A stretch of DNA of 64,000 bases. Origin: Spirosomataceae bacterium TFI 002. Its GTDB lineage: Bacteria > Bacteroidota > Bacteroidia > Cytophagales > Spirosomataceae. Below are positions 1 through 64,000 of this stretch, piece by piece. How positions within the stretch are numbered: position 1 is the first letter of the stretch; each line of letters begins with the position of its first letter. The stretch lies in assembly GCA_900230115.1 (NCBI GenBank), contig LT907983.1, positions 4,198,774-4,262,773 on the forward strand. Direction: 5' to 3'. The translations under genes and the position numbers were made by a program. The notes beneath the pieces were generated by a model that was given only the letters and a program-made list of their open reading frames with translations, had not been told where the DNA came from and made no database searches.

Positions 1-49
1 CATACCAGAGATAAATTTTAGTTATCTGGCAAACCCTAAACCTAAAGGT

Positions 50-3000
50 GTGTGCTTAAGGCACTTAGTCTTTGGGATTTTTGTGTTTTTACTTTTTTCA
101 ATATCCACAATAGCTCAGAACCGTCAAATTGAATTGGTTACTAATGGTGACTTTAGTGATGGCAGAAACGGATTCTCTTCAGATTATAATTGGAATTCAT
201 CGAGCAATGGTGGCTATGACATCGATAATGACCCTAATGATGTAAACTCAAATTATTTTTCTTTTTATGATCATACCACTGGTACTAGTTCGGGAAGGCT
301 TATAGCGGCAAACGGCTCAACAAATGCAAACGACGATGTTTGGAAGAATAATATAAATGTAACAAGCGGTCAAACATACACTATGACCGTATGGATAAAA
401 TCAATATATGCTACCAATCCTTCCTCTATTGGATGGTTTGTTGGTGGAAATCAAGTCGGAACAACGGTGGTGGCTAATAATAATTGGCAACAACTAACAG
501 TTACCTATACAGCCAACTTTACTGGACTCGCAACATTTTCTATAAGAGCTACGAGTGGAGAGTCGTCGGGAAATGCTTTTGCACTTGATGATGTATCTAT
601 AACAAGTGAAGTATCACCCACCTGCTCTGGAACTTATTATGATACAGGAGGGAACAATAGCAATTATTCGAATAATGAGGACTATACCCAAACTTTTTGT
701 GCAGGTGCTGGATCAAATATTAGATTCAGTTTTAACCAGTTCAATGTTGAAACAAATTGGGACTTTTTAAGGATTTATGACGGGATGTCTACTTCTGCAA
801 ATAGTCTTGGAACGTTCACCGGAACTAATAGCCCCAATACAGTTACTTCTAGTACGGGGTGTTTAACTTTTAGATTTACTGCAGATAATATATATAATAG
901 AAGTGGATGGCGTGCTGCTATTTCTTGTGTGCCTGATCCTGGTTGTGGCAGTATTAGTTCAGTAGTCATAAATGATTTAAGTGGTGGAGCTGATATTGAT
1001 ATTACAGGAGGTGCAACTGTATATGCAGGCCAACTTCCTAATAACTGGAACATTGAAGCAACAAAAACGGTAGGGACTGGGAGTATTAGATTTGAAGTAA
1101 CAGGCGATAATGTTCAGTCAAATGTAGAAAATGCTGGTCCTTATAGAATGCCCAATGATAACGATCCGTTGAATTGGGGACCAGGAACTTATAACATAAA
1201 AATAACTCATTATAGTGGTAACTCGGGGACTGGTAATATTTGTGACGTAGAGCAGTTCACATTAATTATTGACCAATGTGCCATTAATAACTTTCAAGTA
1301 AGTTCGAATTCAACAGTATGTACTGGTGCAAACTTGAATTTAACATCATCGGGTGGTGGAACTGGTGCTACTTATAATTGGGTAGGACCTAACAGTTTTA
1401 CTTCAACTCAGCAAAACCCAACTCTTCCTAGTGTTGGTGCAGCCGCATCTGGAGTTTATTTTGCAACAGTCACTAATTCAGGTTGCTCAGCAACAGCGTC
1501 CACTTCGGTAAGTGTGACTAATGCTCCTTCTGTTTCAGTAACTAGTCAAAATGCCAATTGCGGATTAAATAATGGCGAAGTTACTTTCACTTTTCCTGAC
1601 GAATCAAGTAGAACAAATATAGAATTTAGTACCAATGGTGGTTCTTCTTATCCTACTTATGTAAGTGATGGAATTGGAAGTACAACTGTTACAAACCTAG
1701 GGCCTGGAACATACGATTTATGGACAAGGTGGGGAAACGATGAATGCCCTGTTGATTTGCCAGATGTTACCATTATAAGAGCCACAGGGACGTTGACCAA
1801 AACTGCCGATCCTACTGCTTGTTCGGGAGCGGCAACGCCACTTTCTGTTTCTTTACAAAATGCTGTTGGTTCTACCACTTATTCTTGGAGTAATGGTCTA
1901 GGGACAGGAGCAAATAAGACGGTTAGTCCCAATTCAAGTATTACATATTCTGTAACAGGAGTTGATAGTCAGGGTTGTGTTGGTACAGCCAATATCACAG
2001 TTAATGTAAATGCACTTCCAGTTGCCACTGCCACAGCTAATTCTCCGGTATGCTCAGGAGGAACAATAAACCTTAATTCTTCTGGAGGAAATTCTTATTC
2101 ATGGGTTGGTCCAAATTCTTTTAGTTCTGGATTTCAAAACCCCAATATTACCATTGCTTCAAATGTAAATGCTGGAACTTATACAGTCACAGTTACAGAT
2201 GCAAATAGCTGTTCATCTACTGCAGCGGTTAATGTTTTAATAAATTCTGGTCTTACAGTTACTGCTTCTACACCTGCAAGCAATATATGTGCAGGGACAG
2301 ACTTAAACTTATTTTCATCGGGAGCGACATCTTATTCTTGGAGTGGTCCTGGTGGTTTTTCTTCAAATAGCCAAAACCCTGTTATCACAAATGCAACAGT
2401 ATCAAGATCTGGAACTTATACCATTACAGGTAGTAATGCTCTAGGTTGCACAGCTTCGGCAACTACTTCCGTTGCAGTTACAATTAACTCACCCACAGCA
2501 AGTAATGACGGTCCGAAATGTGAAGGCAGTACAATTAACCTATCAGCAGTAGGCGGAAACGAATATGTTTGGAGTGGACCTAATGGTTTTACATCGAATA
2601 TTGCAAACCCATCAATATCAAATGCTAATCTTAGTCATGAAGGGATATATACAGTAACTGTTAGTATTTCGGGAGCATGTCCTGTAACTGCAACTACAGA
2701 ACTTAGCATGCATGCCTTGCCTAATATTTTGGTTTCTAATACAGGGCCAGTGTGCTCGGGAGGTAATATCACTTTGAATGCAAGTGGTGGAACTTCATAC
2801 GTTTGGAGTGGACCAAATGGATTTAGTTCTTCAAATCAAAATCCAAGTATTTTTAATGTAAATAATTCAAAGACAGGTTCATATACAGTTACAGTTACGA
2901 ATGCTTCAGGCTGTACTGCTACCGCTACCACCGTAGTGGGATTGTCGTTTCCGAGTTTGACAGTATCTAGCGATACAGTTTTATGTGCAGGTGGAACAAT

Positions 3001-6000
3001 TAACTTACATGCAACTGGTGCTGTATCTTATGCTTGGACAGGGCCTAACTCGTTTTATGCAGCAGCGGCATCAGTTAGTATTCCAAGTGCAAGTTCATCA
3101 GAAAATGGAACATATACAGTTACAGTTAGTAATTCGCTAGGGTGTTCTGCTACGGCAAGTGTGGATGTTAGTATTTTAAATGTTGCTACGCCTATTGTTT
3201 CTAATGCTCCTGTATGTACCGGAGATTCTCTAAAAATGGAATTACCTGGCTGGACTACTTATTCATGGTCGGGTCCAGCTGCATTTAGTGCTGCGGTTGA
3301 AGATCCTTTTATTGCAAACCCAACAACAAGTAATAGTGGAGTTTACAGTGTTACTGCGTCTATTGCTGGTTGCACAACCACAGTTACTGCAAACCTAACT
3401 GTCCGGGCATTGCCCATTCCAACAGCGAGTAGTAATCAGCCAGTATGTGTAGGCACAACGCTTAATTTAACTAGTGCCTCGGCATCTAGTTATTCGTGGA
3501 AAGGGCCCAATGGTTTTACTTCATCTGTTAGGAATCCTAATATTGCTGTTACTGATACTTTGCCACAAGGGACCTACACACTCGTTGTTAGCAATTCATT
3601 TGGATGTTTAGACTCTACAACTCACGATGTCGATGTATCTTTTGTAGTTCCTACAGTGAAACCTTCGGGAAGGGCTTGTTTAAGTGCTTCATATCCGTTG
3701 ACAGCGGGTGGCGGAGCTTCATATTACTGGACTGGGCCAAATTCATTTAGCTCAGGAAATCAAAATCCATCCATTTCTAATATCAGCTTAGCGAAACAAG
3801 GTGTTTATTCTGTTACCATTACCAATGCAGATGGTTGTACAGCTTCGGTTACAACTAGTTTAACGGTTTCTATTCCTGTTGCCACAGCTTCCAGTAGTTC
3901 ACCAGTATGTGAGGACGATATTTTAGTTTTAACTTCTTCTGGCGGAGCTTCATATGATTGGAGTGGACCGCGTTCTTTTGCTTCTAATATTCAAAACCCG
4001 AATATCAGTATTGTAAAACAAAATCAACAAGGAGTTTATACCGTTACGGTTACCGACTCAGTAGGTTGTGTAGCAACTGCCACTACAGATGTGGTTATTA
4101 ATAAAAACACCAACGGTAGAATAAATGACAATGGACCTATTTGTGAGGGACAAAATCTTGAATTAGATGGTAGGGGAGGAGACGTGTATTATTGGTCAGG
4201 GCCTAATGGTTTTTTATCTTCATTAGAAGATCCAATTATTAATAGTGCGTCTGCTGCTGCAAATGGAACTTATACTTTACAAGTTACGGACTCGAATGGC
4301 TGCTCAGCAACTGTAACATCTAATATCACTGTTTATCCTAGTCCAATCGCCAATCCTACAGCTACAATTGCAGATATCTGCGTTGGGCAGACCTTAAATT
4401 TACTTTCCACCGTAAATGATCAATATAGTTGGTCGGGACCTAATAACTTTAACTCAAATCAACAAAATCCTATTCGCACAAATGCGACAACCAACATGTC
4501 GGGTGTATACACCCTGACTGTAACTGATATTCCAGAAAATTGTTCAGCTTCGGCTAGTGTAGCTATTTCGATTAATACCATTCCACCGCCTCCGGTCAGT
4601 CCAGCAGTATCTCGATGCGGCACAGGAACTGTTACACTAACGGCCTCTGGCTGTTCTGGTGTTTACCAGTGGTATGATACCAACTCTAGTTCTACTGTGT
4701 TAGGAACAGGAAGTAGTTTTACAACACCTTCTCTGAGTTCAGGTCGATCTTATTATGTAAACTGTACAGAATTTACGTGTCCAAGTAGTACACGAAGACA
4801 GGTTCAAATTACCATTTTAGCAAATCCTACAGCTACTGCAACTGTAACTCAAAGGCATTGTGTAGGTTCAACTGCGAAGTTTACTGGTGGTGGAAATAAT
4901 GTGAGTTCATATGCGTGGTCTGGTCCTTTAAGCTGGACAAGCAACGAACAATCTCCAACAAAATTGATAAATGGAACAAATAATGGCGGAACTTATACCA
5001 TTACAACAACAAGGTCAAATGGTTGTACTGCAACAGCGACAACAAACCTTCAAGTAATTACAAATTGTGATAACATTTGCGGAAGCCAGTATGTCATTAT
5101 TCCTACCAACCCACTTTCATGTGGATCAACCAATGGACAAGTTTATATTTCTGCTACTAACAGTTATGAGACAAGTTTGGATGGAGTAAATTGGACTCGT
5201 GGCTCTGTTACCTACAATAATCTAGGAGTTGGTAATTATTACTTTTATGTAAAAGATTACGCAACTCAAAACATTTGTAAGAATGTAAGTAATACATTGG
5301 TTTCAACTACTTCGAGTTATTTTACGGGACAATCAGTAACTGCTGCAAGTGATTGTTATTCAGCAAATGGTTCAATTACACTTCAAGGAGTACAGCCAAC
5401 AGATGATGTAAGCTGGCTTGCAACCTTGAAAGCTCCAAAAGTTCCTGTTTCTAGTTTAAGTCCTTCAAACACCATAAGTAACTTAACCCCAGGGAAATAT
5501 TATGTGAAAGTTTCTCGTGCAAATGATTTCTGTTATGCAGAGAGATATGTGGATGTTCCTAACAATGGTACTTCGTGTACTAGTAATACCTTCTGTGATG
5601 ATAGTACTGTGCCAAATCTTTTTCCAAATGGAGATTTTGGGTCTGGAGCAAATGAAAATGGTCCTGTTTTAATAGAAACTCAATATGGGTATTCTAATTA
5701 TACTTGTTATGCTCCATGGGATGGTTTTTACTCCATAACTAATAATACAGATTGTGATGGAAATGGAGGAAGAGCATTCTCAAATCAAGCAGTTGGTTCA
5801 TGGGATGTGTTAACAGAAGATCATACTGTGGGAGATGTCAACGGGTATATGATGGTTATAAATGCCGGTTATACACCTAATATAGTTGTTGAGAAACTTA
5901 TTGGTGATTTATGTCCCAATACGCAATATAACTTTACAGCATGGATGAGGAACATTTCTCCTGCCTCAACCATACAGCCAGATGCAGCATTTATCATAGA

Positions 6001-9000
6001 TGGGGTAATTAAAGCGACATCAGGGGCTGTAACAGGAAACCAATGGAAACAGGTGGGATTCTCCTTCAAGACTGGAGAAAACACTACAGAGGCTCTTTTT
6101 GCATTGAGAAACATTGCACCAGGAGGATTTGGTAATAACTGGATTCTTGATGACGTTAAAGTGAGCAAGTGCCCACTAGAAATAAATTTGAGTGGAACTA
6201 CAATCGCCTGTTTAGGCGGTAATAGTGAAGAAATAGAAGCAACTATCAACGACCCATATGAAGAATACACTTATTTCAAATGGGAAAAAAGTGATGATAA
6301 TGGAGCGACATGGCAAAATGTTACAACGGTAGCACAAGGGAGTTATGTTTCTGGGAACATGAATGTAGACCTAACGCTTCCAACTCCAATAGTTTCAGCA
6401 TTGAGTGGCAGAATTTATAGAATTAGATTGGCTACCACAGCAGCGACTATTGATGATCCACAATGTTCGGTATATAGTGCTCTTACACAAATTATTGTTC
6501 CTCCTATTGAACTGAATGTGACTCTTCCAATTGAAAAATGTATTGGTTCGGGTAGTGTTGCACTTACAGCAACTGCGAGTGGAGGTACAGCTCCTTACTC
6601 TTATTTATGGAGGAATTCAGTGGGTAATACACCAACAGTAAATGTAAATCCAAGTGCTACAACTACTTATGTTGTAGAAGCCTTTGACGCTGACAATTGT
6701 CCAGCAATTGATTCTGTTATAGTAACAGTCAAAGATCAGCCAACACTCACTGTTACTATAGAAGAAGATTCTGTTTGTTTAAACGGGACAACTCATATTA
6801 TAGCTCATGTAGAAGGCGGTTCAGGTAATTTTCAGTTTACATGGTACGAGTCTGCAGATGGTTCAACCAACTGGACTACGATAGCAGGCGTAACAGATTC
6901 GGTATATTCTCCTAATACCTCAGTAGCAGGACAAAAATACTTTAGAGTCTTTGTAGAAGATTTAACATTCGATTGTAATGATGCTACTTCAAATCCAGTA
7001 TTGTTTACGGTAGTCCCACTGCCATCGGTTAACATAAACCTAAGTGCATCTCCAGTATGTATTGGCGGAGCAGTAAACCTGACTGCTAATGTGACCTCAG
7101 GAGCAGGAGCTATTGAATACCAATGGTATAGGTCAACGAATAATACAACATTCAATGCCCTAGCTGATGATACACTTGGAACCTATTCGCCCAATACTGG
7201 AACAGCAGGAACGACTTATTATGAAGTAGAAGCAGTGGCATCCGCATCAGGATGTACAGCGGCACGCTCTTCAAGTGTAGCGGTACAAGTGCTTCCTAAT
7301 TTCGATGTAGATTTGCTAGTAAATAATGCAGTAGTGTGTATTGGAGGCTCAGCGATATTAACCGCAGATACGATAAGTGGAACAGGCAATATAACTTACC
7401 AATGGTTTAACTCTTCCGATGGTGTGAACTTCTCATCTATAACAGGAAGTACATCAACATTAACAGCCCCAACAGGCACAACGGGAATAACTTACTACCA
7501 AGTACAAGCAACTGCCTCAGGAGCAGGTTGTGGTTCTGCAACATCAACACCAACATCAGTAGAAGTATTACCAGTATTTGATGTAGATGTAACAGTAAAT
7601 AACTCACCAATTTGTATTGGAGGAAGTGTAACGTTAACCGCAGATACTTCCAATGGATTAGGCTCAGTGAGCTACCAATGGTTCGGTTCATTGGATAATG
7701 TAACGTTTAACCTTATTGGAGGCGAAACCAATTTATCCTATAATCCATCCACGACGAATTCAGGAACGACATATTACCGAGTAGAAGCAACAGCCTCAGG
7801 TTCAGGTTGCGGAACAGCAGTATCGGATGTAGTACCAGTCGTAGTATTACCAGTATTCTCAGTAGATGTAAATCCAAGTTCGAGTGTAGTGTGTGTGGGA
7901 GGAACAGTAAGCTTAGATGCAGATACAACGAATGGAACAGGAACAGTAACCTATCAGTGGCAACAGTCGACCAACAATGTAACCTTTAGCAACATAGCTG
8001 GAGCTACAGGAGAAACCTATAACCCATCAACTGCAACAGCAGGAACATTGTATTATAGAGTAAGAGCGACAGCAAGTGGCTCAGGTTGTGGCACAGTAAC
8101 CTCGGCAGGAGTATCAGTAGAAGTACTTCCAGTGTTTGAAGTATCAGTAACACCAAGCAATACTACTTTATGTTTGAATGGTTCATCAGTGATTACAGCC
8201 ACAACAGTAAGTGGAACAGGAACAATTACATACCAATGGTTTAACTCTACAGATAATACGACATTTAGCCCAATATCAGGAGCAACAGGAGCAACAACAA
8301 CAGCACCAACGACTGCGGTAGGAACGACCTATTATAGAATAGTAGCAAATGCCAGCGGAAATGGTTGTGGGAATGCAACTTCAGCAAGTGCGGTAGTGAG
8401 AGTATTACCAGTATTTGATGTAGAAGTAAGTTTAAATAATGCCGTAGTATGTATAGGAGGAAATGTAACACTTACAGCCGATACGGTAAATGGAACAGGA
8501 ACAGTTACATATCAATGGCTAGAGTCCACAGACAATGTTAGCTATACAGCGATATCAGGAGCCACTGGCGTTACTTATACAGCCAATACAGCTTCAGAAG
8601 GCCTAAAATATTATAGAGTTCAAGCAACAGCCTCAGGTTCAGGATGTGGCACAGTAGAGTCAGATGAAGTATCAGTAGAAGTATTACCTGTATTTTCGGT
8701 AGCAGTAAATCCAAGTTCAAGCACAGTATGTGTGGGAGGAGCAGTCACACTAGATGCAGATCCAACGAATGGAACAGGAACCATAACTTACCAATGGCAA
8801 GAGTCAACTAATAATTCAAGCTTTACCAATATCAGTGGAGCAACGAACGAAATATATACCCCATCAACAAGTGCAGAAGGAACAACATACTACAGGGTCA
8901 TTGCCTCAGCAACAGGAGCAGGTTGTGGAAGTGTAACATCAGGAAGTTCCATGGTACGAGTACTGCCAGTCTTTGATGTAGACATTGCGATCGATAATGC

Positions 9001-11938
9001 AGTGCTATGTTTAGGAGGAAGTGCAGTCATCACCGCCGATACAAGCAGTGGAAGTGGAACAGTAAGCTATCAGTGGTATAATTCAACAAACAATAGCACA
9101 TTTACAGCAATCTCAGGAGCAACAGGGGATTCCATCATAGTACCAACGAACGCAGAAGGAACTATTTACTACCGAGTAGTAGCAACAGCCAGCGGCGTAG
9201 GTTGCGGAAATGCTACCTCAGCAAGCGGAAGTGTAGAAGTATTACCAGTATTCGATGTAGATATTTCGGTTACTAACTCAATCGTATGTATTGGCGGGGC
9301 AGTAAACTTAGGAGCCTCACCAGTAAACGGAACAGGGACGATCACTTATCAATGGTTGGAGTCACCTGACAATAGCACATTTACAGCAATCTCAGGAGCA
9401 ACAAATGTTAACTATGTACCCAATACTGCAACAGCAGGAACAAAATATTATCAAGTACAAGCGACAGCCTCAGGATCAGGATGTGGAACAGTAGAGTCAG
9501 ACGTCGCAACGGTAAGAGTATTGCCGATTTTCTCAGTAGATGTAAACCCTAGCTCAAGTGTGGTGTGTCTAGGAGGAGCAGTAACGCTAGATGCAGATAC
9601 AACAAACGGAACCGGAACAGTAACTTATCAATGGCAAGAGTCAACTAATAATTCAAGCTTTACCAATATCAGTGGAGCAACGAACGAAACATATACCCCA
9701 TCCACAGCTACATTAGGAACAAGGTATTACAGAGTCATTGCCACAGCAACGGGAGCAGGATGTGGGAGTGTAACATCAGGAAGTGTATCAGTAGAAGTAC
9801 TACCAGTTTTCGATGTAGCTATCGTAGTTGATAATGCGATAGTTTGTTTGAATGGAGCAGTGACGCTCACCGCCGATACGATCAGTGGATCTGGTAATGT
9901 AACTTACCAATGGTACAACTCATCAGACGGAAGCACATTTGCGGCCATATCTGGAGCAACAAGCAAAACATTAACAGCACCCACATCAAGCCTAGGAGTG
10001 ATGCATTATCAAATCATGGCCAATGCCTCAGGAGCAGGTTGTGGAGATGCAACTTCAGCCTCAAGTACAGTAACGGTAGAGCCACAATTGATTGTAGAGC
10101 TAGATCAAACATCAGCAGAAATCTGTTTGAATGAATCACTGACATTGCAGAGTACAACGAGCCATGGAGTAGGAACCATTACTTACCAATGGCAAAGTTC
10201 ACCAGATGGATCAACATGGACCAATATTGTAGGTCAAACAAATGACAACCTATCAGTAAGTACCAGCACAGCAGGATTATTTTACTACCGAGTATTAGCC
10301 TTTGCAAGTGGAGTTGGTTGTAATGATGCCACAGCAGTACCTACGATAGTACGCATACATGATTATCCAACAGTAACGAGAACATTTGTATCTCCACTTT
10401 GTGAGCCCACAAACGGAACGATCACATTTACATTTAGCGATGAGCCAGCAATTGACTCCATTCAATTTAGCTTGGACAATGGCTTAACATATCCATATAC
10501 CACCAATGACGGAGCAGGAACGTATACTATTAATGGCTTAGGAGAAAATGTGTACGAACTAAGTGCCCAATACAAAGGAGGTTTATGTCCAGTGTCGATG
10601 ACGAATGTGACGATGGAAGAAAGGCCAGCACCAAGCGTGACTACCACTTATGTAGACCCCACTTGTACGACTGATAATGGTACGATCACATTTACATTCC
10701 CAGATGAGTCCACAAGAACTGATATCAAGTTCAGTAGAGATGGCGGAACGACTTATGCAAGTAATATCGCAGACAACTCAGGTTCATATACGATGAATGG
10801 AGTAGCACCAGGAATTTATAATTTATTCGCCATATGGGGGAATGATGAATGTCCAACAGACCTAGGCAGTGTAACCCTCACAGATCACCCAACACCAATA
10901 ATCACAGTATCAGCAGATACCGTATTGTGTGAAGGACAATCTTACACAATTTCAGTTTCAAGCACTGGAGGAGATAATCCAATAACCTATACTTGGGACA
11001 ATGGCCTTGGCAATGCATTGAGTCATACAGTAAGTCCATTGGTAGATACCTATTATGTGGTTTCGGTTGTGGATTCTAATAATTGTACTGTAAGCGACAC
11101 CGTTTTTGTTGAAGTCAATCCAGTACCAGTAGTAACAGCAACAGGAGGAACATTCTGTGAATTCGATACATTAGAATTAAGCTCAACAGGCGTAGGGATA
11201 TTTGAGTGGACGGGTCCAAATACATTTACAAGTTCAGATCAAAATCCACAAATAGCGAACGGACAGCTCACAGATGCAGGAATTTACACAGTAGTATTAA
11301 CCAATAATTTCTCTTGCCAAAGTACAGCCACAGCAGAGCTTATTGTAAATGATACCCCACCATCCCCATCAGTTGTGGAGGGCGAAAGATGTGGTCCTGG
11401 AGTTGTAAATCTTTCAGCAACTGGCTGTAATGGAAATATTGAATGGTACGATAGCCAATTTTCTTATTCATCGGTATCCTCTGGCACAAACTTTGCATCA
11501 TCAAATCTAGATGAAAGTAAATATTTCTTTGTGAATTGTACAACTACCTTGAATTGCGAAAGTATTGAAAGAGTGCCAGTATTGGCAAAGGTAAATGAGT
11601 TATCAGTAGCTCAGCTTTTACCAATTAACTCTACTTGTTTTGGAAATATAGCCATAAACAACGGTCAACTAATCGCAACTAGGTTTGAGGATGGCGAAAC
11701 ATTCTCATTCAGTGAAGGAAGTACCTACAATAGCAGTACGGCAACAAGTTTGGCAACCATACCAGCAAATGGCCTACTCTCACAAAGTATAAATAACCCA
11801 ACAACGCTCACGCAATCATACACAGTAAGAGTGAATAGTGTAGATGGCTGCCCAAGAGATATCGTTGTGGAATACCAAGAGTCTTGTGAAGAGTGTAAAC
11901 CTTATTGCGAACCTTCATCAATTGAACGAGTAAAATAG
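50..11938 (+). CDS. Giant secreted cell-surface adhesin-like protein (3962 aa). Architecture: signal peptide, CBM4_9/galactose-binding-like domain, CUB domain, about 14 short SprB-type repeats, a second CBM-like domain, about 13 Ig-like ~93-aa repeats, a Cys-rich C-terminal domain shared with the next gene
   Basis: Uninterrupted 11.9-kb ORF. N-terminus MCLRHLVFGIFVFLLFSISTIAQ looks like a signal peptide (GTG start at 50). There is no in-frame stop between position 2 and 50, so the true start may lie upstream of the window. Recurrent motif CxGxxLNLxSSGGxxYxWxGPNxFxSxxQNPxIxNxxxxxxGxYTVTVTxxxGCxxTA fits SprB-type repeats. A CUB-like segment (CSGTYYDTGGNNSNYSNNEDY...LRIYDG...) is present. NGDF...DDV segments look like CBM4_9. 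Confidence 0.85.
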   Translation: MCLRHLVFGIFVFLLFSISTIAQNRQIELVTNGDFSDGRNGFSSDYNWNSSSNGGYDIDNDPNDVNSNYFSFYDHTTGTSSGRLIAANGSTNANDDVWKNNINVTSGQTYTMTVWIKSIYATNPSSIGWFVGGNQVGTTVVANNNWQQLTVTYTANFTGLATFSIRATSGESSGNAFALDDVSITSEVSPTCSGTYYDTGGNNSNYSNNEDYTQTFCAGAGSNIRFSFNQFNVETNWDFLRIYDGMSTSANSLGTFTGTNSPNTVTSSTGCLTFRFTADNIYNRSGWRAAISCVPDPGCGSISSVVINDLSGGADIDITGGATVYAGQLPNNWNIEATKTVGTGSIRFEVTGDNVQSNVENAGPYRMPNDNDPLNWGPGTYNIKITHYSGNSGTGNICDVEQFTLIIDQCAINNFQVSSNSTVCTGANLNLTSSGGGTGATYNWVGPNSFTSTQQNPTLPSVGAAASGVYFATVTNSGCSATASTSVSVTNAPSVSVTSQNANCGLNNGEVTFTFPDESSRTNIEFSTNGGSSYPTYVSDGIGSTTVTNLGPGTYDLWTRWGNDECPVDLPDVTIIRATGTLTKTADPTACSGAATPLSVSLQNAVGSTTYSWSNGLGTGANKTVSPNSSITYSVTGVDSQGCVGTANITVNVNALPVATATANSPVCSGGTINLNSSGGNSYSWVGPNSFSSGFQNPNITIASNVNAGTYTVTVTDANSCSSTAAVNVLINSGLTVTASTPASNICAGTDLNLFSSGATSYSWSGPGGFSSNSQNPVITNATVSRSGTYTITGSNALGCTASATTSVAVTINSPTASNDGPKCEGSTINLSAVGGNEYVWSGPNGFTSNIANPSISNANLSHEGIYTVTVSISGACPVTATTELSMHALPNILVSNTGPVCSGGNITLNASGGTSYVWSGPNGFSSSNQNPSIFNVNNSKTGSYTVTVTNASGCTATATTVVGLSFPSLTVSSDTVLCAGGTINLHATGAVSYAWTGPNSFYAAAASVSIPSASSSENGTYTVTVSNSLGCSATASVDVSILNVATPIVSNAPVCTGDSLKMELPGWTTYSWSGPAAFSAAVEDPFIANPTTSNSGVYSVTASIAGCTTTVTANLTVRALPIPTASSNQPVCVGTTLNLTSASASSYSWKGPNGFTSSVRNPNIAVTDTLPQGTYTLVVSNSFGCLDSTTHDVDVSFVVPTVKPSGRACLSASYPLTAGGGASYYWTGPNSFSSGNQNPSISNISLAKQGVYSVTITNADGCTASVTTSLTVSIPVATASSSSPVCEDDILVLTSSGGASYDWSGPRSFASNIQNPNISIVKQNQQGVYTVTVTDSVGCVATATTDVVINKNTNGRINDNGPICEGQNLELDGRGGDVYYWSGPNGFLSSLEDPIINSASAAANGTYTLQVTDSNGCSATVTSNITVYPSPIANPTATIADICVGQTLNLLSTVNDQYSWSGPNNFNSNQQNPIRTNATTNMSGVYTLTVTDIPENCSASASVAISINTIPPPPVSPAVSRCGTGTVTLTASGCSGVYQWYDTNSSSTVLGTGSSFTTPSLSSGRSYYVNCTEFTCPSSTRRQVQITILANPTATATVTQRHCVGSTAKFTGGGNNVSSYAWSGPLSWTSNEQSPTKLINGTNNGGTYTITTTRSNGCTATATTNLQVITNCDNICGSQYVIIPTNPLSCGSTNGQVYISATNSYETSLDGVNWTRGSVTYNNLGVGNYYFYVKDYATQNICKNVSNTLVSTTSSYFTGQSVTAASDCYSANGSITLQGVQPTDDVSWLATLKAPKVPVSSLSPSNTISNLTPGKYYVKVSRANDFCYAERYVDVPNNGTSCTSNTFCDDSTVPNLFPNGDFGSGANENGPVLIETQYGYSNYTCYAPWDGFYSITNNTDCDGNGGRAFSNQAVGSWDVLTEDHTVGDVNGYMMVINAGYTPNIVVEKLIGDLCPNTQYNFTAWMRNISPASTIQPDAAFIIDGVIKATSGAVTGNQWKQVGFSFKTGENTTEALFALRNIAPGGFGNNWILDDVKVSKCPLEINLSGTTIACLGGNSEEIEATINDPYEEYTYFKWEKSDDNGATWQNVTTVAQGSYVSGNMNVDLTLPTPIVSALSGRIYRIRLATTAATIDDPQCSVYSALTQIIVPPIELNVTLPIEKCIGSGSVALTATASGGTAPYSYLWRNSVGNTPTVNVNPSATTTYVVEAFDADNCPAIDSVIVTVKDQPTLTVTIEEDSVCLNGTTHIIAHVEGGSGNFQFTWYESADGSTNWTTIAGVTDSVYSPNTSVAGQKYFRVFVEDLTFDCNDATSNPVLFTVVPLPSVNINLSASPVCIGGAVNLTANVTSGAGAIEYQWYRSTNNTTFNALADDTLGTYSPNTGTAGTTYYEVEAVASASGCTAARSSSVAVQVLPNFDVDLLVNNAVVCIGGSAILTADTISGTGNITYQWFNSSDGVNFSSITGSTSTLTAPTGTTGITYYQVQATASGAGCGSATSTPTSVEVLPVFDVDVTVNNSPICIGGSVTLTADTSNGLGSVSYQWFGSLDNVTFNLIGGETNLSYNPSTTNSGTTYYRVEATASGSGCGTAVSDVVPVVVLPVFSVDVNPSSSVVCVGGTVSLDADTTNGTGTVTYQWQQSTNNVTFSNIAGATGETYNPSTATAGTLYYRVRATASGSGCGTVTSAGVSVEVLPVFEVSVTPSNTTLCLNGSSVITATTVSGTGTITYQWFNSTDNTTFSPISGATGATTTAPTTAVGTTYYRIVANASGNGCGNATSASAVVRVLPVFDVEVSLNNAVVCIGGNVTLTADTVNGTGTVTYQWLESTDNVSYTAISGATGVTYTANTASEGLKYYRVQATASGSGCGTVESDEVSVEVLPVFSVAVNPSSSTVCVGGAVTLDADPTNGTGTITYQWQESTNNSSFTNISGATNEIYTPSTSAEGTTYYRVIASATGAGCGSVTSGSSMVRVLPVFDVDIAIDNAVLCLGGSAVITADTSSGSGTVSYQWYNSTNNSTFTAISGATGDSIIVPTNAEGTIYYRVVATASGVGCGNATSASGSVEVLPVFDVDISVTNSIVCIGGAVNLGASPVNGTGTITYQWLESPDNSTFTAISGATNVNYVPNTATAGTKYYQVQATASGSGCGTVESDVATVRVLPIFSVDVNPSSSVVCLGGAVTLDADTTNGTGTVTYQWQESTNNSSFTNISGATNETYTPSTATLGTRYYRVIATATGAGCGSVTSGSVSVEVLPVFDVAIVVDNAIVCLNGAVTLTADTISGSGNVTYQWYNSSDGSTFAAISGATSKTLTAPTSSLGVMHYQIMANASGAGCGDATSASSTVTVEPQLIVELDQTSAEICLNESLTLQSTTSHGVGTITYQWQSSPDGSTWTNIVGQTNDNLSVSTSTAGLFYYRVLAFASGVGCNDATAVPTIVRIHDYPTVTRTFVSPLCEPTNGTITFTFSDEPAIDSIQFSLDNGLTYPYTTNDGAGTYTINGLGENVYELSAQYKGGLCPVSMTNVTMEERPAPSVTTTYVDPTCTTDNGTITFTFPDESTRTDIKFSRDGGTTYASNIADNSGSYTMNGVAPGIYNLFAIWGNDECPTDLGSVTLTDHPTPIITVSADTVLCEGQSYTISVSSTGGDNPITYTWDNGLGNALSHTVSPLVDTYYVVSVVDSNNCTVSDTVFVEVNPVPVVTATGGTFCEFDTLELSSTGVGIFEWTGPNTFTSSDQNPQIANGQLTDAGIYTVVLTNNFSCQSTATAELIVNDTPPSPSVVEGERCGPGVVNLSATGCNGNIEWYDSQFSYSSVSSGTNFASSNLDESKYFFVNCTTTLNCESIERVPVLAKVNELSVAQLLPINSTCFGNIAINNGQLIATRFEDGETFSFSEGSTYNSSTATSLATIPANGLLSQSINNPTTLTQSYTVRVNSVDGCPRDIVVEYQESCEECKPYCEPSSIERVK
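620..950 (+). other. CUB-like domain within the giant protein
   Basis: CSGTYYDTGGNNSNYSNNEDYTQTFCAGAGSNIRFSFNQFNVETNWDFLRIYDGMSTSANSLGTFTG...LTFRFTADNIYNRSGWRAAISC matches the CUB consensus (C..Y......Y.n...C......i.l.F..f..E...D.l.iyDG). Confidence 0.5.
1300..4600 (+). repeat. Array of about 14 tandem short (70-75 aa) SprB-type/Ig-like coding repeats
   Basis: Repeated units such as CTGANLNLTSSGGGTGATYNWVGPNSFTSTQQNP...GVYFATVTNSGCSATAST, CSGGTINLNSSGGNSYSWVGPNSFSSGFQNPNITIASNVNAGTYTVTVTDANSCSSTAAV and others occur at 210-230 nt spacing. Confidence 0.8.
6500..10110 (+). repeat. Array of about 13 tandem Ig-like ~93-aa (~279-nt) coding repeats. A three-copy ~837-nt super-repeat spans 7567-10080
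   Basis: Units begin LPVFDVD/LPVFSVDVNP/LPVFEVSV and contain VCIGG..TLTADT.NGTGT.TYQW...YYRV.ATASGSGCG. Unit starts are at 7567, 7846, 8125, 8405, 8683, 8963, 9241, 9521, 9800 and 10080. Units 3-4-5, 6-7-8 and 9-10-11 correspond one-to-one. For example, nt 8797-8865 and 9636-9704 are near-identical (caatggcaagagtcaactaataattcaagctttaccaatatcagtggagcaacgaacgaaa.atatacccca). Confidence 0.85.
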
Positions 11939-11986
11939 TTTTCAAATTTTATAAATAAATAGTTTACAATTAATTTTTAGTTTATC

Positions 11987-14932
11987 ATGAAAAACAATTA
12001 TCTAACCAATTTACGAATGTCCTCGAGTGGGGGTATGCGATTTGGATGGTTTTTCATCGGGATTGTCACTTTTCTAATGAGCCAAACTTCCTTTGCTCAA
12101 ACTGTGTGTAGTCCTGAGTTGAAATTTACCGTTCAATCCACACTAAACACCGCAGAGGGTGTAGATGACGCAACAATGCGTATAACAGGTTTGGATCCTG
12201 CAGTAGACTACGTAGTAGCCTATGAACTGGGAACAAGCTTTACAGGTAGTATCGCTAATGGAGTTGCTTACAGCACACTTACTAATGGCGTTATTGCTAA
12301 TAATCTGGTTAATCCAACACTTGCCGCGGGTCAAGAATACGTGGTTAGAGTTTATCTACCAGATAATTCTTGTTATGCTGAAAAAGTATATGTTTTACCA
12401 AAAGCATACTTTAATGACAAACCAGATAACACTGACTTGGAAATTACAATGACCAAAAGTGCTGATGCAGCAAATCCAGGTGATATTGTAACAGTAACCG
12501 TTGTTGTAACAAACAATAATAGTGCAACTGATAATCCAGGATACAACATCATTCAAGCTGATAATGTTGAAATAACTGTTACAGCACCTGGTGGTGGAGC
12601 ACTTACATTTAACCCTACTGCAACGGCATCGCAAGGAACTTATGATGGGACCTCTGTTTGGTCTGTTGGTAGTTTGGCCCCTGGTCAAACAGAAACTCTT
12701 GTTTTGTCTTACACTATAAATGAAAGAGGTATTTATGAAATAGCTTCTGAAGTTACAGCTGCAGATGGTGATGATTTGGATTCATCTCCTTCTACAAGTA
12801 GTATCATTGAAGATGATTATACAACACAATGTTTGTCTACTCCTTTTGACTATTGCGATGATGATGAATTCGAATTTCGTTTAGCGAATCCTGCAATGTA
12901 CAGTCAAATTAGATATTTGAAAAATGGTACACCTATTACTATTACTGCCGGACAATCTGTTGCTGGTGAATATAGAATACATGCTGATGGATATTTGATT
13001 ATTGAGTCTGTAGGAACTTATAGTTACGAATCTACTGATCCTACTGCTTGCGGATTTGAATATTGTTGTCCAATAATTGTTGAAGAAGGTGAAAAGCCAG
13101 ATTTAGCACCTGTTACTCCAGTATCTATTTGCTTTGAATCTCCAATTGCTGATGTTGTAGTAATTGAGAACATGAATGCTGCAAACGATGCTGCTCCTGG
13201 TTCTGACTTTGATATTGATAGAGGAAATCTTGTATACCAATGGTTCTCTGATGGTGGTACTGGAAATCCTATTACAGGGAGTGATAGCCTTTTGGGTTAT
13301 ACTTCTTTAACATTGAATTTTGATGCTCTTCCAGCAGCTCCAGGTACTTATACTTACCGTATTGTTGGAATGGACGACTTGCACCAAACTTGTAAGGATA
13401 CAACTGAATTTGTAGTTGTAATACAAGATATTGAAAAGCCAATTGCTGCTGCAAACTCGCCAATTTGCGAAGAAGAAACACTTGAGTTGACTACAACCAA
13501 TATGGCTGATTATCAGTCAGGTGCACCATTTACTTTCACTTGGTGGAATGAAAACGCCAATGGCGGTGCTTGGACAGCGACTGGAGATAGCGTAGGTAGA
13601 ACTGATGCATTGCCAGCAATGTCTGATGAATACATCGTTGAAGTTTCTGTTGCTTACACAAACTTTACTCCAGCTCAAACCGTGACATGTAGTAAAACAG
13701 ATACTGTGACTGTACTTATTAATCCATTACCACCACTTCCAGATCCTATAGACTATGTTTATTGCCAAGGAGTTACTAATGCAGAAATGGATTCATTAAG
13801 ATTAAACAACGAAGATGTTGCATATACCATTAGATGGTATCATGAATCAGATACTTCTGTGATTGATTATTCTTACCCAAGCGTAAGACCTTTCCCATCG
13901 TCTTTAACAGCGGGATCTGATGTATGGCAAGTGTCATTCTATAATGAAGGAACAACTTGTGAATCACATAGAGCTGATCAAACCGTTACAATAGATACTA
14001 AGCCTGATATGCCAGTTGTTAATAACTTTGCCTTCTGTGAAGCAGGTTTAGCTACTGACCTTACTGCAATTGCAGAAGCGGGACATTCCTTGATATGGTA
14101 CGCAACGGATAGTGTATCTACTGTGCCAGATACGGTTGTGGCGTTTACGCCTCCACCTTCAACAGCAACAGTTGGTATTACTTCATATTTTGTGTCACAA
14201 TACAATACAACTTCAGGTTGTCAGTCATTTATCAATGAATTTGAGGTTCATATTCTTGATAGACCAGATGGCTTAGCATTTGCTGTTCCTGAATATTGTG
14301 TGGATCAAACTACAGGTATTCAGTCACTTGATAACCATTTGACAGTTTCACCTGCAAGTTCTAGTGCACCTACTCCAAGCACGTCGTATAGTTGGGATTA
14401 CCCAGGACATGGAACTCCTGCAACTCCTCCTACGCCGACAACTACAACAGTGGGAGCAACTTATGGTACTGTAACAGAAATATTTACTTATGATTATGTT
14501 CCTGCGGATAACTTCCAAGTTGTAACTATCGATTGTCCTTCAGATGTGCTTCCAGTGCATGTTGTAGTGAATCCAAAACCAGCAGCAGAAGTAATTGCAA
14601 TCAGTGCACTTTGTATTGGTGACGAAGACGTAGATAACGGAACGCTTATTCTTACAAGGTATGAGAACACAGATGTTCTTGAGTGGAATAGAGGAGCTGC
14701 TTACAGTAATTTAGCAGCAGATAATTACATAATTGAAAGCCCTGTTGCTGAAGGAACGCACGGTGGTGTATTTGCATCAACGCTTCCTAACCCTGATACA
14801 AGCCAAGATTACTTCGTAAGAATTACGAACATCCACGGTTGTCAGCAAGATATACCAGTTACCTTAGATGGTAAAGATTGTATCTGTCCTGGTGGGTATT
14901 GTGAGCCTGCATCTATCACACCTAATTTCTAA
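11987..14932 (+). CDS. Large secreted surface protein (981 aa) with a DUF11-like domain, a CCPIIVE-motif domain and a C-terminal domain homologous to the C-terminus of the giant upstream protein
   Basis: Signal-like N-terminus (alternative start at 12035, MRFGWFFIGIVTFLMSQTSFAQ). The DUF11-like segment is DLEITMTKSADAANPGDIVTVTVVVTNN...GTYDGTSVWSVGSLAPGQTETL (about 12435-12800). The C-terminus ...ALCIGDEDVDNGTLILTRYENTD...GCQQDIPVTLDGKDCICPGGYCEPASITPNF aligns with the upstream protein's ...STCFGNIAINNGQLIATRFEDGE...GCPRDIVVEYQESCEECKPYCEPSSIERVK. Confidence 0.8.
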   Translation: MKNNYLTNLRMSSSGGMRFGWFFIGIVTFLMSQTSFAQTVCSPELKFTVQSTLNTAEGVDDATMRITGLDPAVDYVVAYELGTSFTGSIANGVAYSTLTNGVIANNLVNPTLAAGQEYVVRVYLPDNSCYAEKVYVLPKAYFNDKPDNTDLEITMTKSADAANPGDIVTVTVVVTNNNSATDNPGYNIIQADNVEITVTAPGGGALTFNPTATASQGTYDGTSVWSVGSLAPGQTETLVLSYTINERGIYEIASEVTAADGDDLDSSPSTSSIIEDDYTTQCLSTPFDYCDDDEFEFRLANPAMYSQIRYLKNGTPITITAGQSVAGEYRIHADGYLIIESVGTYSYESTDPTACGFEYCCPIIVEEGEKPDLAPVTPVSICFESPIADVVVIENMNAANDAAPGSDFDIDRGNLVYQWFSDGGTGNPITGSDSLLGYTSLTLNFDALPAAPGTYTYRIVGMDDLHQTCKDTTEFVVVIQDIEKPIAAANSPICEEETLELTTTNMADYQSGAPFTFTWWNENANGGAWTATGDSVGRTDALPAMSDEYIVEVSVAYTNFTPAQTVTCSKTDTVTVLINPLPPLPDPIDYVYCQGVTNAEMDSLRLNNEDVAYTIRWYHESDTSVIDYSYPSVRPFPSSLTAGSDVWQVSFYNEGTTCESHRADQTVTIDTKPDMPVVNNFAFCEAGLATDLTAIAEAGHSLIWYATDSVSTVPDTVVAFTPPPSTATVGITSYFVSQYNTTSGCQSFINEFEVHILDRPDGLAFAVPEYCVDQTTGIQSLDNHLTVSPASSSAPTPSTSYSWDYPGHGTPATPPTPTTTTVGATYGTVTEIFTYDYVPADNFQVVTIDCPSDVLPVHVVVNPKPAAEVIAISALCIGDEDVDNGTLILTRYENTDVLEWNRGAAYSNLAADNYIIESPVAEGTHGGVFASTLPNPDTSQDYFVRITNIHGCQQDIPVTLDGKDCICPGGYCEPASITPNF

Positions 14933-15028
14933 TTCAATCCCAGAATTGATAAACTATTTTGAAGAGAAGTTGACCTCGGTTGACTTCTCTTCTTAAAAAT
15001 AGAACAATCCCCAACTTTAAAAATATAA

Positions 15029-16978
15029 ATGATTTTAAACTCTACAGCAATGCGAATTATAAGAGCATGTTTGTTTCTCTTCTTGGCTGTAGCTTCATTT
15101 TCAATCCATGCACAAGATTGTATAAAGCCAATCTATAAAATAACGTGGAATAACGTTTCTCAACCTAACCTAAGTGATGGAAGCATCACAGTCTATCAAA
15201 TCCAAAGTGCCACTCATTACGAATTACTTTTTGGTAATGAAGAAGAATTTAATTTTGCGGAAGCAGTTAAGTTCAAGCCTGGAGAAGACAAAATAGAAAT
15301 TAAAGGGCTCTCTAACCCAGCTGGTACTGACACCTACAAAATTAGAGTTTATAATGGCGAAAACTGTTACAGAACAGATGTGGTAAAACTATCACAATTA
15401 TATTTTGCCAAAGATCTTGAGAATACAGCTGTTGAACTAATACAAGGTGTGGATAATCCTTCTCCAAAAGTGGACGATGTCGTCACTTTTACTACACTTG
15501 TTCAAAGCAAAGGAACATCAAAAGTTGAAAATCTAGAAGTAAAACAGTTTTTAACCGAAAGCTTAGAAGTAATATATTTCTACGCTGACAAAGGAACATA
15601 TTCACAATATGCCAGAACTTGGAATATTGGAGATCTCAAAGGAGGGCAATCCATTAAGCTTGTTATAAGAGCTAGAGTGAAAAGTACTGGTCTTTCCTAC
15701 CTGACATCCTACATATCTGGAATTAATAAATTTAATATTATATATGGTCAATCCATTCCTACTCAAAGTTCAGAGTATTCAATAGCTGCAACAAACTGTG
15801 TTTCGGTTCCGATTCAAATTAAGCAAAATCAAATATACAGTATCCGACTGCCAACATACAAGGGAGTTACTTGGTACTACAAAGATTTAGCAGGGAACTT
15901 CTCAGAAATAGATGAGTTTACAAACCCTTCCATTGCTGAAGTAAATAAAGATAGCTCACTTAGCATTAAGCAAGGCGGAGAATACACTTTTACCAAAAAA
16001 GTAGATGAATGTACATTCAATAGTTGTTGTCCTGTCATTGTTGAAAGCTGTGCAGGGCCTCCTATTATAGTGGATTCGGTTTATTGTAACAAGAGCGTAG
16101 ATAGCTACAACATTGTTGTGCGTCTTCAAAATGACTCTTGGAGCGTAGTAGAAAAGGTCTATTATGCTATTGCAAATATTAGTTTTCCCGTTTTAACGAA
16201 CTTCCTGAGAAGAATAAATGCATTGCCTTTGACATCCAGTTCAGGTTATGTGACTTCACTGGGAAACAGTACTTATAAAATTGAAAACATACCTGCTTTT
16301 ATGCCAAATGTCACTTTGGTTTCAACCGATATGACTGGTCAGTGCCGAACAGTAAAAGTTGTAAACGCTCCCAATTGCCAACAGGCAATTATAAATGAAC
16401 CACAACTGGCAGAAGCCACCATGTATTATTTACCTGGTCAAACAATGCCAAACTTAAGAGTAACTAACCAACCAAAAGGATTTAAAACACTTTGGTTCAA
16501 AGATGAACTTGGGCAAAATGAATTAGATAAAGGGAAATCATTTGTACCGGAAGAGCCTGGTAAATATTACGTCGCATTTAAGGATAAAAAAACTGGAGCT
16601 TTAAGTCAATTGACTATTGCGACGGTAAGAGACATGACCGAAGATCAACCTGGTCAGTTTGTGGATGTGGTTGTATGTGATTGTAAAAATCCAAATATGA
16701 TTCCAACAGGAAAAATTGAGGACTATACGGTAACGAAGGCGTACCCCAACCCAGCAAATGATATTTTGAATATACAGTATAGAGTTCCAGAAGGCTCAAA
16801 AACAGTAAGTTTATTTATATTTAATATCAATGGAAGGCAAATGGCCTCCTACGAATTAGATAAAAATAAAACAGAAGTGAAGGTAAATGTCTTTGATTGG
16901 ACAGATGGCCTCTATGTTTACAATATCATAACTGATGGAGAAAAGCGAGCAACACAAAAGATCATTGTGCGGCATTAA
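15029..16978 (+). CDS. Secreted protein (649 aa) with a DUF11-like domain, a CCPVIVE-motif domain and a T9SS type-A C-terminal sorting domain
   Basis: N-terminal signal (MRIIRACLFLFLAVASFSIHAQ, alternative start 15050). A DUF11-like segment lies at about 15410-15720. The motif ...GGEYTFTKKVDECTFNSCCPVIVES is shared with the previous gene (GTYSYESTDPTACGFEYCCPIIVEE). The C-terminus KAYPNPANDILNIQYRVPEGSKTVSLFIFNINGRQMASYELDKNKTEVKVNVFDWTDGLYVYNIITDGEKRATQKIIV is a typical Por_Secre_tail CTD. Confidence 0.85.
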   Translation: MILNSTAMRIIRACLFLFLAVASFSIHAQDCIKPIYKITWNNVSQPNLSDGSITVYQIQSATHYELLFGNEEEFNFAEAVKFKPGEDKIEIKGLSNPAGTDTYKIRVYNGENCYRTDVVKLSQLYFAKDLENTAVELIQGVDNPSPKVDDVVTFTTLVQSKGTSKVENLEVKQFLTESLEVIYFYADKGTYSQYARTWNIGDLKGGQSIKLVIRARVKSTGLSYLTSYISGINKFNIIYGQSIPTQSSEYSIAATNCVSVPIQIKQNQIYSIRLPTYKGVTWYYKDLAGNFSEIDEFTNPSIAEVNKDSSLSIKQGGEYTFTKKVDECTFNSCCPVIVESCAGPPIIVDSVYCNKSVDSYNIVVRLQNDSWSVVEKVYYAIANISFPVLTNFLRRINALPLTSSSGYVTSLGNSTYKIENIPAFMPNVTLVSTDMTGQCRTVKVVNAPNCQQAIINEPQLAEATMYYLPGQTMPNLRVTNQPKGFKTLWFKDELGQNELDKGKSFVPEEPGKYYVAFKDKKTGALSQLTIATVRDMTEDQPGQFVDVVVCDCKNPNMIPTGKIEDYTVTKAYPNPANDILNIQYRVPEGSKTVSLFIFNINGRQMASYELDKNKTEVKVNVFDWTDGLYVYNIITDGEKRATQKIIVRH

Positions 16979-17035
16979 AAATATATAGCATCATTAATTG
17001 AGAACTGAGTTAGTAAAGCCGAAAGGCCAAAAAGT

Positions 17036-17065
17036 AGCTCCCTGAAAAGGGAGTTATTTTTTTGT
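17036..17065 (+). terminator. Rho-independent terminator after the surface-protein cluster
   Basis: ctccctgaaaagggag hairpin followed by ttattttttt. Confidence 0.6.
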
Positions 17066-17133
17066 CAACTTTTCTGTGAGCATCTTTGTTTGGTATGGGA
17101 AGATCGCTTGTTTTGCAGGCTTAAAAATAGAAT

Positions 17134-18519
17134 ATGACGACCACAATAGAGAACTTAACACCAAGGCAAATCGTAGCTGAATTGGATAAATACATCATTG
17201 GACAAGATGATGCAAAGAAAAATGTTGCAATAGCATTAAGAAATCGCTGGAGAAGGATGAATGCCTCCGACGATATGAAAACGGAAATTGTTCCAAATAA
17301 CATATTGATGATTGGTTCTACCGGAGTAGGTAAAACAGAAATTGCGAGAAGACTCGCAAAAATTGCTGATGCTCCATTTATAAAAGTAGAAGCGTCGAAA
17401 TTTACCGAAGTTGGTTATGTAGGTAGAGATGTGGAGTCAATGGTGAGAGACTTGGTAGAGCAATCTGTTAACATGGTAAAAACTGCTAAAAAAGAAGAAG
17501 TAAAGTTAAAAGCAGCAGAAGCAGTAGAAGAACAAATTTTATCTATTCTGATTCCACCTGTTAAGATTGGTGGAAAAGCCAGTAACTCAGAAACGGAAGA
17601 TCCAAGTAAAATGAACGAGGCTGAGCTGAATGAAAAAACGAGAGAAGCCTTTCGAAAAAAACTTCAAAACGGAGAACTGGAGGAAAGGAAAATAGAAATA
17701 GATATCAAAACGTCAGCTTCGGCACCAATAGGTGTGATGGGTGGTCCTATCGACGATATGTCAATGATGAATATTCAAGACATGATCAGTGGCATGATGC
17801 CCAAAAAGAATAAAAAGCGTAAACTCAGTATCGCAGATGCCCGAAAGTACCTTTTGGAAGAAGAGTCCTCTAAGCTTATCGACATGGACGAAGTTAAAGA
17901 CGAGGCTCTTTGGAAAGCTCAAAACTTAGGTATGATTTTCATAGACGAGATTGATAAAATCGCAGCAAGTGGCGGCGGAGGCAAAGGAGCGGATGTTAGT
18001 AGAGAAGGGGTACAGAGAGATCTATTGCCCATAGTAGAAGGAAGCACTGTGAATACAAAGCATGGAAGTATCAATACAGACCATATCTTGTTTGTTGCCG
18101 CCGGAGCGTTTCACGTAGCTAAACCTTCAGATTTAATTCCTGAACTACAAGGGCGTTTCCCAATACGTGTGGAGTTGGAATCTCTTACAGAAGAAAACTT
18201 CTTTCAGATATTGAAGAAACCGAAAAACGCACTTACAAAGCAATATACAGCTATGCTGGAATCAGAAGGCGTTTCATTAGAGTTTTCGGAAGATGCGATG
18301 AAGGAAATTGCTAAAATAGCTTTCTTAGCCAATTCTGAAGTTGAAAATATAGGAGCAAGAAGATTACAAACTGTTATGAGTCACTTGCTCAATGATATTT
18401 TATTTGATGTGCCAGATAAGATTGGCCCCGATTCAAAGATTACAATTGACAAAGATTTGGTAGTTGAAAAATTAGGTGCTTTGATCAAAAACAAAGACTT
18501 AAGCCAGTATATTCTTTAA
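17134..18519 (+). CDS. hslU: ATP-dependent protease ATPase subunit HslU (ClpY)
   Basis: IIGQDDAKKNVAIALRNRWRR, Walker A NILMIGSTGVGKTEIARRLAKIADAPFIKVEASKFTEVGYVGRDVESMVRDL, and FIDEIDKIA...GADVSREGVQRDLLPIVEG all match HslU. No hslV is adjacent. Confidence 0.95.
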   Translation: MTTTIENLTPRQIVAELDKYIIGQDDAKKNVAIALRNRWRRMNASDDMKTEIVPNNILMIGSTGVGKTEIARRLAKIADAPFIKVEASKFTEVGYVGRDVESMVRDLVEQSVNMVKTAKKEEVKLKAAEAVEEQILSILIPPVKIGGKASNSETEDPSKMNEAELNEKTREAFRKKLQNGELEERKIEIDIKTSASAPIGVMGGPIDDMSMMNIQDMISGMMPKKNKKRKLSIADARKYLLEEESSKLIDMDEVKDEALWKAQNLGMIFIDEIDKIAASGGGGKGADVSREGVQRDLLPIVEGSTVNTKHGSINTDHILFVAAGAFHVAKPSDLIPELQGRFPIRVELESLTEENFFQILKKPKNALTKQYTAMLESEGVSLEFSEDAMKEIAKIAFLANSEVENIGARRLQTVMSHLLNDILFDVPDKIGPDSKITIDKDLVVEKLGALIKNKDLSQYIL

Positions 18520-18527
18520 TCTAATAT

Positions 18528-19271
18528 TTATCGATTTAACTGCATTGCAAGCTTAACAATATCTTGACCTTTATTGAGGTCGAGATTTTGTTTAGACACA
18601 ATTGATTTTGCTTTATGTCCGTAAGGTCCCATAGACTTGAAGAAAGAATTCTTTGTTTTTACAGGTACTAGTTTATTGTTAATAACAAAGAAGTACTCTT
18701 CGGTTTTAACAAATTTCCCTTCATATTTACTTCCTGGGGTAATTCCATAAGCTATTTCAATTTTATCTTTTGTATTTGAGAAACTACCGCTGTGCTGAAT
18801 GAGCAACATTGGTTCGCCTTCTAAAGCTATATTGTAGTAATACTTTTTAGCACCAGCTACTTTGTCATCCATTCGTTGGAAAACCAAACTATCCAAAGTG
18901 AACCTTGGCGGGGTAAGCTCTATTGCTCGGGTGTTTTTATCAGGACTATAGTAAATTACTCCTTTGACTACATTGAATCCAATAAAACCTGGAGAAGGTT
19001 CAGAGCCTTTTAATGTCACAGTTCCAGCAAACAATTTGTTGCCAAAATAGGGGTTCCCTTTGTACTTTTTTACAACCTTATCGGGTGAGTTTAGGGATAG
19101 GTTGTTGGCATTGTATTCAAACTCCAGAATGGTGTCCCCATTTTCATCTATCTCCTTTATAAACCCTTCAGAGACCGTTGGGACTTCGTTTTGGAAATGT
19201 CCTTTTGTAGGGTTTTGCCCGAAAGTGTTGAAAGAAATATAGGTCAGTAAATAAAGAAATAGAGTTTTCAC
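18528..19271 (-). CDS. Secreted hypothetical protein, paralog A of a tandem pair
   Basis: Signal peptide MKTLFLYLLTYISFNTFGQ. It shares KGVIYYSPDKNT.AIEL.PP.F.LD.L.FQ.M......GAKKYYYN...EGEPML..QH.G..S.TKD with the 19447-20190 protein. Confidence 0.7.
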   Translation of the reverse strand: MKTLFLYLLTYISFNTFGQNPTKGHFQNEVPTVSEGFIKEIDENGDTILEFEYNANNLSLNSPDKVVKKYKGNPYFGNKLFAGTVTLKGSEPSPGFIGFNVVKGVIYYSPDKNTRAIELTPPRFTLDSLVFQRMDDKVAGAKKYYYNIALEGEPMLLIQHSGSFSNTKDKIEIAYGITPGSKYEGKFVKTEEYFFVINNKLVPVKTKNSFFKSMGPYGHKAKSIVSKQNLDLNKGQDIVKLAMQLNR

Positions 19272-19446
19272 AATTTCACCTTTTGGAATTTAAGTTTTTG
19301 AAATCAAATAATTTTTGAAAACTTAAAAAAACAGTTTTTAGTACTTCTTCGCTTTTTCTTAATGTTTGTTTTTAATAATTCAATAAGAAAAGATGTTGGC
19401 ATTGCAACTCACCCACTTTTTACGTCAAATGATTGATGTTTGCTTA

Positions 19447-20190
19447 TTATTGGTTCAATAAATGAGCAAGTTTAATAATATCATTGGGAAGACTTAAGTC
19501 TAAATTATATTTTGATACAATTTCTTTCACTTTATGGTGATATGGCCCCATAGCTTTGGCAAATGATTTCTTAGGTTTTACTAGCACAAGTGTTTTTTGA
19601 ATCACGAAGTAATAATCTTCGTATTTTTCAAACTTCCCTTCAAACTCGTTACTTGACGATGTACCATAGGCCACATCTACACCATCTTTGGTACTCGAGT
19701 ATTTGCCGGTGTGTTGCTTAATTAACATGGGTTCGCCTTCTACTAATACATTGTAATAATATTTTTTTGCCCCTTGAATTTCCTTGTTCATTTGTTGGAA
19801 AATTAACCCATCAAGGGCAAATTTAGGTGGACTAAGTTCAATCGCTTGCGTATTCTTGTCTGGACTATAATAAATGACACCTTTGACAACATTAAACCCA
19901 ACCAGTCCTGGAGATGGATCGGAGCCTTCCATGGTTACTGTTCCCAAGTACCACTTGTTGCCATAATATGGGGTTCCCATGTATTTCTTAACCAAAGTTG
20001 ACGGTGTGTTGAGAGCAAGGTTGTTTCCATTATAGTTGGAAACCAAGATGGTGTCACCATTTGCGTTCACTTCGATAGTCGAACCTTCGGCAGACATCCC
20101 AACTTCGTTGAGAAAATAGCCGGTTGTTGTATTTTGACCGAAAGAATTTAAGCCAATAAAAGAGAGCAAAAAGATAGTAATGAATTTCAT
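19447..20190 (-). CDS. Secreted hypothetical protein, paralog B
   Basis: Start taken at the internal MKFITIFLLSFIGLNSFGQ (ATG at 20190-20188), 4 nt downstream of the nspC stop. Paralogous to the 18528-19271 protein. Confidence 0.7.
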   Translation of the reverse strand: MKFITIFLLSFIGLNSFGQNTTTGYFLNEVGMSAEGSTIEVNANGDTILVSNYNGNNLALNTPSTLVKKYMGTPYYGNKWYLGTVTMEGSDPSPGLVGFNVVKGVIYYSPDKNTQAIELSPPKFALDGLIFQQMNKEIQGAKKYYYNVLVEGEPMLIKQHTGKYSSTKDGVDVAYGTSSSNEFEGKFEKYEDYYFVIQKTLVLVKPKKSFAKAMGPYHHKVKEIVSKYNLDLSLPNDIIKLAHLLNQ

Positions 20191-20194
20191 AATT

Positions 20195-21319
20195 TCATAT
20201 TCTGTCTTTAAAGCTCTCGAAACCAAAGGATTTTTGCAACTCAAAGGCGTTATTTCTCCAAACCCCAATACTCGGAAGTCCCACCCCATTGAAAGTTGTT
20301 GTCTTTACCATGGTGTAATGGATCATGTCATCAAAAACGAGCGTGTCTCCAATTTTTAAGGGTTCGTCAAAGCTGTAATCCCCCATAAAATCACCAGCCA
20401 AACATGTCATCCCGCCCATGCGATAAGTTGGTTTGCCTGCTACAGGTTCATGGTGAGACCCTAAAATGAATGGTTTGTACGGCATTTCGAGTGTATCTGG
20501 CATGTGTGCAGCAAAAGAAATGTCCAGTATTGCGACATCAATTCCCTGAGCGTCAACAATATCGAGCACAGTTGATTTTAGGTATCCAGTTTGCCATGCA
20601 ATTGCAGACCCTGGCTCCATTATTATTTCAAGCTGATATTTTGATTTCAGTTTTTTGATTAACTCCACTACATGATTTGTATCATATCCTTTTTTGGTCA
20701 TGAGGTGACCACCGCCCATATTTAACCATTTAACTTGGTGAAGTAGATCGCCAAATTTCTCTTCTACATGTTTCAGTGTTCGTTCCAATACATGAGAATC
20801 GTTTTCGCAAAGCGTATGAAAGTGTAACCCTTCTATTCCTTCAGGTAAATGGGGAAGCTGATCTCTTGTAACTCCAAGTCTTGAACCAGCAATGCAAGGA
20901 TTATACATGTCAGTTTCTACCTCAGCATATTGAGGGTTGATTCTTATTCCGTAAGATATATTTGGCTTCATTTTACCTTTAAATTGCTCATATTGAGAAA
21001 TTGAATTAAAAGTTAAATGAGAACTGTAAGATTGTATTTCGTCATACTCTTCGGGTTTATACACCGGAGAGTAAGTATGTGCTTTACATTTCATTTCTTC
21101 TACAATTAGTCTTGCTTCATGAAGTGAGCTAGCTGTAGCACCTGAGAGATACTCCTTCACAAGCGGAAACTGACTGTACATGGAGAAACCTTTCAAAGCT
21201 AAAATAATAGAAGCCCCAGACTTTTCTTGAACATCACTTATAAGTTTGAGATTACGAATAAGTAACTCTTGGTCAAGTACGTAACAAGGTGAGGGGATTT
21301 GTGTGAAATCAACGTTCAT
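20195..21319 (-). CDS. nspC: Carboxynorspermidine/carboxyspermidine decarboxylase (PLP-dependent, fold type III)
   Basis: MNVDFTQIPSPCYVLDQELLIRNL...ALKGFSMYSQFPLV...HFHTLCEN...GGGH..MEPGSAIA is characteristic of NspC. The start was chosen at the internal Met (the 375-aa version). Confidence 0.85.
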   Translation of the reverse strand: MNVDFTQIPSPCYVLDQELLIRNLKLISDVQEKSGASIILALKGFSMYSQFPLVKEYLSGATASSLHEARLIVEEMKCKAHTYSPVYKPEEYDEIQSYSSHLTFNSISQYEQFKGKMKPNISYGIRINPQYAEVETDMYNPCIAGSRLGVTRDQLPHLPEGIEGLHFHTLCENDSHVLERTLKHVEEKFGDLLHQVKWLNMGGGHLMTKKGYDTNHVVELIKKLKSKYQLEIIMEPGSAIAWQTGYLKSTVLDIVDAQGIDVAILDISFAAHMPDTLEMPYKPFILGSHHEPVAGKPTYRMGGMTCLAGDFMGDYSFDEPLKIGDTLVFDDMIHYTMVKTTTFNGVGLPSIGVWRNNAFELQKSFGFESFKDRI

Positions 21320-21389
21320 AAGTATGCTTTTTAATAACAAATGCGAACTTATGAGATAAGTTCGCATTCATCAAAAGAAACAGAAATTA

Positions 21390-22211
21390 TTAATTCAACT
21401 TAAATTTGATAGGTATCGTAAATCTTACTCGAACGGGCTTCCCATTTTGCATTCCTGGGTTCCAATTTGGCATTTTTTTGATTGTTTTAATGGCCTCTTC
21501 ATCGCATCCAAATCCGATTCCTTTTAAGATTTTAACATCTGAAATTGAACCGTTTCTTTCTACAATAAATGCAACATAAACAGTTCCTTGTGTACCGCTA
21601 GCTTGTGCTACTCTAGGATATTTTAAGTTTTTGCCAAGCCATTGGTACATTTCACTTTGTCCACTTGCAAAACTTGGTTGAGTTTCGGCAAAGTCAAATA
21701 TTTTAGGTTCTTCAGTTTGTTTCACTGGTTCTTCTGTACTTATTCCATTTCCACTTATTGGAATTACGGCTCCAAAGTGCCCTTCTGTTTCACTCAGTTT
21801 TAACCCAGGGGCGGTTATAGTTGAGATCACCACATCTTCAAGGTCTGTAAAATTAGGTATTCGCTCTTCATGGGCTTTTTCATCCTCCACAGCCACGGGA
21901 TCAACTGACCTCACTGTTTCAAGAATCGGTTGTTCTAATGGTAAATTAGGCTCTTCCTTTACTTTTTCTATTTCAATTGGTGGTTCAAATATTTTTGTAA
22001 GGTCGATTATTTGAGGTTTTGGCTTTGCTTTTTCAATGGGGTGCGATCGAAAAAAAGCAAAACTGCTTAAGACTATCAAAAGGACGAAGGAAGTGCCAAT
22101 AATAAAAGCTTTTAGGAGATGCGAACTGTACTTTGTTCTAAGATCGTATGCACCGTAAGCTTTATTTTTTTGCTCAAAAAGCATGTCGAGAATGGTCGTT
22201 TGATTTTTCAT
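21390..22211 (-). CDS. TonB family energy-transducer protein (C-terminal TonB domain)
   Basis: N-terminal TM segment, a Pro/Glu-rich linker, and C-terminus YPRVAQASGTQGTVYVAFIVERNGSISDVKILKGIGFGCDEEAIKTIKKMPNWNPGMQNGKPVRVRFTIPIKFKL. Confidence 0.7.
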   Translation of the reverse strand: MKNQTTILDMLFEQKNKAYGAYDLRTKYSSHLLKAFIIGTSFVLLIVLSSFAFFRSHPIEKAKPKPQIIDLTKIFEPPIEIEKVKEEPNLPLEQPILETVRSVDPVAVEDEKAHEERIPNFTDLEDVVISTITAPGLKLSETEGHFGAVIPISGNGISTEEPVKQTEEPKIFDFAETQPSFASGQSEMYQWLGKNLKYPRVAQASGTQGTVYVAFIVERNGSISDVKILKGIGFGCDEEAIKTIKKMPNWNPGMQNGKPVRVRFTIPIKFKLN

Positions 22212-22327
22212 TTTGTTTGATATTTAAGAGTTAAAACTAAAATATTAAATAAATAACTAAAAATATAGTTCAATTCAAAATTTCAATATCAAAAAAGAAG
22301 AGTATCGGCCAGTTAAAACAAAAAAAG

Positions 22328-22352
22328 AGACGCCGAGGCGTCTCTTAAAGTC
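22328..22352 (-). terminator. Rho-independent terminator downstream of the carboxynorspermidine synthase gene
   Basis: On the minus strand, gagacgcctcggcgtctc hairpin followed by ttttttt. Confidence 0.65.
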
Positions 22353-22371
22353 TTATTATTTTAAAATTGAA

Positions 22372-23583
22372 TCAATATTCGTGGGGAAGTTCAATGTTTA
22401 CCTTTTCGTTCCAAGGTAGACCATGAATATTTAATTGCTCCATGAAAGGATCAGGGTTGAGTTCTTCACAATTATAAACTCCAGCTTTCATCCATTCTGG
22501 GTTTGTTAGCATTAACATGGCACCAATCATAGCAGGTACTCCAGTTGTATAAGAAACTGCTTGCGACCTTACTTCTTTGTATGCTTCGGCGTGATGACAA
22601 TTGTTCCAAACATAATAGGTAGCTTCTTTCCCATCTTTTATACCCTTGATTTGGCATCCAATGGAGGTTTGTCCAGTATAGTTTTCACCCAATGATTCTG
22701 GTGGTGGAAGTACGGCTTTTAAGAATTCTAAAGGAACAATTTCCTTTCCTTGAAAACTGATAGGCTTGATACTTGTCATTCCTACATTTTCTAGCACTTG
22801 TAGGTGAGTTATATATTGTTGTCCAAAAGTCATCCAAAAGCGAGCTCTCTTTAACGTCGGGAAATTTTTAACCAAAGACTCTAACTCTTCGTGATAAAGT
22901 ACATAAGACTCCTTGTCACCAATGTTAGGGTAATCAATAGGCTTATGAATAGACATTGCTGGAATTTCAACCCATTCACCATTTTCCCAGTATCTACCAG
23001 GTTGTGTGATTTCACGTATGTTTATCTCAGGATTAAAATTGGTAGCAAAGGCTTTTCCGTGATCACCAGCATTGCAATCAATGATATCTAAGTAATGCAT
23101 TTCATCGAAATAGTGTTTCGCTGCATATGCAGTAAATACTTGTGTAACACCTGGGTCAAAACCACAACCTAAAAGAGCCATCAAACCTGCTTTTTTAAAT
23201 CGCTCTTGGTATGCCCATTGCCAGCTGTATTCAAACTTGGCAACATCCTTAGGTTCGTAATTTGCTGTATCAAGATAATGTACACCTACCTCAAGGCAAG
23301 CATCCATAATGGTCAGATCTTGGTAGGGTAGGGCAACATTGATAACCATTTTGGGCTGAAAAGACTTCAATAAGGCTACAATCTCAGAAACCACATCCGC
23401 ATCAAGTGCAGCTGTTGCTATTTCAACTCCATGCATTTCTTTTACCTCTTGCGAAATTCTATCACATTTAGATTTCGTTCGGCTAGCAAGCATGATTTCT
23501 GAAAACACATGCTTATTCAATGCACATTTATGAGCAACTACGGTTCCAACTCCCCCTGCTCCTATGATAAGGACTTTTGACAT
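22372..23583 (-). CDS. Carboxynorspermidine synthase / carboxyspermidine dehydrogenase (saccharopine-dehydrogenase-like)
   Basis: MSKVLIIGAGGVGTVVAHKCA Rossmann N-terminus. The whole sequence is collinear with the CANSDH family and pairs with nspC. Confidence 0.85.
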   Translation of the reverse strand: MSKVLIIGAGGVGTVVAHKCALNKHVFSEIMLASRTKSKCDRISQEVKEMHGVEIATAALDADVVSEIVALLKSFQPKMVINVALPYQDLTIMDACLEVGVHYLDTANYEPKDVAKFEYSWQWAYQERFKKAGLMALLGCGFDPGVTQVFTAYAAKHYFDEMHYLDIIDCNAGDHGKAFATNFNPEINIREITQPGRYWENGEWVEIPAMSIHKPIDYPNIGDKESYVLYHEELESLVKNFPTLKRARFWMTFGQQYITHLQVLENVGMTSIKPISFQGKEIVPLEFLKAVLPPPESLGENYTGQTSIGCQIKGIKDGKEATYYVWNNCHHAEAYKEVRSQAVSYTTGVPAMIGAMLMLTNPEWMKAGVYNCEELNPDPFMEQLNIHGLPWNEKVNIELPHEY

Positions 23584-24125
23584 AATTTAAATTTTTAGTA
23601 AAGGTAAAAGCGTTTTTATAATAATCACATAGACAATAAAACGTTTAATAATATTTACTGTAAAGCGATAGAACTTTGTTCATTTTATTAAAAAAAGCTA
23701 GCTCACAAGGCAACATAACGGTACAAGTATTGTCTTTTGAACTGCAAAAGAAATCAATCATGTTCAATTCCACTAAATACTTCTTATAAAATGTTGGAGT
23801 CATTTATTTTTATGATTGTTAGTGTTTTGGTTGTTATTAGCAAATGAGTCGGTTAATTTTGCAGTACCGTTTTTTATGTTTATATTATAAAAATATTAAC
23901 ACCCCAAAAGTAAAAACCAAAATTTCACAAACAATTCGCCTCGTTCAGGTGGATGTCATTCCAGTATTCTTTTGAAAAAGTATAAATCAGATATCGACAA
24001 GTCATTTTTTGAAAACGTTGAGATAGTTTTCTTTATAATAATCAGTATTCTAGTAATTATAAGTATCATCCTAAGTTGACCCTTAGTGTAATAAGTTCTA
24101 CTTTTGTTTTTTTTACTTCGAAAAG

Positions 24126-25151
24126 ATGAAAATAGACCTGAGAAGCGACACTATTACCAAGCCTTCTTCTCCAATGCTCAATGCAATGTTTGCCGCTACG
24201 GTGGGAGATGATGTATTTGGCGATGACCCCACTGTTTCAGAGTTTGAGCACAAAGTTGCACAACTATTCGGAATGGAAGCAGGTTTGTTTTGCCCCTCCG
24301 GTACCATGGCAAACCAACTTGCCATAAAAGTACATACAAGTCCAGGTGGTCAGGTAATTTGTCATAAAAATAGCCATGTTTATTTATATGAAGGAGGAGG
24401 GATTGCTCTTAATTCAAATTGCTCCGTGAAATTGCTGGATGGTGAGTTTGGGTTACTTTCTGCAGTTGATGTAAAAGAGGCAATCAATGATAAAGATGAT
24501 ATTCATTTCCCCATCAGTCAATTGGTATCTTTAGAAAATACCATGAATAAAGGTGGTGGAGCCTGTTACAACTTCGAAGATTTTGTTGCCATAAAGGAAG
24601 TATGCATACAAAATGGTTTGAAACTACACCTTGACGGAGCTCGGCTATTTAATGCCATCGTTGCGAATGGAGAGTCAACTCTTGCCTACGGTAGTGTTTT
24701 TGATACCATTTCAATTTGTTTTTCAAAAGGCCTAGGTTGTCCTATAGGATCGGTACTTATAGGCTCTAAGGAAGATATAAAAAGTGCTCGAAGAGCGAGA
24801 AAAGCTATGGGTGGTGGCTGGAGACAAGCTGGCTATTTAGCCGCAGCTGGTCTTTTTGCTTTAGAGAATAACATAGAAAGGCTTAGTGAAGATCATCGCC
24901 GTGCAAAAGAAATAGGAGAGGTACTTTCTACGCTTGGATTTGTTAAAAATGTATACCCAGTACATACCAATATTGTAATTTTCGAGTTAAAAGAAGAAGT
25001 CTCAGGCATTGATTTTGTTGCCAATCTATTGGAGAAGGATATCCATGTCGTGACCTTCGGGAAAAACTTGGTTCGTATTGTTACTCATTTAGATTTTGAT
25101 GAAGAGCAACTCGAACTATTAATCAAAACTTTATTAGCATTATCAATTTGA
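24126..25151 (+). CDS. ltaE: Low-specificity L-threonine aldolase
   Basis: DLRSDTITKPSSPMLNAMFAATVGDDVFGDDPTV...CPSGTMANQLAIKVHT...KGLGCPIGSVL. Confidence 0.85.
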   Translation: MKIDLRSDTITKPSSPMLNAMFAATVGDDVFGDDPTVSEFEHKVAQLFGMEAGLFCPSGTMANQLAIKVHTSPGGQVICHKNSHVYLYEGGGIALNSNCSVKLLDGEFGLLSAVDVKEAINDKDDIHFPISQLVSLENTMNKGGGACYNFEDFVAIKEVCIQNGLKLHLDGARLFNAIVANGESTLAYGSVFDTISICFSKGLGCPIGSVLIGSKEDIKSARRARKAMGGGWRQAGYLAAAGLFALENNIERLSEDHRRAKEIGEVLSTLGFVKNVYPVHTNIVIFELKEEVSGIDFVANLLEKDIHVVTFGKNLVRIVTHLDFDEEQLELLIKTLLALSI

Positions 25152-25915
25152 AATATTTTCGTTGCGTCTTATTTGTTTTAGTAAGTTTCTATGCTTCCGC
25201 CCAAGAGAGAAATACTTTAAAAATCAATTTGCTTTCACCAGTATCTAAGATCTGGTCAGTTCAATACGAACTAAAAATTAACGACAGACTTTCCTTTAAT
25301 AACACCCTATTTTATAGAAAACAAAGTTCCATTCCATTTGCAGATGAGCTAGATAAAGTCGCAAAAAGTAGGGGTTTAGGAATCACAGGGGTTGATTTTA
25401 CCTACATTTTTATTGATAAATCTCAAATTGGTATAAAGGGATATTCTCCGGAATTACGATACTATTTCAAAAGTAAAAAACACCCTTGGTTTATTGGTGG
25501 ATTTGCTCAGTTTGAACAATTTGATATGACCGTACCAGCCTCGTTTTTAGTTAGGTACGATGGGTCCATTGCGAACGTAGAACTTCCTGTAGATTTCGAT
25601 ATTTCAACTACGAGTGGAGGGATTTTAATTGGTAAAAAATTCGTTTTTAATCGTGTTTCACTTGATGTAGTTTTGGTAGGGCCGCATTTTGGAAGTGCTA
25701 AAAAAGTAGACGCTCAAATTAACGAGCCGCTTCTAAATCGACTATCGGATGCCGATCAAGAATTTTTAAGACAAGGAGTTATAGAGAGGTTTAAGCTTGA
25801 TGAAAGCTATTTTAATGTAGGCGTTCTCGGAGAGCAAGCTAGGATTAATGCAAAACAAAAAGTTCCATATTTTGGTATAAGAGGACTAGGGTTTAACTTA
25901 GGTTATTCCTTTTAA
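25148..25915 (+). CDS. Putative outer-membrane beta-barrel protein (DUF3575-like), secreted
   Basis: Signal peptide MKYFRCVLFVLVSFYASAQ. Alternating hydrophobic pattern with a C-terminal ...GFNLGYSF. A 4-nt overlap with ltaE suggests co-transcription. Confidence 0.5.
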   Translation: MKYFRCVLFVLVSFYASAQERNTLKINLLSPVSKIWSVQYELKINDRLSFNNTLFYRKQSSIPFADELDKVAKSRGLGITGVDFTYIFIDKSQIGIKGYSPELRYYFKSKKHPWFIGGFAQFEQFDMTVPASFLVRYDGSIANVELPVDFDISTTSGGILIGKKFVFNRVSLDVVLVGPHFGSAKKVDAQINEPLLNRLSDADQEFLRQGVIERFKLDESYFNVGVLGEQARINAKQKVPYFGIRGLGFNLGYSF

Positions 25916-26640
25916 TGTTTGACGGTAATTTCATTTAAAGGAACTCTCCATCTAGGATTCGTAACACCTTCTGGCGTAGCTTTGCCACAAGCCACTATCA
26001 TTGTTATTTCAGCTTTTGAAGGTAAATTAAGTAGCTTTTTAGCCATTTTTTCATCAAACCCTTCCATTGGGCAAGTGGCATATCCTTCGTTTTGCATAGC
26101 AAGCATGAAAGTTTGAGCCGCCAATGCAGTTGATTTATGTGTTACGACACGTTGATCAGCCTTAGTAGTCAGTTGCATCATTGGTTTGCCTGCCAATCCT
26201 CTGAAAAGTACAATTGCCTTCCTTAATAAAGTTTTAAGAGGCCAAGGGAAATTATCATAAAACAAGGGAATGATTTTGGCGTAATAATCCATACCTCTTT
26301 TTTCCTGTTTAGTAAGAGAAGAAGGGTTTTCGACTTGGCTTTTGATTTTATCTAAATTCCAGTTTGCTCTTTCTTTCCATTTGTCCAGTCGCGAAACAAA
26401 TACTACCATTTCGGATGCTGTTCGAGCTGCACCTTGCCCCATGCTTATGGTAACTAGTTGTTCTTTTGCTTCAGGCGATATAACTCTATGAAATTCCCAT
26501 AACTGTAGGTTGGAGGAATTTGGAGATAATACCGCGAGTTCTAATGCCCTTTCTACTGCCGAATGATCGAACTTATGCGAAGCGTCAAACCTTCTTATTG
26601 ACCTTCTTTCGTTTACTAGTTCATTCAATGTCTTGCTCAT
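25912..26640 (-). CDS. Nitroreductase family protein
   Basis: RRSIRRFDASHKFDHSAVERALELAVLSPNSSNLQLWEF. Confidence 0.75.
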   Translation of the reverse strand: MSKTLNELVNERRSIRRFDASHKFDHSAVERALELAVLSPNSSNLQLWEFHRVISPEAKEQLVTISMGQGAARTASEMVVFVSRLDKWKERANWNLDKIKSQVENPSSLTKQEKRGMDYYAKIIPLFYDNFPWPLKTLLRKAIVLFRGLAGKPMMQLTTKADQRVVTHKSTALAAQTFMLAMQNEGYATCPMEGFDEKMAKKLLNLPSKAEITMIVACGKATPEGVTNPRWRVPLNEITVKH

Positions 26641-26649
26641 GTGGCAAGT

Positions 26650-27306
26650 TTAATGATTCTCTTTCAAAAGCTCAGGGAATTTAGCTTGAAACCTTTTCAG
26701 TCTAGGAACAGAAACATTTACAACGTACGACTGATTTGGGTTACGCTTTTCATAATCTTGGTGGTACTCTTCTGCTTTCCAAAACTTTTTGAATTTTACA
26801 ATTTCAGTAGCAATTGGTTGCTTGTATGCTCCACTAGCATCCAATGAGTCTTTAAAAGCAGTAGCAATTGCTTTTTCTTCATCGTTTTGATAATAAATCA
26901 TTGATCGATATTGCGGCCCAAAATCTGGTGCCTGACCATTAACTGTTGTGGGGTTATGTGAGCCATAGAATACTTTCACGAGTGTTTGGTAGCTAATTAC
27001 ATTTGGGTCATAAAAAACCTCTACTGCTTCAGCATGGCTAGTGAGTCCAGCTCCCACCTGTTGGTAAGTTGGGTTTGATTCTGTGCCACCACTGTAGCCA
27101 GATACAGACTCTTTTACTCCTTTTACACTTTCAAATACCGCCTCAACACACCAAAAACAACCACTAGCGAAATAAGCTTTTTGCAAACCTTGAAGTTCTT
27201 CTGCTGGAGTTTCTACATAAGTTGTTTGAGTATTGTTGCTAGAGCATTCTTCCAATTGGAAGGACATTAAAAGAGGCAAAAGACAAAATATTAGTAATTT
27301 TTTCAT
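26650..27306 (-). CDS. msrA: Peptide-methionine (S)-S-oxide reductase MsrA, secreted/lipoprotein form
   Basis: AYFASGCFWCVEAVFE...AEAVEVFYDP...YHQDYEKRNP. Confidence 0.9.
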   Translation of the reverse strand: MKKLLIFCLLPLLMSFQLEECSSNNTQTTYVETPAEELQGLQKAYFASGCFWCVEAVFESVKGVKESVSGYSGGTESNPTYQQVGAGLTSHAEAVEVFYDPNVISYQTLVKVFYGSHNPTTVNGQAPDFGPQYRSMIYYQNDEEKAIATAFKDSLDASGAYKQPIATEIVKFKKFWKAEEYHQDYEKRNPNQSYVVNVSVPRLKRFQAKFPELLKENH

Positions 27307-27318
27307 TGTGTTTTTATT

Positions 27319-28590
27319 TTAAATTACTCCTGCTTTTTCAATTGAATGATTCAGGAATTCTTTGTGATTAACTATTTTTTTTAAACGCACGACCAGATCA
27401 TACAATTCTTCAAAAGATTGATATAAAGGTGTTAGTGCAATTCTGATAATATTTGGAGGTCTGTGATCTGTTATGAAGACCTTCTCATCTTTCTTGTACG
27501 GATTGATCAACGAAAGGTTGATTCTGTATGCCTCTTCGTGCAATAAAGCAATGTGAGAGCCTCTATTTTCAAACTCAAGAGGTGTACCAATTTGGAAACC
27601 CAATTGCTCTAACTCTAATACAAACATCTCATTGAAATAGTTGAAAAGCTTTTCACTTTTCTGCCAAATCAAATTCTGATCGTAATTTATAAAAATATCT
27701 ACTCCAGATTCAATTCCTTTCAGAGATAGAATGGGAGGGGTGCCTACCAAAAATCCTTTGGCAGTTTGACTAGCTTCAAAATTTTGATCGAAATCAAATG
27801 GTTGTGCGTGTGAAAACCAACCCGAAATAGGGTTTCTTAGTTTTGTTGAAAGCTCTTTTTTGATGTAAATAAAAGCAGGAGCACCTGGCCCTCCATTGAG
27901 AAATTTGTAGGTACAACCCACAGCCATATCAATACCCATTTCCTTTACGTCAATACGCACAGCACCAATAGAATGGCTAAAATCCCATAGATTTAATGCC
28001 CCCACTTTACGAGCCTTTTCATTAATTGTAGCTACATCATATTTGAAACTAGTTTTGTAGGCTACGTGACTCAGGCTTACTAGGGCAGTATCTTTTCCAA
28101 TTGAATTTACGACTTTATCATTTTGATTAGTCACATCATTTTGGTCAATGACTTTAAGGCTGTTTTGGGGAAACGAGTCTTTTATTAAGCTTTGGAAAAT
28201 GTAAAGATCGCTTGGGAAATTTAGGGAATCAGTTAAAATCTTAGCCTTCTGCTGTTGGGCTTTGAGAGCAGCAAAAGCAAGTTTATAGAGGTTTACTGAG
28301 ACACTATCGCACACGATTACTTCATCGGGTTCGGCATTGATAAGTTTCGCAATCTTGGCGGCAGTTCTTTCGTGACTAGCCAGCCAGTCTTCATTCCAGC
28401 TACGGATCAACCTTTTGCCCCATTGATTCTCAACAGTTTCTTTGATTATGTCTATGGTTTTTAGAGGTAATACTCCTAAGGAGTTTCCATCCAAGTAGGC
28501 ACAATTAGGATCTAAATTGAATTGGTTTCTCACTTCTTTCAAAGGGTCTTTTGTATCCAACTCTTTAGCCTTGCTGAGTAAATTGTGCAT
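27319..28590 (-). CDS. kynU: Kynureninase (PLP-dependent)
   Basis: The start at MHNLLSKAKELD overlaps the upstream stop as TAATG. Motifs: LDGNSLGVLP...IRSWNEDW...SVSVNLYKLAF...CTYKFLNGGPGA. Confidence 0.85.
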   Translation of the reverse strand: MHNLLSKAKELDTKDPLKEVRNQFNLDPNCAYLDGNSLGVLPLKTIDIIKETVENQWGKRLIRSWNEDWLASHERTAAKIAKLINAEPDEVIVCDSVSVNLYKLAFAALKAQQQKAKILTDSLNFPSDLYIFQSLIKDSFPQNSLKVIDQNDVTNQNDKVVNSIGKDTALVSLSHVAYKTSFKYDVATINEKARKVGALNLWDFSHSIGAVRIDVKEMGIDMAVGCTYKFLNGGPGAPAFIYIKKELSTKLRNPISGWFSHAQPFDFDQNFEASQTAKGFLVGTPPILSLKGIESGVDIFINYDQNLIWQKSEKLFNYFNEMFVLELEQLGFQIGTPLEFENRGSHIALLHEEAYRINLSLINPYKKDEKVFITDHRPPNIIRIALTPLYQSFEELYDLVVRLKKIVNHKEFLNHSIEKAGVI

Positions 28591-29276
28591 TATTTCAATT
28601 TTTGAATTACAATCGGAGTGATTTTTTCTACCCAAGCGGTATACATATCTCCAGAAGGGTGCAAGCCATCACCTGCTACATAGTTAGGCTTGTTTGAGGC
28701 TTCACGTGATATAGGTGTGATATCTATATAGGTTACTCCTTTAGCTTTGCAAATTTCTTCGGAAGCAGCATTGTACTCATCAATTTCTAACGATATTTTC
28801 ATTGGGTTTCTAGATTGTGCGAAAGGCGTAACGCCATAATCTGGTATGGAAACCACGAAAACCTTGTCTTTGTTTCCTCCGGCGAATCCTATTGCACGAT
28901 CTAGTAAAGCACTGAATTCTGGTTTAAATTCTCCAACTGGTTTTCCTCTATATTGATTGTTTACTCCAATAAGTAATGAGACGATATCATATTCTTTTTC
29001 TAAGTTGGATCTGTCTATTGCAGCATTTAGTTCGTCGGTTGTCCAACCCGTTTTTGCAACAATAACAGGTTCATTGAGTTCAAAACCCCCATTGTTGAGT
29101 TTTTGAGCCAATTGTACTGGCCACCTAAGGTCTGTAGAAACACTTTCACCGATGGTGTAAGAGTCGCCCAGAGCGAGATAAGATATTTTGCTATTTGAAT
29201 TGTTGGGTATCACTTTCTTTTGACAAGATGTCAAAGCAAAGAACGCAAGAAGTATTGATAAGATTGAATATTTCAA
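28590..29276 (-). CDS. SGNH/GDSL hydrolase family lipoprotein
   Basis: Lipobox LTSC, a GDSYT block and a DGLHPS block. Confidence 0.75.
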   Translation of the reverse strand: MKYSILSILLAFFALTSCQKKVIPNNSNSKISYLALGDSYTIGESVSTDLRWPVQLAQKLNNGGFELNEPVIVAKTGWTTDELNAAIDRSNLEKEYDIVSLLIGVNNQYRGKPVGEFKPEFSALLDRAIGFAGGNKDKVFVVSIPDYGVTPFAQSRNPMKISLEIDEYNAASEEICKAKGVTYIDITPISREASNKPNYVAGDGLHPSGDMYTAWVEKITPIVIQKLK

Positions 29277-29473
29277 ATTAGTAAGTTTTAGTATAAATAC
29301 GAATAGAAACCTGTTTTGGTTTTGAAGCGGTCGATAATCTTGAATTTCGTTTAGAACTTTAGAATAAAAATATATAGTAAAGCTAAGTCTGTACTAATAG
29401 GAACCGAATCATTTTACATTCCTATATTGTACGCAATTCAATCAAATTAGAACTTTTGCTATTCGTTTAATCA

Positions 29474-30553
29474 ATGAAAAACATAATCGGTATTTTATTC
29501 TTTTGCCCATTTCTATTAATGTCATGTGCTAAAAAAGAAAGTTTGAATTCATCCAAAATAAAAGAAAACTCATTCAAAGTACACCGAGGAACCAATATCG
29601 CACACTGGTTAAGCCAAAGTAAGAAAAGGGGAGAGGATAGAGCAATGTTTTTTACAGAAGCAGATGTTGCTTTCATTGATTCTGTTGGTTTTGATCATAT
29701 CCGAATGCCAGTTGACGAAGAGCAACTATGGGACCAAGGCGGTAACCGCAACGAAGAAGCATTTAAGCTATTAGATAATTTCCTCGGCTGGGCTCAAAAA
29801 TATGAATTGAAGGTAATTCTAGACTTACATAAACTGCGTTCGCACCATTTCAATGCAACAGAGAAGCCACTATGGGAAAAGCCAGAAGAACAGCAGAAGT
29901 TTATTAAGCTTTGGAAGGACTTGGCAAGTGCAGTGAATAAGTATCCTAACTCAATGTTGGCATACGAATTCATGAATGAACCTGTGGCGGATACTGCCGA
30001 AGAATGGAACAAACTACTTGGAATGGTCGCTGATTCTATTCGCTCATGGGAGCCAAAGCGAGTACTTGTTATTGGCTCAAATCGCTGGCAATCTGTTAAT
30101 ACATTTGATGAGTTAAGAGTGCCTGCAAATGATAAAAACATACTTCTGAGTTTTCATTTTTATGAGCCTTTCTACTTGAGCCATTACAGAGCTTCGTGGA
30201 CAAAAATGAAGGATTTTGCAGGTGAGGTAAATTACCCAGGGCAGATAGTAGTAAATGGTGTTACACAGGAAGAAAAACGAATTTACAATCGTGAATCGCT
30301 CGAGAAAATGATGGCAAAACCTATTCACTTGGCTGATAGTCTAGGACTGCCGCTGTATTGTGGGGAGTTTGGAATAATTGATGGCTCGCCAGAAAATGCC
30401 AAACTTGCTTGGTACAAAGACATGGTTGCAATTTTTGAAAAACACAAGATTGGCTATGCCAACTGGAACTACAAAGCTGGTTCGTTTGGTATTGTGGATA
30501 AGGATATGAAACCAAGAGGGGAGTATGTTGAAATTCTTACTAAGGAGAATTAA
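29474..30553 (+). CDS. Glycoside hydrolase family 5 (endoglucanase-like) lipoprotein
   Basis: Lipobox LLMSC. HRGTNIAHWLSQ...FDHIRMPV..., FMNEP (catalytic acid/base) and ...CGEFG (nucleophile Glu). Confidence 0.8.
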   Translation: MKNIIGILFFCPFLLMSCAKKESLNSSKIKENSFKVHRGTNIAHWLSQSKKRGEDRAMFFTEADVAFIDSVGFDHIRMPVDEEQLWDQGGNRNEEAFKLLDNFLGWAQKYELKVILDLHKLRSHHFNATEKPLWEKPEEQQKFIKLWKDLASAVNKYPNSMLAYEFMNEPVADTAEEWNKLLGMVADSIRSWEPKRVLVIGSNRWQSVNTFDELRVPANDKNILLSFHFYEPFYLSHYRASWTKMKDFAGEVNYPGQIVVNGVTQEEKRIYNRESLEKMMAKPIHLADSLGLPLYCGEFGIIDGSPENAKLAWYKDMVAIFEKHKIGYANWNYKAGSFGIVDKDMKPRGEYVEILTKEN

Positions 30554-30658
30554 AACCCACACTTTCTGAGAAGGTGCCGTTAAAAAAATACTTTAGTCAT
30601 TTCATAAAGGATATTATTTACTCATGTAAATTGGGGATTCAAATCAATTAATCCACTT

Positions 30659-31225
30659 ATGGAATTCCTCAACGAGCTAGAACCGTTCTTGAAAATCTTT
30701 TGGTACGTCGCTATTCCGACTAGTTTAATTTTTGTTATTCAAACCATACTCACTTTTTCAGGTATGGGTGCAAGTGATGGAATAGATGCAGACTTTGATG
30801 GAGATTTCAATGGAGAAGATACCCCGTTTCAAATATTTTCACTCAGAAATTTGATTAATTTTCTACTTGGATTTAGTTGGACTGGGATATCATTGTACCA
30901 CAGCATTTCTAACGAATTCGCTCTTATTGGAATCTCATTTATAGTGGGGTTTCTATTTGTGTTTCTTTTTTTTGTGGTGATAAATCAAGTACAAAAACTT
31001 GCTGAAGACAACACATTTAAAATTCAAAACGTAGTTGGTAAAACTGGCGAAGTGTATCTTAATATTCCAGCAGAAAAAAATGGTAAAGGCAAAGTAATGG
31101 TGAGTGTGAATGGAGCATATCATGAGCTTGATGCTGTTACTGAAGGAAAAGCGTTAAAACCTCACAGCCTTGTAAAAATCAAATCACTCGAAAGTGGGAA
31201 TCTTCTTATCGTAGAATCAATTTAA
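30659..31225 (+). CDS. NfeD-like membrane protein (flotillin partner, OB-fold C-terminus)
   Basis: Two or three TM helices, then VGKTGEVYLNIPAEKNGKGKVMVSVNGAYHELDAV. Lies immediately upstream of the flotillin gene. Confidence 0.7.
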   Translation: MEFLNELEPFLKIFWYVAIPTSLIFVIQTILTFSGMGASDGIDADFDGDFNGEDTPFQIFSLRNLINFLLGFSWTGISLYHSISNEFALIGISFIVGFLFVFLFFVVINQVQKLAEDNTFKIQNVVGKTGEVYLNIPAEKNGKGKVMVSVNGAYHELDAVTEGKALKPHSLVKIKSLESGNLLIVESI

Positions 31226-31235
31226 TCAAAACTAT

Positions 31236-32765
31236 ATGAGTCCAATTATTATTATTGTTGTTGCTGCTGTTGTGCTTTTTGTAACAATAGCTGCATTAGT
31301 TGCAAGGTACAAAAGGTGCCCCTCTGACAAAATTCTTGTCATTTATGGTAGAACGGGTGGTACCTCTGCAAAGTGTATTCATGGTGGTGGGGCATTTGTA
31401 TGGCCAGTTATTCAGGATTACGCTTACCTCGACCTTAAGCCACTTTCTATTGAAGCCAACTTAACTAATGCTCTAAGTAGACAAAATATTAGGGTTGATG
31501 TCCCTTGTCGATTTACAATTGCGATATCCACAGAAACTGATAATATGAATACAGCGGCTGAAAGATTACTTGGCTTAACTTCAGTTGATATTCAAGAATT
31601 AGCTAAAGACATTTTATTCGGTCAGTTGAGATTGGTAATTGCCACCATGACAATTGAAGAAATCAACTCGGATCGAGATAAGTTTTTGGAGAATATTTCT
31701 AAAAACGTAGATAGCGAACTGAAGAAAATTGGTCTAAAGCTGATAAACGTAAACGTAACTGATATCAAGGACGAGTCTGGTTATATTGAAGCTTTAGGAA
31801 AAGAAGCCGCTGCAAAAGCAATCAACGAAGCAATCATTAGTGTAGCCGAACAAGAGAAGATAGGAGAGACAGGAAAAGCCCTTGCAGATAGAGAAAAAGA
31901 TGTTCAAATTGCAGAGACGCATAGAGACAGAGATGTTCAAATTGCAATCACAAACAAGAATAAAGAAATCAGTATTGCTACTGCTCGGAGAGACGAAACT
32001 ATTGGAAAAGCAGAGGCAGAAAGAGATACAAGAGTTAAGACTTCCGAAGCTAACGCAATTGCCATACAAGGTGAAAACGAAGCGAAAATTCAAATCGCTC
32101 AATCTGAGGCATTGCGAAGAGAGAAAGAAGCAGAAGCTTTAAAAATTGCTTTGGCATCGGAAAAAGTACAAAGTGCTAGAGCATTGGAGGAGTCTTACAT
32201 TGCTGAGCAAAAAGCCGAAACTGCGAGAGCAGAAAGAGAAAGATCAACTCAAAATGCAAACGTTGTTGTTCCTGCCGAAATAGCTAAACAAAGGGCGATT
32301 ATTGAAGCTCAGGCAGAAGCTGAAAGAATAAGAGAGCAAGCCAAAGGAGAGGCAGATGCAATTTTTGCCAAAATGGATGCTGAAGCAAAGGGACTTTACG
32401 AAATCTTGACCAAACAAGCAGAAGGTTACAAAGATGTTGTTTCTGCTGCTGGCGGTGATCCAAATAAGGCTTTCCAGTTATTGCTTATCGAGAAACTACC
32501 TGAATTAGTGAGAACTCAAGTTGAAGCAGTCAAAAACATTAAAATTGACAAAATCACTGTTTGGGATTCTGGAAATGGAAATAGTGAAAATTCATCAACA
32601 GCCAACTTTGTATCCGGAATGATGAAAACAGTTCCACCTTTAAACGACTTGTTTAATATGGCAGGCCTTGATTTACCAGATTACTTAAAGGGCAACAAAT
32701 CAATTCCGGAAGAGACTAAAAAAGAGGTAAATAAAGAAGATAAGCCCCAAAGGAATAATGAATGA
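31236..32765 (+). CDS. Flotillin-like SPFH/band-7 protein
   Basis: N-terminal TM. The SPFH core is RYKRCPSDKILVIYGRTGG...DVPCRFTIAIS, with a long EA-rich coiled-coil (AEAERD...). Confidence 0.85.
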   Translation: MSPIIIIVVAAVVLFVTIAALVARYKRCPSDKILVIYGRTGGTSAKCIHGGGAFVWPVIQDYAYLDLKPLSIEANLTNALSRQNIRVDVPCRFTIAISTETDNMNTAAERLLGLTSVDIQELAKDILFGQLRLVIATMTIEEINSDRDKFLENISKNVDSELKKIGLKLINVNVTDIKDESGYIEALGKEAAAKAINEAIISVAEQEKIGETGKALADREKDVQIAETHRDRDVQIAITNKNKEISIATARRDETIGKAEAERDTRVKTSEANAIAIQGENEAKIQIAQSEALRREKEAEALKIALASEKVQSARALEESYIAEQKAETARAERERSTQNANVVVPAEIAKQRAIIEAQAEAERIREQAKGEADAIFAKMDAEAKGLYEILTKQAEGYKDVVSAAGGDPNKAFQLLLIEKLPELVRTQVEAVKNIKIDKITVWDSGNGNSENSSTANFVSGMMKTVPPLNDLFNMAGLDLPDYLKGNKSIPEETKKEVNKEDKPQRNNE

Positions 32766-32884
32766 ATTGAATTGTTCATAAATCATTAAAGAGCTGCCTA
32801 AGGGTGGCTCTTTTGCTTCATAATAGCTATTTGTCGATAAGTAGGTTCTTCTGATTAAATTGAAGTTAAAGGATCAACAAGAAT

Positions 32885-33130
32885 GAATTCCCCGCTGGAA
32901 AGCGAACCGAAAAGAAAGAGGGGGGAGTTTTGGAGTTCGAAGAAAAAGAATCCATTCAAGCAGTATTTGGCAGCTTCTTATTCATATTTAAATTTACTCG
33001 GACGCCAGTAGAAAAACATAAACTCCCAATTGGAAAGTGAGCCGGAGAACTGGTTTCGTCTATTTTGGCGAAGAAGGAAAAGAGCCAATTGAAACAGTTA
33101 AGGCTACTTTTGAATTTACTTGGACAGCTT
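32885..33130. repeat. Degenerate tandem direct repeat (two copies of about 115 bp) in the intergenic region upstream of the MFS gene
   Basis: Copy A runs about 32890-33006 and copy B about 33023-33128. Shared blocks are c.ggaaag.ga.ccg.a, ttttgg.g..cgaaga..gaaaaaga..c.att.aa.cagt and tttgaatttact.ggac.gc. Confidence 0.55.
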
Positions 33131-33146
33131 TAATTAAAAAAACTAC

Positions 33147-34337
33147 TTGCCATTAAAACCATTCTCTACTTTTGTCCCAATGACCCCAATTCTTAAAAGT
33201 CGAATTGCTATTTCGACCTTCTTTTTTGTTAATGGATTTCTCTACGCCAATCTCATGGCTCGGATTCCTGAGCTTCAAGCGTTTTTCGAAATTTCGAATA
33301 GCACATTGGGTAACATGCTTTTCATGGTTGCTTTTGGAGCTTTGATAGCCTTACCACTCACAGGTTGGTTGACAATTAAGTTTGGCTCCGATATAATTTT
33401 GCGAATAGCTACTGTTCTTTTTTGCTTGAGTGTTCCACTTATTGTGATTCAAGAAAACATTTGGATTGCGGTATTTTTTGCTGCTCTCACAGGAGCATTT
33501 ATGGGAGCTATGGATGTTTGCATGAATGGTCAGGCAATCTATGTTGAGCGACTCTACAAGCGACCTATAAATTCTTCATTTCATGCGATTTTTAGTATTG
33601 GTATGGCTGTTGGTGCAGTTACGGGTGGGATGTTTGCTAAGATAGGTTTTACACTTTTTCACCATTTAATGACTTTTTCAGTGGTATTACTCATTGCATC
33701 TATTTTAGCTTCATTTTATGTGGTAGAAGATGTTGAAACAGCAAATAAAGGTAATGATCATAGCAAGGGTTTCCAATGGCCTACAAAGGCAATCATCCCT
33801 TTAGGAATTATTGCATTTTGCAGCATGACTGGTGAAGGTTCTCTCACCGACTGGTCTTCTATGTTTATGAATAAGGTTGTAGGTAAGGATCTTGCTTTTA
33901 GTGCTTTTGCTTTTGGCGTTTACGCAACAGGAATGACCATTGGTAGGCTGTTTGGAGATCGTCTTCGGACTATGTTGGGTGATCGTAAATTGCTCGTTTA
34001 CAATACTATACTTTCATTTGTTGGATTAAGTATTGCCATATTTTTTGCTACGCCTTATACGACTTTGGGTGGTTTTTTTATTGTTGGCTTAGGTGTTGCT
34101 AATATTGTTCCTGTGATTTTTTCTTTGGCAGGAAATACAAAAGGAGTAAACCCAGCGGTTGGTATTTCTATGGTGACGAGTATTGGTTACACTGGCTTTT
34201 TTGTAGGCCCACCTACGATCGGTTACTTATCTGATCTTTTTAACCTGAGAATTGCGTTTACATTTACCCTACTGCTATTTTTTGTTATGCTTATTTTTGT
34301 CCTGAAGTTTATAAAAAAAAACAGTATTGTTGAATGA
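33147..34337 (+). CDS. MFS transporter
   Basis: Twelve predicted TM helices with MFS-like loops (GRLFGDRLR). Alternative start at 33180. Confidence 0.75.
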   Translation: MPLKPFSTFVPMTPILKSRIAISTFFFVNGFLYANLMARIPELQAFFEISNSTLGNMLFMVAFGALIALPLTGWLTIKFGSDIILRIATVLFCLSVPLIVIQENIWIAVFFAALTGAFMGAMDVCMNGQAIYVERLYKRPINSSFHAIFSIGMAVGAVTGGMFAKIGFTLFHHLMTFSVVLLIASILASFYVVEDVETANKGNDHSKGFQWPTKAIIPLGIIAFCSMTGEGSLTDWSSMFMNKVVGKDLAFSAFAFGVYATGMTIGRLFGDRLRTMLGDRKLLVYNTILSFVGLSIAIFFATPYTTLGGFFIVGLGVANIVPVIFSLAGNTKGVNPAVGISMVTSIGYTGFFVGPPTIGYLSDLFNLRIAFTFTLLLFFVMLIFVLKFIKKNSIVE

Positions 34338-35305
34338 AAAGTGAGTTAAAAACTACGAGCATTGATGTTAAAAAATCTCCTTCTCAGCAGCAGTATGAAA
34401 CCTTGGTACACAACATAGCCGAGAGCCAAGCAGAAAAAGAAAACCTGAAAAATGTCCTAAGAAAACTAGCTCCAAGGATACAAAAAGAACTGTTACCGCT
34501 CATACGGAAACGCACATCATCCATTCGCTCAAGACTTATCCGTTTAGATACACTTGCCGACGAGATAGGAGTAAGCAAAGAAAATGCAGCTTATTTCGAG
34601 CAATTTATGATTGCCAAGGTAATAGAATTCTTGCAAGACAAAGACTTCAAAGATGATGACTTAGTAGAAATTTACAAGAAATACAAAGGCGAAAGTCCAG
34701 CACCTGATTTGGAGGATAAGCTATTCGAAAGGCAAGAGAAAGACCACCAACAAGATGCCGATACTTTTGAGCCATACGAATCCAAAGATTATGACTTTCA
34801 AAAGGCTCATAAAGATACCAAGCAAGAAAAAGTACTTACGCAAGACTCAAAGGCAGTTTACATGAGGTTGATGAAGAAATTTCATCCAGACTTGGAACAA
34901 GATGAATTGCTAAAAGTGGAGAAAACAGCCATTGTACAAAAAATAACCAAAGCTTATAAAGACAAAGACTTCTTCAAATTGCTTGATCTACAATTCCAAT
35001 ATTTGGATAATGATGCTCAGGCTCTTGGCGATGAGCTCCTAAAGCAATACAATAATATGCTAGCCAAACAATTGGCTGGAATCAAGCAAGAAATTGAGGT
35101 TATTAAGTTGAATTCAAAAGACATATTCGAAGACTTTTTTGACCACAATACCATTTTTAGCGAACGCAGGTTTAGAGCATCCAAGAAAAACCTAAAAATA
35201 GAAATTGATAGCATAGAAGCCGACACAAGAGAATCATTTAAAAATGACAAAGGCTGGTTCAAAGCCTGGGTAAGAGAGATTAGGGATATGTCGGTTGGGT
35301 TTTGA
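34334..35305 (+). CDS. Hypothetical coiled-coil protein with a J-domain-like segment (HPD motif)
   Basis: AVYMRLMKKFHPDLEQDELLKVEKTAIVQKITKAYKDKD resembles a DnaJ J-domain helix II-III with HPD. A 4-nt ATGA overlap with the MFS gene. Confidence 0.5.
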   Translation: MKSELKTTSIDVKKSPSQQQYETLVHNIAESQAEKENLKNVLRKLAPRIQKELLPLIRKRTSSIRSRLIRLDTLADEIGVSKENAAYFEQFMIAKVIEFLQDKDFKDDDLVEIYKKYKGESPAPDLEDKLFERQEKDHQQDADTFEPYESKDYDFQKAHKDTKQEKVLTQDSKAVYMRLMKKFHPDLEQDELLKVEKTAIVQKITKAYKDKDFFKLLDLQFQYLDNDAQALGDELLKQYNNMLAKQLAGIKQEIEVIKLNSKDIFEDFFDHNTIFSERRFRASKKNLKIEIDSIEADTRESFKNDKGWFKAWVREIRDMSVGF

Positions 35306-35360
35306 ATGCTGAGATTAGGGGGTGTTTGGTGGTTTTTGGTTGAGGTTTTAATCTAGAGAT

Positions 35361-35455
35361 TGAGTGAGCCGCCGTACCGATAGCTATCGGTACGAGACCC
35401 GTACGTACGGTGGTGTGAGAGGCGTACCGAGGGCTTATGGCTCACGGCCGTATAC
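35361..35455. other. GC-rich palindrome-dense non-coding island between convergent genes
   Basis: A perfect 20-bp palindrome gtaccgatagctatcggtac (35374-35393). A perfect 12-bp palindrome ccgtacgtacgg (35399-35410). Repeated cgtaccga motifs. A G/T-rich run precedes it (35307-35350). Confidence 0.6.
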
Positions 35456-35469
35456 TCGATTAGCATCAG

Positions 35470-36132
35470 TTATTTTTTTTGGGCCTGAATCCAATAAAAT
35501 AAAATTCCAGTTAAAATTACTCCAAGTGTCGGCCAGCTCATTCCAGAGTTCGGGTTTATAATTTTATTAATAAGTAGTCCAGAGGCAATTAAAGTCAAGA
35601 TTATTAAAAGCCATTTAAAAGATTTAGTTTGAAAATCAGTTTTACCTTTTTCGATTGCAACTGTATTGCTATGACTAATGCTATTGATGAATTTAGGAAA
35701 CTGGGTTAAGAATTTCTGAAAATCATCTTTCTGAGGAAAGTAAGTATATCGATAAAATTTAAACTGCTGATTGTTTGTCAATGTTAGTCTAAAGGAGTCC
35801 AAACCACGGTCTTCTTGGTTCACATAGTTTATTATTCGATCCCAGCCTAGTTCAATATTAGATTCACGGCTAAGAAAAAATCGTTTAACCCAAATCGTTC
35901 GAAATGCCTCGTCAGTTAGTTCAATCTTAATCTTTCCTCTTGAAAGAATTGTTACTGGAAGTATTGGAGCGAAGAATAAAATTGCAACAGTACCGAAGTT
36001 CACGAAGCTTGGCCATTCTCTCGGAATTAATGTCATCAAGTAAATGGATAAGCCAAAAAAACATATGGCAACTGGAATGGCTCTTACGTTTGAGTTTATA
36101 TTGATTTCGTAGCTTCTCATAATGAATGCCAA
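35470..36132 (-). CDS. Hypothetical integral membrane protein
   Basis: Four predicted TM helices. No recognisable motif. Confidence 0.5.
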   Translation of the reverse strand: MAFIMRSYEININSNVRAIPVAICFFGLSIYLMTLIPREWPSFVNFGTVAILFFAPILPVTILSRGKIKIELTDEAFRTIWVKRFFLSRESNIELGWDRIINYVNQEDRGLDSFRLTLTNNQQFKFYRYTYFPQKDDFQKFLTQFPKFINSISHSNTVAIEKGKTDFQTKSFKWLLIILTLIASGLLINKIINPNSGMSWPTLGVILTGILFYWIQAQKK

Positions 36133-36252
36133 CGTTTTGCAGCTACACGCAGGTGGGGATTTTTAGCACTGAACTTCATTAAAAGTACAGAACTTTGGTT
36201 TAGCACTTCACTTTCATAAAAGTACTGAACCCCCACTTGCGTGTAGGTGCTG

Positions 36253-36951
36253 TTAGTGGCTGGTGTTCTTTTCATTCTTAGGTGTCCTTCCTATAATTAA
36301 TAATATTTCCTGTGCACTTCTATGGTCACCGTCTTTGCCTGCCAACTCTAAATGAAATCGTGCTTTGTCAATATCCTTTTCAATCACTTCGCCTTCTAAA
36401 TAAATTTTACCAATCATATAATTTGCCTCGTCAACTTCATAAGGTGTCACGTTTGGTAAAGTAATTGATTTGAAGATTTCTAATGCTTTCAACTTGTCTT
36501 TAGTTACTCCAACTCCGTAATAATAGCACATTCCAATTGTCAATTCTTGGAAGAATTCTTCATTTCGGTGTGCTCTCTCATAGTAGTCAAAAGCTTTTTC
36601 ATATTCTTGTTTGTTTCTATATTCCAGTCCCAAGCAATAAGTAGCGTAGTTGTTACCATTGTTCATTTCCTCTTCATACAATTTCATACCTAAGTCAATA
36701 TCAAGTATACCAAGTGGGTTATTTCTGTTTGTCAAGTAATGAGCGTAACTGATTTTTGCTTCTTTGTGTCCATTTTCAAAAGCCTTTTTTGTCCAACTGA
36801 AAGCACTTTGTATGTCCTTTTTTACAATTTCAAGGTTATCAATATTCAGTCCGTTTTCATAAACAGTCGCAACTTCAAATTGAGCAGAAGTGTCGCCTAA
36901 GTCTGCCTTTTTCAATAGGTCATTCCATTTTTCAGTTGTAGTTATGTCCAT
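36253..36951 (-). CDS. Sel1/TPR-like repeat protein
   Basis: Repeated ...A...Y..G.GV..D...A..W..KAA..G.... Confidence 0.6.
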   Translation of the reverse strand: MDITTTEKWNDLLKKADLGDTSAQFEVATVYENGLNIDNLEIVKKDIQSAFSWTKKAFENGHKEAKISYAHYLTNRNNPLGILDIDLGMKLYEEEMNNGNNYATYCLGLEYRNKQEYEKAFDYYERAHRNEEFFQELTIGMCYYYGVGVTKDKLKALEIFKSITLPNVTPYEVDEANYMIGKIYLEGEVIEKDIDKARFHLELAGKDGDHRSAQEILLIIGRTPKNEKNTSH

Positions 36952-37412
36952 TTTTCAGATTTTGTTTGTCTGTCACCGGTCTGCTGCGTTATACTTGCCA
37001 CTAACATTTAGGTAGACGTACTTGTCAATTAAATAATTATTTATGCTACCCATTAATTTTGCCCTAAAATAGCCTTTAATTCTCTTTAAAGGTGATTTTA
37101 TGAGTTTTTATTATCGGTTACTAACGGATAATATCGGTTAAGCTTCTTCAATAAAATGCCTTTCTTTTCCTCCTTCGCTTTTACTAGGAGAGTGAATTAG
37201 TGATTTCTAAGATCATCATTTTTAGTCCTTTGAATTTGTAGGTGAGTAGTGTGTCGGTTGTTTTGAGATGCTAGCACTCTATGTCAAAAGTATAAGTTTT
37301 TCTAAGCACACTATCACTCAAGATACCATCAAACTCATAAATAAACCCAACTAAACTTCCCCATCTAAATATTTTCTCTAGTTTTGTATACAGTATTCAA
37401 AATAAATAAATC

Positions 37413-38051
37413 TTGATAGCTCATAAAGACCTAAGTGTTCTAGCTTACGAAAAGCTCAAAGCAAATATTATCAGTGGCAAACTAGCTCCTGGAGAAAAGC
37501 TCGTGCAAGAGAAATTGGCGGCTGACCTAGGCGTAAGTAGAATGCCGCTGCACCGTGCTTTTCAAATGCTAGAATCGGAAATGCTTGTAGAAGCAAAACC
37601 TAGAAGAGGATTTTATGTCCGTAATGTTTCGCTCAATACTTTAATTGAAGCATTTGAATGTAGGGAAGTATTGGAAGGACTCGCTGTAAGGCGAATTGCT
37701 CAGGGTGATAAAGCCCTAGAAATTGGAGAAAAGCTTTGGAACAACTTTAAGAGTTTTGAAGGTCAAGAATCGATAGACGAAGACGCTTACCGTAAAGCTG
37801 ATCAAGTCTTTCACAATTCTTTGATGGATTATGCCGATAACGAGGTACTCAAAAGGTTGAATTCTTTTAGCCATTTCCTTAAGCAATCTTATGTTTTTGG
37901 GTTAGTTCGTGATGTCAAAGAAACTATAATAGAACACAAAGATATTTGCGAAGCAATCAAAAGAAAAGACGCTCGTGAGGCAGAAAGGCTAATAAGAGAG
38001 CATGCAAGTAAATCAATTGAAATAATAAAACAGAAAAATAAACAAGAATGA
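37413..38051 (+). CDS. GntR family transcriptional regulator (FadR/FCD-type C-terminal domain)
   Basis: YEKLKANIISGKLAPGEKLVQEKLAADLGVSRMPLHRAFQMLESEMLVEAKPRRGFYV winged-HTH. TTG start at 37413, so the start is uncertain. Confidence 0.8.
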   Translation: MIAHKDLSVLAYEKLKANIISGKLAPGEKLVQEKLAADLGVSRMPLHRAFQMLESEMLVEAKPRRGFYVRNVSLNTLIEAFECREVLEGLAVRRIAQGDKALEIGEKLWNNFKSFEGQESIDEDAYRKADQVFHNSLMDYADNEVLKRLNSFSHFLKQSYVFGLVRDVKETIIEHKDICEAIKRKDAREAERLIREHASKSIEIIKQKNKQE

Positions 38052-39100
38052 ATTCTCACAAAATTGCCATAGTGAATGGCGACGGAATCGGGCACGAAAT
38101 TGTACCCATGGCAGTAGAAGTAATGAAAAAAGCAGCTGAAAAGTTTGGCTTCAATTTAGAATTGGAGTCGTTTCCTTTTGGTGCTGGTTACTATGAGCAA
38201 CATGGAGATTTCATGACTGAAGATGGACTTGAGGTTTTAAAGAATTTCGATGCGATTCTTTTTGGAGCCGTTGGTTTACCCTCAGTTGATGATACACTGC
38301 CGTTCAAGCTTTTTACAAATAAAGTAAGGACAAATTTTGAGCAATACGTGAACTACCGTCCTGTGAAATTGCTAAGTGGAATTGATAGTCCATTGAGAAC
38401 AAAAACTCAAAAGGATATCGATTTTGTGGTGATAAGAGAAAACAACGAGGGTGAGTTCGTTCAGAATGGGCGTCAAATGTACCCTGATAAGCCTTATGGA
38501 TTTGCCACTGATACTAGTTTGTTTACTAGAGTTGGGATTGAGCGTATTGCTCATTATTCATTCCAATTGGCCCAAAAGAGAAGAAAAAATGTGATCAATG
38601 TGACGAAGTCAAATACGATGATCAATACATTGGCTTATTGGGATAGAGTAATTGCTGAGGTGGCTGATCAATACCCAGATGTAACTTATCGAAAAATGTA
38701 CATCGATGCTGCAACAGCGAACTTTGTGCTACATCCAGAGTATTTTGATGTGGTTTTAACTACAAACATGTTAGGTGATATTTTATCTGATTTGGGTGGT
38801 GCGATCATGGGAAGTTTAGGTTTTGGGCCATCTGGAAACTTGAACCCAACTGGCGAATTTCCAAACATGTACGAGCCTATTCATGGCTCTGCACCAGATA
38901 TTGCTGGCAAAGGAATTGCAAATCCAATTGGTCAGATTTGGTCTGCAGCAATCATGCTGGAACATTTAGGTGAGATTGAAGCTGCAAAAGCGATTGAAGC
39001 GGCAATAAATAAGACAACTGAACAAGGTATATTAACAGGTGATGCTGGCGGAAAAGCAAGTACGCAAGAGGTAGGAGCGGCTATCATCGCTAATCTGTAA
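38048..39100 (+). CDS. Tartrate dehydrogenase / D-malate dehydrogenase (decarboxylating) family enzyme (isocitrate/isopropylmalate DH fold)
   Basis: IAIVNGDGIGHEIVPMAVEVMKKAAEKFGF...FDAILFGAVG...NLNP...GSAPDIAGKGIANP. ATGA overlap with the GntR gene. Confidence 0.75.
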   Translation: MNSHKIAIVNGDGIGHEIVPMAVEVMKKAAEKFGFNLELESFPFGAGYYEQHGDFMTEDGLEVLKNFDAILFGAVGLPSVDDTLPFKLFTNKVRTNFEQYVNYRPVKLLSGIDSPLRTKTQKDIDFVVIRENNEGEFVQNGRQMYPDKPYGFATDTSLFTRVGIERIAHYSFQLAQKRRKNVINVTKSNTMINTLAYWDRVIAEVADQYPDVTYRKMYIDAATANFVLHPEYFDVVLTTNMLGDILSDLGGAIMGSLGFGPSGNLNPTGEFPNMYEPIHGSAPDIAGKGIANPIGQIWSAAIMLEHLGEIEAAKAIEAAINKTTEQGILTGDAGGKASTQEVGAAIIANL

Positions 39101-39106
39101 AATATT

Positions 39107-39745
39107 ATGAAAGTCATCGATCTTACAATGACCTATTCAGACAAGATTGCGGGTTTCTCTCGAAAAGAGGCCCGAAACTTGGAAAACGATGGGTGGAATG
39201 CAAGTGAGTTGACGATCTATTCCCATGCCGGAACTCACATGGATGCTCCTTTTCATTTCGGTGTAAGTGAAGAAACCATAGATAAGGTAGATCCAAAGAA
39301 ATATGTTGGAAGAGCTTGGTTAGTGGATCTGAGCTTTGTGAAAGAAAGCCAACTTTTGCAAGTAAATGACTTTCAACATATGGCATCGAAAATAGAAAAG
39401 GGAGATAGTCTTTTATTAAGAACTGATTGGCACAAAAGACTTGGAACTGACCAATACCGAAATGCCATGCCTCGGATTTCAGAAGAATTGGCAAATTGGA
39501 TGGTTGACAAAGGAGTAAATATGTTAGGTGTGGAGGCACTTTCAGTTGCCGATGTGAACAACCTACCCGAAGTAACCAAAATTCATGAAATATTGCTAGG
39601 TGGAGGAATCACAATAATAGAAGGCTTATGCAATCTAGAATTGATCAAAGAGGAAACTGTGACGCTCATTGCATTGCCAATAAAATTTGAAAATGGGGAC
39701 GGAGCTCCCGCACGAGTTATAGCAATTGAAAACATGCAGATTTAA
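39107..39745 (+). CDS. Cyclase-family protein (kynurenine-formamidase-like metal hydrolase)
   Basis: YSHAGTHMDAPFHF signature. Confidence 0.7.
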   Translation: MKVIDLTMTYSDKIAGFSRKEARNLENDGWNASELTIYSHAGTHMDAPFHFGVSEETIDKVDPKKYVGRAWLVDLSFVKESQLLQVNDFQHMASKIEKGDSLLLRTDWHKRLGTDQYRNAMPRISEELANWMVDKGVNMLGVEALSVADVNNLPEVTKIHEILLGGGITIIEGLCNLELIKEETVTLIALPIKFENGDGAPARVIAIENMQI

Positions 39746-39788
39746 AACTTGATTTTTTACGATTACCTGATTATAAGAAAGTATAACA

Positions 39789-41168
39789 TTGGATTCATTT
39801 ATTCAAACATACCTCGCTGACCATTTCGACTTTCACTTGAAAGCACGATCAGGCTCGTTATTGGATAAAATCAAAAGAAATGTATCCAAAAATCACATTT
39901 ACATCATTTTGGACGATGATCCCACTGGTACGCAGACAGTTCATGACATTGATGTTTACACTTCGTGGGATAATGAAACGCTAACTAGCCTTTTCAACTC
40001 TGGTGAGCAAATTGCTTTTATTTTAACCAATTCAAGAGCATTAACTGAACCCAAGGCGGTTTATATAGCGAGAGAAATTGGTAGGAAAATCAAAAGAATA
40101 GCAGCTAAAACAGGAAAGAGTTTTACAATTGTAAGTAGAGGAGATTCTACCTTGAGAGGACATTTTCCTGCAGAAGTTGATTGTCTATTAGAGGAGCTTG
40201 GTCAACCTGAAGCTATAAAAATGATTGTTCCTGCCTTCTTTCCTGGTGGTCGGTATACTTTTAATGATATCCATTATGTAAAAGAGGGTGAAACATTGAT
40301 TCCTGTTGCGGAAACGCCTTTTGCAAAAGATAAAAGTTTTGGGTTTTCTTCGTCCAATTTGAGAAACTGGGTCATTGAAAAGTATAAAGGTCAAATCGAA
40401 GAAAGTCAGGTTCACAGTATTTCTTTAGAGCAAATTCGAACATTGACTCTCAAGGAGCTAAGTTTTCACATAAATAAGTTGCCAAACGGGAGTTCGTGTA
40501 TCGTGAATGCTACAGAACAAACTGATTTAGAGCAGTTTGTTAAAGCGACTCAATTTGTTAGTCGTCAAGTATTTTTCAGGACTGCGGCATCACTTGTACC
40601 AATTTTGATAGGTCAAAAACAGAGTGACTTATTAAAGAAAAAGGATTTTCAATCCTCCGAAACAAATGGAAGTCTTATCGTTGTGGGTTCTTATGTGCCC
40701 AAAACGACAAGTCAGCTACGCTATTTGATGAAAAAATCTGATATCGAGACACTAGAAATAGATGTCAATCAGCTTTTTGGACGTAATACCAAAGTTTACC
40801 TTGATGCCAAAATTAACTACTGCTCCACTTTAATTGAGAAGGGTAGAGATGTAGTGATTTTCACGAGTAGGGATTTGAAATTTGGAGGCAATCAAAAAAG
40901 AAATTTAAAGATTGGGAAAACAATCTCTACTGCCTTGGTTTCAATTGTATCTGGCTTACAAGTTAAACCAAAAACAATCATTGCAAAAGGAGGCATCACC
41001 TCTAGTGACATTGCAACCAAAGCCCTAAAAATTAAAAAAGCCAGAGTTTTAGGGCAAATTCTTCCTGGTGTACCGGTTTTGCAATTTGGAGAAAATCAAA
41101 AATATATTGTTTTTCCTGGAAACGTAGGAGATGATACAGCATTATACCTAGCCTATAAAAAAATATGA
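39789..41168 (+). CDS. Four-carbon acid sugar kinase family protein (OtnK-like, DUF1537/DUF1357)
   Basis: N-terminal IILDDDPTGTQTV (DDxTG motif). C-terminal KGGITSSDIATKAL...VLGQILPGVPV. Confidence 0.7.
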   Translation: MDSFIQTYLADHFDFHLKARSGSLLDKIKRNVSKNHIYIILDDDPTGTQTVHDIDVYTSWDNETLTSLFNSGEQIAFILTNSRALTEPKAVYIAREIGRKIKRIAAKTGKSFTIVSRGDSTLRGHFPAEVDCLLEELGQPEAIKMIVPAFFPGGRYTFNDIHYVKEGETLIPVAETPFAKDKSFGFSSSNLRNWVIEKYKGQIEESQVHSISLEQIRTLTLKELSFHINKLPNGSSCIVNATEQTDLEQFVKATQFVSRQVFFRTAASLVPILIGQKQSDLLKKKDFQSSETNGSLIVVGSYVPKTTSQLRYLMKKSDIETLEIDVNQLFGRNTKVYLDAKINYCSTLIEKGRDVVIFTSRDLKFGGNQKRNLKIGKTISTALVSIVSGLQVKPKTIIAKGGITSSDIATKALKIKKARVLGQILPGVPVLQFGENQKYIVFPGNVGDDTALYLAYKKI

Positions 41169-42409
41169 AAAAGAGACATTTATTGGTAGTAACTACTTTT
41201 TCACTTACACTGCTCTTATACATTGACAGGGTATGTATTTCAGCAGCAAAAGGACCAATTTCTGATGCTCTTGGTTTAGATGATAAGCAATTTGGCTGGG
41301 TTTTATCTGCATTTGCTTTAGGTTATGCTTTGTTTCAGGCACCAAGTGGGAAGCTAGTGGACAAATACGGGCCAAGAATCGTCATCACTTCTATTGTAAC
41401 AATTTGGTCAGTTCTCACTGCGGTGACGGGTGCAGCATTCAGTTTTGTTAGTTTGCTTACAACAAGATTTTTGTTTGGAGTAGGGGAGGCGGGAGCCTTT
41501 CCGGGTATTGCTAAAAGTACTTATTCTTGGATTCCGCTTCAAGAGCGAGGTATTGTTACTGGAATCAATTTCTCTGGGTCTAGATTAGGTGCAGCATTCG
41601 CCATGCCTTTGATCACGTGGATGATCGCTACTTTCGATTGGCGAAATTCTTTTTATATTTTAGGTTTTGTTGGTGTTTTCTGGGCACTTGTTTGGTATTA
41701 TTGGTTTAGAGACAAGCCTGAAGAACACAGCTCCATATCAAGCACTGAACTCGACTATATCATTGCCAACAGGCAAGATAAAACGATAAAGAAGAAGGCA
41801 TTGATTCCATTTATGAGCCTGATTAAATCCAATAGTGTGTTGTTGGCTATGGGGCAATATTTTAGTAGTAATTATATCAACTTCTTTTGCTTATCATGGC
41901 TTTTCCCATATGTGAAAGAGCGATACGGTTTAAGCATGATGGATGCAGGCTTTCACACCATGTTTCCTTTACTTGCCGGAGCTTTTGGTAATTACTTTTC
42001 AGGTTACTTGGTTGACAAAATATATAACAAGGGCAATTGGAAGCTATCAAGAAGGGTTCCGGCTATAATAGGTTTTAGCTTGGTAATAGTTGGACTCATG
42101 ATTAGTCTCCAAATGGAATCGGTTCAAGGTGCAGTGATATTTCTTTCCTTGGCTGTTTTTGGTGCAGATATGACACTTAGTCCTAGCTGGTCTTACTGTG
42201 TTGATATTGGTAAAGAAAATGCCGGAGCAGTATCAGGAACAATGAACATGGCAGGAAATATTGGCTCGTTTCTCACAGCATTAGCGTTTCCTTATTTGGC
42301 AGATTGGACAGGAACAACCGATACGTTTTTCTATGTGGGTGCAATTTTGGCTCTGTTTGCAATTTTCTGTTGGTTGAAAATGAATCCTCAAAAAAGTTTA
42401 ACAGTATGA
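41165..42409 (+). CDS. MFS transporter (anion/acid-sugar type)
   Basis: Twelve TM helices. A 4-nt overlap with the upstream kinase gene. Confidence 0.8.
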   Translation: MKKRHLLVVTTFSLTLLLYIDRVCISAAKGPISDALGLDDKQFGWVLSAFALGYALFQAPSGKLVDKYGPRIVITSIVTIWSVLTAVTGAAFSFVSLLTTRFLFGVGEAGAFPGIAKSTYSWIPLQERGIVTGINFSGSRLGAAFAMPLITWMIATFDWRNSFYILGFVGVFWALVWYYWFRDKPEEHSSISSTELDYIIANRQDKTIKKKALIPFMSLIKSNSVLLAMGQYFSSNYINFFCLSWLFPYVKERYGLSMMDAGFHTMFPLLAGAFGNYFSGYLVDKIYNKGNWKLSRRVPAIIGFSLVIVGLMISLQMESVQGAVIFLSLAVFGADMTLSPSWSYCVDIGKENAGAVSGTMNMAGNIGSFLTALAFPYLADWTGTTDTFFYVGAILALFAIFCWLKMNPQKSLTV

Positions 42410-43407
42410 AATTGAGAGGAGTAGCAATAGGGGCGGGGTATTTCAGTGATTTTCATTTTGACGCTTGGCAAAGAATGCCAGGAGTTGAAATAATTGGCTT
42501 GTGTGATCAATATGAATCTAAAGCAAAGTCAAAAGCTTTGCAATATGGGATTCCAAACTATTTCACCAGCATTGAGAATATGCTTGAAATGGACGATATT
42601 GACTTTATTGATATCATTACTCCACCTGTCACGCACTACGAACTTGTTAAAAAAGCTGCGGATAAGGGGTTGGCTATAATTTGCCAAAAACCCATTGCTC
42701 CCGATGCAAATGAGGCTGTAGAAATGGTAAACTATGCGAAAAAGCTGAATGTGCCTTTAATGATACATGAGAATTTTCGTTTTCAGCCTTGGCACCGAGA
42801 AATTAAAAAGCTTTTGGATCAAAATCTAATCGGAGAGCTCAACAAGATTACCCACTTCTGCCGCATGGGAGATGGATGGGGTGATGATGCTTATTTAGCA
42901 AGGCAGCCATATTTTCAAGATTATAAGAGATTATTGATCTATGAAACGGGCATTCATTTCATAGATACGTACAGGTTTTTGGCAGGTGAATTCAAAGATG
43001 TATTTGCCAAACTGAGAAGACTCAACCCTGTTATCAAAGGAGAGGATAGTGGAATGATGGTTTTTGAAATGGAAAGTGGCGTGTGGATCACTTGCGATTT
43101 TTCAAGATTTAATGAATCTAATGCGGAAAATGCTCGCTACACTTTTGGTGAGTTTACTTTTGAAGGTTCCAAAGGCACCATAAGGTTATATCCAGATGGT
43201 AATATTACCATTCAGAAATTGGGTGCCAAAGAAACCAAACACAAGTACATGCACAATCAAATAGGCTTTGCAGGTGACTGTGTTTATGCTACTCAAAAGC
43301 ACTTCATAGATTCACTGATCAATAAAACACCATTTGAAACAAGCGGAGAGGATTACTTGAAAAGCTTATCAATTCAAGAAAGGATTTATGCCGCGTGTAG
43401 TATTTAA
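42406..43407 (+). CDS. Gfo/Idh/MocA family oxidoreductase
   Basis: Start at MKLRGVAIGAGYFSDFHFDAWQRM (ATGA overlap with the MFS stop). Rossmann fold plus a GFO_IDH_MocA C-terminal domain. Confidence 0.8.
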   Translation: MKLRGVAIGAGYFSDFHFDAWQRMPGVEIIGLCDQYESKAKSKALQYGIPNYFTSIENMLEMDDIDFIDIITPPVTHYELVKKAADKGLAIICQKPIAPDANEAVEMVNYAKKLNVPLMIHENFRFQPWHREIKKLLDQNLIGELNKITHFCRMGDGWGDDAYLARQPYFQDYKRLLIYETGIHFIDTYRFLAGEFKDVFAKLRRLNPVIKGEDSGMMVFEMESGVWITCDFSRFNESNAENARYTFGEFTFEGSKGTIRLYPDGNITIQKLGAKETKHKYMHNQIGFAGDCVYATQKHFIDSLINKTPFETSGEDYLKSLSIQERIYAACSI

Positions 43408-43415
43408 ACCATTTA

Positions 43416-43763
43416 TTAACAATTTCTACAGTGTTTAATATTTAAGATGTGCCCCAGCACCAAAACTAGGCTTGCGAAGTAGCTTAGGAGTTCAGCAAAC
43501 TCGAAAGTATCTTCTAGTATTATACAAAAGCTAAGTATTGCAAAACCTATCCAAACTAGTAGAAAGATATGGCGAGGAGGTTTAGACTTAGTTGCCTCCC
43601 AAGCTGCTGTAAAACTGACCAGTAAAAACAAATAACTAAGGTTTGCCCACCATTCGTATTTTATAACTAAGACAATCAAAAAAGGAGTCAATATGCAATG
43701 TACCACGCAGAGCGTGGCACTTGCAATTCCCAAATAATTGGAAAAATTGAAGAGATTTTTCAT
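43416..43763 (-). CDS. MerC-domain-like small membrane protein
   Basis: LGIASATLCVVHCILTPFLIVL resembles the MerC N-terminal Cys motif. Four TM helices. C-terminus HCRNC. Confidence 0.5.
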   Translation of the reverse strand: MKNLFNFSNYLGIASATLCVVHCILTPFLIVLVIKYEWWANLSYLFLLVSFTAAWEATKSKPPRHIFLLVWIGFAILSFCIILEDTFEFAELLSYFASLVLVLGHILNIKHCRNC

Positions 43764-43773
43764 ACTGTTAAAC

Positions 43774-44988
43774 TTAATGTATTTCGTTGCTTTCGTATCC
43801 CAATACCGTAATGCTATAAGGTCTATTTGAAACCTTAATTCGCTGTTGTATTGAAGGGTTCTTAATATTCACCATTAATACTTCACCAATTTTCGGTTGA
43901 GTGATGTACGCAAATTTACCGGATACAACCATTTGAGGTTTTTGTGTCTCATCTTTAGCCGTAGCGGCCAATAAAGCGGGATTTGATTTAATTATACCTC
44001 CTGTAAAAATATCTTTGTAAACCATGTCGCCCGAGTGGGATAGGATGGCAATGCGACTATAATCCATGCTTACTTTGGCTTGCATGATATCATTACTTTC
44101 GTGAATAGGTTTAATTTCATTTGTCGTGGTATTGATCAAATAAACTCCCTTTGAGGCTGTGTAGCCAAGAAAATTACCTTGTTTAGATGTTTCCATGATA
44201 GTCCCAAACCACGTTGTGCCAAAATCAGAAGGGTGCGGTATGAACTTTTGATTTCCGTTTTCTTCTACTACCAAAATACCACTAGCAGAGCCGAATACCG
44301 CTGAGTTACCGTCGGTTGCGTTACCGTGAATACCTTCAGTGGCTAATTTTGACTCGTGGATAGTTTTACCGCTTGAGTCGATGATTTTAACTCTTTCGGG
44401 TAGCGTGCCGGGTATACTATTGTCTTTCTCGGTGACAGCATAAGTGCCATTCATAAAATGAGCCATTGCACCATGATGTGCTTTAAGGTTGGCGTTTATT
44501 ACCTGCATTTTTATATCTGGAACGTGTATTTCACTTTCTTTTCCTATAGAAAGTGTACCGTCACCGTCATTGAATGTCAGGATTTCGCCTCTCTTACTTT
44601 TAAAATGGGTTGGTTTAGATGATTGCCCTTCCAATGCTCCAAACTTGGGTGTTCCTTTTACATCAACATGATCGCCATGATTTTCAAGGCCGATATCAAA
44701 GGTTTGCATCATGTCGTTGTCACGGTGGACAATTCCTGCAAATCGACTTGATTCTGTGGTGTAAAGTGCCGATTTTGGATACTGTGCTTGAAAACTTAAA
44801 ACTTCTTTAGAGAAAGGGTTCACAAGTGAAATGTCATTAGTTACTTCATCTGATACTAAAATTCGGATGTGTCGAAACTCTGCATTAGGGTCTTCTTCAG
44901 GATTAACATCTACCGAATTGTTTTCGCATGATGTGATTACAAATAAGGCTGAGGCAGCCAAGGCCAATGGTAAAATTCTTTTAAACAT
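43774..44988 (-). CDS. Hypothetical lipoprotein (possibly a beta-propeller)
   Basis: Lipobox ITSC followed by ENNSV. Gly/Asp-rich repeated strands. Confidence 0.5.
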   Translation of the reverse strand: MFKRILPLALAASALFVITSCENNSVDVNPEEDPNAEFRHIRILVSDEVTNDISLVNPFSKEVLSFQAQYPKSALYTTESSRFAGIVHRDNDMMQTFDIGLENHGDHVDVKGTPKFGALEGQSSKPTHFKSKRGEILTFNDGDGTLSIGKESEIHVPDIKMQVINANLKAHHGAMAHFMNGTYAVTEKDNSIPGTLPERVKIIDSSGKTIHESKLATEGIHGNATDGNSAVFGSASGILVVEENGNQKFIPHPSDFGTTWFGTIMETSKQGNFLGYTASKGVYLINTTTNEIKPIHESNDIMQAKVSMDYSRIAILSHSGDMVYKDIFTGGIIKSNPALLAATAKDETQKPQMVVSGKFAYITQPKIGEVLMVNIKNPSIQQRIKVSNRPYSITVLGYESNEIH

Positions 44989-45009
44989 ATTTATACTTTG
45001 TTTTGTAAA

Positions 45010-45064
45010 TGCAACAATGTTGCAAATATAAAATCAAATAAATCCTAAATGCAACAATGTTGCA
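45010..45064. promoter_or_regulatory. Two copies of the perfect 15-bp palindrome TGCAACAATGTTGCA (putative operator pair) in a divergent promoter region
   Basis: Copies at 45010-45024 and 45050-45064, 40 bp centre to centre. A third half-site-like ggttgcaaaaag lies at 45078-45089. Confidence 0.6.
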
Positions 45065-45351
45065 TAAATAAGTTTTGGGTTGCAAAAAGTTAGGTAATCC
45101 CTACTATGAGGAATTCCATTTTGACAGGGATAAATAATACTTAACTCACTTCCTTTTTCTTAAACCCAGAGTTAATATTACCAGAATAAGTAGAAAAGCG
45201 ATGTTCAAACGATTAGATTATTGATTACTATTTGAAGATACGACAGTGATTTTTGATACTTAAAGAAGTGGATCTGTCTCGCTTAAAAGTTTTTAAATAC
45301 TCGGTTTTGAACGATTATTGTTCTAAATTTCGTCTTAATTCAACCCATTCA

Positions 45352-46266
45352 ATGACTTCACGAAGAACATTTATCAAGCAATCTAGCTTAGGACTGGCTG
45401 CTTTAACTTTTCCATTTTCTAAAACCAAGTCTGTTGCTCCGCTTTGTTATTTTACAAAAGAAATGCAGTGGGCAAGTTATGATGAGGTAGGAATGATGCT
45501 GAACGAACTTGGTTTTGATGGGGCAGACTTATCCCTTAGAAAAAGAGGTAGCATAGAGCCTGAAAATGCAGCTAAAGAATTACCAAAATTCGTTTCAGCA
45601 CTTAATCGCCATGGTATAAGTGTGCCTATGATGGCAAGCGATATTGGAGGCGTAGGTTATCCAAATATTGAGGAATTCTTGAAGATTATCAGCGACAATG
45701 GGATCAAGTATTACCGCATGGCATACCTCAAGTATGATTTCAAAAAGTCTATAGAAGCAAATATTGAAATTTTCCATGCTGGCTTTCAAAAACTAGCAGC
45801 CTTGAATGCCAAATATGGTCTTGCAGCATCTTACCAAAATCATGCTGGCACTAGCCTAGGAGCGAGTGTATGGGATGTGGTTTATTCATTGAAAGGTATA
45901 GATAAAAAGCAAGTAGGGGCACAGTTCGATATCAGGCATGCAGTGGTAGAAGGAGGAGAATCTTGGCCTGTGGATTTTGCAGCCATAAAGTCCCATATCA
46001 ATACCATAGTAACAAAAGATTTTTATTGGGCAAAGAACGAAGCAGGTAAATGGAAAGTGAAAAATGTGCCTCTGGGAGAAGGAATGGTTGATTTTGATGC
46101 CTATTTCAAACTATACAAAGAAGCAGGTTTGGATGTTCCTATGACAAACCATACTGAATACCCAATTTTCAATGAAGAGCAAGAACACCTTTCGAATAAG
46201 GAGAAAATGAAGATTATTCTTCCAGTTATCAGGAAAGACCTTAATGTAATAAAGAAATACTTGTGA
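45352..46266 (+). CDS. Sugar phosphate isomerase/epimerase (xylose-isomerase-like TIM barrel) with a Tat signal
   Basis: MTSRRTFIKQSSLGLAALTF twin-arginine signal. Acidic and His residues typical of a TIM barrel. Confidence 0.65.
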   Translation: MTSRRTFIKQSSLGLAALTFPFSKTKSVAPLCYFTKEMQWASYDEVGMMLNELGFDGADLSLRKRGSIEPENAAKELPKFVSALNRHGISVPMMASDIGGVGYPNIEEFLKIISDNGIKYYRMAYLKYDFKKSIEANIEIFHAGFQKLAALNAKYGLAASYQNHAGTSLGASVWDVVYSLKGIDKKQVGAQFDIRHAVVEGGESWPVDFAAIKSHINTIVTKDFYWAKNEAGKWKVKNVPLGEGMVDFDAYFKLYKEAGLDVPMTNHTEYPIFNEEQEHLSNKEKMKIILPVIRKDLNVIKKYL

Positions 46267-46301
46267 GATTTTCATTAATTGAAATGAAGCGTTGAACTTG
46301 C

Positions 46302-46679
46302 TTAGTCCTTTTTTACCATTTGACTAACTTTCCAACTAATCCAAATCAATAAAAACTGTATGGGAAGTCGAATATAAGCGGCTTTTGTGCTTCCAATTGC
46401 CGGCGTGTCGGAGAAAATGTCGCCTATGTGAATTGGAAGAAAAATAAGCATCAAAGCTATTATACCTAATGCACCGTAGTAGGAGTATTTCGGGATAAGA
46501 AGTAGCACGCCAAATAGGATTTCTAAAAATCCTGAGGCATAAATGATGAGCATTTTTGCAAATAAAAAATCTGGGACGAAAGCCAAGTAGAACTCTGGTT
46601 TTAGAAAATGCTGAACCCCTCCATAAATAAGAAATAGAGCAAGAATATACTTTAATGCAATCCAGATTTTAGTTTTCAT
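46302..46679 (-). CDS. DoxX family membrane protein
   Basis: ILALFLIYGGVQHFLKPEFY and four TM helices. Confidence 0.7.
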   Translation of the reverse strand: MKTKIWIALKYILALFLIYGGVQHFLKPEFYLAFVPDFLFAKMLIIYASGFLEILFGVLLLIPKYSYYGALGIIALMLIFLPIHIGDIFSDTPAIGSTKAAYIRLPIQFLLIWISWKVSQMVKKD

Positions 46680-46689
46680 TTTTGTAGGG

Positions 46690-46722
46690 TTTAAATAAAA
46701 AAGGTCGAAAAATCGACCTTTT
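46690..46722 (-). terminator. Bidirectional-looking rho-independent terminator
   Basis: aaaaaaggtcgaaaaatcgacctttttg: a hairpin flanked by an A-run and a T-run. Confidence 0.6.
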
Positions 46723-46742
46723 TGTAATTGTGAGAATATACT

Positions 46743-47699
46743 TTATTCAAAAACCTCAATACTGTTAAGTTCTGGTCCTCCACCTCTATTTTGTGAACCT
46801 GCTGCAGTATAAATCTTTCCGTTTATAACTCCTGCACCAGTACCGTGTCTTCCCATATTGAGTTTTGGCATGCTTGTCCATTTCATTGTTTTAGGATCGA
46901 AAGCCTCAACTTCACTGTGAGCAGGCAACTGACCACCACTTTCACCACCTAAAATCACCACTTTGTTATTGAAAACAACTGCGGAAGAACCTGCACGCAT
47001 AGTTGGGATATGACCTTCCATTTCTGCAGATTTCCATTTGTTGGTGGCAAAGTCAAAAACGTCAACATTTGATTCTGTTAGTGACATAACTTCGTTTGTT
47101 TTTGCCCTTGACCTTCTTCCTCCAGCGACTACGAGCTGAGTGCCAATGGTTGCAACCCCAACATGGTCTCTCGCACGAGGTGCGTCGGGTAATTGAGCCC
47201 ACCTTCCAGTAGCTGGGTCCAAGCTATCAAACCAAGTTACATGGCCATTCCAATGTCCGTCTACAATGCCACATACCAGGTATATTTTGTCATTGTAAAC
47301 AAAACATCCAGCTCCACCTCTTTTGCGAGGAATCTCTGGCCCTTTTCGCCATTCATTTTTCTTTGGATTGAAAATATAAACATGGGGGATTGGAGTTTCA
47401 TGGGGATATCTTCCTGTCAAAGCTCCAATCACATAAAGCTCATCTTTATAAGCGATGGCCTGAAAATGGTGCATTTCGAGTGGTGTTTCTGCCAATTGCT
47501 CCCATGTGTTGGTTTTTGTATGAAAAACTTCAACAGGCTTTATTCCTCTTCCACCGATGACATAAAAGTCGTCGCCAAGAGCAACCGCTGAGTTTTCGTG
47601 ACGAACAGTAGGGTTTCCTTTTGCTTCAATTGTTTTCCAATTTTGTGCAATTGAAACTGGTGCCGAAATAAGGATAAATACTAATACTAAATATTTCAT
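46743..47699 (-). CDS. Kelch-repeat beta-propeller protein, secreted
   Basis: Signal peptide. Repeated ...YVIGG.....W...P...R..... Confidence 0.75.
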   Translation of the reverse strand: MKYLVLVFILISAPVSIAQNWKTIEAKGNPTVRHENSAVALGDDFYVIGGRGIKPVEVFHTKTNTWEQLAETPLEMHHFQAIAYKDELYVIGALTGRYPHETPIPHVYIFNPKKNEWRKGPEIPRKRGGAGCFVYNDKIYLVCGIVDGHWNGHVTWFDSLDPATGRWAQLPDAPRARDHVGVATIGTQLVVAGGRRSRAKTNEVMSLTESNVDVFDFATNKWKSAEMEGHIPTMRAGSSAVVFNNKVVILGGESGGQLPAHSEVEAFDPKTMKWTSMPKLNMGRHGTGAGVINGKIYTAAGSQNRGGGPELNSIEVFE

Positions 47700-47702
47700 T
47701 TT

Positions 47703-49130
47703 TTATAATGGTTGAAGTTTGTAAACGATACCTGGCTTTTCTACAGAAACGTAGATAAATCCATCTTGACCTTGAATAATATTTCTTGTGCGGCCAATAT
47801 TCAGAAGTACCTTTTCCTCTTTTACGATTTTATTATTTTTCATAACGCAACGATTAACATAATTGAACCGAAGCGAACCTGCTAGTAAGTCACTTTTCCA
47901 GCCTGGATATTTATCGCCTGTTACAAAAGTAAGTCCAGATGGAGCAATAGAAGGTAACCAATAGATTTGCGGTTGTTCCATGCCTTTTTTCTCGGTCAGT
48001 GTTGTGAAAGTTGTACCGTCGTAGTTTATTCCATAAGAAATAACTGGCCAGCCAAAGTTCTTGCCTTTTTCAATGATATTGACCTCATCTCCTCCTCTAG
48101 GGCCATGCTCAGTTTCCCATAGTTGGTTGGTCGTAGGGTTTAGAGCTAAACCCTGAGGATTCCTGTGTCCATAACTCCATATCGTCTTCATAGCTCCATT
48201 CTGCTTATAAAACGGATTATCTGTTGGAATGCTGCCATCGTCATTAATACGGTGGATTTTACCGCACTGACTTGCTAAACTCTGAGGGTTTTCGTCTCTA
48301 TTTCCTCTGTCTCCAACAGAAATAAATAGGTATCCTTCTCTGTTAAATTCCAACCTAGATCCATAATGATGCCTAGTTTTGGAATACGGAAGTGCTTCAA
48401 AAACCTCTTTGGAATTTACCCAATTTCCGTTTTCTATTTGGCCTCTTATTACTGCTGTTGTACTAAGCTTCTCGCCATCTTCTTCTTTGGATTTGGAGTA
48501 AGAAATATATACGAATCCGTTGGAGGCGTATTTGGGATGAAGTTTTAAATCAAGCATTCCACCTTGTCCTTCGGAAAGGGCCTCTGGAAGTCCTTTGATT
48601 TTTATTTTGTTGCCATCAGTATTCACTTGTAATAAGTCACCACTTCTATCGGTAACGAATATTTTTCCATCAGGCAAAACGGCCATACCCCATGGTACAT
48701 CAATACCTTCAACTACTGGAACAAGTTTTATTGTCATACCATCTACGGTATACACTTCTTGTTTTTTTACGTCTTTGAAATCATATTGTGTCACTGTACC
48801 GAGGCTCTGAACAATTAAATCGGCCATGGCATCAATTTCTCCTTTAGTTAATGCGGCTGACCAAGTTGGCATTCCCTCGTCTACATAACCATTTGTAATG
48901 CTAGCAATGATTTCGGGTTTTGTGTTGCCATGTTTCCATTTTCTGTCTACAAAGGCTTCTACTTTTTGTCCATGACAACCGGAGCATAGTTCGGTATATA
49001 TTTCTGATGGATCGCGTTCTTTGCTAGCCAAAAGGTCGCTGCTGGCAGTGGCTACTTGCTTGTTTTGGACGCAGTTCGTTATTAGAAAAGTGCTTCCTAT
49101 TAAGCCTAATAAGATTGATATTATTTTCAT
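47703..49130 (-). CDS. PQQ-dependent sugar (glucose/sorbosone) dehydrogenase with an N-terminal cytochrome-c domain
   Basis: CSGCHGQK (CxxCH) followed by Met ligand context. GDH-B-like: MAVLPDGKIFVTDRSGDL...GGMLDLKLHP...GHRNPQGLA. Confidence 0.8.
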   Translation of the reverse strand: MKIISILLGLIGSTFLITNCVQNKQVATASSDLLASKERDPSEIYTELCSGCHGQKVEAFVDRKWKHGNTKPEIIASITNGYVDEGMPTWSAALTKGEIDAMADLIVQSLGTVTQYDFKDVKKQEVYTVDGMTIKLVPVVEGIDVPWGMAVLPDGKIFVTDRSGDLLQVNTDGNKIKIKGLPEALSEGQGGMLDLKLHPKYASNGFVYISYSKSKEEDGEKLSTTAVIRGQIENGNWVNSKEVFEALPYSKTRHHYGSRLEFNREGYLFISVGDRGNRDENPQSLASQCGKIHRINDDGSIPTDNPFYKQNGAMKTIWSYGHRNPQGLALNPTTNQLWETEHGPRGGDEVNIIEKGKNFGWPVISYGINYDGTTFTTLTEKKGMEQPQIYWLPSIAPSGLTFVTGDKYPGWKSDLLAGSLRFNYVNRCVMKNNKIVKEEKVLLNIGRTRNIIQGQDGFIYVSVEKPGIVYKLQPL

Positions 49131-49244
49131 TGTTGAAATTTAAAGAAGCAAGTTACGATAATGGCTTAAATCCTCCTCAAAATGTAAAAGAAAAGCCACT
49201 ACCCAGAGGATAGCGGCTTTATTGTAGATATAGATGTAATGTAT

Positions 49245-51389
49245 TTACTTTTTCATTGCAGCAACTTCAGCTTCGAGCTTTTCAATTCGCTCATTAGCTT
49301 GTATGATGTACAATGTTAATTCTTCAATTTTTTCCATTTGCTTTGCAGCAATTTCTGCCATATCAATTCCGTTTTCGGCTACTTCCTGTGCAGATGGCAC
49401 ATTTGGTAGGTGCTTGTATTCTTCAATGAACTTAGCAACATCCTTTATTGGCATTAATTTATAACTTCTGTCGAAAACGTAGTCAGCCCATTTATCGGAG
49501 TTTGCAACTGCAACTCTAACTCTCTCGGCTAGTATACCATTTTTAACATAAAGGTTAAAACCATCTGGAAGCTTAGTGATACCTGCTCCAATTACAACTT
49601 TCTCGTTGTTTTGAGTTACGATAGTTCCGTTTTGGGTTTTCCAAAAACCATCTGTTACCGTAGTTCCACCAGACCCTGAAGGGGCACTTGTAAGGATAAC
49701 ATAACCTTCTGAATTGACAGATAAGGCTTTACCATTGGAGGGTTGTGGATTTGAATTTGCATTGATTGTCATGAATTTTATTCCATAGTCAGCTACACCT
49801 AGTCCTCTAGTGAAAACAGCAGAGGTAAAGAGTGTTTCTTCCACATCTAGGTTTCCTTGAATCCTTACTTTTCTATCAGTATTGGTAACTCTATCTTCAG
49901 AGTCAAGGGACCAAAATCCACTATCTCCTCCACCAGTTGTTGTTCCAGAAGTACCTATTTTATCGTTAACTAAGATTACTTTTCCTTCACTATCGACACT
50001 TAAAACTTTTCCGTTTGAAATTGTAGAAGGGGAGTTGCTATTGAAATTACTGAATTTCAATCCGTTCGAAATATTTACCAATCCTACATTGTTATTTGAG
50101 ATATCACCGCCTGATACATTCCAAGTTATTTGGCTAGTTCCTGTAGGGGTGCTACTTATAGGGGCATTTACAAGCGTTACTTTTCCGTTTGCATCAAGAC
50201 TTAAGAACTTACCTGTTGCACTTCCTAGTCCACTTAATGTAAGGCCGCCATTCTCAACAAACATAGCATTAGACCTTAATATTCCACCAATGGTAGCATC
50301 TCTATTGATCAATACATTTCCTGAGTTATTATTGACAAGGTCGTTTCCGTTCAGTTGCCAGTTTGAAGCACTTTTGGGTTCATAATAATCATTTACCAAA
50401 ACTACTTCTCCCGAACTATTAAGAGCGAGAACTTTTCTATTTCCATTTGTAGCAGGAGAATTGCTGTTCAGTTTTTCAAAACTCAATCCACTTGTGTTAA
50501 GCTTTCCGCTATTGATTGTAAAGGCACTAGTAAGTGAAGTTGTATTGATACCAACTCTTGCAGCATCAAAATCTCCATATATAAGGGAAGCCTTACCAGC
50601 GTCATTACTGATATGTAGTTTATTGTTTGATGATTCGAAGTAACCTGCTTGGAAACCCAAGAATACGTTTCCTTTTCCAGTTGACTTGTATCCCGCGAGT
50701 GAACCCAATGCAGTATTCTTTTCACTACCGCCATTTGCGGCCAAGGCACCACTACCGATAGCTACGTTGTGATCACCATTATCATTATTAAATAATGTTT
50801 GATACCCTATTGCTACGTTGTTTCCGCCAGTATTTGCCTTTTGCATGGCTAAAGCTCCAACTATTACAGAGTTATAACCCTTGCTAAGAAATCCAGCTTT
50901 ATAACCAAAAGAACTCATTCCTCTACGGTAATCTATTGTTCCCGAAGCGAAGTTGTTTACTTTGAACTGAATAGAAGTTGTATCCGTAGTTCCTATAAAG
51001 TGTTCTGAACTATTAAGCCCAGAATTTCCGGCGGTACCCCAAGTTGTTGCATCGTTCGCTTCAAGATTCGCTCCTGCGTTACTTCCTGATACTAGAGACC
51101 ACTTATTTGAATTATATACGTATAATCCACTTAGCATGTTGGTTTGAAAAACCATTAGGCCTTGAGCTGGACTTAGAATATTTGCCCTTTCTGTAAGGGT
51201 CATTCTAGGTAAAAGTAGCCCTTTCGACTTAGAAGAAAGATCTAAGATGGCTGATTGATCCGGTTGTGTTGTACCTATACCGACTCCGCCCTCGCTTTCT
51301 TTTTTTGTTTGACCAAAAACTGTACTTGCTGAAACTGAAGTTAATATTAGGATAAGCCGGAGATACTTAATTGTGTTAAGTGTTCTCAT
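49245..51389 (-). CDS. Secreted tail-fibre-like repeat protein with a C-terminal peptidase-S74 (endosialidase intramolecular chaperone) domain
   Basis: Signal peptide. Gly/Asn-rich repeats (GNNVAIGYQTLFNNDNGDHNVAIGSGALAANGG...). C-terminus ...NSDKWADYVFD...LMPIKDV...HLPNVPSAQEVAENGIDMAEIAAKQMEKIEELTLYIIQANERIEKLEAEVAAMKK matches the S74 chaperone plus coiled coil. Confidence 0.65.
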   Translation of the reverse strand: MRTLNTIKYLRLILILTSVSASTVFGQTKKESEGGVGIGTTQPDQSAILDLSSKSKGLLLPRMTLTERANILSPAQGLMVFQTNMLSGLYVYNSNKWSLVSGSNAGANLEANDATTWGTAGNSGLNSSEHFIGTTDTTSIQFKVNNFASGTIDYRRGMSSFGYKAGFLSKGYNSVIVGALAMQKANTGGNNVAIGYQTLFNNDNGDHNVAIGSGALAANGGSEKNTALGSLAGYKSTGKGNVFLGFQAGYFESSNNKLHISNDAGKASLIYGDFDAARVGINTTSLTSAFTINSGKLNTSGLSFEKLNSNSPATNGNRKVLALNSSGEVVLVNDYYEPKSASNWQLNGNDLVNNNSGNVLINRDATIGGILRSNAMFVENGGLTLSGLGSATGKFLSLDANGKVTLVNAPISSTPTGTSQITWNVSGGDISNNNVGLVNISNGLKFSNFNSNSPSTISNGKVLSVDSEGKVILVNDKIGTSGTTTGGGDSGFWSLDSEDRVTNTDRKVRIQGNLDVEETLFTSAVFTRGLGVADYGIKFMTINANSNPQPSNGKALSVNSEGYVILTSAPSGSGGTTVTDGFWKTQNGTIVTQNNEKVVIGAGITKLPDGFNLYVKNGILAERVRVAVANSDKWADYVFDRSYKLMPIKDVAKFIEEYKHLPNVPSAQEVAENGIDMAEIAAKQMEKIEELTLYIIQANERIEKLEAEVAAMKK

Positions 51390-51681
51390 TTAGTTAAATT
51401 ATTTTCTCTTGACAAATTAGTTGTGAGTTTTTACCTCGAATACACGACTTCAAAAAAGATGCCACTTTTCGAAAAATTGACCGTTTAATAAAATAATTGC
51501 CTCGCTGAGGACTATTGTAAGAATGAGAGTGTCTTCATAAGCTTATATTTTTTTTGCATTTAATCCAATTTGCCAATCAAGATTTCTTTTTTTTAGCGAA
51601 TAGGCTTATAAAATCCTTTGGTGAGTCTGCTTAATTCTATTTACTTTTGCGATCAGTGAAAACGAACTACTAAAGTATCGA

Positions 51682-52656
51682 ATGAAAAAAGTTGCAGTAT
51701 TTACATCAGGTGGAGATGCTCCAGGAATGAACGCTTGTATAAGAGCGATTGTGAGAGGTGGGATATATCATGGATTAGATATATATGGAATTAAAAGAGG
51801 TTACAATGGAATGATCTCAGGAGACATTTTCCAGATGGACTCTAGATCGGTAAGTAATATTATACAAATAGGAGGTACTATTTTAAAATCGGCAAGAAGC
51901 AAGGAGTTCATGACTCCCGAAGGTCGAAAAAAAGCCTACGAAACATTAATGAGTAATGGTATAGATGGACTTATTGCTATCGGTGGAAATGGTACTTTCA
52001 CAGGAGCAGAGGTATTTTTTAATGAATACCAGATTCCTTGTGTAGGTTGCCCAGGTACTATTGATAACGATTTATTTGGTACAGATTATACCATTGGGTT
52101 TGACACCGCGGTAAACACCTCACTTGAGGCGATTGATAAAATTAGAGATACAGCTGACTCTCACGATAGAATATTCTTTATCGAAGTAATGGGTCGTGAC
52201 TCTGGTTATATCGCTATTCAATCTGGAATAGGTGGAGGTGCAGAAATTGTAATGGTTCCAGAAACGCATACTCCTATAAAAGCAGTTGTAAAAACATTGA
52301 AAGAAGGCTGGAGAAGATCTAAGTCCTCTTCTATTGTTGTTGTTGCTGAAGGTGATGAAGAAGGTAAAGCACCCGAAATTGCTGAGAAAATAAGAAAACA
52401 AGTTGGAGACAAGCTTGATATTAGGGTAACTACGCTTGGACACATTCAAAGAGGAGGTGGTCCTACTGCTTATGACCGCATATTGGCGAGCAGATTAGGT
52501 CTTGGTGCTATTGAAGGTCTTATTCGCGGTGAAAAGAATGTGATGGCTGGAATTGTAAACAATGAATTGGTATTTACTCCATTTATTGATACAATTCAAA
52601 AACATAAGCCAATTCATGATGACCTACTTCGCATGGTTCACATATTAAGCACTTAA
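51682..52656 (+). CDS. pfkA: ATP-dependent 6-phosphofructokinase
   Basis: KKVAVFTSGGDAPGMNACIRAIVR...GIKRGYNGM...GGDGT...MGRDSG. Confidence 0.95.
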   Translation: MKKVAVFTSGGDAPGMNACIRAIVRGGIYHGLDIYGIKRGYNGMISGDIFQMDSRSVSNIIQIGGTILKSARSKEFMTPEGRKKAYETLMSNGIDGLIAIGGNGTFTGAEVFFNEYQIPCVGCPGTIDNDLFGTDYTIGFDTAVNTSLEAIDKIRDTADSHDRIFFIEVMGRDSGYIAIQSGIGGGAEIVMVPETHTPIKAVVKTLKEGWRRSKSSSIVVVAEGDEEGKAPEIAEKIRKQVGDKLDIRVTTLGHIQRGGGPTAYDRILASRLGLGAIEGLIRGEKNVMAGIVNNELVFTPFIDTIQKHKPIHDDLLRMVHILST

Positions 52657-53405
52657 AGGTAGCCTTTGGCTTTGTATACCCAGTAACCTACTACTTCTTT
52701 AATAAGATATTCGCTAATTACGAAATTCTTAGCTTGAGGAAGTAGTACATAAATATCCCATGGAGCATTATAATTCATGTTGGAGGCTGGGTAAAGTAGG
52801 TAATCAAGACCTTGTTTTTGAAAACAAGCTTGTGCTCTTTTTAAATGATATGCTGAGGAAACAAGAATGCCATTCTTGCCCAAGTTTTGTTTTTTGACCA
52901 TTTGGGAGGTAAAAAGTGCATTTTCGTAGGTATTAACTGCCTCGGTTTCCTGAAGGATAGAATCTGCAGGTACACCGTTTTGTACTAGAAATTCCTTTGC
53001 TAAGGAGTTTTCATTCACTTTTTTTGGGTTTATGTCGCCACCAGAGATGATAATTTGATCTATTTTCTTGTTTTGATAAAGTTGTAAAACTTTCCAAAGC
53101 CTATCTCCAGATACTCCAAGTTGTATGTTACTGTCATGCTCATTCACCAATCCACCAGTAAGCAAAACTGCGTAATCGTGCTTTTGAACTTTGTTAATTT
53201 CTAGTTTTGGAATTTCCCAAAAGGCTCCTAATTGTCTTAAAAAGAAGGAACTACAAAAAATATATGTTAAGCTAATGCTAAAAATAGCAAGCCATTTGAC
53301 TTTGGTATGATTTTTTCGATTGAGGTAAATAAGAACGCCCAATATAAGCAAGATGCCTTGTGGTAAAACCATGAAACCAAGGAATTTGGAAAAGAAGAAA
53401 AACAT
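52653..53405 (-). CDS. DUF218/YdcF (SanA/ElyC-like) family membrane protein
   Basis: YAVLLTGGLVNEHD...IIISGGD. Its stop overlaps the pfkA stop (convergent TTAA). Confidence 0.65.
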   Translation of the reverse strand: MFFFFSKFLGFMVLPQGILLILGVLIYLNRKNHTKVKWLAIFSISLTYIFCSSFFLRQLGAFWEIPKLEINKVQKHDYAVLLTGGLVNEHDSNIQLGVSGDRLWKVLQLYQNKKIDQIIISGGDINPKKVNENSLAKEFLVQNGVPADSILQETEAVNTYENALFTSQMVKKQNLGKNGILVSSAYHLKRAQACFQKQGLDYLLYPASNMNYNAPWDIYVLLPQAKNFVISEYLIKEVVGYWVYKAKGYL

Positions 53406-53477
53406 AAGGCTTTGTTAATATGTATGTAGAGTAAGCGTTATTTAATAAATTTGCAAAAAATAAAGCATAACCTAATA

Positions 53478-54905
53478 ATGAACAAAATTCTAAGTATTAT
53501 AACGGTATTTCTACTTTCGGCGAGTTTTTGTTTCGGGCAGCCAGCTTACGATATCAAAGTAAAACTAAAAAGTGGCCCAGCAGATAAGTATATTCACTTA
53601 GCTCACTATTTTGGATACAACCAATATATTAAGGTGGATTCGGCGAAATTAGAAAATGGAGAGTATCGTTTTTCTGGCGATGAAAAACTTAAAGGTGGAG
53701 TTTACCTTATAGTTTTGAACACAAGTAAATATTATGATTTTGCTTACAGTGGAAACGAAACTAATATCAATATTTCAGCCGATACCACAGATTATGTGGG
53801 TACTGTGAAATTTGAAGGTTCAAAAGAAAACGATGTTCTTTTTACTTATCGTAAGTTTTTGAAAGATAAAGGTGCAGAAGCTGCTGCTTTGAATAAATTG
53901 ATGAGCACCGAAAAAGATCCTGCAATTCAAGAAGAGAACCGTCAAAAGATGATGAATCTACAGACAGAAGTTGCCAAATACATGAAAGATGTGGTTGAAG
54001 AGAATAAAGGAACCTTTGCTGCAGCAATTATTAAGGCCAATTTTGAACCTGAAGTACCTAAAGAAATTCCTCTGAATGTAGATGGTACAAAAGACTCAAC
54101 TTTTGCTTTCCGTTACTACAAAGGACATTTTTGGGATAATATAGATTTTACAGATGAGCGAATCTTGAGAACGCCATTTTATCAAACTAAGTTGGAGAAA
54201 TACTATAAAGACTTGGTATTCCAAATCCAAGACAGCATAATCATAGACTCTGATAGAATATTAAAGCTATCTAAGCAAAATCCAGAAGTATTTAGATATA
54301 CACTTTGGTGGGTTACAAATAAATACGAAAACATTGATATCGTTGGATTGGATGGTGTTTTTATTCACCTAGCGGAGAACTATTACCTTAAAGAGGCCGA
54401 TTGGTTGGATAGTACGCAAAGAGCGAAATTCGAGGATAGAGTGAGGATACTGAAGCCATTAAGAACTGGTTTTACCTTTCCAGAGCTGAAAGTAACCGAC
54501 ATGAATGGTCGTGAGTTTGAGGTGAAAGAGAACAAGTCAAAATATACTATAGTGTATTTCTACGATCCAGATTGTGGACATTGTAAGGAGTCGGCACCTA
54601 AATTGGTGGAGTTTCAAGAAAAAAATAAGGGTAAAGTCAGCGTTTACAACATTGCGGTAGAATACGAATTAGACAAAATCAAAGGTTTTGTAGAGAAATA
54701 TAAAACCGGGAATATGGTGAATGCTTGGGATGCCAAAGGTCGCTACTACTTTAGAGAGAAGTTCGATATTTATTCCACGCCAACGTCTTATATGTTGAAT
54801 GAAAAGAAGGAAATTATAGGGAAAAGAATTCCTATCGAGGAGTTTGATAGATTTATCGAATTCTACGAGAAACGCCAACAAGAGCAAGCCAAGAGCATGA
54901 AATAG
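53478..54905 (+). CDS. Thioredoxin-fold thiol-disulfide oxidoreductase (TlpA/AhpC-TSA-like) with an N-terminal DUF4369-like domain
   Basis: Signal peptide MNKILSIITVFLLSASFCFGQ. C-terminal TIVYFYDPDCGHCKESAPKL. Confidence 0.75.
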   Translation: MNKILSIITVFLLSASFCFGQPAYDIKVKLKSGPADKYIHLAHYFGYNQYIKVDSAKLENGEYRFSGDEKLKGGVYLIVLNTSKYYDFAYSGNETNINISADTTDYVGTVKFEGSKENDVLFTYRKFLKDKGAEAAALNKLMSTEKDPAIQEENRQKMMNLQTEVAKYMKDVVEENKGTFAAAIIKANFEPEVPKEIPLNVDGTKDSTFAFRYYKGHFWDNIDFTDERILRTPFYQTKLEKYYKDLVFQIQDSIIIDSDRILKLSKQNPEVFRYTLWWVTNKYENIDIVGLDGVFIHLAENYYLKEADWLDSTQRAKFEDRVRILKPLRTGFTFPELKVTDMNGREFEVKENKSKYTIVYFYDPDCGHCKESAPKLVEFQEKNKGKVSVYNIAVEYELDKIKGFVEKYKTGNMVNAWDAKGRYYFREKFDIYSTPTSYMLNEKKEIIGKRIPIEEFDRFIEFYEKRQQEQAKSMK

Positions 54906-54929
54906 CTCTTATCCGAATTAAGAAACAGT

Positions 54930-54958
54930 AAAAAAGCCCGCGAAGCGGGCTTTTTTTA
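54930..54958 (+). terminator. Rho-independent terminator
   Basis: aaaaaagcccgcgaagcgggcttttttt. Confidence 0.75.
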
Positions 54959-55140
54959 TGGGTGGATAGTCAATTATTTCTTTTTAAAATGTCCAATTTA
55001 AATCAATGGATTTAATAACCTTTGGAACTTAGGCCTCTGAAATTTTGAACTCCTTGATAGAAATTTAAAGTTGATTTATCCTTATATTTAATTGAGATTT
55101 CAACAACTTAATTTTTATTCTTCCACGTAATCAGTTTGTT

Positions 55141-56226
55141 ATGAAGCTTCTATTACTTTTTGTAAACACGCTGTTGTATCTGAGTAATACTGTTGTACAA
55201 GATAAAACTTCGAGTGTGCACCTTCAAGGAAGTATCTGGGATGCCGAAATTGGGATTGACTTGGATACGAAGATTTATGGGATTATTAATTCTGAGAAAA
55301 TTGAATTGGGTTTTTCTAAAGTTCAACAACTTAACTTAGAGATCCCGACAAATGCGACCGAGCTAGTTTTTGAAACAGAAGGATATAAAACGTTGCATGT
55401 CCCAGTCTTTTTTCATGGACCATTTAAGAAGAGTACGCAAGTATATTTTAGTCTTCAAACTACGAAAGGAGAAGGGGTGATTGAAGAAAAAAATGGGTTA
55501 ATAATGGCAACACAATCATCTTCTTATACCGGAAATGCAATACATACTTTTTTTGAGTTCATAAATGAGAGATTCGTTTACAAAAGATCAATTTCCTCCA
55601 TCGTTAATGATACTCGTTTTAGTTGTAACATTAGTGTTCAAAAACAATCTTCTAATCAATTTAGAATTTTTGTAAATGTCGGCGATGAGTTTCCAATGAA
55701 CAAAAGGGATTTTAGAACTGGTGAAGGAATAAACATTGTCGATGTAAACTATTATCCTGAAGAAAGTGAGTTTGAAAGCGTAAAAACATCTTCAGAGGCA
55801 AGCGAAGAGCGTTATGCTGATATACCTCAAAAAGCAAATCAATCCCTAAATCTAGGAAAAATTGTTAACGAAGAGGATACCTTCGAAAATGTAAGTTCTG
55901 TTTTAGGGCTTAAGTCAATTTATTTTGAACAGAGCAAATTTGAACTCACAAATGAAGCTAAAATGGTTCTAGATGAAGTTATTGCTTTTTTGAAGGACAA
56001 TGAAAACAAGTCAATTTCGATTGAAGGATTTACGGATAATATTGGAGACCAATCGAAGAATATAATTCTCTCTCAGTATCGAGCTAAAGTAGTAGCTGGA
56101 TATTTAAAACAAAATGGAATAAATGAAGGTCGATTAAATTTGCTTTGGCAAAAGTCAATTAAAGCGGAGGAAAATAATACAACACTCAATAAGCTTAGAA
56201 GGGTTGAAATACGTAGTTTGGATTGA
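55141..56226 (+). CDS. OmpA-family protein (C-terminal OmpA peptidoglycan-binding domain)
   Basis: IEGFTDNIGDQSKNIILSQYRAKVVAGYL...RVEIR. Confidence 0.75.
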   Translation: MKLLLLFVNTLLYLSNTVVQDKTSSVHLQGSIWDAEIGIDLDTKIYGIINSEKIELGFSKVQQLNLEIPTNATELVFETEGYKTLHVPVFFHGPFKKSTQVYFSLQTTKGEGVIEEKNGLIMATQSSSYTGNAIHTFFEFINERFVYKRSISSIVNDTRFSCNISVQKQSSNQFRIFVNVGDEFPMNKRDFRTGEGINIVDVNYYPEESEFESVKTSSEASEERYADIPQKANQSLNLGKIVNEEDTFENVSSVLGLKSIYFEQSKFELTNEAKMVLDEVIAFLKDNENKSISIEGFTDNIGDQSKNIILSQYRAKVVAGYLKQNGINEGRLNLLWQKSIKAEENNTTLNKLRRVEIRSLD

Positions 56227-56304
56227 AATTAAACAAAGAACACCTCGTTGAATTCAATTTGGGATCTGTTTAATTTAGAAGCTTTTACCGCCTTGATAGT
56301 AAGC

Positions 56305-56796
56305 CTACCACAATCTCACGCCACCTTCTGCTCTTAATTTAAAATATGATTCTTCATTGAGAGAGCTTACGATCACACCTCGAGAGGTAGATGCATGAAT
56401 GAAGTGAACACCGTCATTGTCGTTTTTGACAACTATTCCCACATGTCCAATTGGGCTTTGGTAACTGCTGCTTTTTCGAAAGAAAATAAGATCACCAGCA
56501 GATAAATCTGAAACAGGAAGCTTGTAGCCGTTGTCCGGCAGGTTATAGCTCGCTTGGGTAAGTTCGTAGCCAAAATGATTGAAAACATAGCGAACAAAAC
56601 CTGAGCAATCGAAAGCACTCGGAGTGGTTCCACCGAATTGGTAAGGTGTACCTTTGAATTTTTTAGCATACTTCAATATGGCATTGATGTCTTTTTTTGG
56701 AAGTTCATTTGCCTGGAGTGAAAAAGAAGAAACTAAAAACGTAATAATTAAAGTTATTTGTAAGGATCGCATCGTAAATGGGAGTTTATTAATCAT
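56305..56796 (-). CDS. NlpC/P60 (C40) family peptidoglycan peptidase
   Basis: GTPYQFGGTTPSAFDCSGFVRYVF...GDLIFF...IGHVGIVV...FIHAST. Confidence 0.85.
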   Translation of the reverse strand: MINKLPFTMRSLQITLIITFLVSSFSLQANELPKKDINAILKYAKKFKGTPYQFGGTTPSAFDCSGFVRYVFNHFGYELTQASYNLPDNGYKLPVSDLSAGDLIFFRKSSSYQSPIGHVGIVVKNDNDGVHFIHASTSRGVIVSSLNEESYFKLRAEGGVRLW

Positions 56797-56889
56797 GCTA
56801 TTGCAAAACGCTTGCCAAAAGCTTTTGATTGTTTACTTCGGTGCTAAGTTTTGCTTAATTATCTTTGTGTTTTACTCAATAAGTCCCGC

Positions 56890-57753
56890 ATGACCCATAG
56901 TGTCAAAATATTAACGTTGCTTTTTTTTATAATGTCTATTAGTTCTTGTAACGCACAACCCAAGCATAGAACTGGGGAGTCGCTAACATTGAAAGAACTA
57001 CTGGTTGAAATTCGTGAAGAGACTATTTCTGAAGCCGAAGCAAGATTAGTTTTTGCTGAAATCGCCCAAAAACTGCAGGAACAATATCCTACACCAAAGC
57101 TCGACTCTGCCAATATGCAAATGGTTTTTCCGCTAAGAGGGAAAAACTACCGTGATGTAGGAGGGAAAGGTAGAGGTTTTTACGCTCGACTTTTTAATCT
57201 TTTTGATCACTCAATTAGTAGGAGTCACCCTGCACATGATATTTTCATTTACGATGTTAATCGTGATTTGAGGGACGACAATAATGGTGAATTTGTTGAT
57301 ATATTAGCTGTGAATGATGGTTTCGTAGTAGCTACAGAAACCAACTGGCAAGAAGGTGACGAATTCAAAGGTGGGAATTATGTATGGTTATACGACTTCA
57401 CCAATGGTGGACTGTGGTATTATGCCCACATGAGACAAGTATATGCTGTAGAAGGTCAGTTGGTAAAGGCAGGAGATAAGCTTGGAGAGGTAGGTCGTAC
57501 CGGGTTTAATGCAGAAAACCGTAGGTCGGATACTCATCTTCATTTGATGTTTTTGGCAATTGACGAAAATGGAAGTCCCAGACCTATAAATCATTACCCC
57601 TGGTTGAAAAAAGCAAAAACGGTTTATAAGACACAATTACCAACTCACTTTCCGAGAAAGAACTTTGACATTGGTTTAATAAAGCCCAATAATACTCCTG
57701 TTTATCTTCCTACAAATCTTGGGATGTTCGGATTGCCGTCACGCCTTTTTTAA
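56890..57753 (+). CDS. M23 family metallopeptidase lipoprotein
   Basis: Lipobox ISSC. HPAHDIF...GNYVWLYD...HLHLMF (HxxxD...HxH). Confidence 0.85.
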   Translation: MTHSVKILTLLFFIMSISSCNAQPKHRTGESLTLKELLVEIREETISEAEARLVFAEIAQKLQEQYPTPKLDSANMQMVFPLRGKNYRDVGGKGRGFYARLFNLFDHSISRSHPAHDIFIYDVNRDLRDDNNGEFVDILAVNDGFVVATETNWQEGDEFKGGNYVWLYDFTNGGLWYYAHMRQVYAVEGQLVKAGDKLGEVGRTGFNAENRRSDTHLHLMFLAIDENGSPRPINHYPWLKKAKTVYKTQLPTHFPRKNFDIGLIKPNNTPVYLPTNLGMFGLPSRLF

Positions 57754-58455
57754 GAAAAGTAAACTGATTATTGAAAAGACGAGGTAAAGGGTAATTAAAA
57801 GCGGTATGGCTACAAACTTTAAGCCTACTAGCGATATGAGTCCTACTAGTAAAAATCCGTAAATTAACTTATTGGTTTGCCATCCAAAGCCCTTAAACTT
57901 TAGTGATGCCATAGGAAGCTCCGAAATCATTAGTACCGATATTGCAATGGAGTATACGATCAAAAATGTCGGAGATAAAAAAAGCTCCGAATATGAAGAT
58001 TGATAAGTGCCTATCAGTACAAATGAGGCAACTACGATCGCATTAGATGGGGTTGGGAGGCCCAAGAATCCATTTGACTGCCTTGTGTCGATATTGAACT
58101 TTGCCAACCTTAGAGCGGATGCAAGAGCTGGTAGAATACTCACAAACACCCAAATATTAGGAGTTAGGCAAGTACTGCATTCTCTTGGTAAAACCTGATT
58201 AAGTAAATAGTACAAAATAAAACTTGGCAAAACTCCAAAACTCACCATGTCGGCAAGGGAATCTAGCTGTTTCCCTATTTCGCTAAATGAATTGAGTAAT
58301 CTCGCAAAAAAACCATCAAAAAAATCTAAAATCGCTGCTATAATAATCATGAATGCAGCAACTTCAATCTTATATGAAAAGATACACCATATACCAAGTA
58401 TCCCACAAGTGAGATTGGCAAGTGTAATCATATTTGGAATAGTGAATAGCTTCAT
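57739..58455 (-). CDS. CDP-alcohol phosphatidyltransferase (phosphatidylserine-synthase-like)
   Basis: DFFDGFFARLLN...GKQLDSLADMVSFG (the D..DG..AR...G...D...D motif). Confidence 0.75.
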   Translation of the reverse strand: MKLFTIPNMITLANLTCGILGIWCIFSYKIEVAAFMIIIAAILDFFDGFFARLLNSFSEIGKQLDSLADMVSFGVLPSFILYYLLNQVLPRECSTCLTPNIWVFVSILPALASALRLAKFNIDTRQSNGFLGLPTPSNAIVVASFVLIGTYQSSYSELFLSPTFLIVYSIAISVLMISELPMASLKFKGFGWQTNKLIYGFLLVGLISLVGLKFVAIPLLITLYLVFSIISLLFLKKA

Positions 58456-58461
58456 GCTTTA

Positions 58462-59091
58462 TCAAAAAAATGGGTTGTGTTCTTTCTCTTCTCCAATAGT
58501 AGTTTCGTCCATATGGCCTGCATACACCACGTAATCATCGGGTAAAGTGAAAAACTTATTTTTTATACTATTTATTAAAGCTTCGTGGCTACATCCTGGG
58601 AAGTCTGTTCGCCCAATACTACGTTTAAAAAGGCAATCGCCACCGATAATGTATCGCTCGGCATGGTTGATAAACGCCACATGACCTGGAGCGTGACCTG
58701 GAACGTGAATAATATCAAACTTCGTTGTTCCAAATTCGAAGGTATCTCCTTCGGCAAGAAATTCATCGGCCTCTACAGGTTCATAGCCAGGAATCCCCCA
58801 CATTTTGCATCTATTCTCTACATCGGCAAGAACTTGTAAATCATCCTTGTGAAGATACATTTTTACATCAAAAATACGTTTGACATAAGCACTTCCAAAA
58901 ACATGATCCAAGTGTGCGTGTGTTTGAAGTAAAGCTTTAACTTTAATATCATTTTCCACAACAAATGCTTTCAATGTTTCCTTTTCTGCCTGAGTGAGGC
59001 AACCAGGGTCAATTACAACCCCTTCCTTGGTTTCGTCGTATATAATATAGGTGTTTTCGGCAAGCGGAGAAAAAACGAATTTTTGAACCAT
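58462..59091 (-). CDS. MBL-fold metallo-hydrolase (hydroxyacylglutathione-hydrolase-like)
   Basis: THAHLDHV...HVPGHAPGHV. Confidence 0.8.
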   Translation of the reverse strand: MVQKFVFSPLAENTYIIYDETKEGVVIDPGCLTQAEKETLKAFVVENDIKVKALLQTHAHLDHVFGSAYVKRIFDVKMYLHKDDLQVLADVENRCKMWGIPGYEPVEADEFLAEGDTFEFGTTKFDIIHVPGHAPGHVAFINHAERYIIGGDCLFKRSIGRTDFPGCSHEALINSIKNKFFTLPDDYVVYAGHMDETTIGEEKEHNPFF

Positions 59092-59253
59092 AGTATGTTT
59101 ATAAAGAAGCCAAAATTAGTCAAAATTGTGGAATCTGAAGCTATGATTAGGAGGCAGCATTTTCAAGAACTTATGATGTTTTATTTTAAACCTTTTGATT
59201 TAGAAGTGGTTAGTTTATTAGAAATCTAACGAATTAATAGTAAGAAGACGAAA

Positions 59254-59793
59254 ATGGAAAAATGGGTTAAAATAGATATAGATGTTGAAGGAGTAGAGAA
59301 TCCTCCATGTTACGAGGTTTCCAACTTTGGAAGATTGAGGAGTTTTCAGAATGATCCACATGGAAAAATACTGAAAGGCTCAACAATTCAGGGTTACAAA
59401 TCTTTGAATATTAGACTTCCTCAAAAGAAGTCCTTCAATCGCTATGTACACAAACTGGTTGCCGATTTTTTTATCCTGAGACCAAGTGAAGAACACAAGT
59501 TTGTCATTCATTTAGATTTCGATAAGAAAAACAACCATTTCGAAAATCTCAAGTGGGTTACAAAAGAGGAAATGGTGGATCACAATAGAGTAAATCCTAA
59601 TGTAACCAATAGGCCTAGACCAGTGCATTCTAAAAACTATAAACTCAATGAGTCTAAAGTGAGAATTATTAAGAAAATGTTACAGTCAAATAATAATACA
59701 AGACTCAAAATGATTGCCAAGCAATTTGGAATCACTCATTCGCAGTTGAATAGAATTCGGTCTGGCGAAAATTGGGGACATGTAAAGCTCTAA
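59254..59793 (+). CDS. NUMOD4-motif HNH homing-endonuclease-like protein with a C-terminal HTH
   Basis: YEVSNFGRLRS (NUMOD4) and an HNH_3-like segment (YVHKLVADFF, ...H...). C-terminal LKMIAKQFGITHSQLNRIRSG helix-turn-helix. Confidence 0.65.
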   Translation: MEKWVKIDIDVEGVENPPCYEVSNFGRLRSFQNDPHGKILKGSTIQGYKSLNIRLPQKKSFNRYVHKLVADFFILRPSEEHKFVIHLDFDKKNNHFENLKWVTKEEMVDHNRVNPNVTNRPRPVHSKNYKLNESKVRIIKKMLQSNNNTRLKMIAKQFGITHSQLNRIRSGENWGHVKL

Positions 59794-59795
59794 GA

Positions 59796-62700
59796 TTAGA
59801 TTGAAAGAGGGATATCGACGTAGAAGGTTGTTCCAAGATCTTCTTCAGTTTCGAACCAAATATTTCCTCCTCCGTGTTCAATACCTCTTTTTGCCATGGC
59901 AAGTCCAAGGCCTGAGCCACCAACTTTAGTACTGAAGTTAGGGATAAATACCTTTTTGCGGATATCTTCTGGTATTCCGCTACCATTGTCTTTAACTTCA
60001 ATTACTGCATATTTCTCCTCCTCATTGCGGTACATTTTTATGTGAATGCAAGGTAGGCGGGTAGGGGGTACAGACTGAATCCCATTTATAATAAGGTTGG
60101 TAACGACTCTATTGATTAACTGACGGTCACTTCTTATTCTGATTTCATCTTCTGGAGCCTCTATTTTAATTTCAATGTTATTGTTTTGAGCATATAAATA
60201 GGCGGTTTTACGCACTATTTCAATCATGTTGAAAACCTCGCTTCTAGGAACGGGCATTTTAGCAAATTCACTAAACGAGTTAGCAATTTCACTGATGTTG
60301 TCAATTTGCTCTGTTAATGAACTCAATGCTCTTTCAATTCTTTTTCTTGAATCGGCATCAATAGAAGGCAATGTTCTTTGCAATTGCTGGATTGAAAGCT
60401 TCATTGGTGTCAATGGATTTTTAATCTCATGGGCAACTTGCTTTGCCATTTCTCTCCAAGCAGACTGTTTCTCACTTTGAGAAAGTGCGTCTTTACTCTC
60501 TTCGAGCTTTAAAATCATTTTATTATACGACTTCGTTAGCACGCCAATCTCATCATCACTATTCCACTCCAATGGCTCATTGAGCTTATCAAGGTTTGTT
60601 CTTCTTAGCTTTTGCGTGATAAGACTCAGTGGGTGTGTAAGTTGATTAGAAGCAAAGTAAGAAATGATCATTAAAAGGATAAAGAGCAAGATAAATACAC
60701 TCAAAATCGTATTTACGACTTCAGATACTTGATCATCCAATGCGGTTTTAGCATCGAAAAATGGAATGCTAATTACTCCTAAACTTCCGTTTTTACGATC
60801 TCTTACATTTACATAGGCTGCTCTATATTTCAGGTCGCCTAATGATTCATTAAGCAAAATATCACTTTCATGATTCTCTATGATTTTTTTGAATGCATCT
60901 GGATTGATATAGCGTGAAAGTAAAAAGTAGTCGTAAATAAGTGGCCTAGTGGTAAAGTCCAACTTGCCGTTATTGTCAAAGTAATTGATGTCTACATTGG
61001 TTTCTCTAGCAAGTTCATTCATCTCTTGCTCAAAAAACGCCCTGCTCATCTTTTGGTTTTTATAGCTTTCTAGGTGAAGCTGAATTGTAGATGTAGTGTT
61101 TTTTGTGTTTTCAAGATAGAATTTCTCTTGCACTTTCATGAGTGTGGAGCGAATTACACTCAAGGTAATAACGATTACCAGTATCAACGGAAGCAAGAAT
61201 GCAGCATTCAAATAAAGCTGAATCTTGGTTGAGAAATTCATGTTCAGCCTTTTTAGGCCGTATCTCAGTCCATATAGCAATATGACGAGAGAAATCACAA
61301 CTACCGAAATCAAGAATAGAAAAGAGAAATCTGATAGTAATTTTTTCCAAAGGTCGTTTTTAGAGGAGACAATGATATATCGGTCGTTTACTCCTTGCAC
61401 GACCACATGGCTGTAATCAGCGACTTTAAAACTTTTTCTATTGTAGCTTTTAAAGTCTATACCTTGATTTTGTAGTTTATCATAATTGAATGAACCGTAA
61501 CTAAACAATATTTCATCGTCCGAATTGTATATGCCATAGCTGTAGTTTTTGTTGACTGTTGGCTGAATCAACTTTTTATCCATTAATAGTTCAGGATATA
61601 CACTTTCTTTATAGTCATCTTTATGTTTAAAATCCAGCACAATAGTGGAGTTGTTTGCAGGGACATCAACAAAGACCACGTATTGTTTAATGAAATCATT
61701 CCCCACATCATCAATAAAGAAAATGTTAGGGTTGTCCGTAACATAATCTTGTCTTTTGTATCGCTCGTTTAATACTGAAAGGTTTATGTGCTCCTGATCA
61801 GAATTTAAGTTTTCACCATTTTGGTTAAATACTTGAATGTCAGTGTCGTACTTGTCAAAATATAAATCTAAGTGATTGCTTCTAATGAGTTGATTGGTAG
61901 CTTCAAGTGCTAGTTTGTCTCTACCGGCAGCAAGTCCAATAAGTTCGTCTTTTTGGATGTTTTCAGCCATTCTTACCATGAGTCCTTCTCCAAGGAAGTC
62001 ATTTTCGGCAAGGTATTTTTTACCAAAAGCTTGTTTGTCGAATACCTCTTTTTTCGCCTCTTCTATTCTAATTACCTCAACAGCAATAAGCGTAAATACA
62101 AAAGCACCAATAAAGAAATAGATAGATGTTTTATACCTGAAATTGTAAAAAAACCTAGGGAGCTTGAAAAAGTAAGCGATTAAGAAATACAACCCTACCA
62201 CAAGGTAGATCCATGAAAACATGTTAAGTATGAGTAAAATGGCAGAAACCATTACGACACCATAAACCCAATGAAAGAACCCCTTTATTCTATCCTTATT
62301 TAGTCTGTAAAATATACTAATAAGTACATGTAGGCTCAGGAAAAAGAGCATACATAAAACTATGAAAAAGGCCAAAACCCCAATTTTGAGATTGGAATAA
62401 CTAACACTTAAAGAATAGTCTAATAGGTATTCCGATTTTTCATAAATATTTGTAAGACTCTTAAAGCAATAATATGTGATAAAGCAGGCAACGGCTACTA
62501 AGATAACCGATACAATGCTTTTAACAGGTTTGCTAGCTTTCAGTAAATTGCGATATAAGTTTGATTGGTAATAATAGATACTAAAATAAAGCACAACTGC
62601 TCCAACACAAAGGGCATTTACAATCAAGTCTCCTAAAGAAGGAGCCATGGCATTTATACCAAAATATTTCGGGTTGAAAAGGTCACTTTCCGTGAATAGG

Positions 62701-63506
62701 AATGGAATACTGTTTGCAAGTGTGAACCATCGGAATGTAAGCAAATAGCCTATAAGGAGCCCTAAGCCAAGCAAAGTGCGTTTACCTTCAACTAATTTTG
62801 CAAGAATGTAAATAAGGTATAGGCCAAGTACAATTAGCAAACATATTAGGATCAGTAAAGTATTGGACGGGATAGTTGTGCTGCGAAGCTTTTCAAGGCT
62901 TGGAGGTTCAATTGAAAAGATAAATCGCCCATTTTCGTCCGAAATGTTAAGGTTGATCTTATCATTTGCGGTGTTTTTTAAACTTGCAGGTGCAATGGAA
63001 AAGATTTGCTCGTTATATCCCGATTTTAGATATTCGTTTTCGTTTTGGTATTTGGTGTAGAGCGGAATTAAACCAAAGACTTCCACTTTGCTTTGTCTGT
63101 GCTTGAATTCTAACCTACAAGCAAGGTTAATCTTATTATTACTCGTAATTACTTTGCATTCATAGTTTCCTGCAAGGTCTCGGTAAGATGGAGTGTATCT
63201 ATGGTCTGACCAGTAAACGAGCTTTCCGTCTTCAAAAACGTAGAAAGGATATTTTGTATTCTCTGGAAAAACCGAAAAGTCTACTTTTTCACTCTGTTGA
63301 TATTTTAAGCCTGCTTCAGTGATTTCTCTTCGCAAAAAAGTGAGCTCTTCTGTGATGTTTTCTTGTATTTGCGAAGTGTATTGCTGTTCAGTGGCAGTAG
63401 GTGCGTTTTGCTCAAATACCCAATAATTTACCCCAGCAGACACCGCCAGGATGCCAGATAGGAGTAAAAAGAAATACTTTGAGAGCCACTTTTTTATCAT
63501 TTCCAT
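59796..63506 (-). CDS. Large multi-TM sensor histidine kinase (1236 aa). No receiver domain
   Basis: HisKA H-box AKQVAHEIKNPLTPM. HATPase_c segments VTNLIINGIQ...DNGSGIPEDIRKKVFIPNFSTK..GSGLGLAMAK. About 10 hydrophobic helices and three extracytoplasmic segments. Confidence 0.85.
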   Translation of the reverse strand: MEMIKKWLSKYFFLLLSGILAVSAGVNYWVFEQNAPTATEQQYTSQIQENITEELTFLRREITEAGLKYQQSEKVDFSVFPENTKYPFYVFEDGKLVYWSDHRYTPSYRDLAGNYECKVITSNNKINLACRLEFKHRQSKVEVFGLIPLYTKYQNENEYLKSGYNEQIFSIAPASLKNTANDKINLNISDENGRFIFSIEPPSLEKLRSTTIPSNTLLILICLLIVLGLYLIYILAKLVEGKRTLLGLGLLIGYLLTFRWFTLANSIPFLFTESDLFNPKYFGINAMAPSLGDLIVNALCVGAVVLYFSIYYYQSNLYRNLLKASKPVKSIVSVILVAVACFITYYCFKSLTNIYEKSEYLLDYSLSVSYSNLKIGVLAFFIVLCMLFFLSLHVLISIFYRLNKDRIKGFFHWVYGVVMVSAILLILNMFSWIYLVVGLYFLIAYFFKLPRFFYNFRYKTSIYFFIGAFVFTLIAVEVIRIEEAKKEVFDKQAFGKKYLAENDFLGEGLMVRMAENIQKDELIGLAAGRDKLALEATNQLIRSNHLDLYFDKYDTDIQVFNQNGENLNSDQEHINLSVLNERYKRQDYVTDNPNIFFIDDVGNDFIKQYVVFVDVPANNSTIVLDFKHKDDYKESVYPELLMDKKLIQPTVNKNYSYGIYNSDDEILFSYGSFNYDKLQNQGIDFKSYNRKSFKVADYSHVVVQGVNDRYIIVSSKNDLWKKLLSDFSFLFLISVVVISLVILLYGLRYGLKRLNMNFSTKIQLYLNAAFLLPLILVIVITLSVIRSTLMKVQEKFYLENTKNTTSTIQLHLESYKNQKMSRAFFEQEMNELARETNVDINYFDNNGKLDFTTRPLIYDYFLLSRYINPDAFKKIIENHESDILLNESLGDLKYRAAYVNVRDRKNGSLGVISIPFFDAKTALDDQVSEVVNTILSVFILLFILLMIISYFASNQLTHPLSLITQKLRRTNLDKLNEPLEWNSDDEIGVLTKSYNKMILKLEESKDALSQSEKQSAWREMAKQVAHEIKNPLTPMKLSIQQLQRTLPSIDADSRKRIERALSSLTEQIDNISEIANSFSEFAKMPVPRSEVFNMIEIVRKTAYLYAQNNNIEIKIEAPEDEIRIRSDRQLINRVVTNLIINGIQSVPPTRLPCIHIKMYRNEEEKYAVIEVKDNGSGIPEDIRKKVFIPNFSTKVGGSGLGLAMAKRGIEHGGGNIWFETEEDLGTTFYVDIPLSI

Positions 63507-63545
63507 GTTAGGATTTCAGTAGAGAAAAGGAAAAAACCGTGCCAA

Positions 63546-63824
63546 CTAATCTATAGAAACCTTGAAAATTGGTACTTTTCCATTATGTTCTACACTTACC
63601 TTAGACCCAATGACATACATGAGGTGTTTCTGAGCAATTACAACGGGAATTTGATCAATTTCCATAATTTCATCCTTTTCACCTGCTTTATCTAGCCCAA
63701 AAATAACGGTGCCTTCACATGCACTTCCTTTGATACCTAACCTCACGCGTATGTTTGCAGGTATTTCAGCGGAGGCTAAAACTCTCAATATCTCTTCTTT
63801 TGCTTCCTTACTGAACTCAATCAT
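63546..63824 (-). CDS. Small hypothetical protein (weak HesB/IscA-like resemblance)
   Basis: RVRLGIKGSACEGTVIFGLD recalls the HesB core but lacks the C-terminal Cys pair. Confidence 0.35.
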   Translation of the reverse strand: MIEFSKEAKEEILRVLASAEIPANIRVRLGIKGSACEGTVIFGLDKAGEKDEIMEIDQIPVVIAQKHLMYVIGSKVSVEHNGKVPIFKVSID

Positions 63825-64000
63825 AAATCAAAATTAAAACTATATATGCAAAAGGTTTTTAAGCAAGCTAAGAATGTTGTAAAATTGGGCTCAACTTTAA
63901 CGTTTCAATGAAGCTAGATAATCTCGGTGACTTCCTAATCATTCTAATTCCAGCTGGGCTAGTGCTCGTGGGGATGTATTTATTAATGCGTTCCTTCTTG

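Follow-up and report, generated by a model that had tools for sequence, protein, structure and literature searches.

A six-gene operon of Spirosomataceae bacterium TFI 002 that most likely degrades a small acidic sugar through an undescribed route

We describe a six-gene operon, headed by a GntR-family regulator gene, in a 64,000-nucleotide window of contig LT907983.1 of Spirosomataceae bacterium TFI 002, and conclude that it most likely degrades a small, possibly branched acidic sugar through an undescribed route. Glycan-degrading bacteria from at least four phyla share the conserved cassette, and the best reading of its enzymes is a route through an oxidative dehydrogenase, a lactonase, a kinase and an isocitrate dehydrogenase-family (Iso_dh) enzyme, acting on an acidic sugar that resembles apiose or a tetronate. 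The variant or undescribed acid-sugar route put forward in the initial annotation stands, because the canonical partner genes are absent and the kinase scores far below the cut-offs of the characterised groups; nothing tested singles out threonate, erythronate or tartrate, the substrates suggested there.

Operon structure and candidate operator

The operon is real: its six genes lie on the same strand of the window between 37413 and 43407, and the open reading frame positions bear out the tight arrangement behind a GntR/FCD regulator that had been proposed. Its features are:

37385..37392, strand not applicable: candidate GntR operator, palindrome TGTATACA (upstream conservation of core)
37413..38051, + strand: GntR-family regulator with FCD effector domain (PF00392 3.6e-19, PF07729 4.5e-15)
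38048..39100, + strand: Iso_dh-family enzyme of the tartrate-dehydrogenase lineage, Phe137 for catalytic Tyr (PF00180 7e-95)
39107..39745, + strand: cyclase-family metal-dependent hydrolase, proposed lactonase (PF04199 2.7e-30)
39789..41168, + strand: DUF1537 (four-carbon acid sugar kinase family) kinase (PF07005 8.8e-47, PF17042 9.1e-36)
41165..42409, + strand: MFS permease, anion:cation symporter type (PF07690 1.2e-61)
42406..43407, + strand: Gfo/Idh/MocA oxidoreductase, proposed sugar 1-dehydrogenase (PF01408, PF22725, PF02894)

The ATGA start/stop overlaps reported at 38048, 41165 and 42406 can be read straight from the sequence, the other intergenic gaps measure 6 and 43 nt, and Pfam domains with strong E-values agree with the family label of each of the six genes. 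For the Gfo gene, homologue alignments favour the ATG at 42406 over the TTG at 42304 where the mechanical reading frame begins; a convergent gene follows from 43416. A scan for internal terminators returned no convincing candidate in the operon, the hairpin matches being weak and near shuffle expectation.

The regulator meets no NCBIfam equivalog cut-off. The 8-bp palindrome suggested as its operator is present one base beyond the position originally assigned (37384-37391), 20 nt upstream of the regulator's TTG start codon. Its count is at chance level: the window holds 2 matches where 1.2 are expected, and a count of 2 is reached in 34 of 100 shuffles. Phylogenetic footprinting supports a candidate operator here: the core TTGTATACAA is kept upstream of orthologous GntR genes in four other loci (L044, L050, L064 and L071), embedded in the longer palindrome TTGTATTTTGTATACAAAATACAA. 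GntR/FCD orthologues stand directly upstream of the cassette in these four loci and in L001, L003 and L093, and divergent to it in L008 and L016; in other lineages a LacI-family regulator takes their place.

Enzymes and transporter

The DUF1537 kinase carries the motif DDDPTGTQ, and its nearest curated equivalog model is DtnK (93 bits, cut-off 450). OtnK gives 50 bits for a cut-off of 350, so both scores are far under the cut-offs of the characterised isofunctional groups. The original label 'OtnK-like' holds at the level of the DUF1537 family and no closer. The only match in a PDB search was 4xfm (1e-6), and identity to the kinase of a rhizobial apionate cluster is 25% over 140 aa. The enzyme is neither OtnK, DtnK nor OiaK and falls in a separate, structurally unsampled and uncharacterised DUF1537 subfamily, with relatives in at least 597 species.

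The enzyme first described as a TtuC-like dehydrogenase is 47.6% identical over its full length to Pseudomonas putida tartrate dehydrogenase (TDH; PDB 3flk), with which it shares the Arg triad (R94, R104, R130), the catalytic Lys (K187), the three metal-binding Asp (D220, D244, D248) and the NAD-site motif, but the label conceals the loss of the catalytic Tyr. Where TDH has RENTEGEY, the operon enzyme reads RENNEGEF, placing Phe137 (codon 38456-38458) at the Tyr position; moreover, the second Arg of the TDH 'RR' pair is Thr, the two Leu preceding it give way to polar or aromatic residues in the cassette enzymes, and the genomic context is unrelated to that of ttu operons. Its score against TIGR02089 is 456 bits, under the equivalog cut-off of 470.4. 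Phe occupies this position in 37 of 37 cassette Iso_dh proteins, which form two lineages, each nearer to relatives with Tyr than to its counterpart. Of the 122 best family representatives with a readable motif, just 8 have Phe there. In Verrucomicrobiota and Planctomycetota (PVC) the slot is held by an unrelated lineage that is not TDH-like, has homoisocitrate and isopropylmalate dehydrogenases as its best models, and also carries Phe. Because the catalytic Tyr is lost, ordinary oxidative decarboxylation of tartrate or D-malate is unlikely for this enzyme.

The gene of the cyclase-family hydrolase always neighbours that of the Iso_dh enzyme in cassette loci, and its binuclear-metal motif is complete, residues H40, H44, D46, H50, H160 and E172 being invariant across 36 cassette orthologues. 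We propose that it acts as a lactonase, although we know of no lactonase in the cyclase family. The known activities of this family are those of amidase, lactamase and phosphotriesterase (PMC12135135).

The best solved relative of the Gfo/Idh/MocA enzyme is 5uhw (1.7e-40 over the full length, all others being at 3e-18 or weaker). The rhizobial D-apiose cluster L089 encodes a 5uhw orthologue that is 33% identical to the operon enzyme (1e-56) and has 38 of the 64 cassette-invariant Gfo residues in common with it; its gene adjoins one named 'D-apionate lactonase'. The assignment of the L089 enzyme as D-apiose dehydrogenase was made by elimination within the cluster, not from a curated name, and its substrate cannot be transferred to the operon enzyme because identity is only 33%.

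For the permease, the nearest model is TIGR00893, the D-galactonate transporter subfamily (267 bits, cut-off 395). A cassette-linked orthologue with 55% identity, generically named 'MFS transporter', resides on a plasmid of Chondrinema litorale; apart from it, no plasmid-borne transporter was more than 36% identical, and no plasmid-borne relative among the matches listed had a specific name. In L007 a TRAP DctPQM system substitutes for the permease, and both transporter types, being anion-type, count in favour of an acidic substrate.

Conservation and genomic context of the cassette

About 40 loci share the five-gene core; they come from Bacteroidota, Verrucomicrobiota, Planctomycetota and KSB1, and their gene order is constant in Bacteroidota and permuted in PVC loci, where a VOC/epimerase-like gene sits between the Gfo and kinase genes. 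OtnI, OtnC and PdxA2 partners are missing here, as initially noted, and also in the roughly 40 orthologous loci. No RuBisCO-like partner accompanies the core, and the cassette contains no dehydrogenase of the 3-hydroxyisobutyrate dehydrogenase (HIBDH) type, OtnI-type isomerase, PF00596 OtnC or class II FBP-aldolase-type decarboxylase. Two loci (L043 and L079) have the Gfo and kinase genes without those for Iso_dh and cyclase, and L007 has Iso_dh, cyclase and kinase genes without Gfo.

A gene for a secreted, glycosidase-like DUF5060 protein of clan GH-A adjoins the cassette in at least 14 loci from three phyla; the predicted structure of its product is nearest to BVU_0362, a DUF5060 protein, and to a GH140 apiosidase. 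GH115_C-like and GH5-like genes are also linked to cassette loci. A glycan source for the substrate, and a front end made up of an aldose 1-dehydrogenase and a lactonase, as in the oxidative D-apiose pathway, are the best leads that the data offer.

Proposed route and alternatives

We tentatively favour the reading that the operon forms a self-contained module, working in the cytoplasm, for the catabolism of a sugar acid or small anionic sugar set free from glycans; this compound would most likely be apiose-like and branched (D-apiose-derived or carboxyl-branched). The GntR/FCD repressor would sit on the TGTATACA palindrome and let go in the presence of the acid or of an intermediate of the pathway, and the anion-type permease would bring the compound in. 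The Gfo/Idh/MocA enzyme may then oxidise the anomeric carbon to yield a lactone, which the cyclase-family Zn/Mn hydrolase would open, yielding a (2R)-2-hydroxy acid whose C3 is fully substituted; the kinase would place a phosphate on the terminal hydroxymethyl group, and the Tyr-less Iso_dh enzyme would oxidise the 2-hydroxyl with NAD+. Because this enzyme is without the general acid that protonates C3, the 2-oxo/enediolate intermediate would not be trapped as the usual 2-oxo acid, and could rearrange or tautomerise to a beta-keto acid that loses CO2 to give a ketose phosphate at the level of DHAP or erythrulose phosphate.

This scheme shares its enzyme logic with the oxidative D-apiose/D-apionate pathways (Carter et al. 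2018), for which cluster L089 on a Sinorhizobium plasmid serves as the example: a Gfo dehydrogenase, a lactonase, NAD-dependent oxidation of a 2-hydroxy acid and a DUF1537 kinase, followed by CO2 loss. The four enzymes match the upper part of that pathway (dehydrogenase, lactonase, oxidoisomerase, DUF1537 kinase) one-to-one, the Gfo enzymes are homologous, and a DUF5060-type glycosidase lies nearby in both systems. The operon differs in its cyclase-family lactonase, where L089 encodes a 619-aa 'D-apionate lactonase', in the additional Tyr-less Iso_dh, in anion-type MFS or TRAP uptake instead of a ribose-type ABC system, and in the absence of both a PGDH_C-type 'D-apionate oxidoisomerase' and a RuBisCO-like OiaX/OiaC/OiaT enzyme. 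The kinase, from a different and very distant DUF1537 subfamily, counts against this scheme, as do the partial cassettes of L043, L079 and L007, and neutral D-apiose does not suit anion-type transporters. On chemical reasoning, aceric acid, the sole named natural carboxy-branched candidate, offers the kinase no primary hydroxyl and has the wrong C2 configuration for the Iso_dh family.

A variant tetronate pathway, a reading near to that of the initial annotation, is rather unlikely. L-threonate, D-erythronate or their 1,4-lactones would be imported as anions, with the cyclase opening the lactone; Iso_dh, Gfo or both would oxidise C2 or C3 in place of LtnD/DenD and OtnI, the DUF1537 enzyme would be a 2-oxo- or 3-oxo-tetronate kinase, and the phosphorylated keto acid would yield DHAP, the Tyr-less Iso_dh or the VOC protein replacing OtnC/2OtnC. 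The known four-step (LtnD/DenD-OtnI-OtnK-OtnC) and three-step (Ltn2D-2OtnK-2OtnC) routes likewise phosphorylate an oxidised acid sugar with a DUF1537 kinase, decarboxylate to a triose phosphate and start from an anion, which the transporters suit, and the DUF1537 kinases characterised in the cited papers all use C4 acid sugars or close analogues (PMC12994016, PMC10971088). The initial annotation had made its reading depend on the gene context of the kinase's relatives, and this is touched in part: farther members of the subfamily (40-45% identity) have other partners, among them class II FBP-aldolase-like, HIBDH-like, xylose-isomerase-like TIM-barrel and split transketolase genes. Five loci (L070, L031, L034, L048 and L072) show HIBDH-like/kinase/class II FBP-aldolase-like arrangements that resemble the published three-step 2-oxo-tetronate route, and cassette and non-cassette kinases intermingle in the tree. 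Non-decarboxylating oxidation of a (2R)-hydroxyl would also account for the Tyr loss. Against this, those HIBDH-like neighbours score higher as tartronate-semialdehyde reductase than as L-threonate dehydrogenase, under both cut-offs; the lack of an anomeric carbon in a C4 aldonic acid matches poorly with the adjoining secreted glycosidase-like genes and with a Gfo enzyme most closely related to an aldose dehydrogenase; and the three carboxylate-binding Arg kept in Iso_dh suggest a dicarboxylate or phospho-acid substrate. The D-threonate route (DtnK and PdxA2) similarly couples a kinase to a metal- and NAD-dependent beta-hydroxyacid dehydrogenase, PdxA2 having an isocitrate-dehydrogenase-like fold related to Iso_dh, but the operon has a PF00180 enzyme in place of PdxA2, a kinase far below the DtnK cut-off, and two extra enzymes, Gfo and cyclase.

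Use of a tartrate-type dicarboxylate, as in the Agrobacterium vitis ttu operon, is quite improbable. Once the permease had imported one of the tartrate isomers or an analogue, the TDH-like enzyme would form oxaloglycolate, and its decarboxylation would give hydroxypyruvate or tartronate semialdehyde, to be reduced by Gfo to D-glycerate and phosphorylated to phosphoglycerate by the DUF1537 kinase. TDH oxidises (+)-tartrate without decarboxylation, and the Tyr would not be needed because oxidation to oxaloglycolate involves none. The identity to TDH, a score just below the equivalog cut-off, the intact carboxylate-, metal- and NAD-site motifs, an MFS family type shared with acid-sugar and dicarboxylate carriers, and an FCD-type carboxylate sensor as regulator are all consistent with this scheme, but it leaves the cyclase without a role and the linked glycosidase-like, GH115_C-like and GH5-like genes unexplained, DUF1537 is not known for glycerate kinase activity, and the PVC loci fill the slot with an Iso_dh lineage unlike TDH. 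The name 'tartrate dehydrogenase' in the source genome is an automatic one.

That the cyclase instead serves tryptophan catabolism as a genuine kynurenine formamidase, amid a chance mix of neighbours, is very improbable: the source genome names it 'Kynurenine formamidase', its best PDB matches are such enzymes (1.6e-18) and some 10 kb upstream there is a kynureninase-like gene (27319-28635, minus strand), but it scores 88 bits against the arylformamidase equivalog TIGR03035 (cut-off 223), its gene overlaps or abuts its operon neighbours, and the same Iso_dh and kinase genes flank its orthologues (53-78% identity) wherever examined, across four phyla.

Operon organization, regulation and distribution

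The six co-directional genes that the initial annotation had grouped into a single GntR-controlled operon are recovered as one by the ORF list and the Pfam scan, which agree on the features below.

Genes of the operon (window coordinates, strand, product and Pfam matches)
37413-38051, + strand, GntR/FCD regulator (PF00392, PF07729)
38048-39100, + strand, Iso_dh (PF00180, 7e-95)
39107-39745, + strand, cyclase-family hydrolase (PF04199, 3e-30)
39789-41168, + strand, DUF1537 kinase (PF07005 and PF17042)
41165-42409, + strand, MFS permease (PF07690)
42406-43407, + strand, Gfo/Idh/MocA enzyme (PF01408, PF22725, PF02894)

The ATGA overlaps reported at 38048, 41165 and 42406 are seen directly in the sequence, the remaining gaps measure 6 and 43 nt, a convergent gene starts at 43416, and the G+C content of the operon is 38.5%, versus 37.8% for the window. 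The regulator combines a winged-helix domain (PF00392) with a C-terminal PF07729 domain, placing it in the FadR/FCD subfamily of the GntR family. The palindrome TGTATACA, put forward as its operator, is present 20 nt 5′ of the TTG start of the regulator gene, but at 37385-37392, shifted rightward by one base from the 37384-37391 first assigned. Its frequency is unremarkable (2 occurrences in the window versus 1.2 expected), and a promoter and terminator scan returned nothing beyond shuffle expectation. The core is also found, inside TTGTATTTTGTATACAAAATACAA, 5′ of the orthologous regulator genes of four other loci (L044, L050, L064 and L071), and because it has been kept there a role as GntR operator is plausible. 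Two Zobellia cassettes (L004, ~6100-6270; L019, ~8050-8210) have neither a GntR gene nor a TGTATACA site, and carry a repeated TTGCGCAAA(T/C)ATTGCGCAA element 5′ of the Iso_dh gene. A LacI-family gene lies directly upstream in Z. uliginosa (L019), and the Z. roscoffensis locus (L004) showed none, which suggests that in Zobellia the regulator was exchanged along with its operator.

The five genes downstream of the regulator, hereafter the cassette, recur around kinase homologues 45-61% identical to that of the window in two metagenomic Bacteroidota contigs, Zobellia, Rhodopirellula (with permuted gene order) and a KSB1 MAG; around a further such homologue, in an Opitutales MAG, a TRAP system replaces the MFS permease and no Gfo gene is found nearby. 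Scanning one genome per species, we identified at least 597 species with relatives of the kinase subfamily bearing the DDDPTGTQ and [SG]DSTLRGH[YF] motifs. The full cassette was detected by ORF clustering in 35 of 84 loci, with two more (L036 and L046) added by tblastn, and the cassette loci among these 84 belong to Bacteroidota (Flavobacteriia, Cytophagia, Chitinophagia, Saprospiria and Bacteroidia), Verrucomicrobiota and Planctomycetota. A Chondrinema litorale plasmid, Dyadobacter jejuensis and Nibrella contributed three additional cassette loci. Judged by this shared gene content, the cassette is a conserved unit, and it is widely distributed across the main phyla that degrade glycans in marine, freshwater, soil and plant-associated environments.

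The canonical tetronate partners (LtnD/DenD, OtnI, OtnC and PdxA2) are absent from the window operon and from its roughly 40 orthologous cassettes, and the latter also lack a RuBisCO-like protein; the initial remark that OtnI, OtnC and PdxA2 are missing here hence extends to some 40 cassettes. Other genes accompany the cassette repeatedly. A secreted ~620-aa protein with DUF5060 at its N-terminus is encoded at 16 loci, usually adjacent and co-directional, and the source genome encodes a homologue outside the window (P0489) that is 61% identical to the cassette-linked protein of Dyadobacter. At 14 loci there is a VOC protein resembling methylmalonyl-CoA epimerase, whose gene is flanked by those of Gfo and the kinase in Verrucomicrobiota and Planctomycetota (PVC) loci, and nine loci encode a small GH115_C-like protein. 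The remaining recurrent neighbours are a GH5-like protein, a GntR/FCD or LacI regulator and sulfatases. The last, found near the cassette at 13 loci, were judged uninformative, since the phyla carrying the cassette are generally rich in sulfatases.

Cassette enzymes and transporter

The Iso_dh enzyme is 47.6% identical to Pseudomonas putida tartrate dehydrogenase (TDH), and its scores fall below the curated TDH cut-offs (456.0 vs 470.4 bits for TIGR02089 and 405.4 vs 501 for NF006048). It retains the Arg triad for the substrate carboxylates (R94, R104 and R130), the catalytic K187, the metal-binding D220, D244 and D248, and the NAD-site motif HGSAPDIAG. Phe137 (codon 38456-38458) stands where the R-E-N-T-E-G-E-Y motif has its catalytic Tyr, leaving the Lys without the Tyr of the pair that defines IDH, IPMDH, HICDH and TDH enzymes. 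The TtuC-like and OtnK-like labels initially given to the dehydrogenase and the kinase are not borne out beyond TDH-like ancestry and DUF1537 family membership, in view of the missed TDH and OtnK cut-offs and of Phe137.

Phe occupies the catalytic Tyr position in all 37 cassette-linked Iso_dh proteins, which fall into two lineages. The first, TDH-like and marked by "EGEF", spans Bacteroidota, Sedimentisphaerales and KSB1; the second, marked by "EGLF", comprises Verrucomicrobiota and the other Planctomycetota, is 36-40% identical to the first, and finds its best curated models in homoisocitrate and isopropylmalate dehydrogenases. Both are nearer to Tyr-bearing relatives (45-48% for the "EGEF" and 43-48% for the "EGLF" lineage) than to each other. 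Among the best 150 representatives of 50%-identity clusters of the family, the motif was readable in 122, with Tyr in 113, Phe in 8 and Met in 1; P0151, P0200, P0223 and P0249 are further Phe-bearing representatives, and P0190 is the one bearing Met. Because each lineage is nearer to Tyr-bearing relatives and Phe is rare among family representatives, the Tyr-to-Phe change seems to have arisen separately in each lineage and to be linked to this position in the pathway. The catalytic Tyr protonates the enolate C3 once decarboxylation is done, so its loss cripples ordinary oxidative decarboxylation but would allow either a non-decarboxylating oxidation or another fate of the enediolate. Work on the Lys-Tyr pair is reportedly due to Aktas and Cook in 2009, and on the Y160F form of E. 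coli IDH to Lee et al. in 1995. Two lineages with the same substitution in the same slot offer a natural experiment on the Lys-Tyr mechanism in the isocitrate-dehydrogenase superfamily.

The kinase matches both domains of the DUF1537, or four-carbon acid sugar kinase, family at full length (PF07005, 8.8e-47; PF17042, 9.1e-36) and scores far below the cut-offs for OtnK (NF043035; 49.7 bits vs 350) and DtnK (NF047819; 93.1 bits vs 450). Its sole PDB match is 4xfm (E = 1e-6): the search did not match the family members 1yzy, 3dqq and 5dmh, all of which are matched by the kinase of the rhizobial apionate cluster, and a member of the window kinase subfamily from a transketolase context had no PDB match. 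Against that OiaK-type rhizobial kinase (L089:2325-3659, from a Sinorhizobium plasmid D-apiose/D-apionate cluster, where its neighbour is a RuBisCO-like decarboxylase) the window kinase shows 25% identity over 140 aa (E = 2e-4), and it sits on a separate long branch of the tree, outside the OiaK group. The low DtnK and OtnK scores, the distance from the rhizobial kinase and the differing PDB matches place it in a third, deep DUF1537 branch.

Branching among the cassette kinases in the neighbour-joining tree are relatives from other genomic settings, partnered by a split transketolase, a xylose-isomerase-like TIM barrel, a class II FBP-aldolase-like protein, a 3-hydroxyisobutyrate-dehydrogenase-like (HIBDH-like) protein, an Asp/Glu racemase or PanB. 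These non-cassette loci (L015-L088) carry ABC, TRAP or GntP-like transporters, their hosts include Chloroflexota, Desulfobacterota, Acidobacteriota, Armatimonadota and Bacillota (among them Staphylococcus gallinarum), and they look like several further pathways. One arrangement, of HIBDH-like, kinase and class II aldolase-like genes, resembles by analogy a published three-step route that runs through a 2-oxo-tetronate kinase (PMC12994016). The PanB-like genes beside related kinases pass the equivalog cut-off for genuine PanB; they were therefore dropped as candidate hydroxymethyl-removing enzymes, and their adjacency may be incidental.

The cyclase-family hydrolase bears the PF04199 metallohydrolase signature, HxGTHxDxxxH with distal His and Glu ligands. 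Across 36 orthologues, H40, G42, T43, H44, D46, H50, H160 and E172 do not vary; the binuclear-metal ligands among them are H40, H44, D46, H50, H160 and E172. The enzyme misses the arylformamidase cut-off (TIGR03035; 87.9 bits vs 223), and its top 120 homologues (at least 53% identity) have generic names or none. To judge from PDB matches and PMC12135135, the family includes amidases, isatin hydrolases and one phosphotriesterase. At every locus the cyclase gene adjoins that of Iso_dh.

For the Gfo enzyme the best solved relative is 5uhw (1.7e-40, full length), other PDB matches being of 3e-18 strength or weaker, and it falls short of the cut-off for the myo-inositol 2-dehydrogenase IolG (TIGR04380; 113.4 bits vs 355). 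Rhizobial replicons encode orthologues of 5uhw (84-93% identity). The one in Sinorhizobium sp. B11 belongs to a cluster with a DUF1537 kinase and a ribose-type ABC transporter, in which source names identify a 275-aa PGDH_C protein as "D-apionate oxidoisomerase" and a 619-aa protein as "D-apionate lactonase". Since these two names belong to other proteins of the cluster, the rhizobial Gfo enzyme is, by elimination, a probable D-apiose 1-dehydrogenase; for the same reason 5uhw was ruled out as the D-apionate oxidoisomerase (ApnO), and schemes based on ApnO were dropped. The window and rhizobial Gfo enzymes are 33% identical (1e-56), neither has a curated name, and 38 of the 64 Gfo residues invariant among cassettes are common to the rhizobial enzyme. 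About 9 kb from the apiose/apionate cluster, the same plasmid (CP091033.1, 2019281-2050000; L089 and L091) carries a gene combining DUF5060, Apiosidase (PF13204) and DUF5605 with its own sugar ABC transporter, likely an apioside uptake and hydrolysis unit tied to the D-apiose pathway.

The nearest model of the MFS permease, by a wide margin, is TIGR00893, the D-galactonate transporter subfamily of anion:cation symporters, although its 267 bits remain below the cut-off of 395. At another cassette locus (L007) a TRAP DctPQM system takes its place, and the two transporter types together suggest an anionic substrate.

Candidate pathway and alternatives

The four enzymes of the cassette correspond one-to-one to the upper steps of oxidative D-apiose catabolism (1-dehydrogenase, lactonase, NAD-dependent 2-hydroxy-acid oxidation and DUF1537 kinase), although homology between the two systems is limited to the first, the Gfo enzyme. 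Because of this correspondence we propose that an anionic, glycan-derived, apiose-like sugar would be taken up and oxidized at C1 by the Gfo enzyme, that the cyclase would open the resulting lactone, that the kinase would transfer phosphate onto a terminal hydroxymethyl group and that the Tyr-less Iso_dh would oxidize the (2R)-hydroxyl. The 2-oxo or enediolate species might then rearrange or tautomerize to a beta-keto acid and lose CO2 to yield a ketose phosphate; a role as enediol isomerase or epimerase would suit the VOC protein of PVC loci. Drawn by analogy, this route for an apiose-like acidic sugar is our leading proposal, held with somewhat less than even confidence. It has three weak points: neutral D-apiose conflicts with the transporter type, we know of no lactonase in the cyclase family, and aceric acid fits neither the kinase nor the C2 configuration called for.

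Aceric acid, to our knowledge the only named carboxy-branched sugar, has some appeal as a substrate, as a 3-C-carboxy aldose, once oxidized, would become a 2-hydroxy-3-carboxy acid. It was nevertheless set aside, because it is 5-deoxy, offering no primary hydroxyl for the kinase to phosphorylate, and has the L configuration at C2. A bolder formulation, which we regard as possible but doubtful, is that of an undescribed, glycosidase-fed pathway for a branched-chain sugar or sugar acid from plant or algal glycans, which would be D-apiose, degraded by what would be its fourth oxidative route, or an aceric-acid-like carboxy-branched sugar, with Iso_dh-fold enzymes that twice independently lost their Tyr performing new chemistry. 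If so, that chemistry would be an oxidation coupled to rearrangement or a redirected enediolate tautomerization.

A variant tetronate pathway would suit both the kinase family and anion transport, yet it matches poorly an aldose-dehydrogenase-like Gfo enzyme and the glycosidase neighbours, and we consider it unlikely. A tartrate-type route accounts for the TDH-like Iso_dh lineage and for the loss of Tyr, but it leaves the cyclase unexplained and suits neither the kinase family nor the glycan context, and the Iso_dh lineage of PVC loci is not TDH-like; it is quite improbable. The threonate, erythronate or tartrate-like substrates first suggested are not borne out. That the cyclase is a genuine kynurenine formamidase, as a kynureninase gene 10 kb away might hint, can be dismissed almost entirely given the missed arylformamidase cut-off and the contradictory conserved cassette context.

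Acid-sugar catabolic clusters centred on a DUF1537 kinase are a known class, of which this system is a member; what is new is its partner set and the mechanistically odd Iso_dh. Full-text literature searches yielded no account of the cassette, in line with the initial suggestion of an undescribed route, and the catabolic route indeed appears undescribed. RefSeq and source-genome names for the cassette genes are generic or misleading, as with "tartrate dehydrogenase" and "kynurenine formamidase". Assigning the pathway would correct hundreds or more of database entries, fill a gap in the mineralization of rare plant and algal cell-wall sugars, and supply a function for a large DUF1537 subfamily lacking a close solved structure. 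The system is compact and testable, with four soluble enzymes, one regulator and a candidate operator, and some species offer a TRAP binding protein suited to ligand screening.

Surroundings of the operon in the window

Features flanking the operon (window coordinates, strand, product)
50-11938, + strand, 3962-aa single ORF from the window edge, followed by 981-aa and 649-aa ORFs on the same strand
27319-28635, - strand, kynureninase-like gene (Aminotran_5 and KYNU_C), ~10 kb from the cyclase gene
29474-30553, + strand, GH5 (cellulase family) gene (6.6e-36), ~7 kb upstream of the operon
43416-43763, - strand, small predicted membrane protein, convergent with the operon end
43774-44988, - strand, lipoprotein, likewise convergent, weakly AztD-like (zinc metallochaperone; 99 bits vs cut-off 400)
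45253-46266, + strand, xylose-isomerase-like TIM-barrel protein with apparent twin-arginine signal SRRTFIK
46743-47699, - strand, secreted six-bladed Kelch beta-propeller
47703-49130, - strand, PQQ-type glucose/sorbosone dehydrogenase (GSDH) with a fused cytochrome c domain, separated by 3 nt from the Kelch gene downstream
49245-51389, - strand, 714-aa protein without Pfam match, before the GSDH gene

The kynureninase-like neighbour could reinforce the misleading "kynurenine formamidase" annotation of the cyclase. Given its signal, the xylose-isomerase-like protein is probably periplasmic, and its gene lies outside the operon. In Nibrella (L094), too, a GSDH gene comes after the cassette, which brings the association to two loci. 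Periplasmic aldose oxidation supplying the anion transporter is conceivable, but was rejected because GSDH near the cassette is too rare, being confined to the window and L094. The Kelch gene stands beside the cassette at four loci of Cytophagia and Flavobacteriia (the window; L036, 9809-10783; L052, 11028-11999; L092, 6248-7594), the encoded proteins showing 44-49% identity. The window protein passes the Pfam cut-off for NANM (N-acetylneuraminate epimerase; 62 bits vs 45) and scores far under the NCBIfam mutarotase cut-offs, and it might serve the pathway as a mutarotase-like helper acting on its sugar.

Follow-up and report, generated by a model that had tools for sequence, protein, structure and literature searches.

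A probable Zur-type operator pair in the promoter of an aztD-like/merC-like operon of a Spirosomataceae bacterium

Two copies of a 15-bp palindrome upstream of a lipoprotein gene are probably operators of a zinc-sensing Fur-family repressor (Zur), as judged from sequence comparison, and would act on the sigma-A-type promoter of an operon that encodes an AztD-like lipoprotein and a MerC-like membrane protein. The boxes themselves, their conservation and position, and the zinc-related and Fur-family genes that lie beside such boxes are observed directly.

Palindromic box pair

The 15-mer TGCAACAATGTTGCA is present as two exact copies at positions 45010–45024 and 45050–45064 of the window (the whole 64,000-nucleotide stretch of DNA that was analysed), with a start-to-start distance of 40 bp. 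The 15-mer consists of a 7-nt inverted repeat arranged about one central base (7-1-7; TGCAACA-A-TGTTGCA), and each box lies within a 19-nt direct repeat, TAAATGCAACAATGTTGCA. An earlier note on this DNA had described a pair of perfect 15-bp palindromes, and its coordinates and 40-bp distance are exact; the palindrome is perfect apart from the unpaired centre. The proximal box is located 21 nt from the start codon of the lipoprotein gene (44988, minus strand). The boxes and the genes of the putatively controlled unit are as follows.

45010..45024, minus strand: proximal Zur-type box, TGCAACATTGTTGCA on the gene strand; exact match, with a same-position box in 22 orthologous promoters
45050..45064, minus strand: distal Zur-type box; exact match, with a second box kept 38–40 bp (27 bp in three loci) upstream in orthologues
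45079..45084, no strand assigned: lone half-site GTTGCA; single hexamer, probably not functional
43774..44988, minus strand: first gene of the controlled unit, AztD-family lipoprotein of 404 aa; zinc metallochaperone-like beta-propeller, locus tag SAMN06298216_3475
43416..43763, minus strand: second gene, MerC-like membrane protein of 115 aa with a C-x-x-H-C motif; starts 10 nt downstream of the lipoprotein gene

The two copies are the only matches to TGCAACAATGTTGCA in the window (G+C content of 38%) when up to one mismatch is allowed. In 100 dinucleotide-preserving shuffles of the window, searched at the same mismatch level, the mean number of matches was 0.01 and no shuffle contained two, which agrees with the earlier statement that a twice-occurring 15-mer is unlikely by chance. 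At the three-mismatch level, five matches were seen against 5.6 expected, and the three extra ones are thus at chance level. A third, partial site had been proposed at 45078–45089. This site is reduced to the single GTTGCA hexamer, whose offset misfits the 38–40 bp spacing and which lacks conservation across aligned orthologous promoters.

AztD-like lipoprotein and MerC-like protein

The window lipoprotein is 100% identical to SAMN06298216_3475, which is annotated as a hypothetical protein. The 404-aa sequence has no match in Pfam, and its score on the NCBIfam AztD model (NF038015) is 99 bits, below the membership cut-off of 400. The lipoprotein is classed here as a distant AztD relative and not as an equivalog. 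In the PDB, the closest match is Citrobacter koseri AztD (E = 6e-16), with the zinc ligands aligned. AztD coordinates zinc through His124, His167 and His218 at site 1 and through His99, His102, Asp104 and the C-terminal His at site 2 (PMC6689063). All seven ligands have equivalents in the lipoprotein, namely H128, H172 and H221 (site 1) and H104, H107, D109 and H404 (site 2). Among 28 homologues, H104, H107, H128, H171, H172 and H221 are invariant, D109 is found in 90% or more, and the C-terminal His is retained in most, not all. In the AF2 model of the lipoprotein (pLDDT of 89), the predicted fold is that of the AztD beta-propeller: the best nine PDB fold matches are all AztD structures (TM of 0.76–0.87), and propellers other than AztD reach query-normalised TM values of 0.59 or less. 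Because AztD of Paracoccus belongs to a Zur-controlled operon (PMC6689063), a zinc repressor was taken as the working hypothesis for the boxes.

The 115-aa product of the second gene matches the Pfam MerC family (PF03203) with an E-value of 1.6e-15 and 58.1 bits, above the gathering threshold of 27.6. Residues C19, H22, C23, P27, H105 and N108 are invariant in the MerC-like protein. Membership of Pfam MerC does not imply a mercury function, and a mer operon is absent. No aztABC-type transporter gene is found beside the AztD-like genes, whose immediate neighbours are MerC-like, TonB-receptor and lipoprotein genes.

Conservation of the box pair before orthologues

Orthologues were collected by an alignment-based search of metagenome contigs, which yielded 80 loci; a single-protein query against the same contigs returned no orthologues. 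Boxes were called in the orthologous promoters at two mismatches or fewer. The orthologue heads its transcription unit and has upstream sequence in 22 metagenomic loci, and in 20 of them the box pair is located at about −30/−45 and −70/−85 from the start codon. The two closest relatives by protein, from a Jiulongibacter sp. (68% identity) and a Spirosomataceae MAG (77%), each have two boxes 40 bp apart, which brings the number of orthologues preceded by the box pair to 22, in Cytophagia-like genomes. This conservation favours the earlier assignment of the boxes as putative dimeric-repressor operators of the lipoprotein/MerC-like pair.

In the Spirosomataceae MAG, the box pair heads an operon of aztD-like, MerC, COG0523 and TonB-receptor genes. 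The facing divergent operon contains genes for a TonB receptor, a DUF4198 protein (a faint Pfam match in one of two copies) and HmuY. The gonococcal periplasmic zinc-capture protein Zcp belongs to DUF4198 (PMC12663993).

Flavobacterial-type loci are arranged differently: the orthologue takes the last or last-but-one place in an operon whose other products are a small protein rich in His, a TonB-dependent receptor and small lipoproteins (one or two). A box lies approximately 3.4–3.7 kb upstream of the orthologue, before the first operon gene, in L003, L006, L007, L020 and L076–L080; the fetched DNA does not reach back to the start of the operon in most of the remaining loci of this type.

Further details were observed at individual orthologous loci. 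The operons at L003:470-5200, L006:384-5188 and L020:553-5623 encode a 115-aa protein (HSYEH, no family match), a TonB-dependent receptor of ∼795 aa, a ∼200-aa lipoprotein and the AztD-like protein, and a MerC-like gene is sometimes present in these operons. L020 also has a Fur-family gene (129 aa) on the other side of the box, in divergent orientation. The aztD-like frame of the Spirosomataceae MAG (L202:4001-5220) was called as two genes (314 and 83 aa), which points to a frameshift or an assembly error. The two-gene split recurs in many contigs, and 63 blocks of the collection have an index entry for the protein.

Promoter anatomy and box spacing

On the gene strand, the region reads ...TTATTTA-TGCAACATTGTTGCA-TTTAGGATTTATTTGATTTTATATT-TGCAACATTGTTGCA-TTTACAAAACAAAGTATAAAT-ATG, and the following promoter features are predicted within it.

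45023..45030, minus strand: putative −7 promoter element TATATTTG; match to the Bacteroidota sigma-A consensus TAnnTTTG, its final TG being the first TG of the proximal box
45018, minus strand: predicted transcription start, 5 nt past the G of the −7 box, with a 5′ leader of ∼30 nt; derived from the −12 to −5 placement (PMC9723704)
45052..45055, minus strand: GTTG in the 3′ half of the distal box, the candidate −33 element; lies 21 nt upstream of the −7 box

TATATTTG is the sole TAnnTTTG sequence on either strand of the 363-bp intergenic region and, together with the C that follows, also matches TANNTTTGY, another form of the Bacteroidota −7 consensus (PMC12632263). Since the TAnnTTTG element occupies −12 to −5 (PMC9723704), transcription is predicted to start near 45018, and the proximal box would cover about −6 to +9 of the promoter. 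The fusion recurs: TA[T/C][A/T]TT directly precedes the proximal box, joined to its TG, in 23 of 23 aztD-like promoters, and the flank of the distal box is only T-rich. In promoters of Bacteroides and Flavobacterium, the −33 TTTG is located 19–21 nt from the −7 box. The TTG of the distal box was placed as the candidate −33 element because its 21-nt distance from the −7 element fits this rule, and the distal box is thereby predicted to overlie the −33 position. A scan with the sigma-70 consensus, which is uninformative for Bacteroidota, gave 6 sites against 6.4 expected.

The distance between the two boxes in orthologues is 40 bp at 11 loci, 39 bp at three, 38 bp at five and 27 bp at three. Spacings of 40, 39 and 38 bp leave gaps of 21, 20 and 19 nt, respectively, between the TTG of the distal box and the −7 box. 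In the three 27-bp loci, a TTTG is found just upstream of the distal box, which then occupies the spacer. The earlier note had read the 40-bp distance as four helical turns, a spacing that would place two dimers on one face of the DNA for cooperative binding. Such an arrangement is compatible with Zur binding: some Zur proteins bind as dimers of dimers, as E. coli Zur does (PDB 4mtd), and 38–41 bp is the commonest spacing of paired boxes at other target genes among the matches listed. Nevertheless, cooperative phasing is a rather unlikely reason for the spacing, as orthologues keep no fixed number of turns (3.6–3.8 turns for 38–40 bp and 2.6 turns for 27 bp, at 10.5 bp per turn) and the phase is lost. 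Promoter geometry appears to explain the 38–40 bp spacing better, because, with the −7 box fused to the proximal box, this distance equals a spacer of 19–21 nt between −33 and −7.

The earlier suggestion that the element may also control the divergent gene at 45352, which encodes a Tat-exported isomerase, does not fit the promoter layout. This TIM-barrel gene with a Tat signal starts 288 bp from the distal box, and the spacer contains no TAnnTTTG on its strand. Moreover, the neighbour on the divergent side is an unrelated gene in all relatives examined, the closest ones included.

Box in other genomes and its flanking genes

A scan for TGCAACANTGTTGCA covered 185,579 species genomes, one per species, and at least 120 exact matches were listed; ORF calling around the matches was crude. 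Among the 120 matches listed, 60 are titled Bacteroidota, and at least two further Bacteroidota-type contigs (L105 and L115) are contained in mis-binned MAGs. The sites are outside long ORFs in 50 of the 60 listed Bacteroidota matches versus 38 of the 60 listed elsewhere. In addition, 46 of the 60 listed Bacteroidota sites are single boxes. The pattern search proposed earlier thus recovered a candidate regulon across other genomes, not in the source genome.

Pfam families were tallied for 57 genes, namely those with a start no more than 300 bp from a listed Bacteroidota site. MerC-like and Fur-family genes tie as the commonest neighbours in this tally (seven each), followed by SCO1/SenC (four) and by CobW/COG0523, TonB receptors, ABC ATPases and thioredoxin-reductase-like flavoproteins (three each). 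For one box-flanking COG0523 protein, the score on the ZigA zinc-chaperone model is 567 bits (cut-off of 600). At the intergenic sites listed outside Bacteroidota, the 38 flanking genes include FUR (four), ZrgA (three), ZnuA (one) and TonB receptors (three, at least one of them on a mis-binned Bacteroidota contig). Because FUR, ZrgA and ZnuA genes flank the box there, the TGCAACAATGTTGCA-type 15-mer is read as serving as a zinc-regulon box in some non-Bacteroidota lineages as well.

Several of these contigs appear to be misfiled. L105 (T9SS sorting domain) and L115 (CarboxypepD_reg-type TonB receptor) are filed as Asaia bogorensis and Cyanobium MAGs and are probably binning contaminants. A Bifidobacterium breve contig (L117) with a Bacteroidota-style lipoprotein signal is probably another.

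The earlier note had advised looking for the cognate regulator next to other copies, and Fur-family genes do directly adjoin the box elsewhere, at distances of 14–140 nt, in seven Bacteroidota loci and four loci of other phyla among the matches listed. The box-linked Fur-like proteins share a DR[VT]T[IF]YR recognition helix, an HxHF motif and two CxxC motifs. Their closest solved relatives are, weakly, M. tuberculosis FurB/Zur and E. coli Zur. The window contains no Fur-family gene by tblastn with eight box-linked Fur-like proteins (nothing below E = 0.1).

Assignment to a zinc-sensing repressor

The 7-1-7 layout is a Fur-family operator type, as in the Fur, Zur and PerR boxes of B. subtilis. 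The box pair combines this repeat architecture with a placement over the core promoter (at a predicted start), a zinc-gene regulon and linkage to Fur-family genes, the last two features being judged on other genomes. The boxes are assigned as probable Zur-type operators because architecture, position and regulon content all match. The metal-specific families beside the boxes mark zinc throughout: COG0523/ZigA, ZnuA, ZrgA, DUF4198 (faint) and AztD with intact zinc sites. The SCO1/SenC, thioredoxin-reductase-like and MerC families, which are classically tied to copper, redox or mercury and not to zinc, are also among the box-flanking families and count against the zinc reading.

The boxes could instead bind a Fur paralogue that does not sense zinc (an iron Fur, a manganese Mur, a peroxide-sensing PerR or a copper-linked sensor), in which case the operon would handle that stimulus. 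The Fur-like neighbours leave room for this, as their scores on the NCBIfam Zur, Fur and PerR models are similar and all far below the cut-offs, and PDB comparison is likewise non-discriminating. TonB receptors and HmuY, together with the SCO1/SenC and thioredoxin-reductase-like genes, are the flanking genes that would suit such a sensor. The zinc character of the metal-specific families makes this alternative improbable, and iron-only genes (siderophore synthesis, ferritin) are absent from the tally of 57 genes near the matches listed.

A dimeric repressor of another family encoded elsewhere in the genome (e.g. ArsR/SmtB, MerR or TetR) is less probable still. A palindrome by itself does not identify the protein that binds it, and no regulator gene adjoins the boxes in the window. 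However, an adjacent Fur-family gene at seven plus four loci is far more than chance would give when a genome has only a few genes of the family, the families listed in the tally include no further regulators, and the 7-1-7 geometry is of the Fur-family type.

Attenuation or termination of transcription by an RNA hairpin of 15 bp, formed between the two copies, is scarcely credible: the region does fold better than shuffles (z = −3.8), but a favourable fold is trivial for two copies of a palindrome, the −7 box at 45030–45023 predicts that the distal copy is untranscribed, the proximal box of orthologues is often TGCATCA... while the distal box stays TGCAACA..., which breaks the pairing with no compensation, and the sites listed in Bacteroidota are mostly single. 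Rfam has no match near threshold; its scan of the spacer returned chance-level matches to rox2 and mir-33 only. An invertible promoter or recombination site was rejected, as the copies are separated by 25 bp only and single boxes are the rule elsewhere, and a MITE or repeat remnant was rejected, as the motif is found at orthologous promoter positions in diverged genomes with otherwise unrelated flanks.

For the favoured assignment, repression by Zur, the following mechanism is proposed. When zinc is sufficient, zinc-loaded Zur dimers would bind both boxes and exclude RNA polymerase from the promoter by occluding the −33 position (distal box) and the −7/+1 region (proximal box, whose first two bases are the final TG of TATATT-TG). 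When zinc is scarce, Zur would lose its regulatory zinc and release the DNA, and the operon would be transcribed. We infer Zur as the binding protein in the source genome, repression as the outcome, zinc as the signal and the position of the start site. More tentatively, the AztD-like lipoprotein, at the surface or in the periplasm, might pass zinc to the MerC-like protein, which could act as an inner-membrane importer that replaces AztABC/ZnuABC within an undescribed Bacteroidota Zur regulon with the box TGCAACA-N-TGTTGCA. The motifs behind this possible importer role are the invariant C-x-x-H-C and H-x-x-N.

Comparison with known systems

The Zur box of B. subtilis is TCGTAAT-N-ATTACGA, and that of gammaproteobacteria is GAAATGTTATANTATAACATTTC. 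The boxes described here resemble such Fur-family 7-1-7 Zur boxes in that a 15-bp repeat with A/T-rich flanks lies over the core promoter of zinc-acquisition genes, often in two copies. As with known Zur boxes, the motif is also found, in other genomes, before the regulator's own gene and before COG0523, ZnuA and TonB-receptor genes. The boxes differ from those of B. subtilis and gammaproteobacteria in the half-site, TGCAACA, and in that the first TG doubles as the end of TAnnTTTG.

The controlled operon is comparable to the Zur-regulated aztABCD operon of Paracoccus denitrificans (PMC6689063, PMC5387054), since a propeller with the AztD fold and both zinc sites stands behind a putative Zur-type operator in each case. 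Unlike in P. denitrificans, the neighbouring genes do not encode an AztABC or cluster A-I ABC transporter; the partner is MerC-like here, and TonB-dependent receptors and small lipoproteins are the partners in flavobacterial relatives. The protein is also a lipoprotein, in contrast to P. denitrificans AztD, and its 99 bits on the NCBI AztD model are far below the cut-off of 400.

An operator merged with the promoter element has a precedent in AusR of Zobellia galactanivorans, in which the operator is merged with TAnnTTTG and repressor and sigma-A vie for the same bases (PMC7641319). In both systems the operator motif overlaps the Bacteroidota −7 box. AusR belongs to the GntR/FadR family and responds to an alginate signal, whereas the boxes here point to the Fur family and zinc.

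In the searchable literature, curated regulon databases aside, no Zur operator or regulon, no TGCAACA-type consensus and no link between MerC and zinc was found for Bacteroidota. The switch itself seems to be of an ordinary metal-repressor type; there seems to be no earlier description of its operator sequence for Bacteroidota. How members of this phylum acquire zinc and regulate its acquisition is poorly charted, and the 15-mer offers a ready probe. Among the matches listed, it already connects regulators of the Fur family with GTPases of the ZigA type, TonB receptors, AztD-like lipoproteins and, surprisingly often, MerC-like proteins. The last are among the candidates that can be tested as the inner-membrane zinc importer that is missing in these bacteria. 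Of the loose ends, the recurrent MerC-like partner is the most interesting; if it were such an importer, zinc uptake would become a physiological role of the ‘mercury’ MerC fold. A compact, zinc-repressible promoter with its operator fused to the −7 box is also predicted to be of use as a genetic tool in Cytophagia and Flavobacteriia.

Minor observations

In Chitinophagaceae, the box is located between divergent MerC-like and SCO1/SenC-like genes at L109:650-1809, L110:1283-2549, L111:1231-2540 and L182:7233-7951. The arrangement suggests that a thioredoxin-fold ‘copper chaperone’ homologue (SCO1/SenC-like) is part of the box regulon. In Niabella, Arcicella and Chitinophaga (approximately L132:4474-5373, L146:6934-7845 and L188:5273-6175), a thioredoxin-reductase-like flavoprotein of ∼300 aa starts at a distance of 38–45 nt from an exact box, with a TIGR01292 score of 93 bits, far below the cut-off. 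The Bacteroidota flanking set also includes one match to LCIB_C_CA (limiting-CO2-inducible beta-carbonic-anhydrase-like, 1.9e-50) and one to DUF1826. These two genes may encode zinc-sparing or zinc-dependent enzyme paralogues in the regulon.

The box carries ATG on both strands (AATGCAAC/AATGTTGCA), and spurious ORFs (MQQCC..., MLQ... or ending within the box) are therefore easily called across the operators, as at 44831–45031 (plus strand) in the window and at L082:336, L142:1890, L191:3371 and L197:4883. Elsewhere in the window, a single ORF of 3,962 aa at 50–11938 (plus strand) fills the first 12 kb.

Some exact Bacteroidota boxes form the centre of longer perfect palindromes, with up to 18 extra bp per side (51 bp in total), as at L173:3397-3447, L160:3337-3385, L197:4856-4894, L082:327-361, L183, L187 and L122:7314-7344. 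At least five extra complementary base pairs are found at nine of 62 sites versus 0.7 expected from re-paired flanks. The flanks are unconserved between genomes, and the window boxes are without such an extension. It is possible that the long palindromes do double duty as terminator hairpins or that they originated by palindromic duplication.
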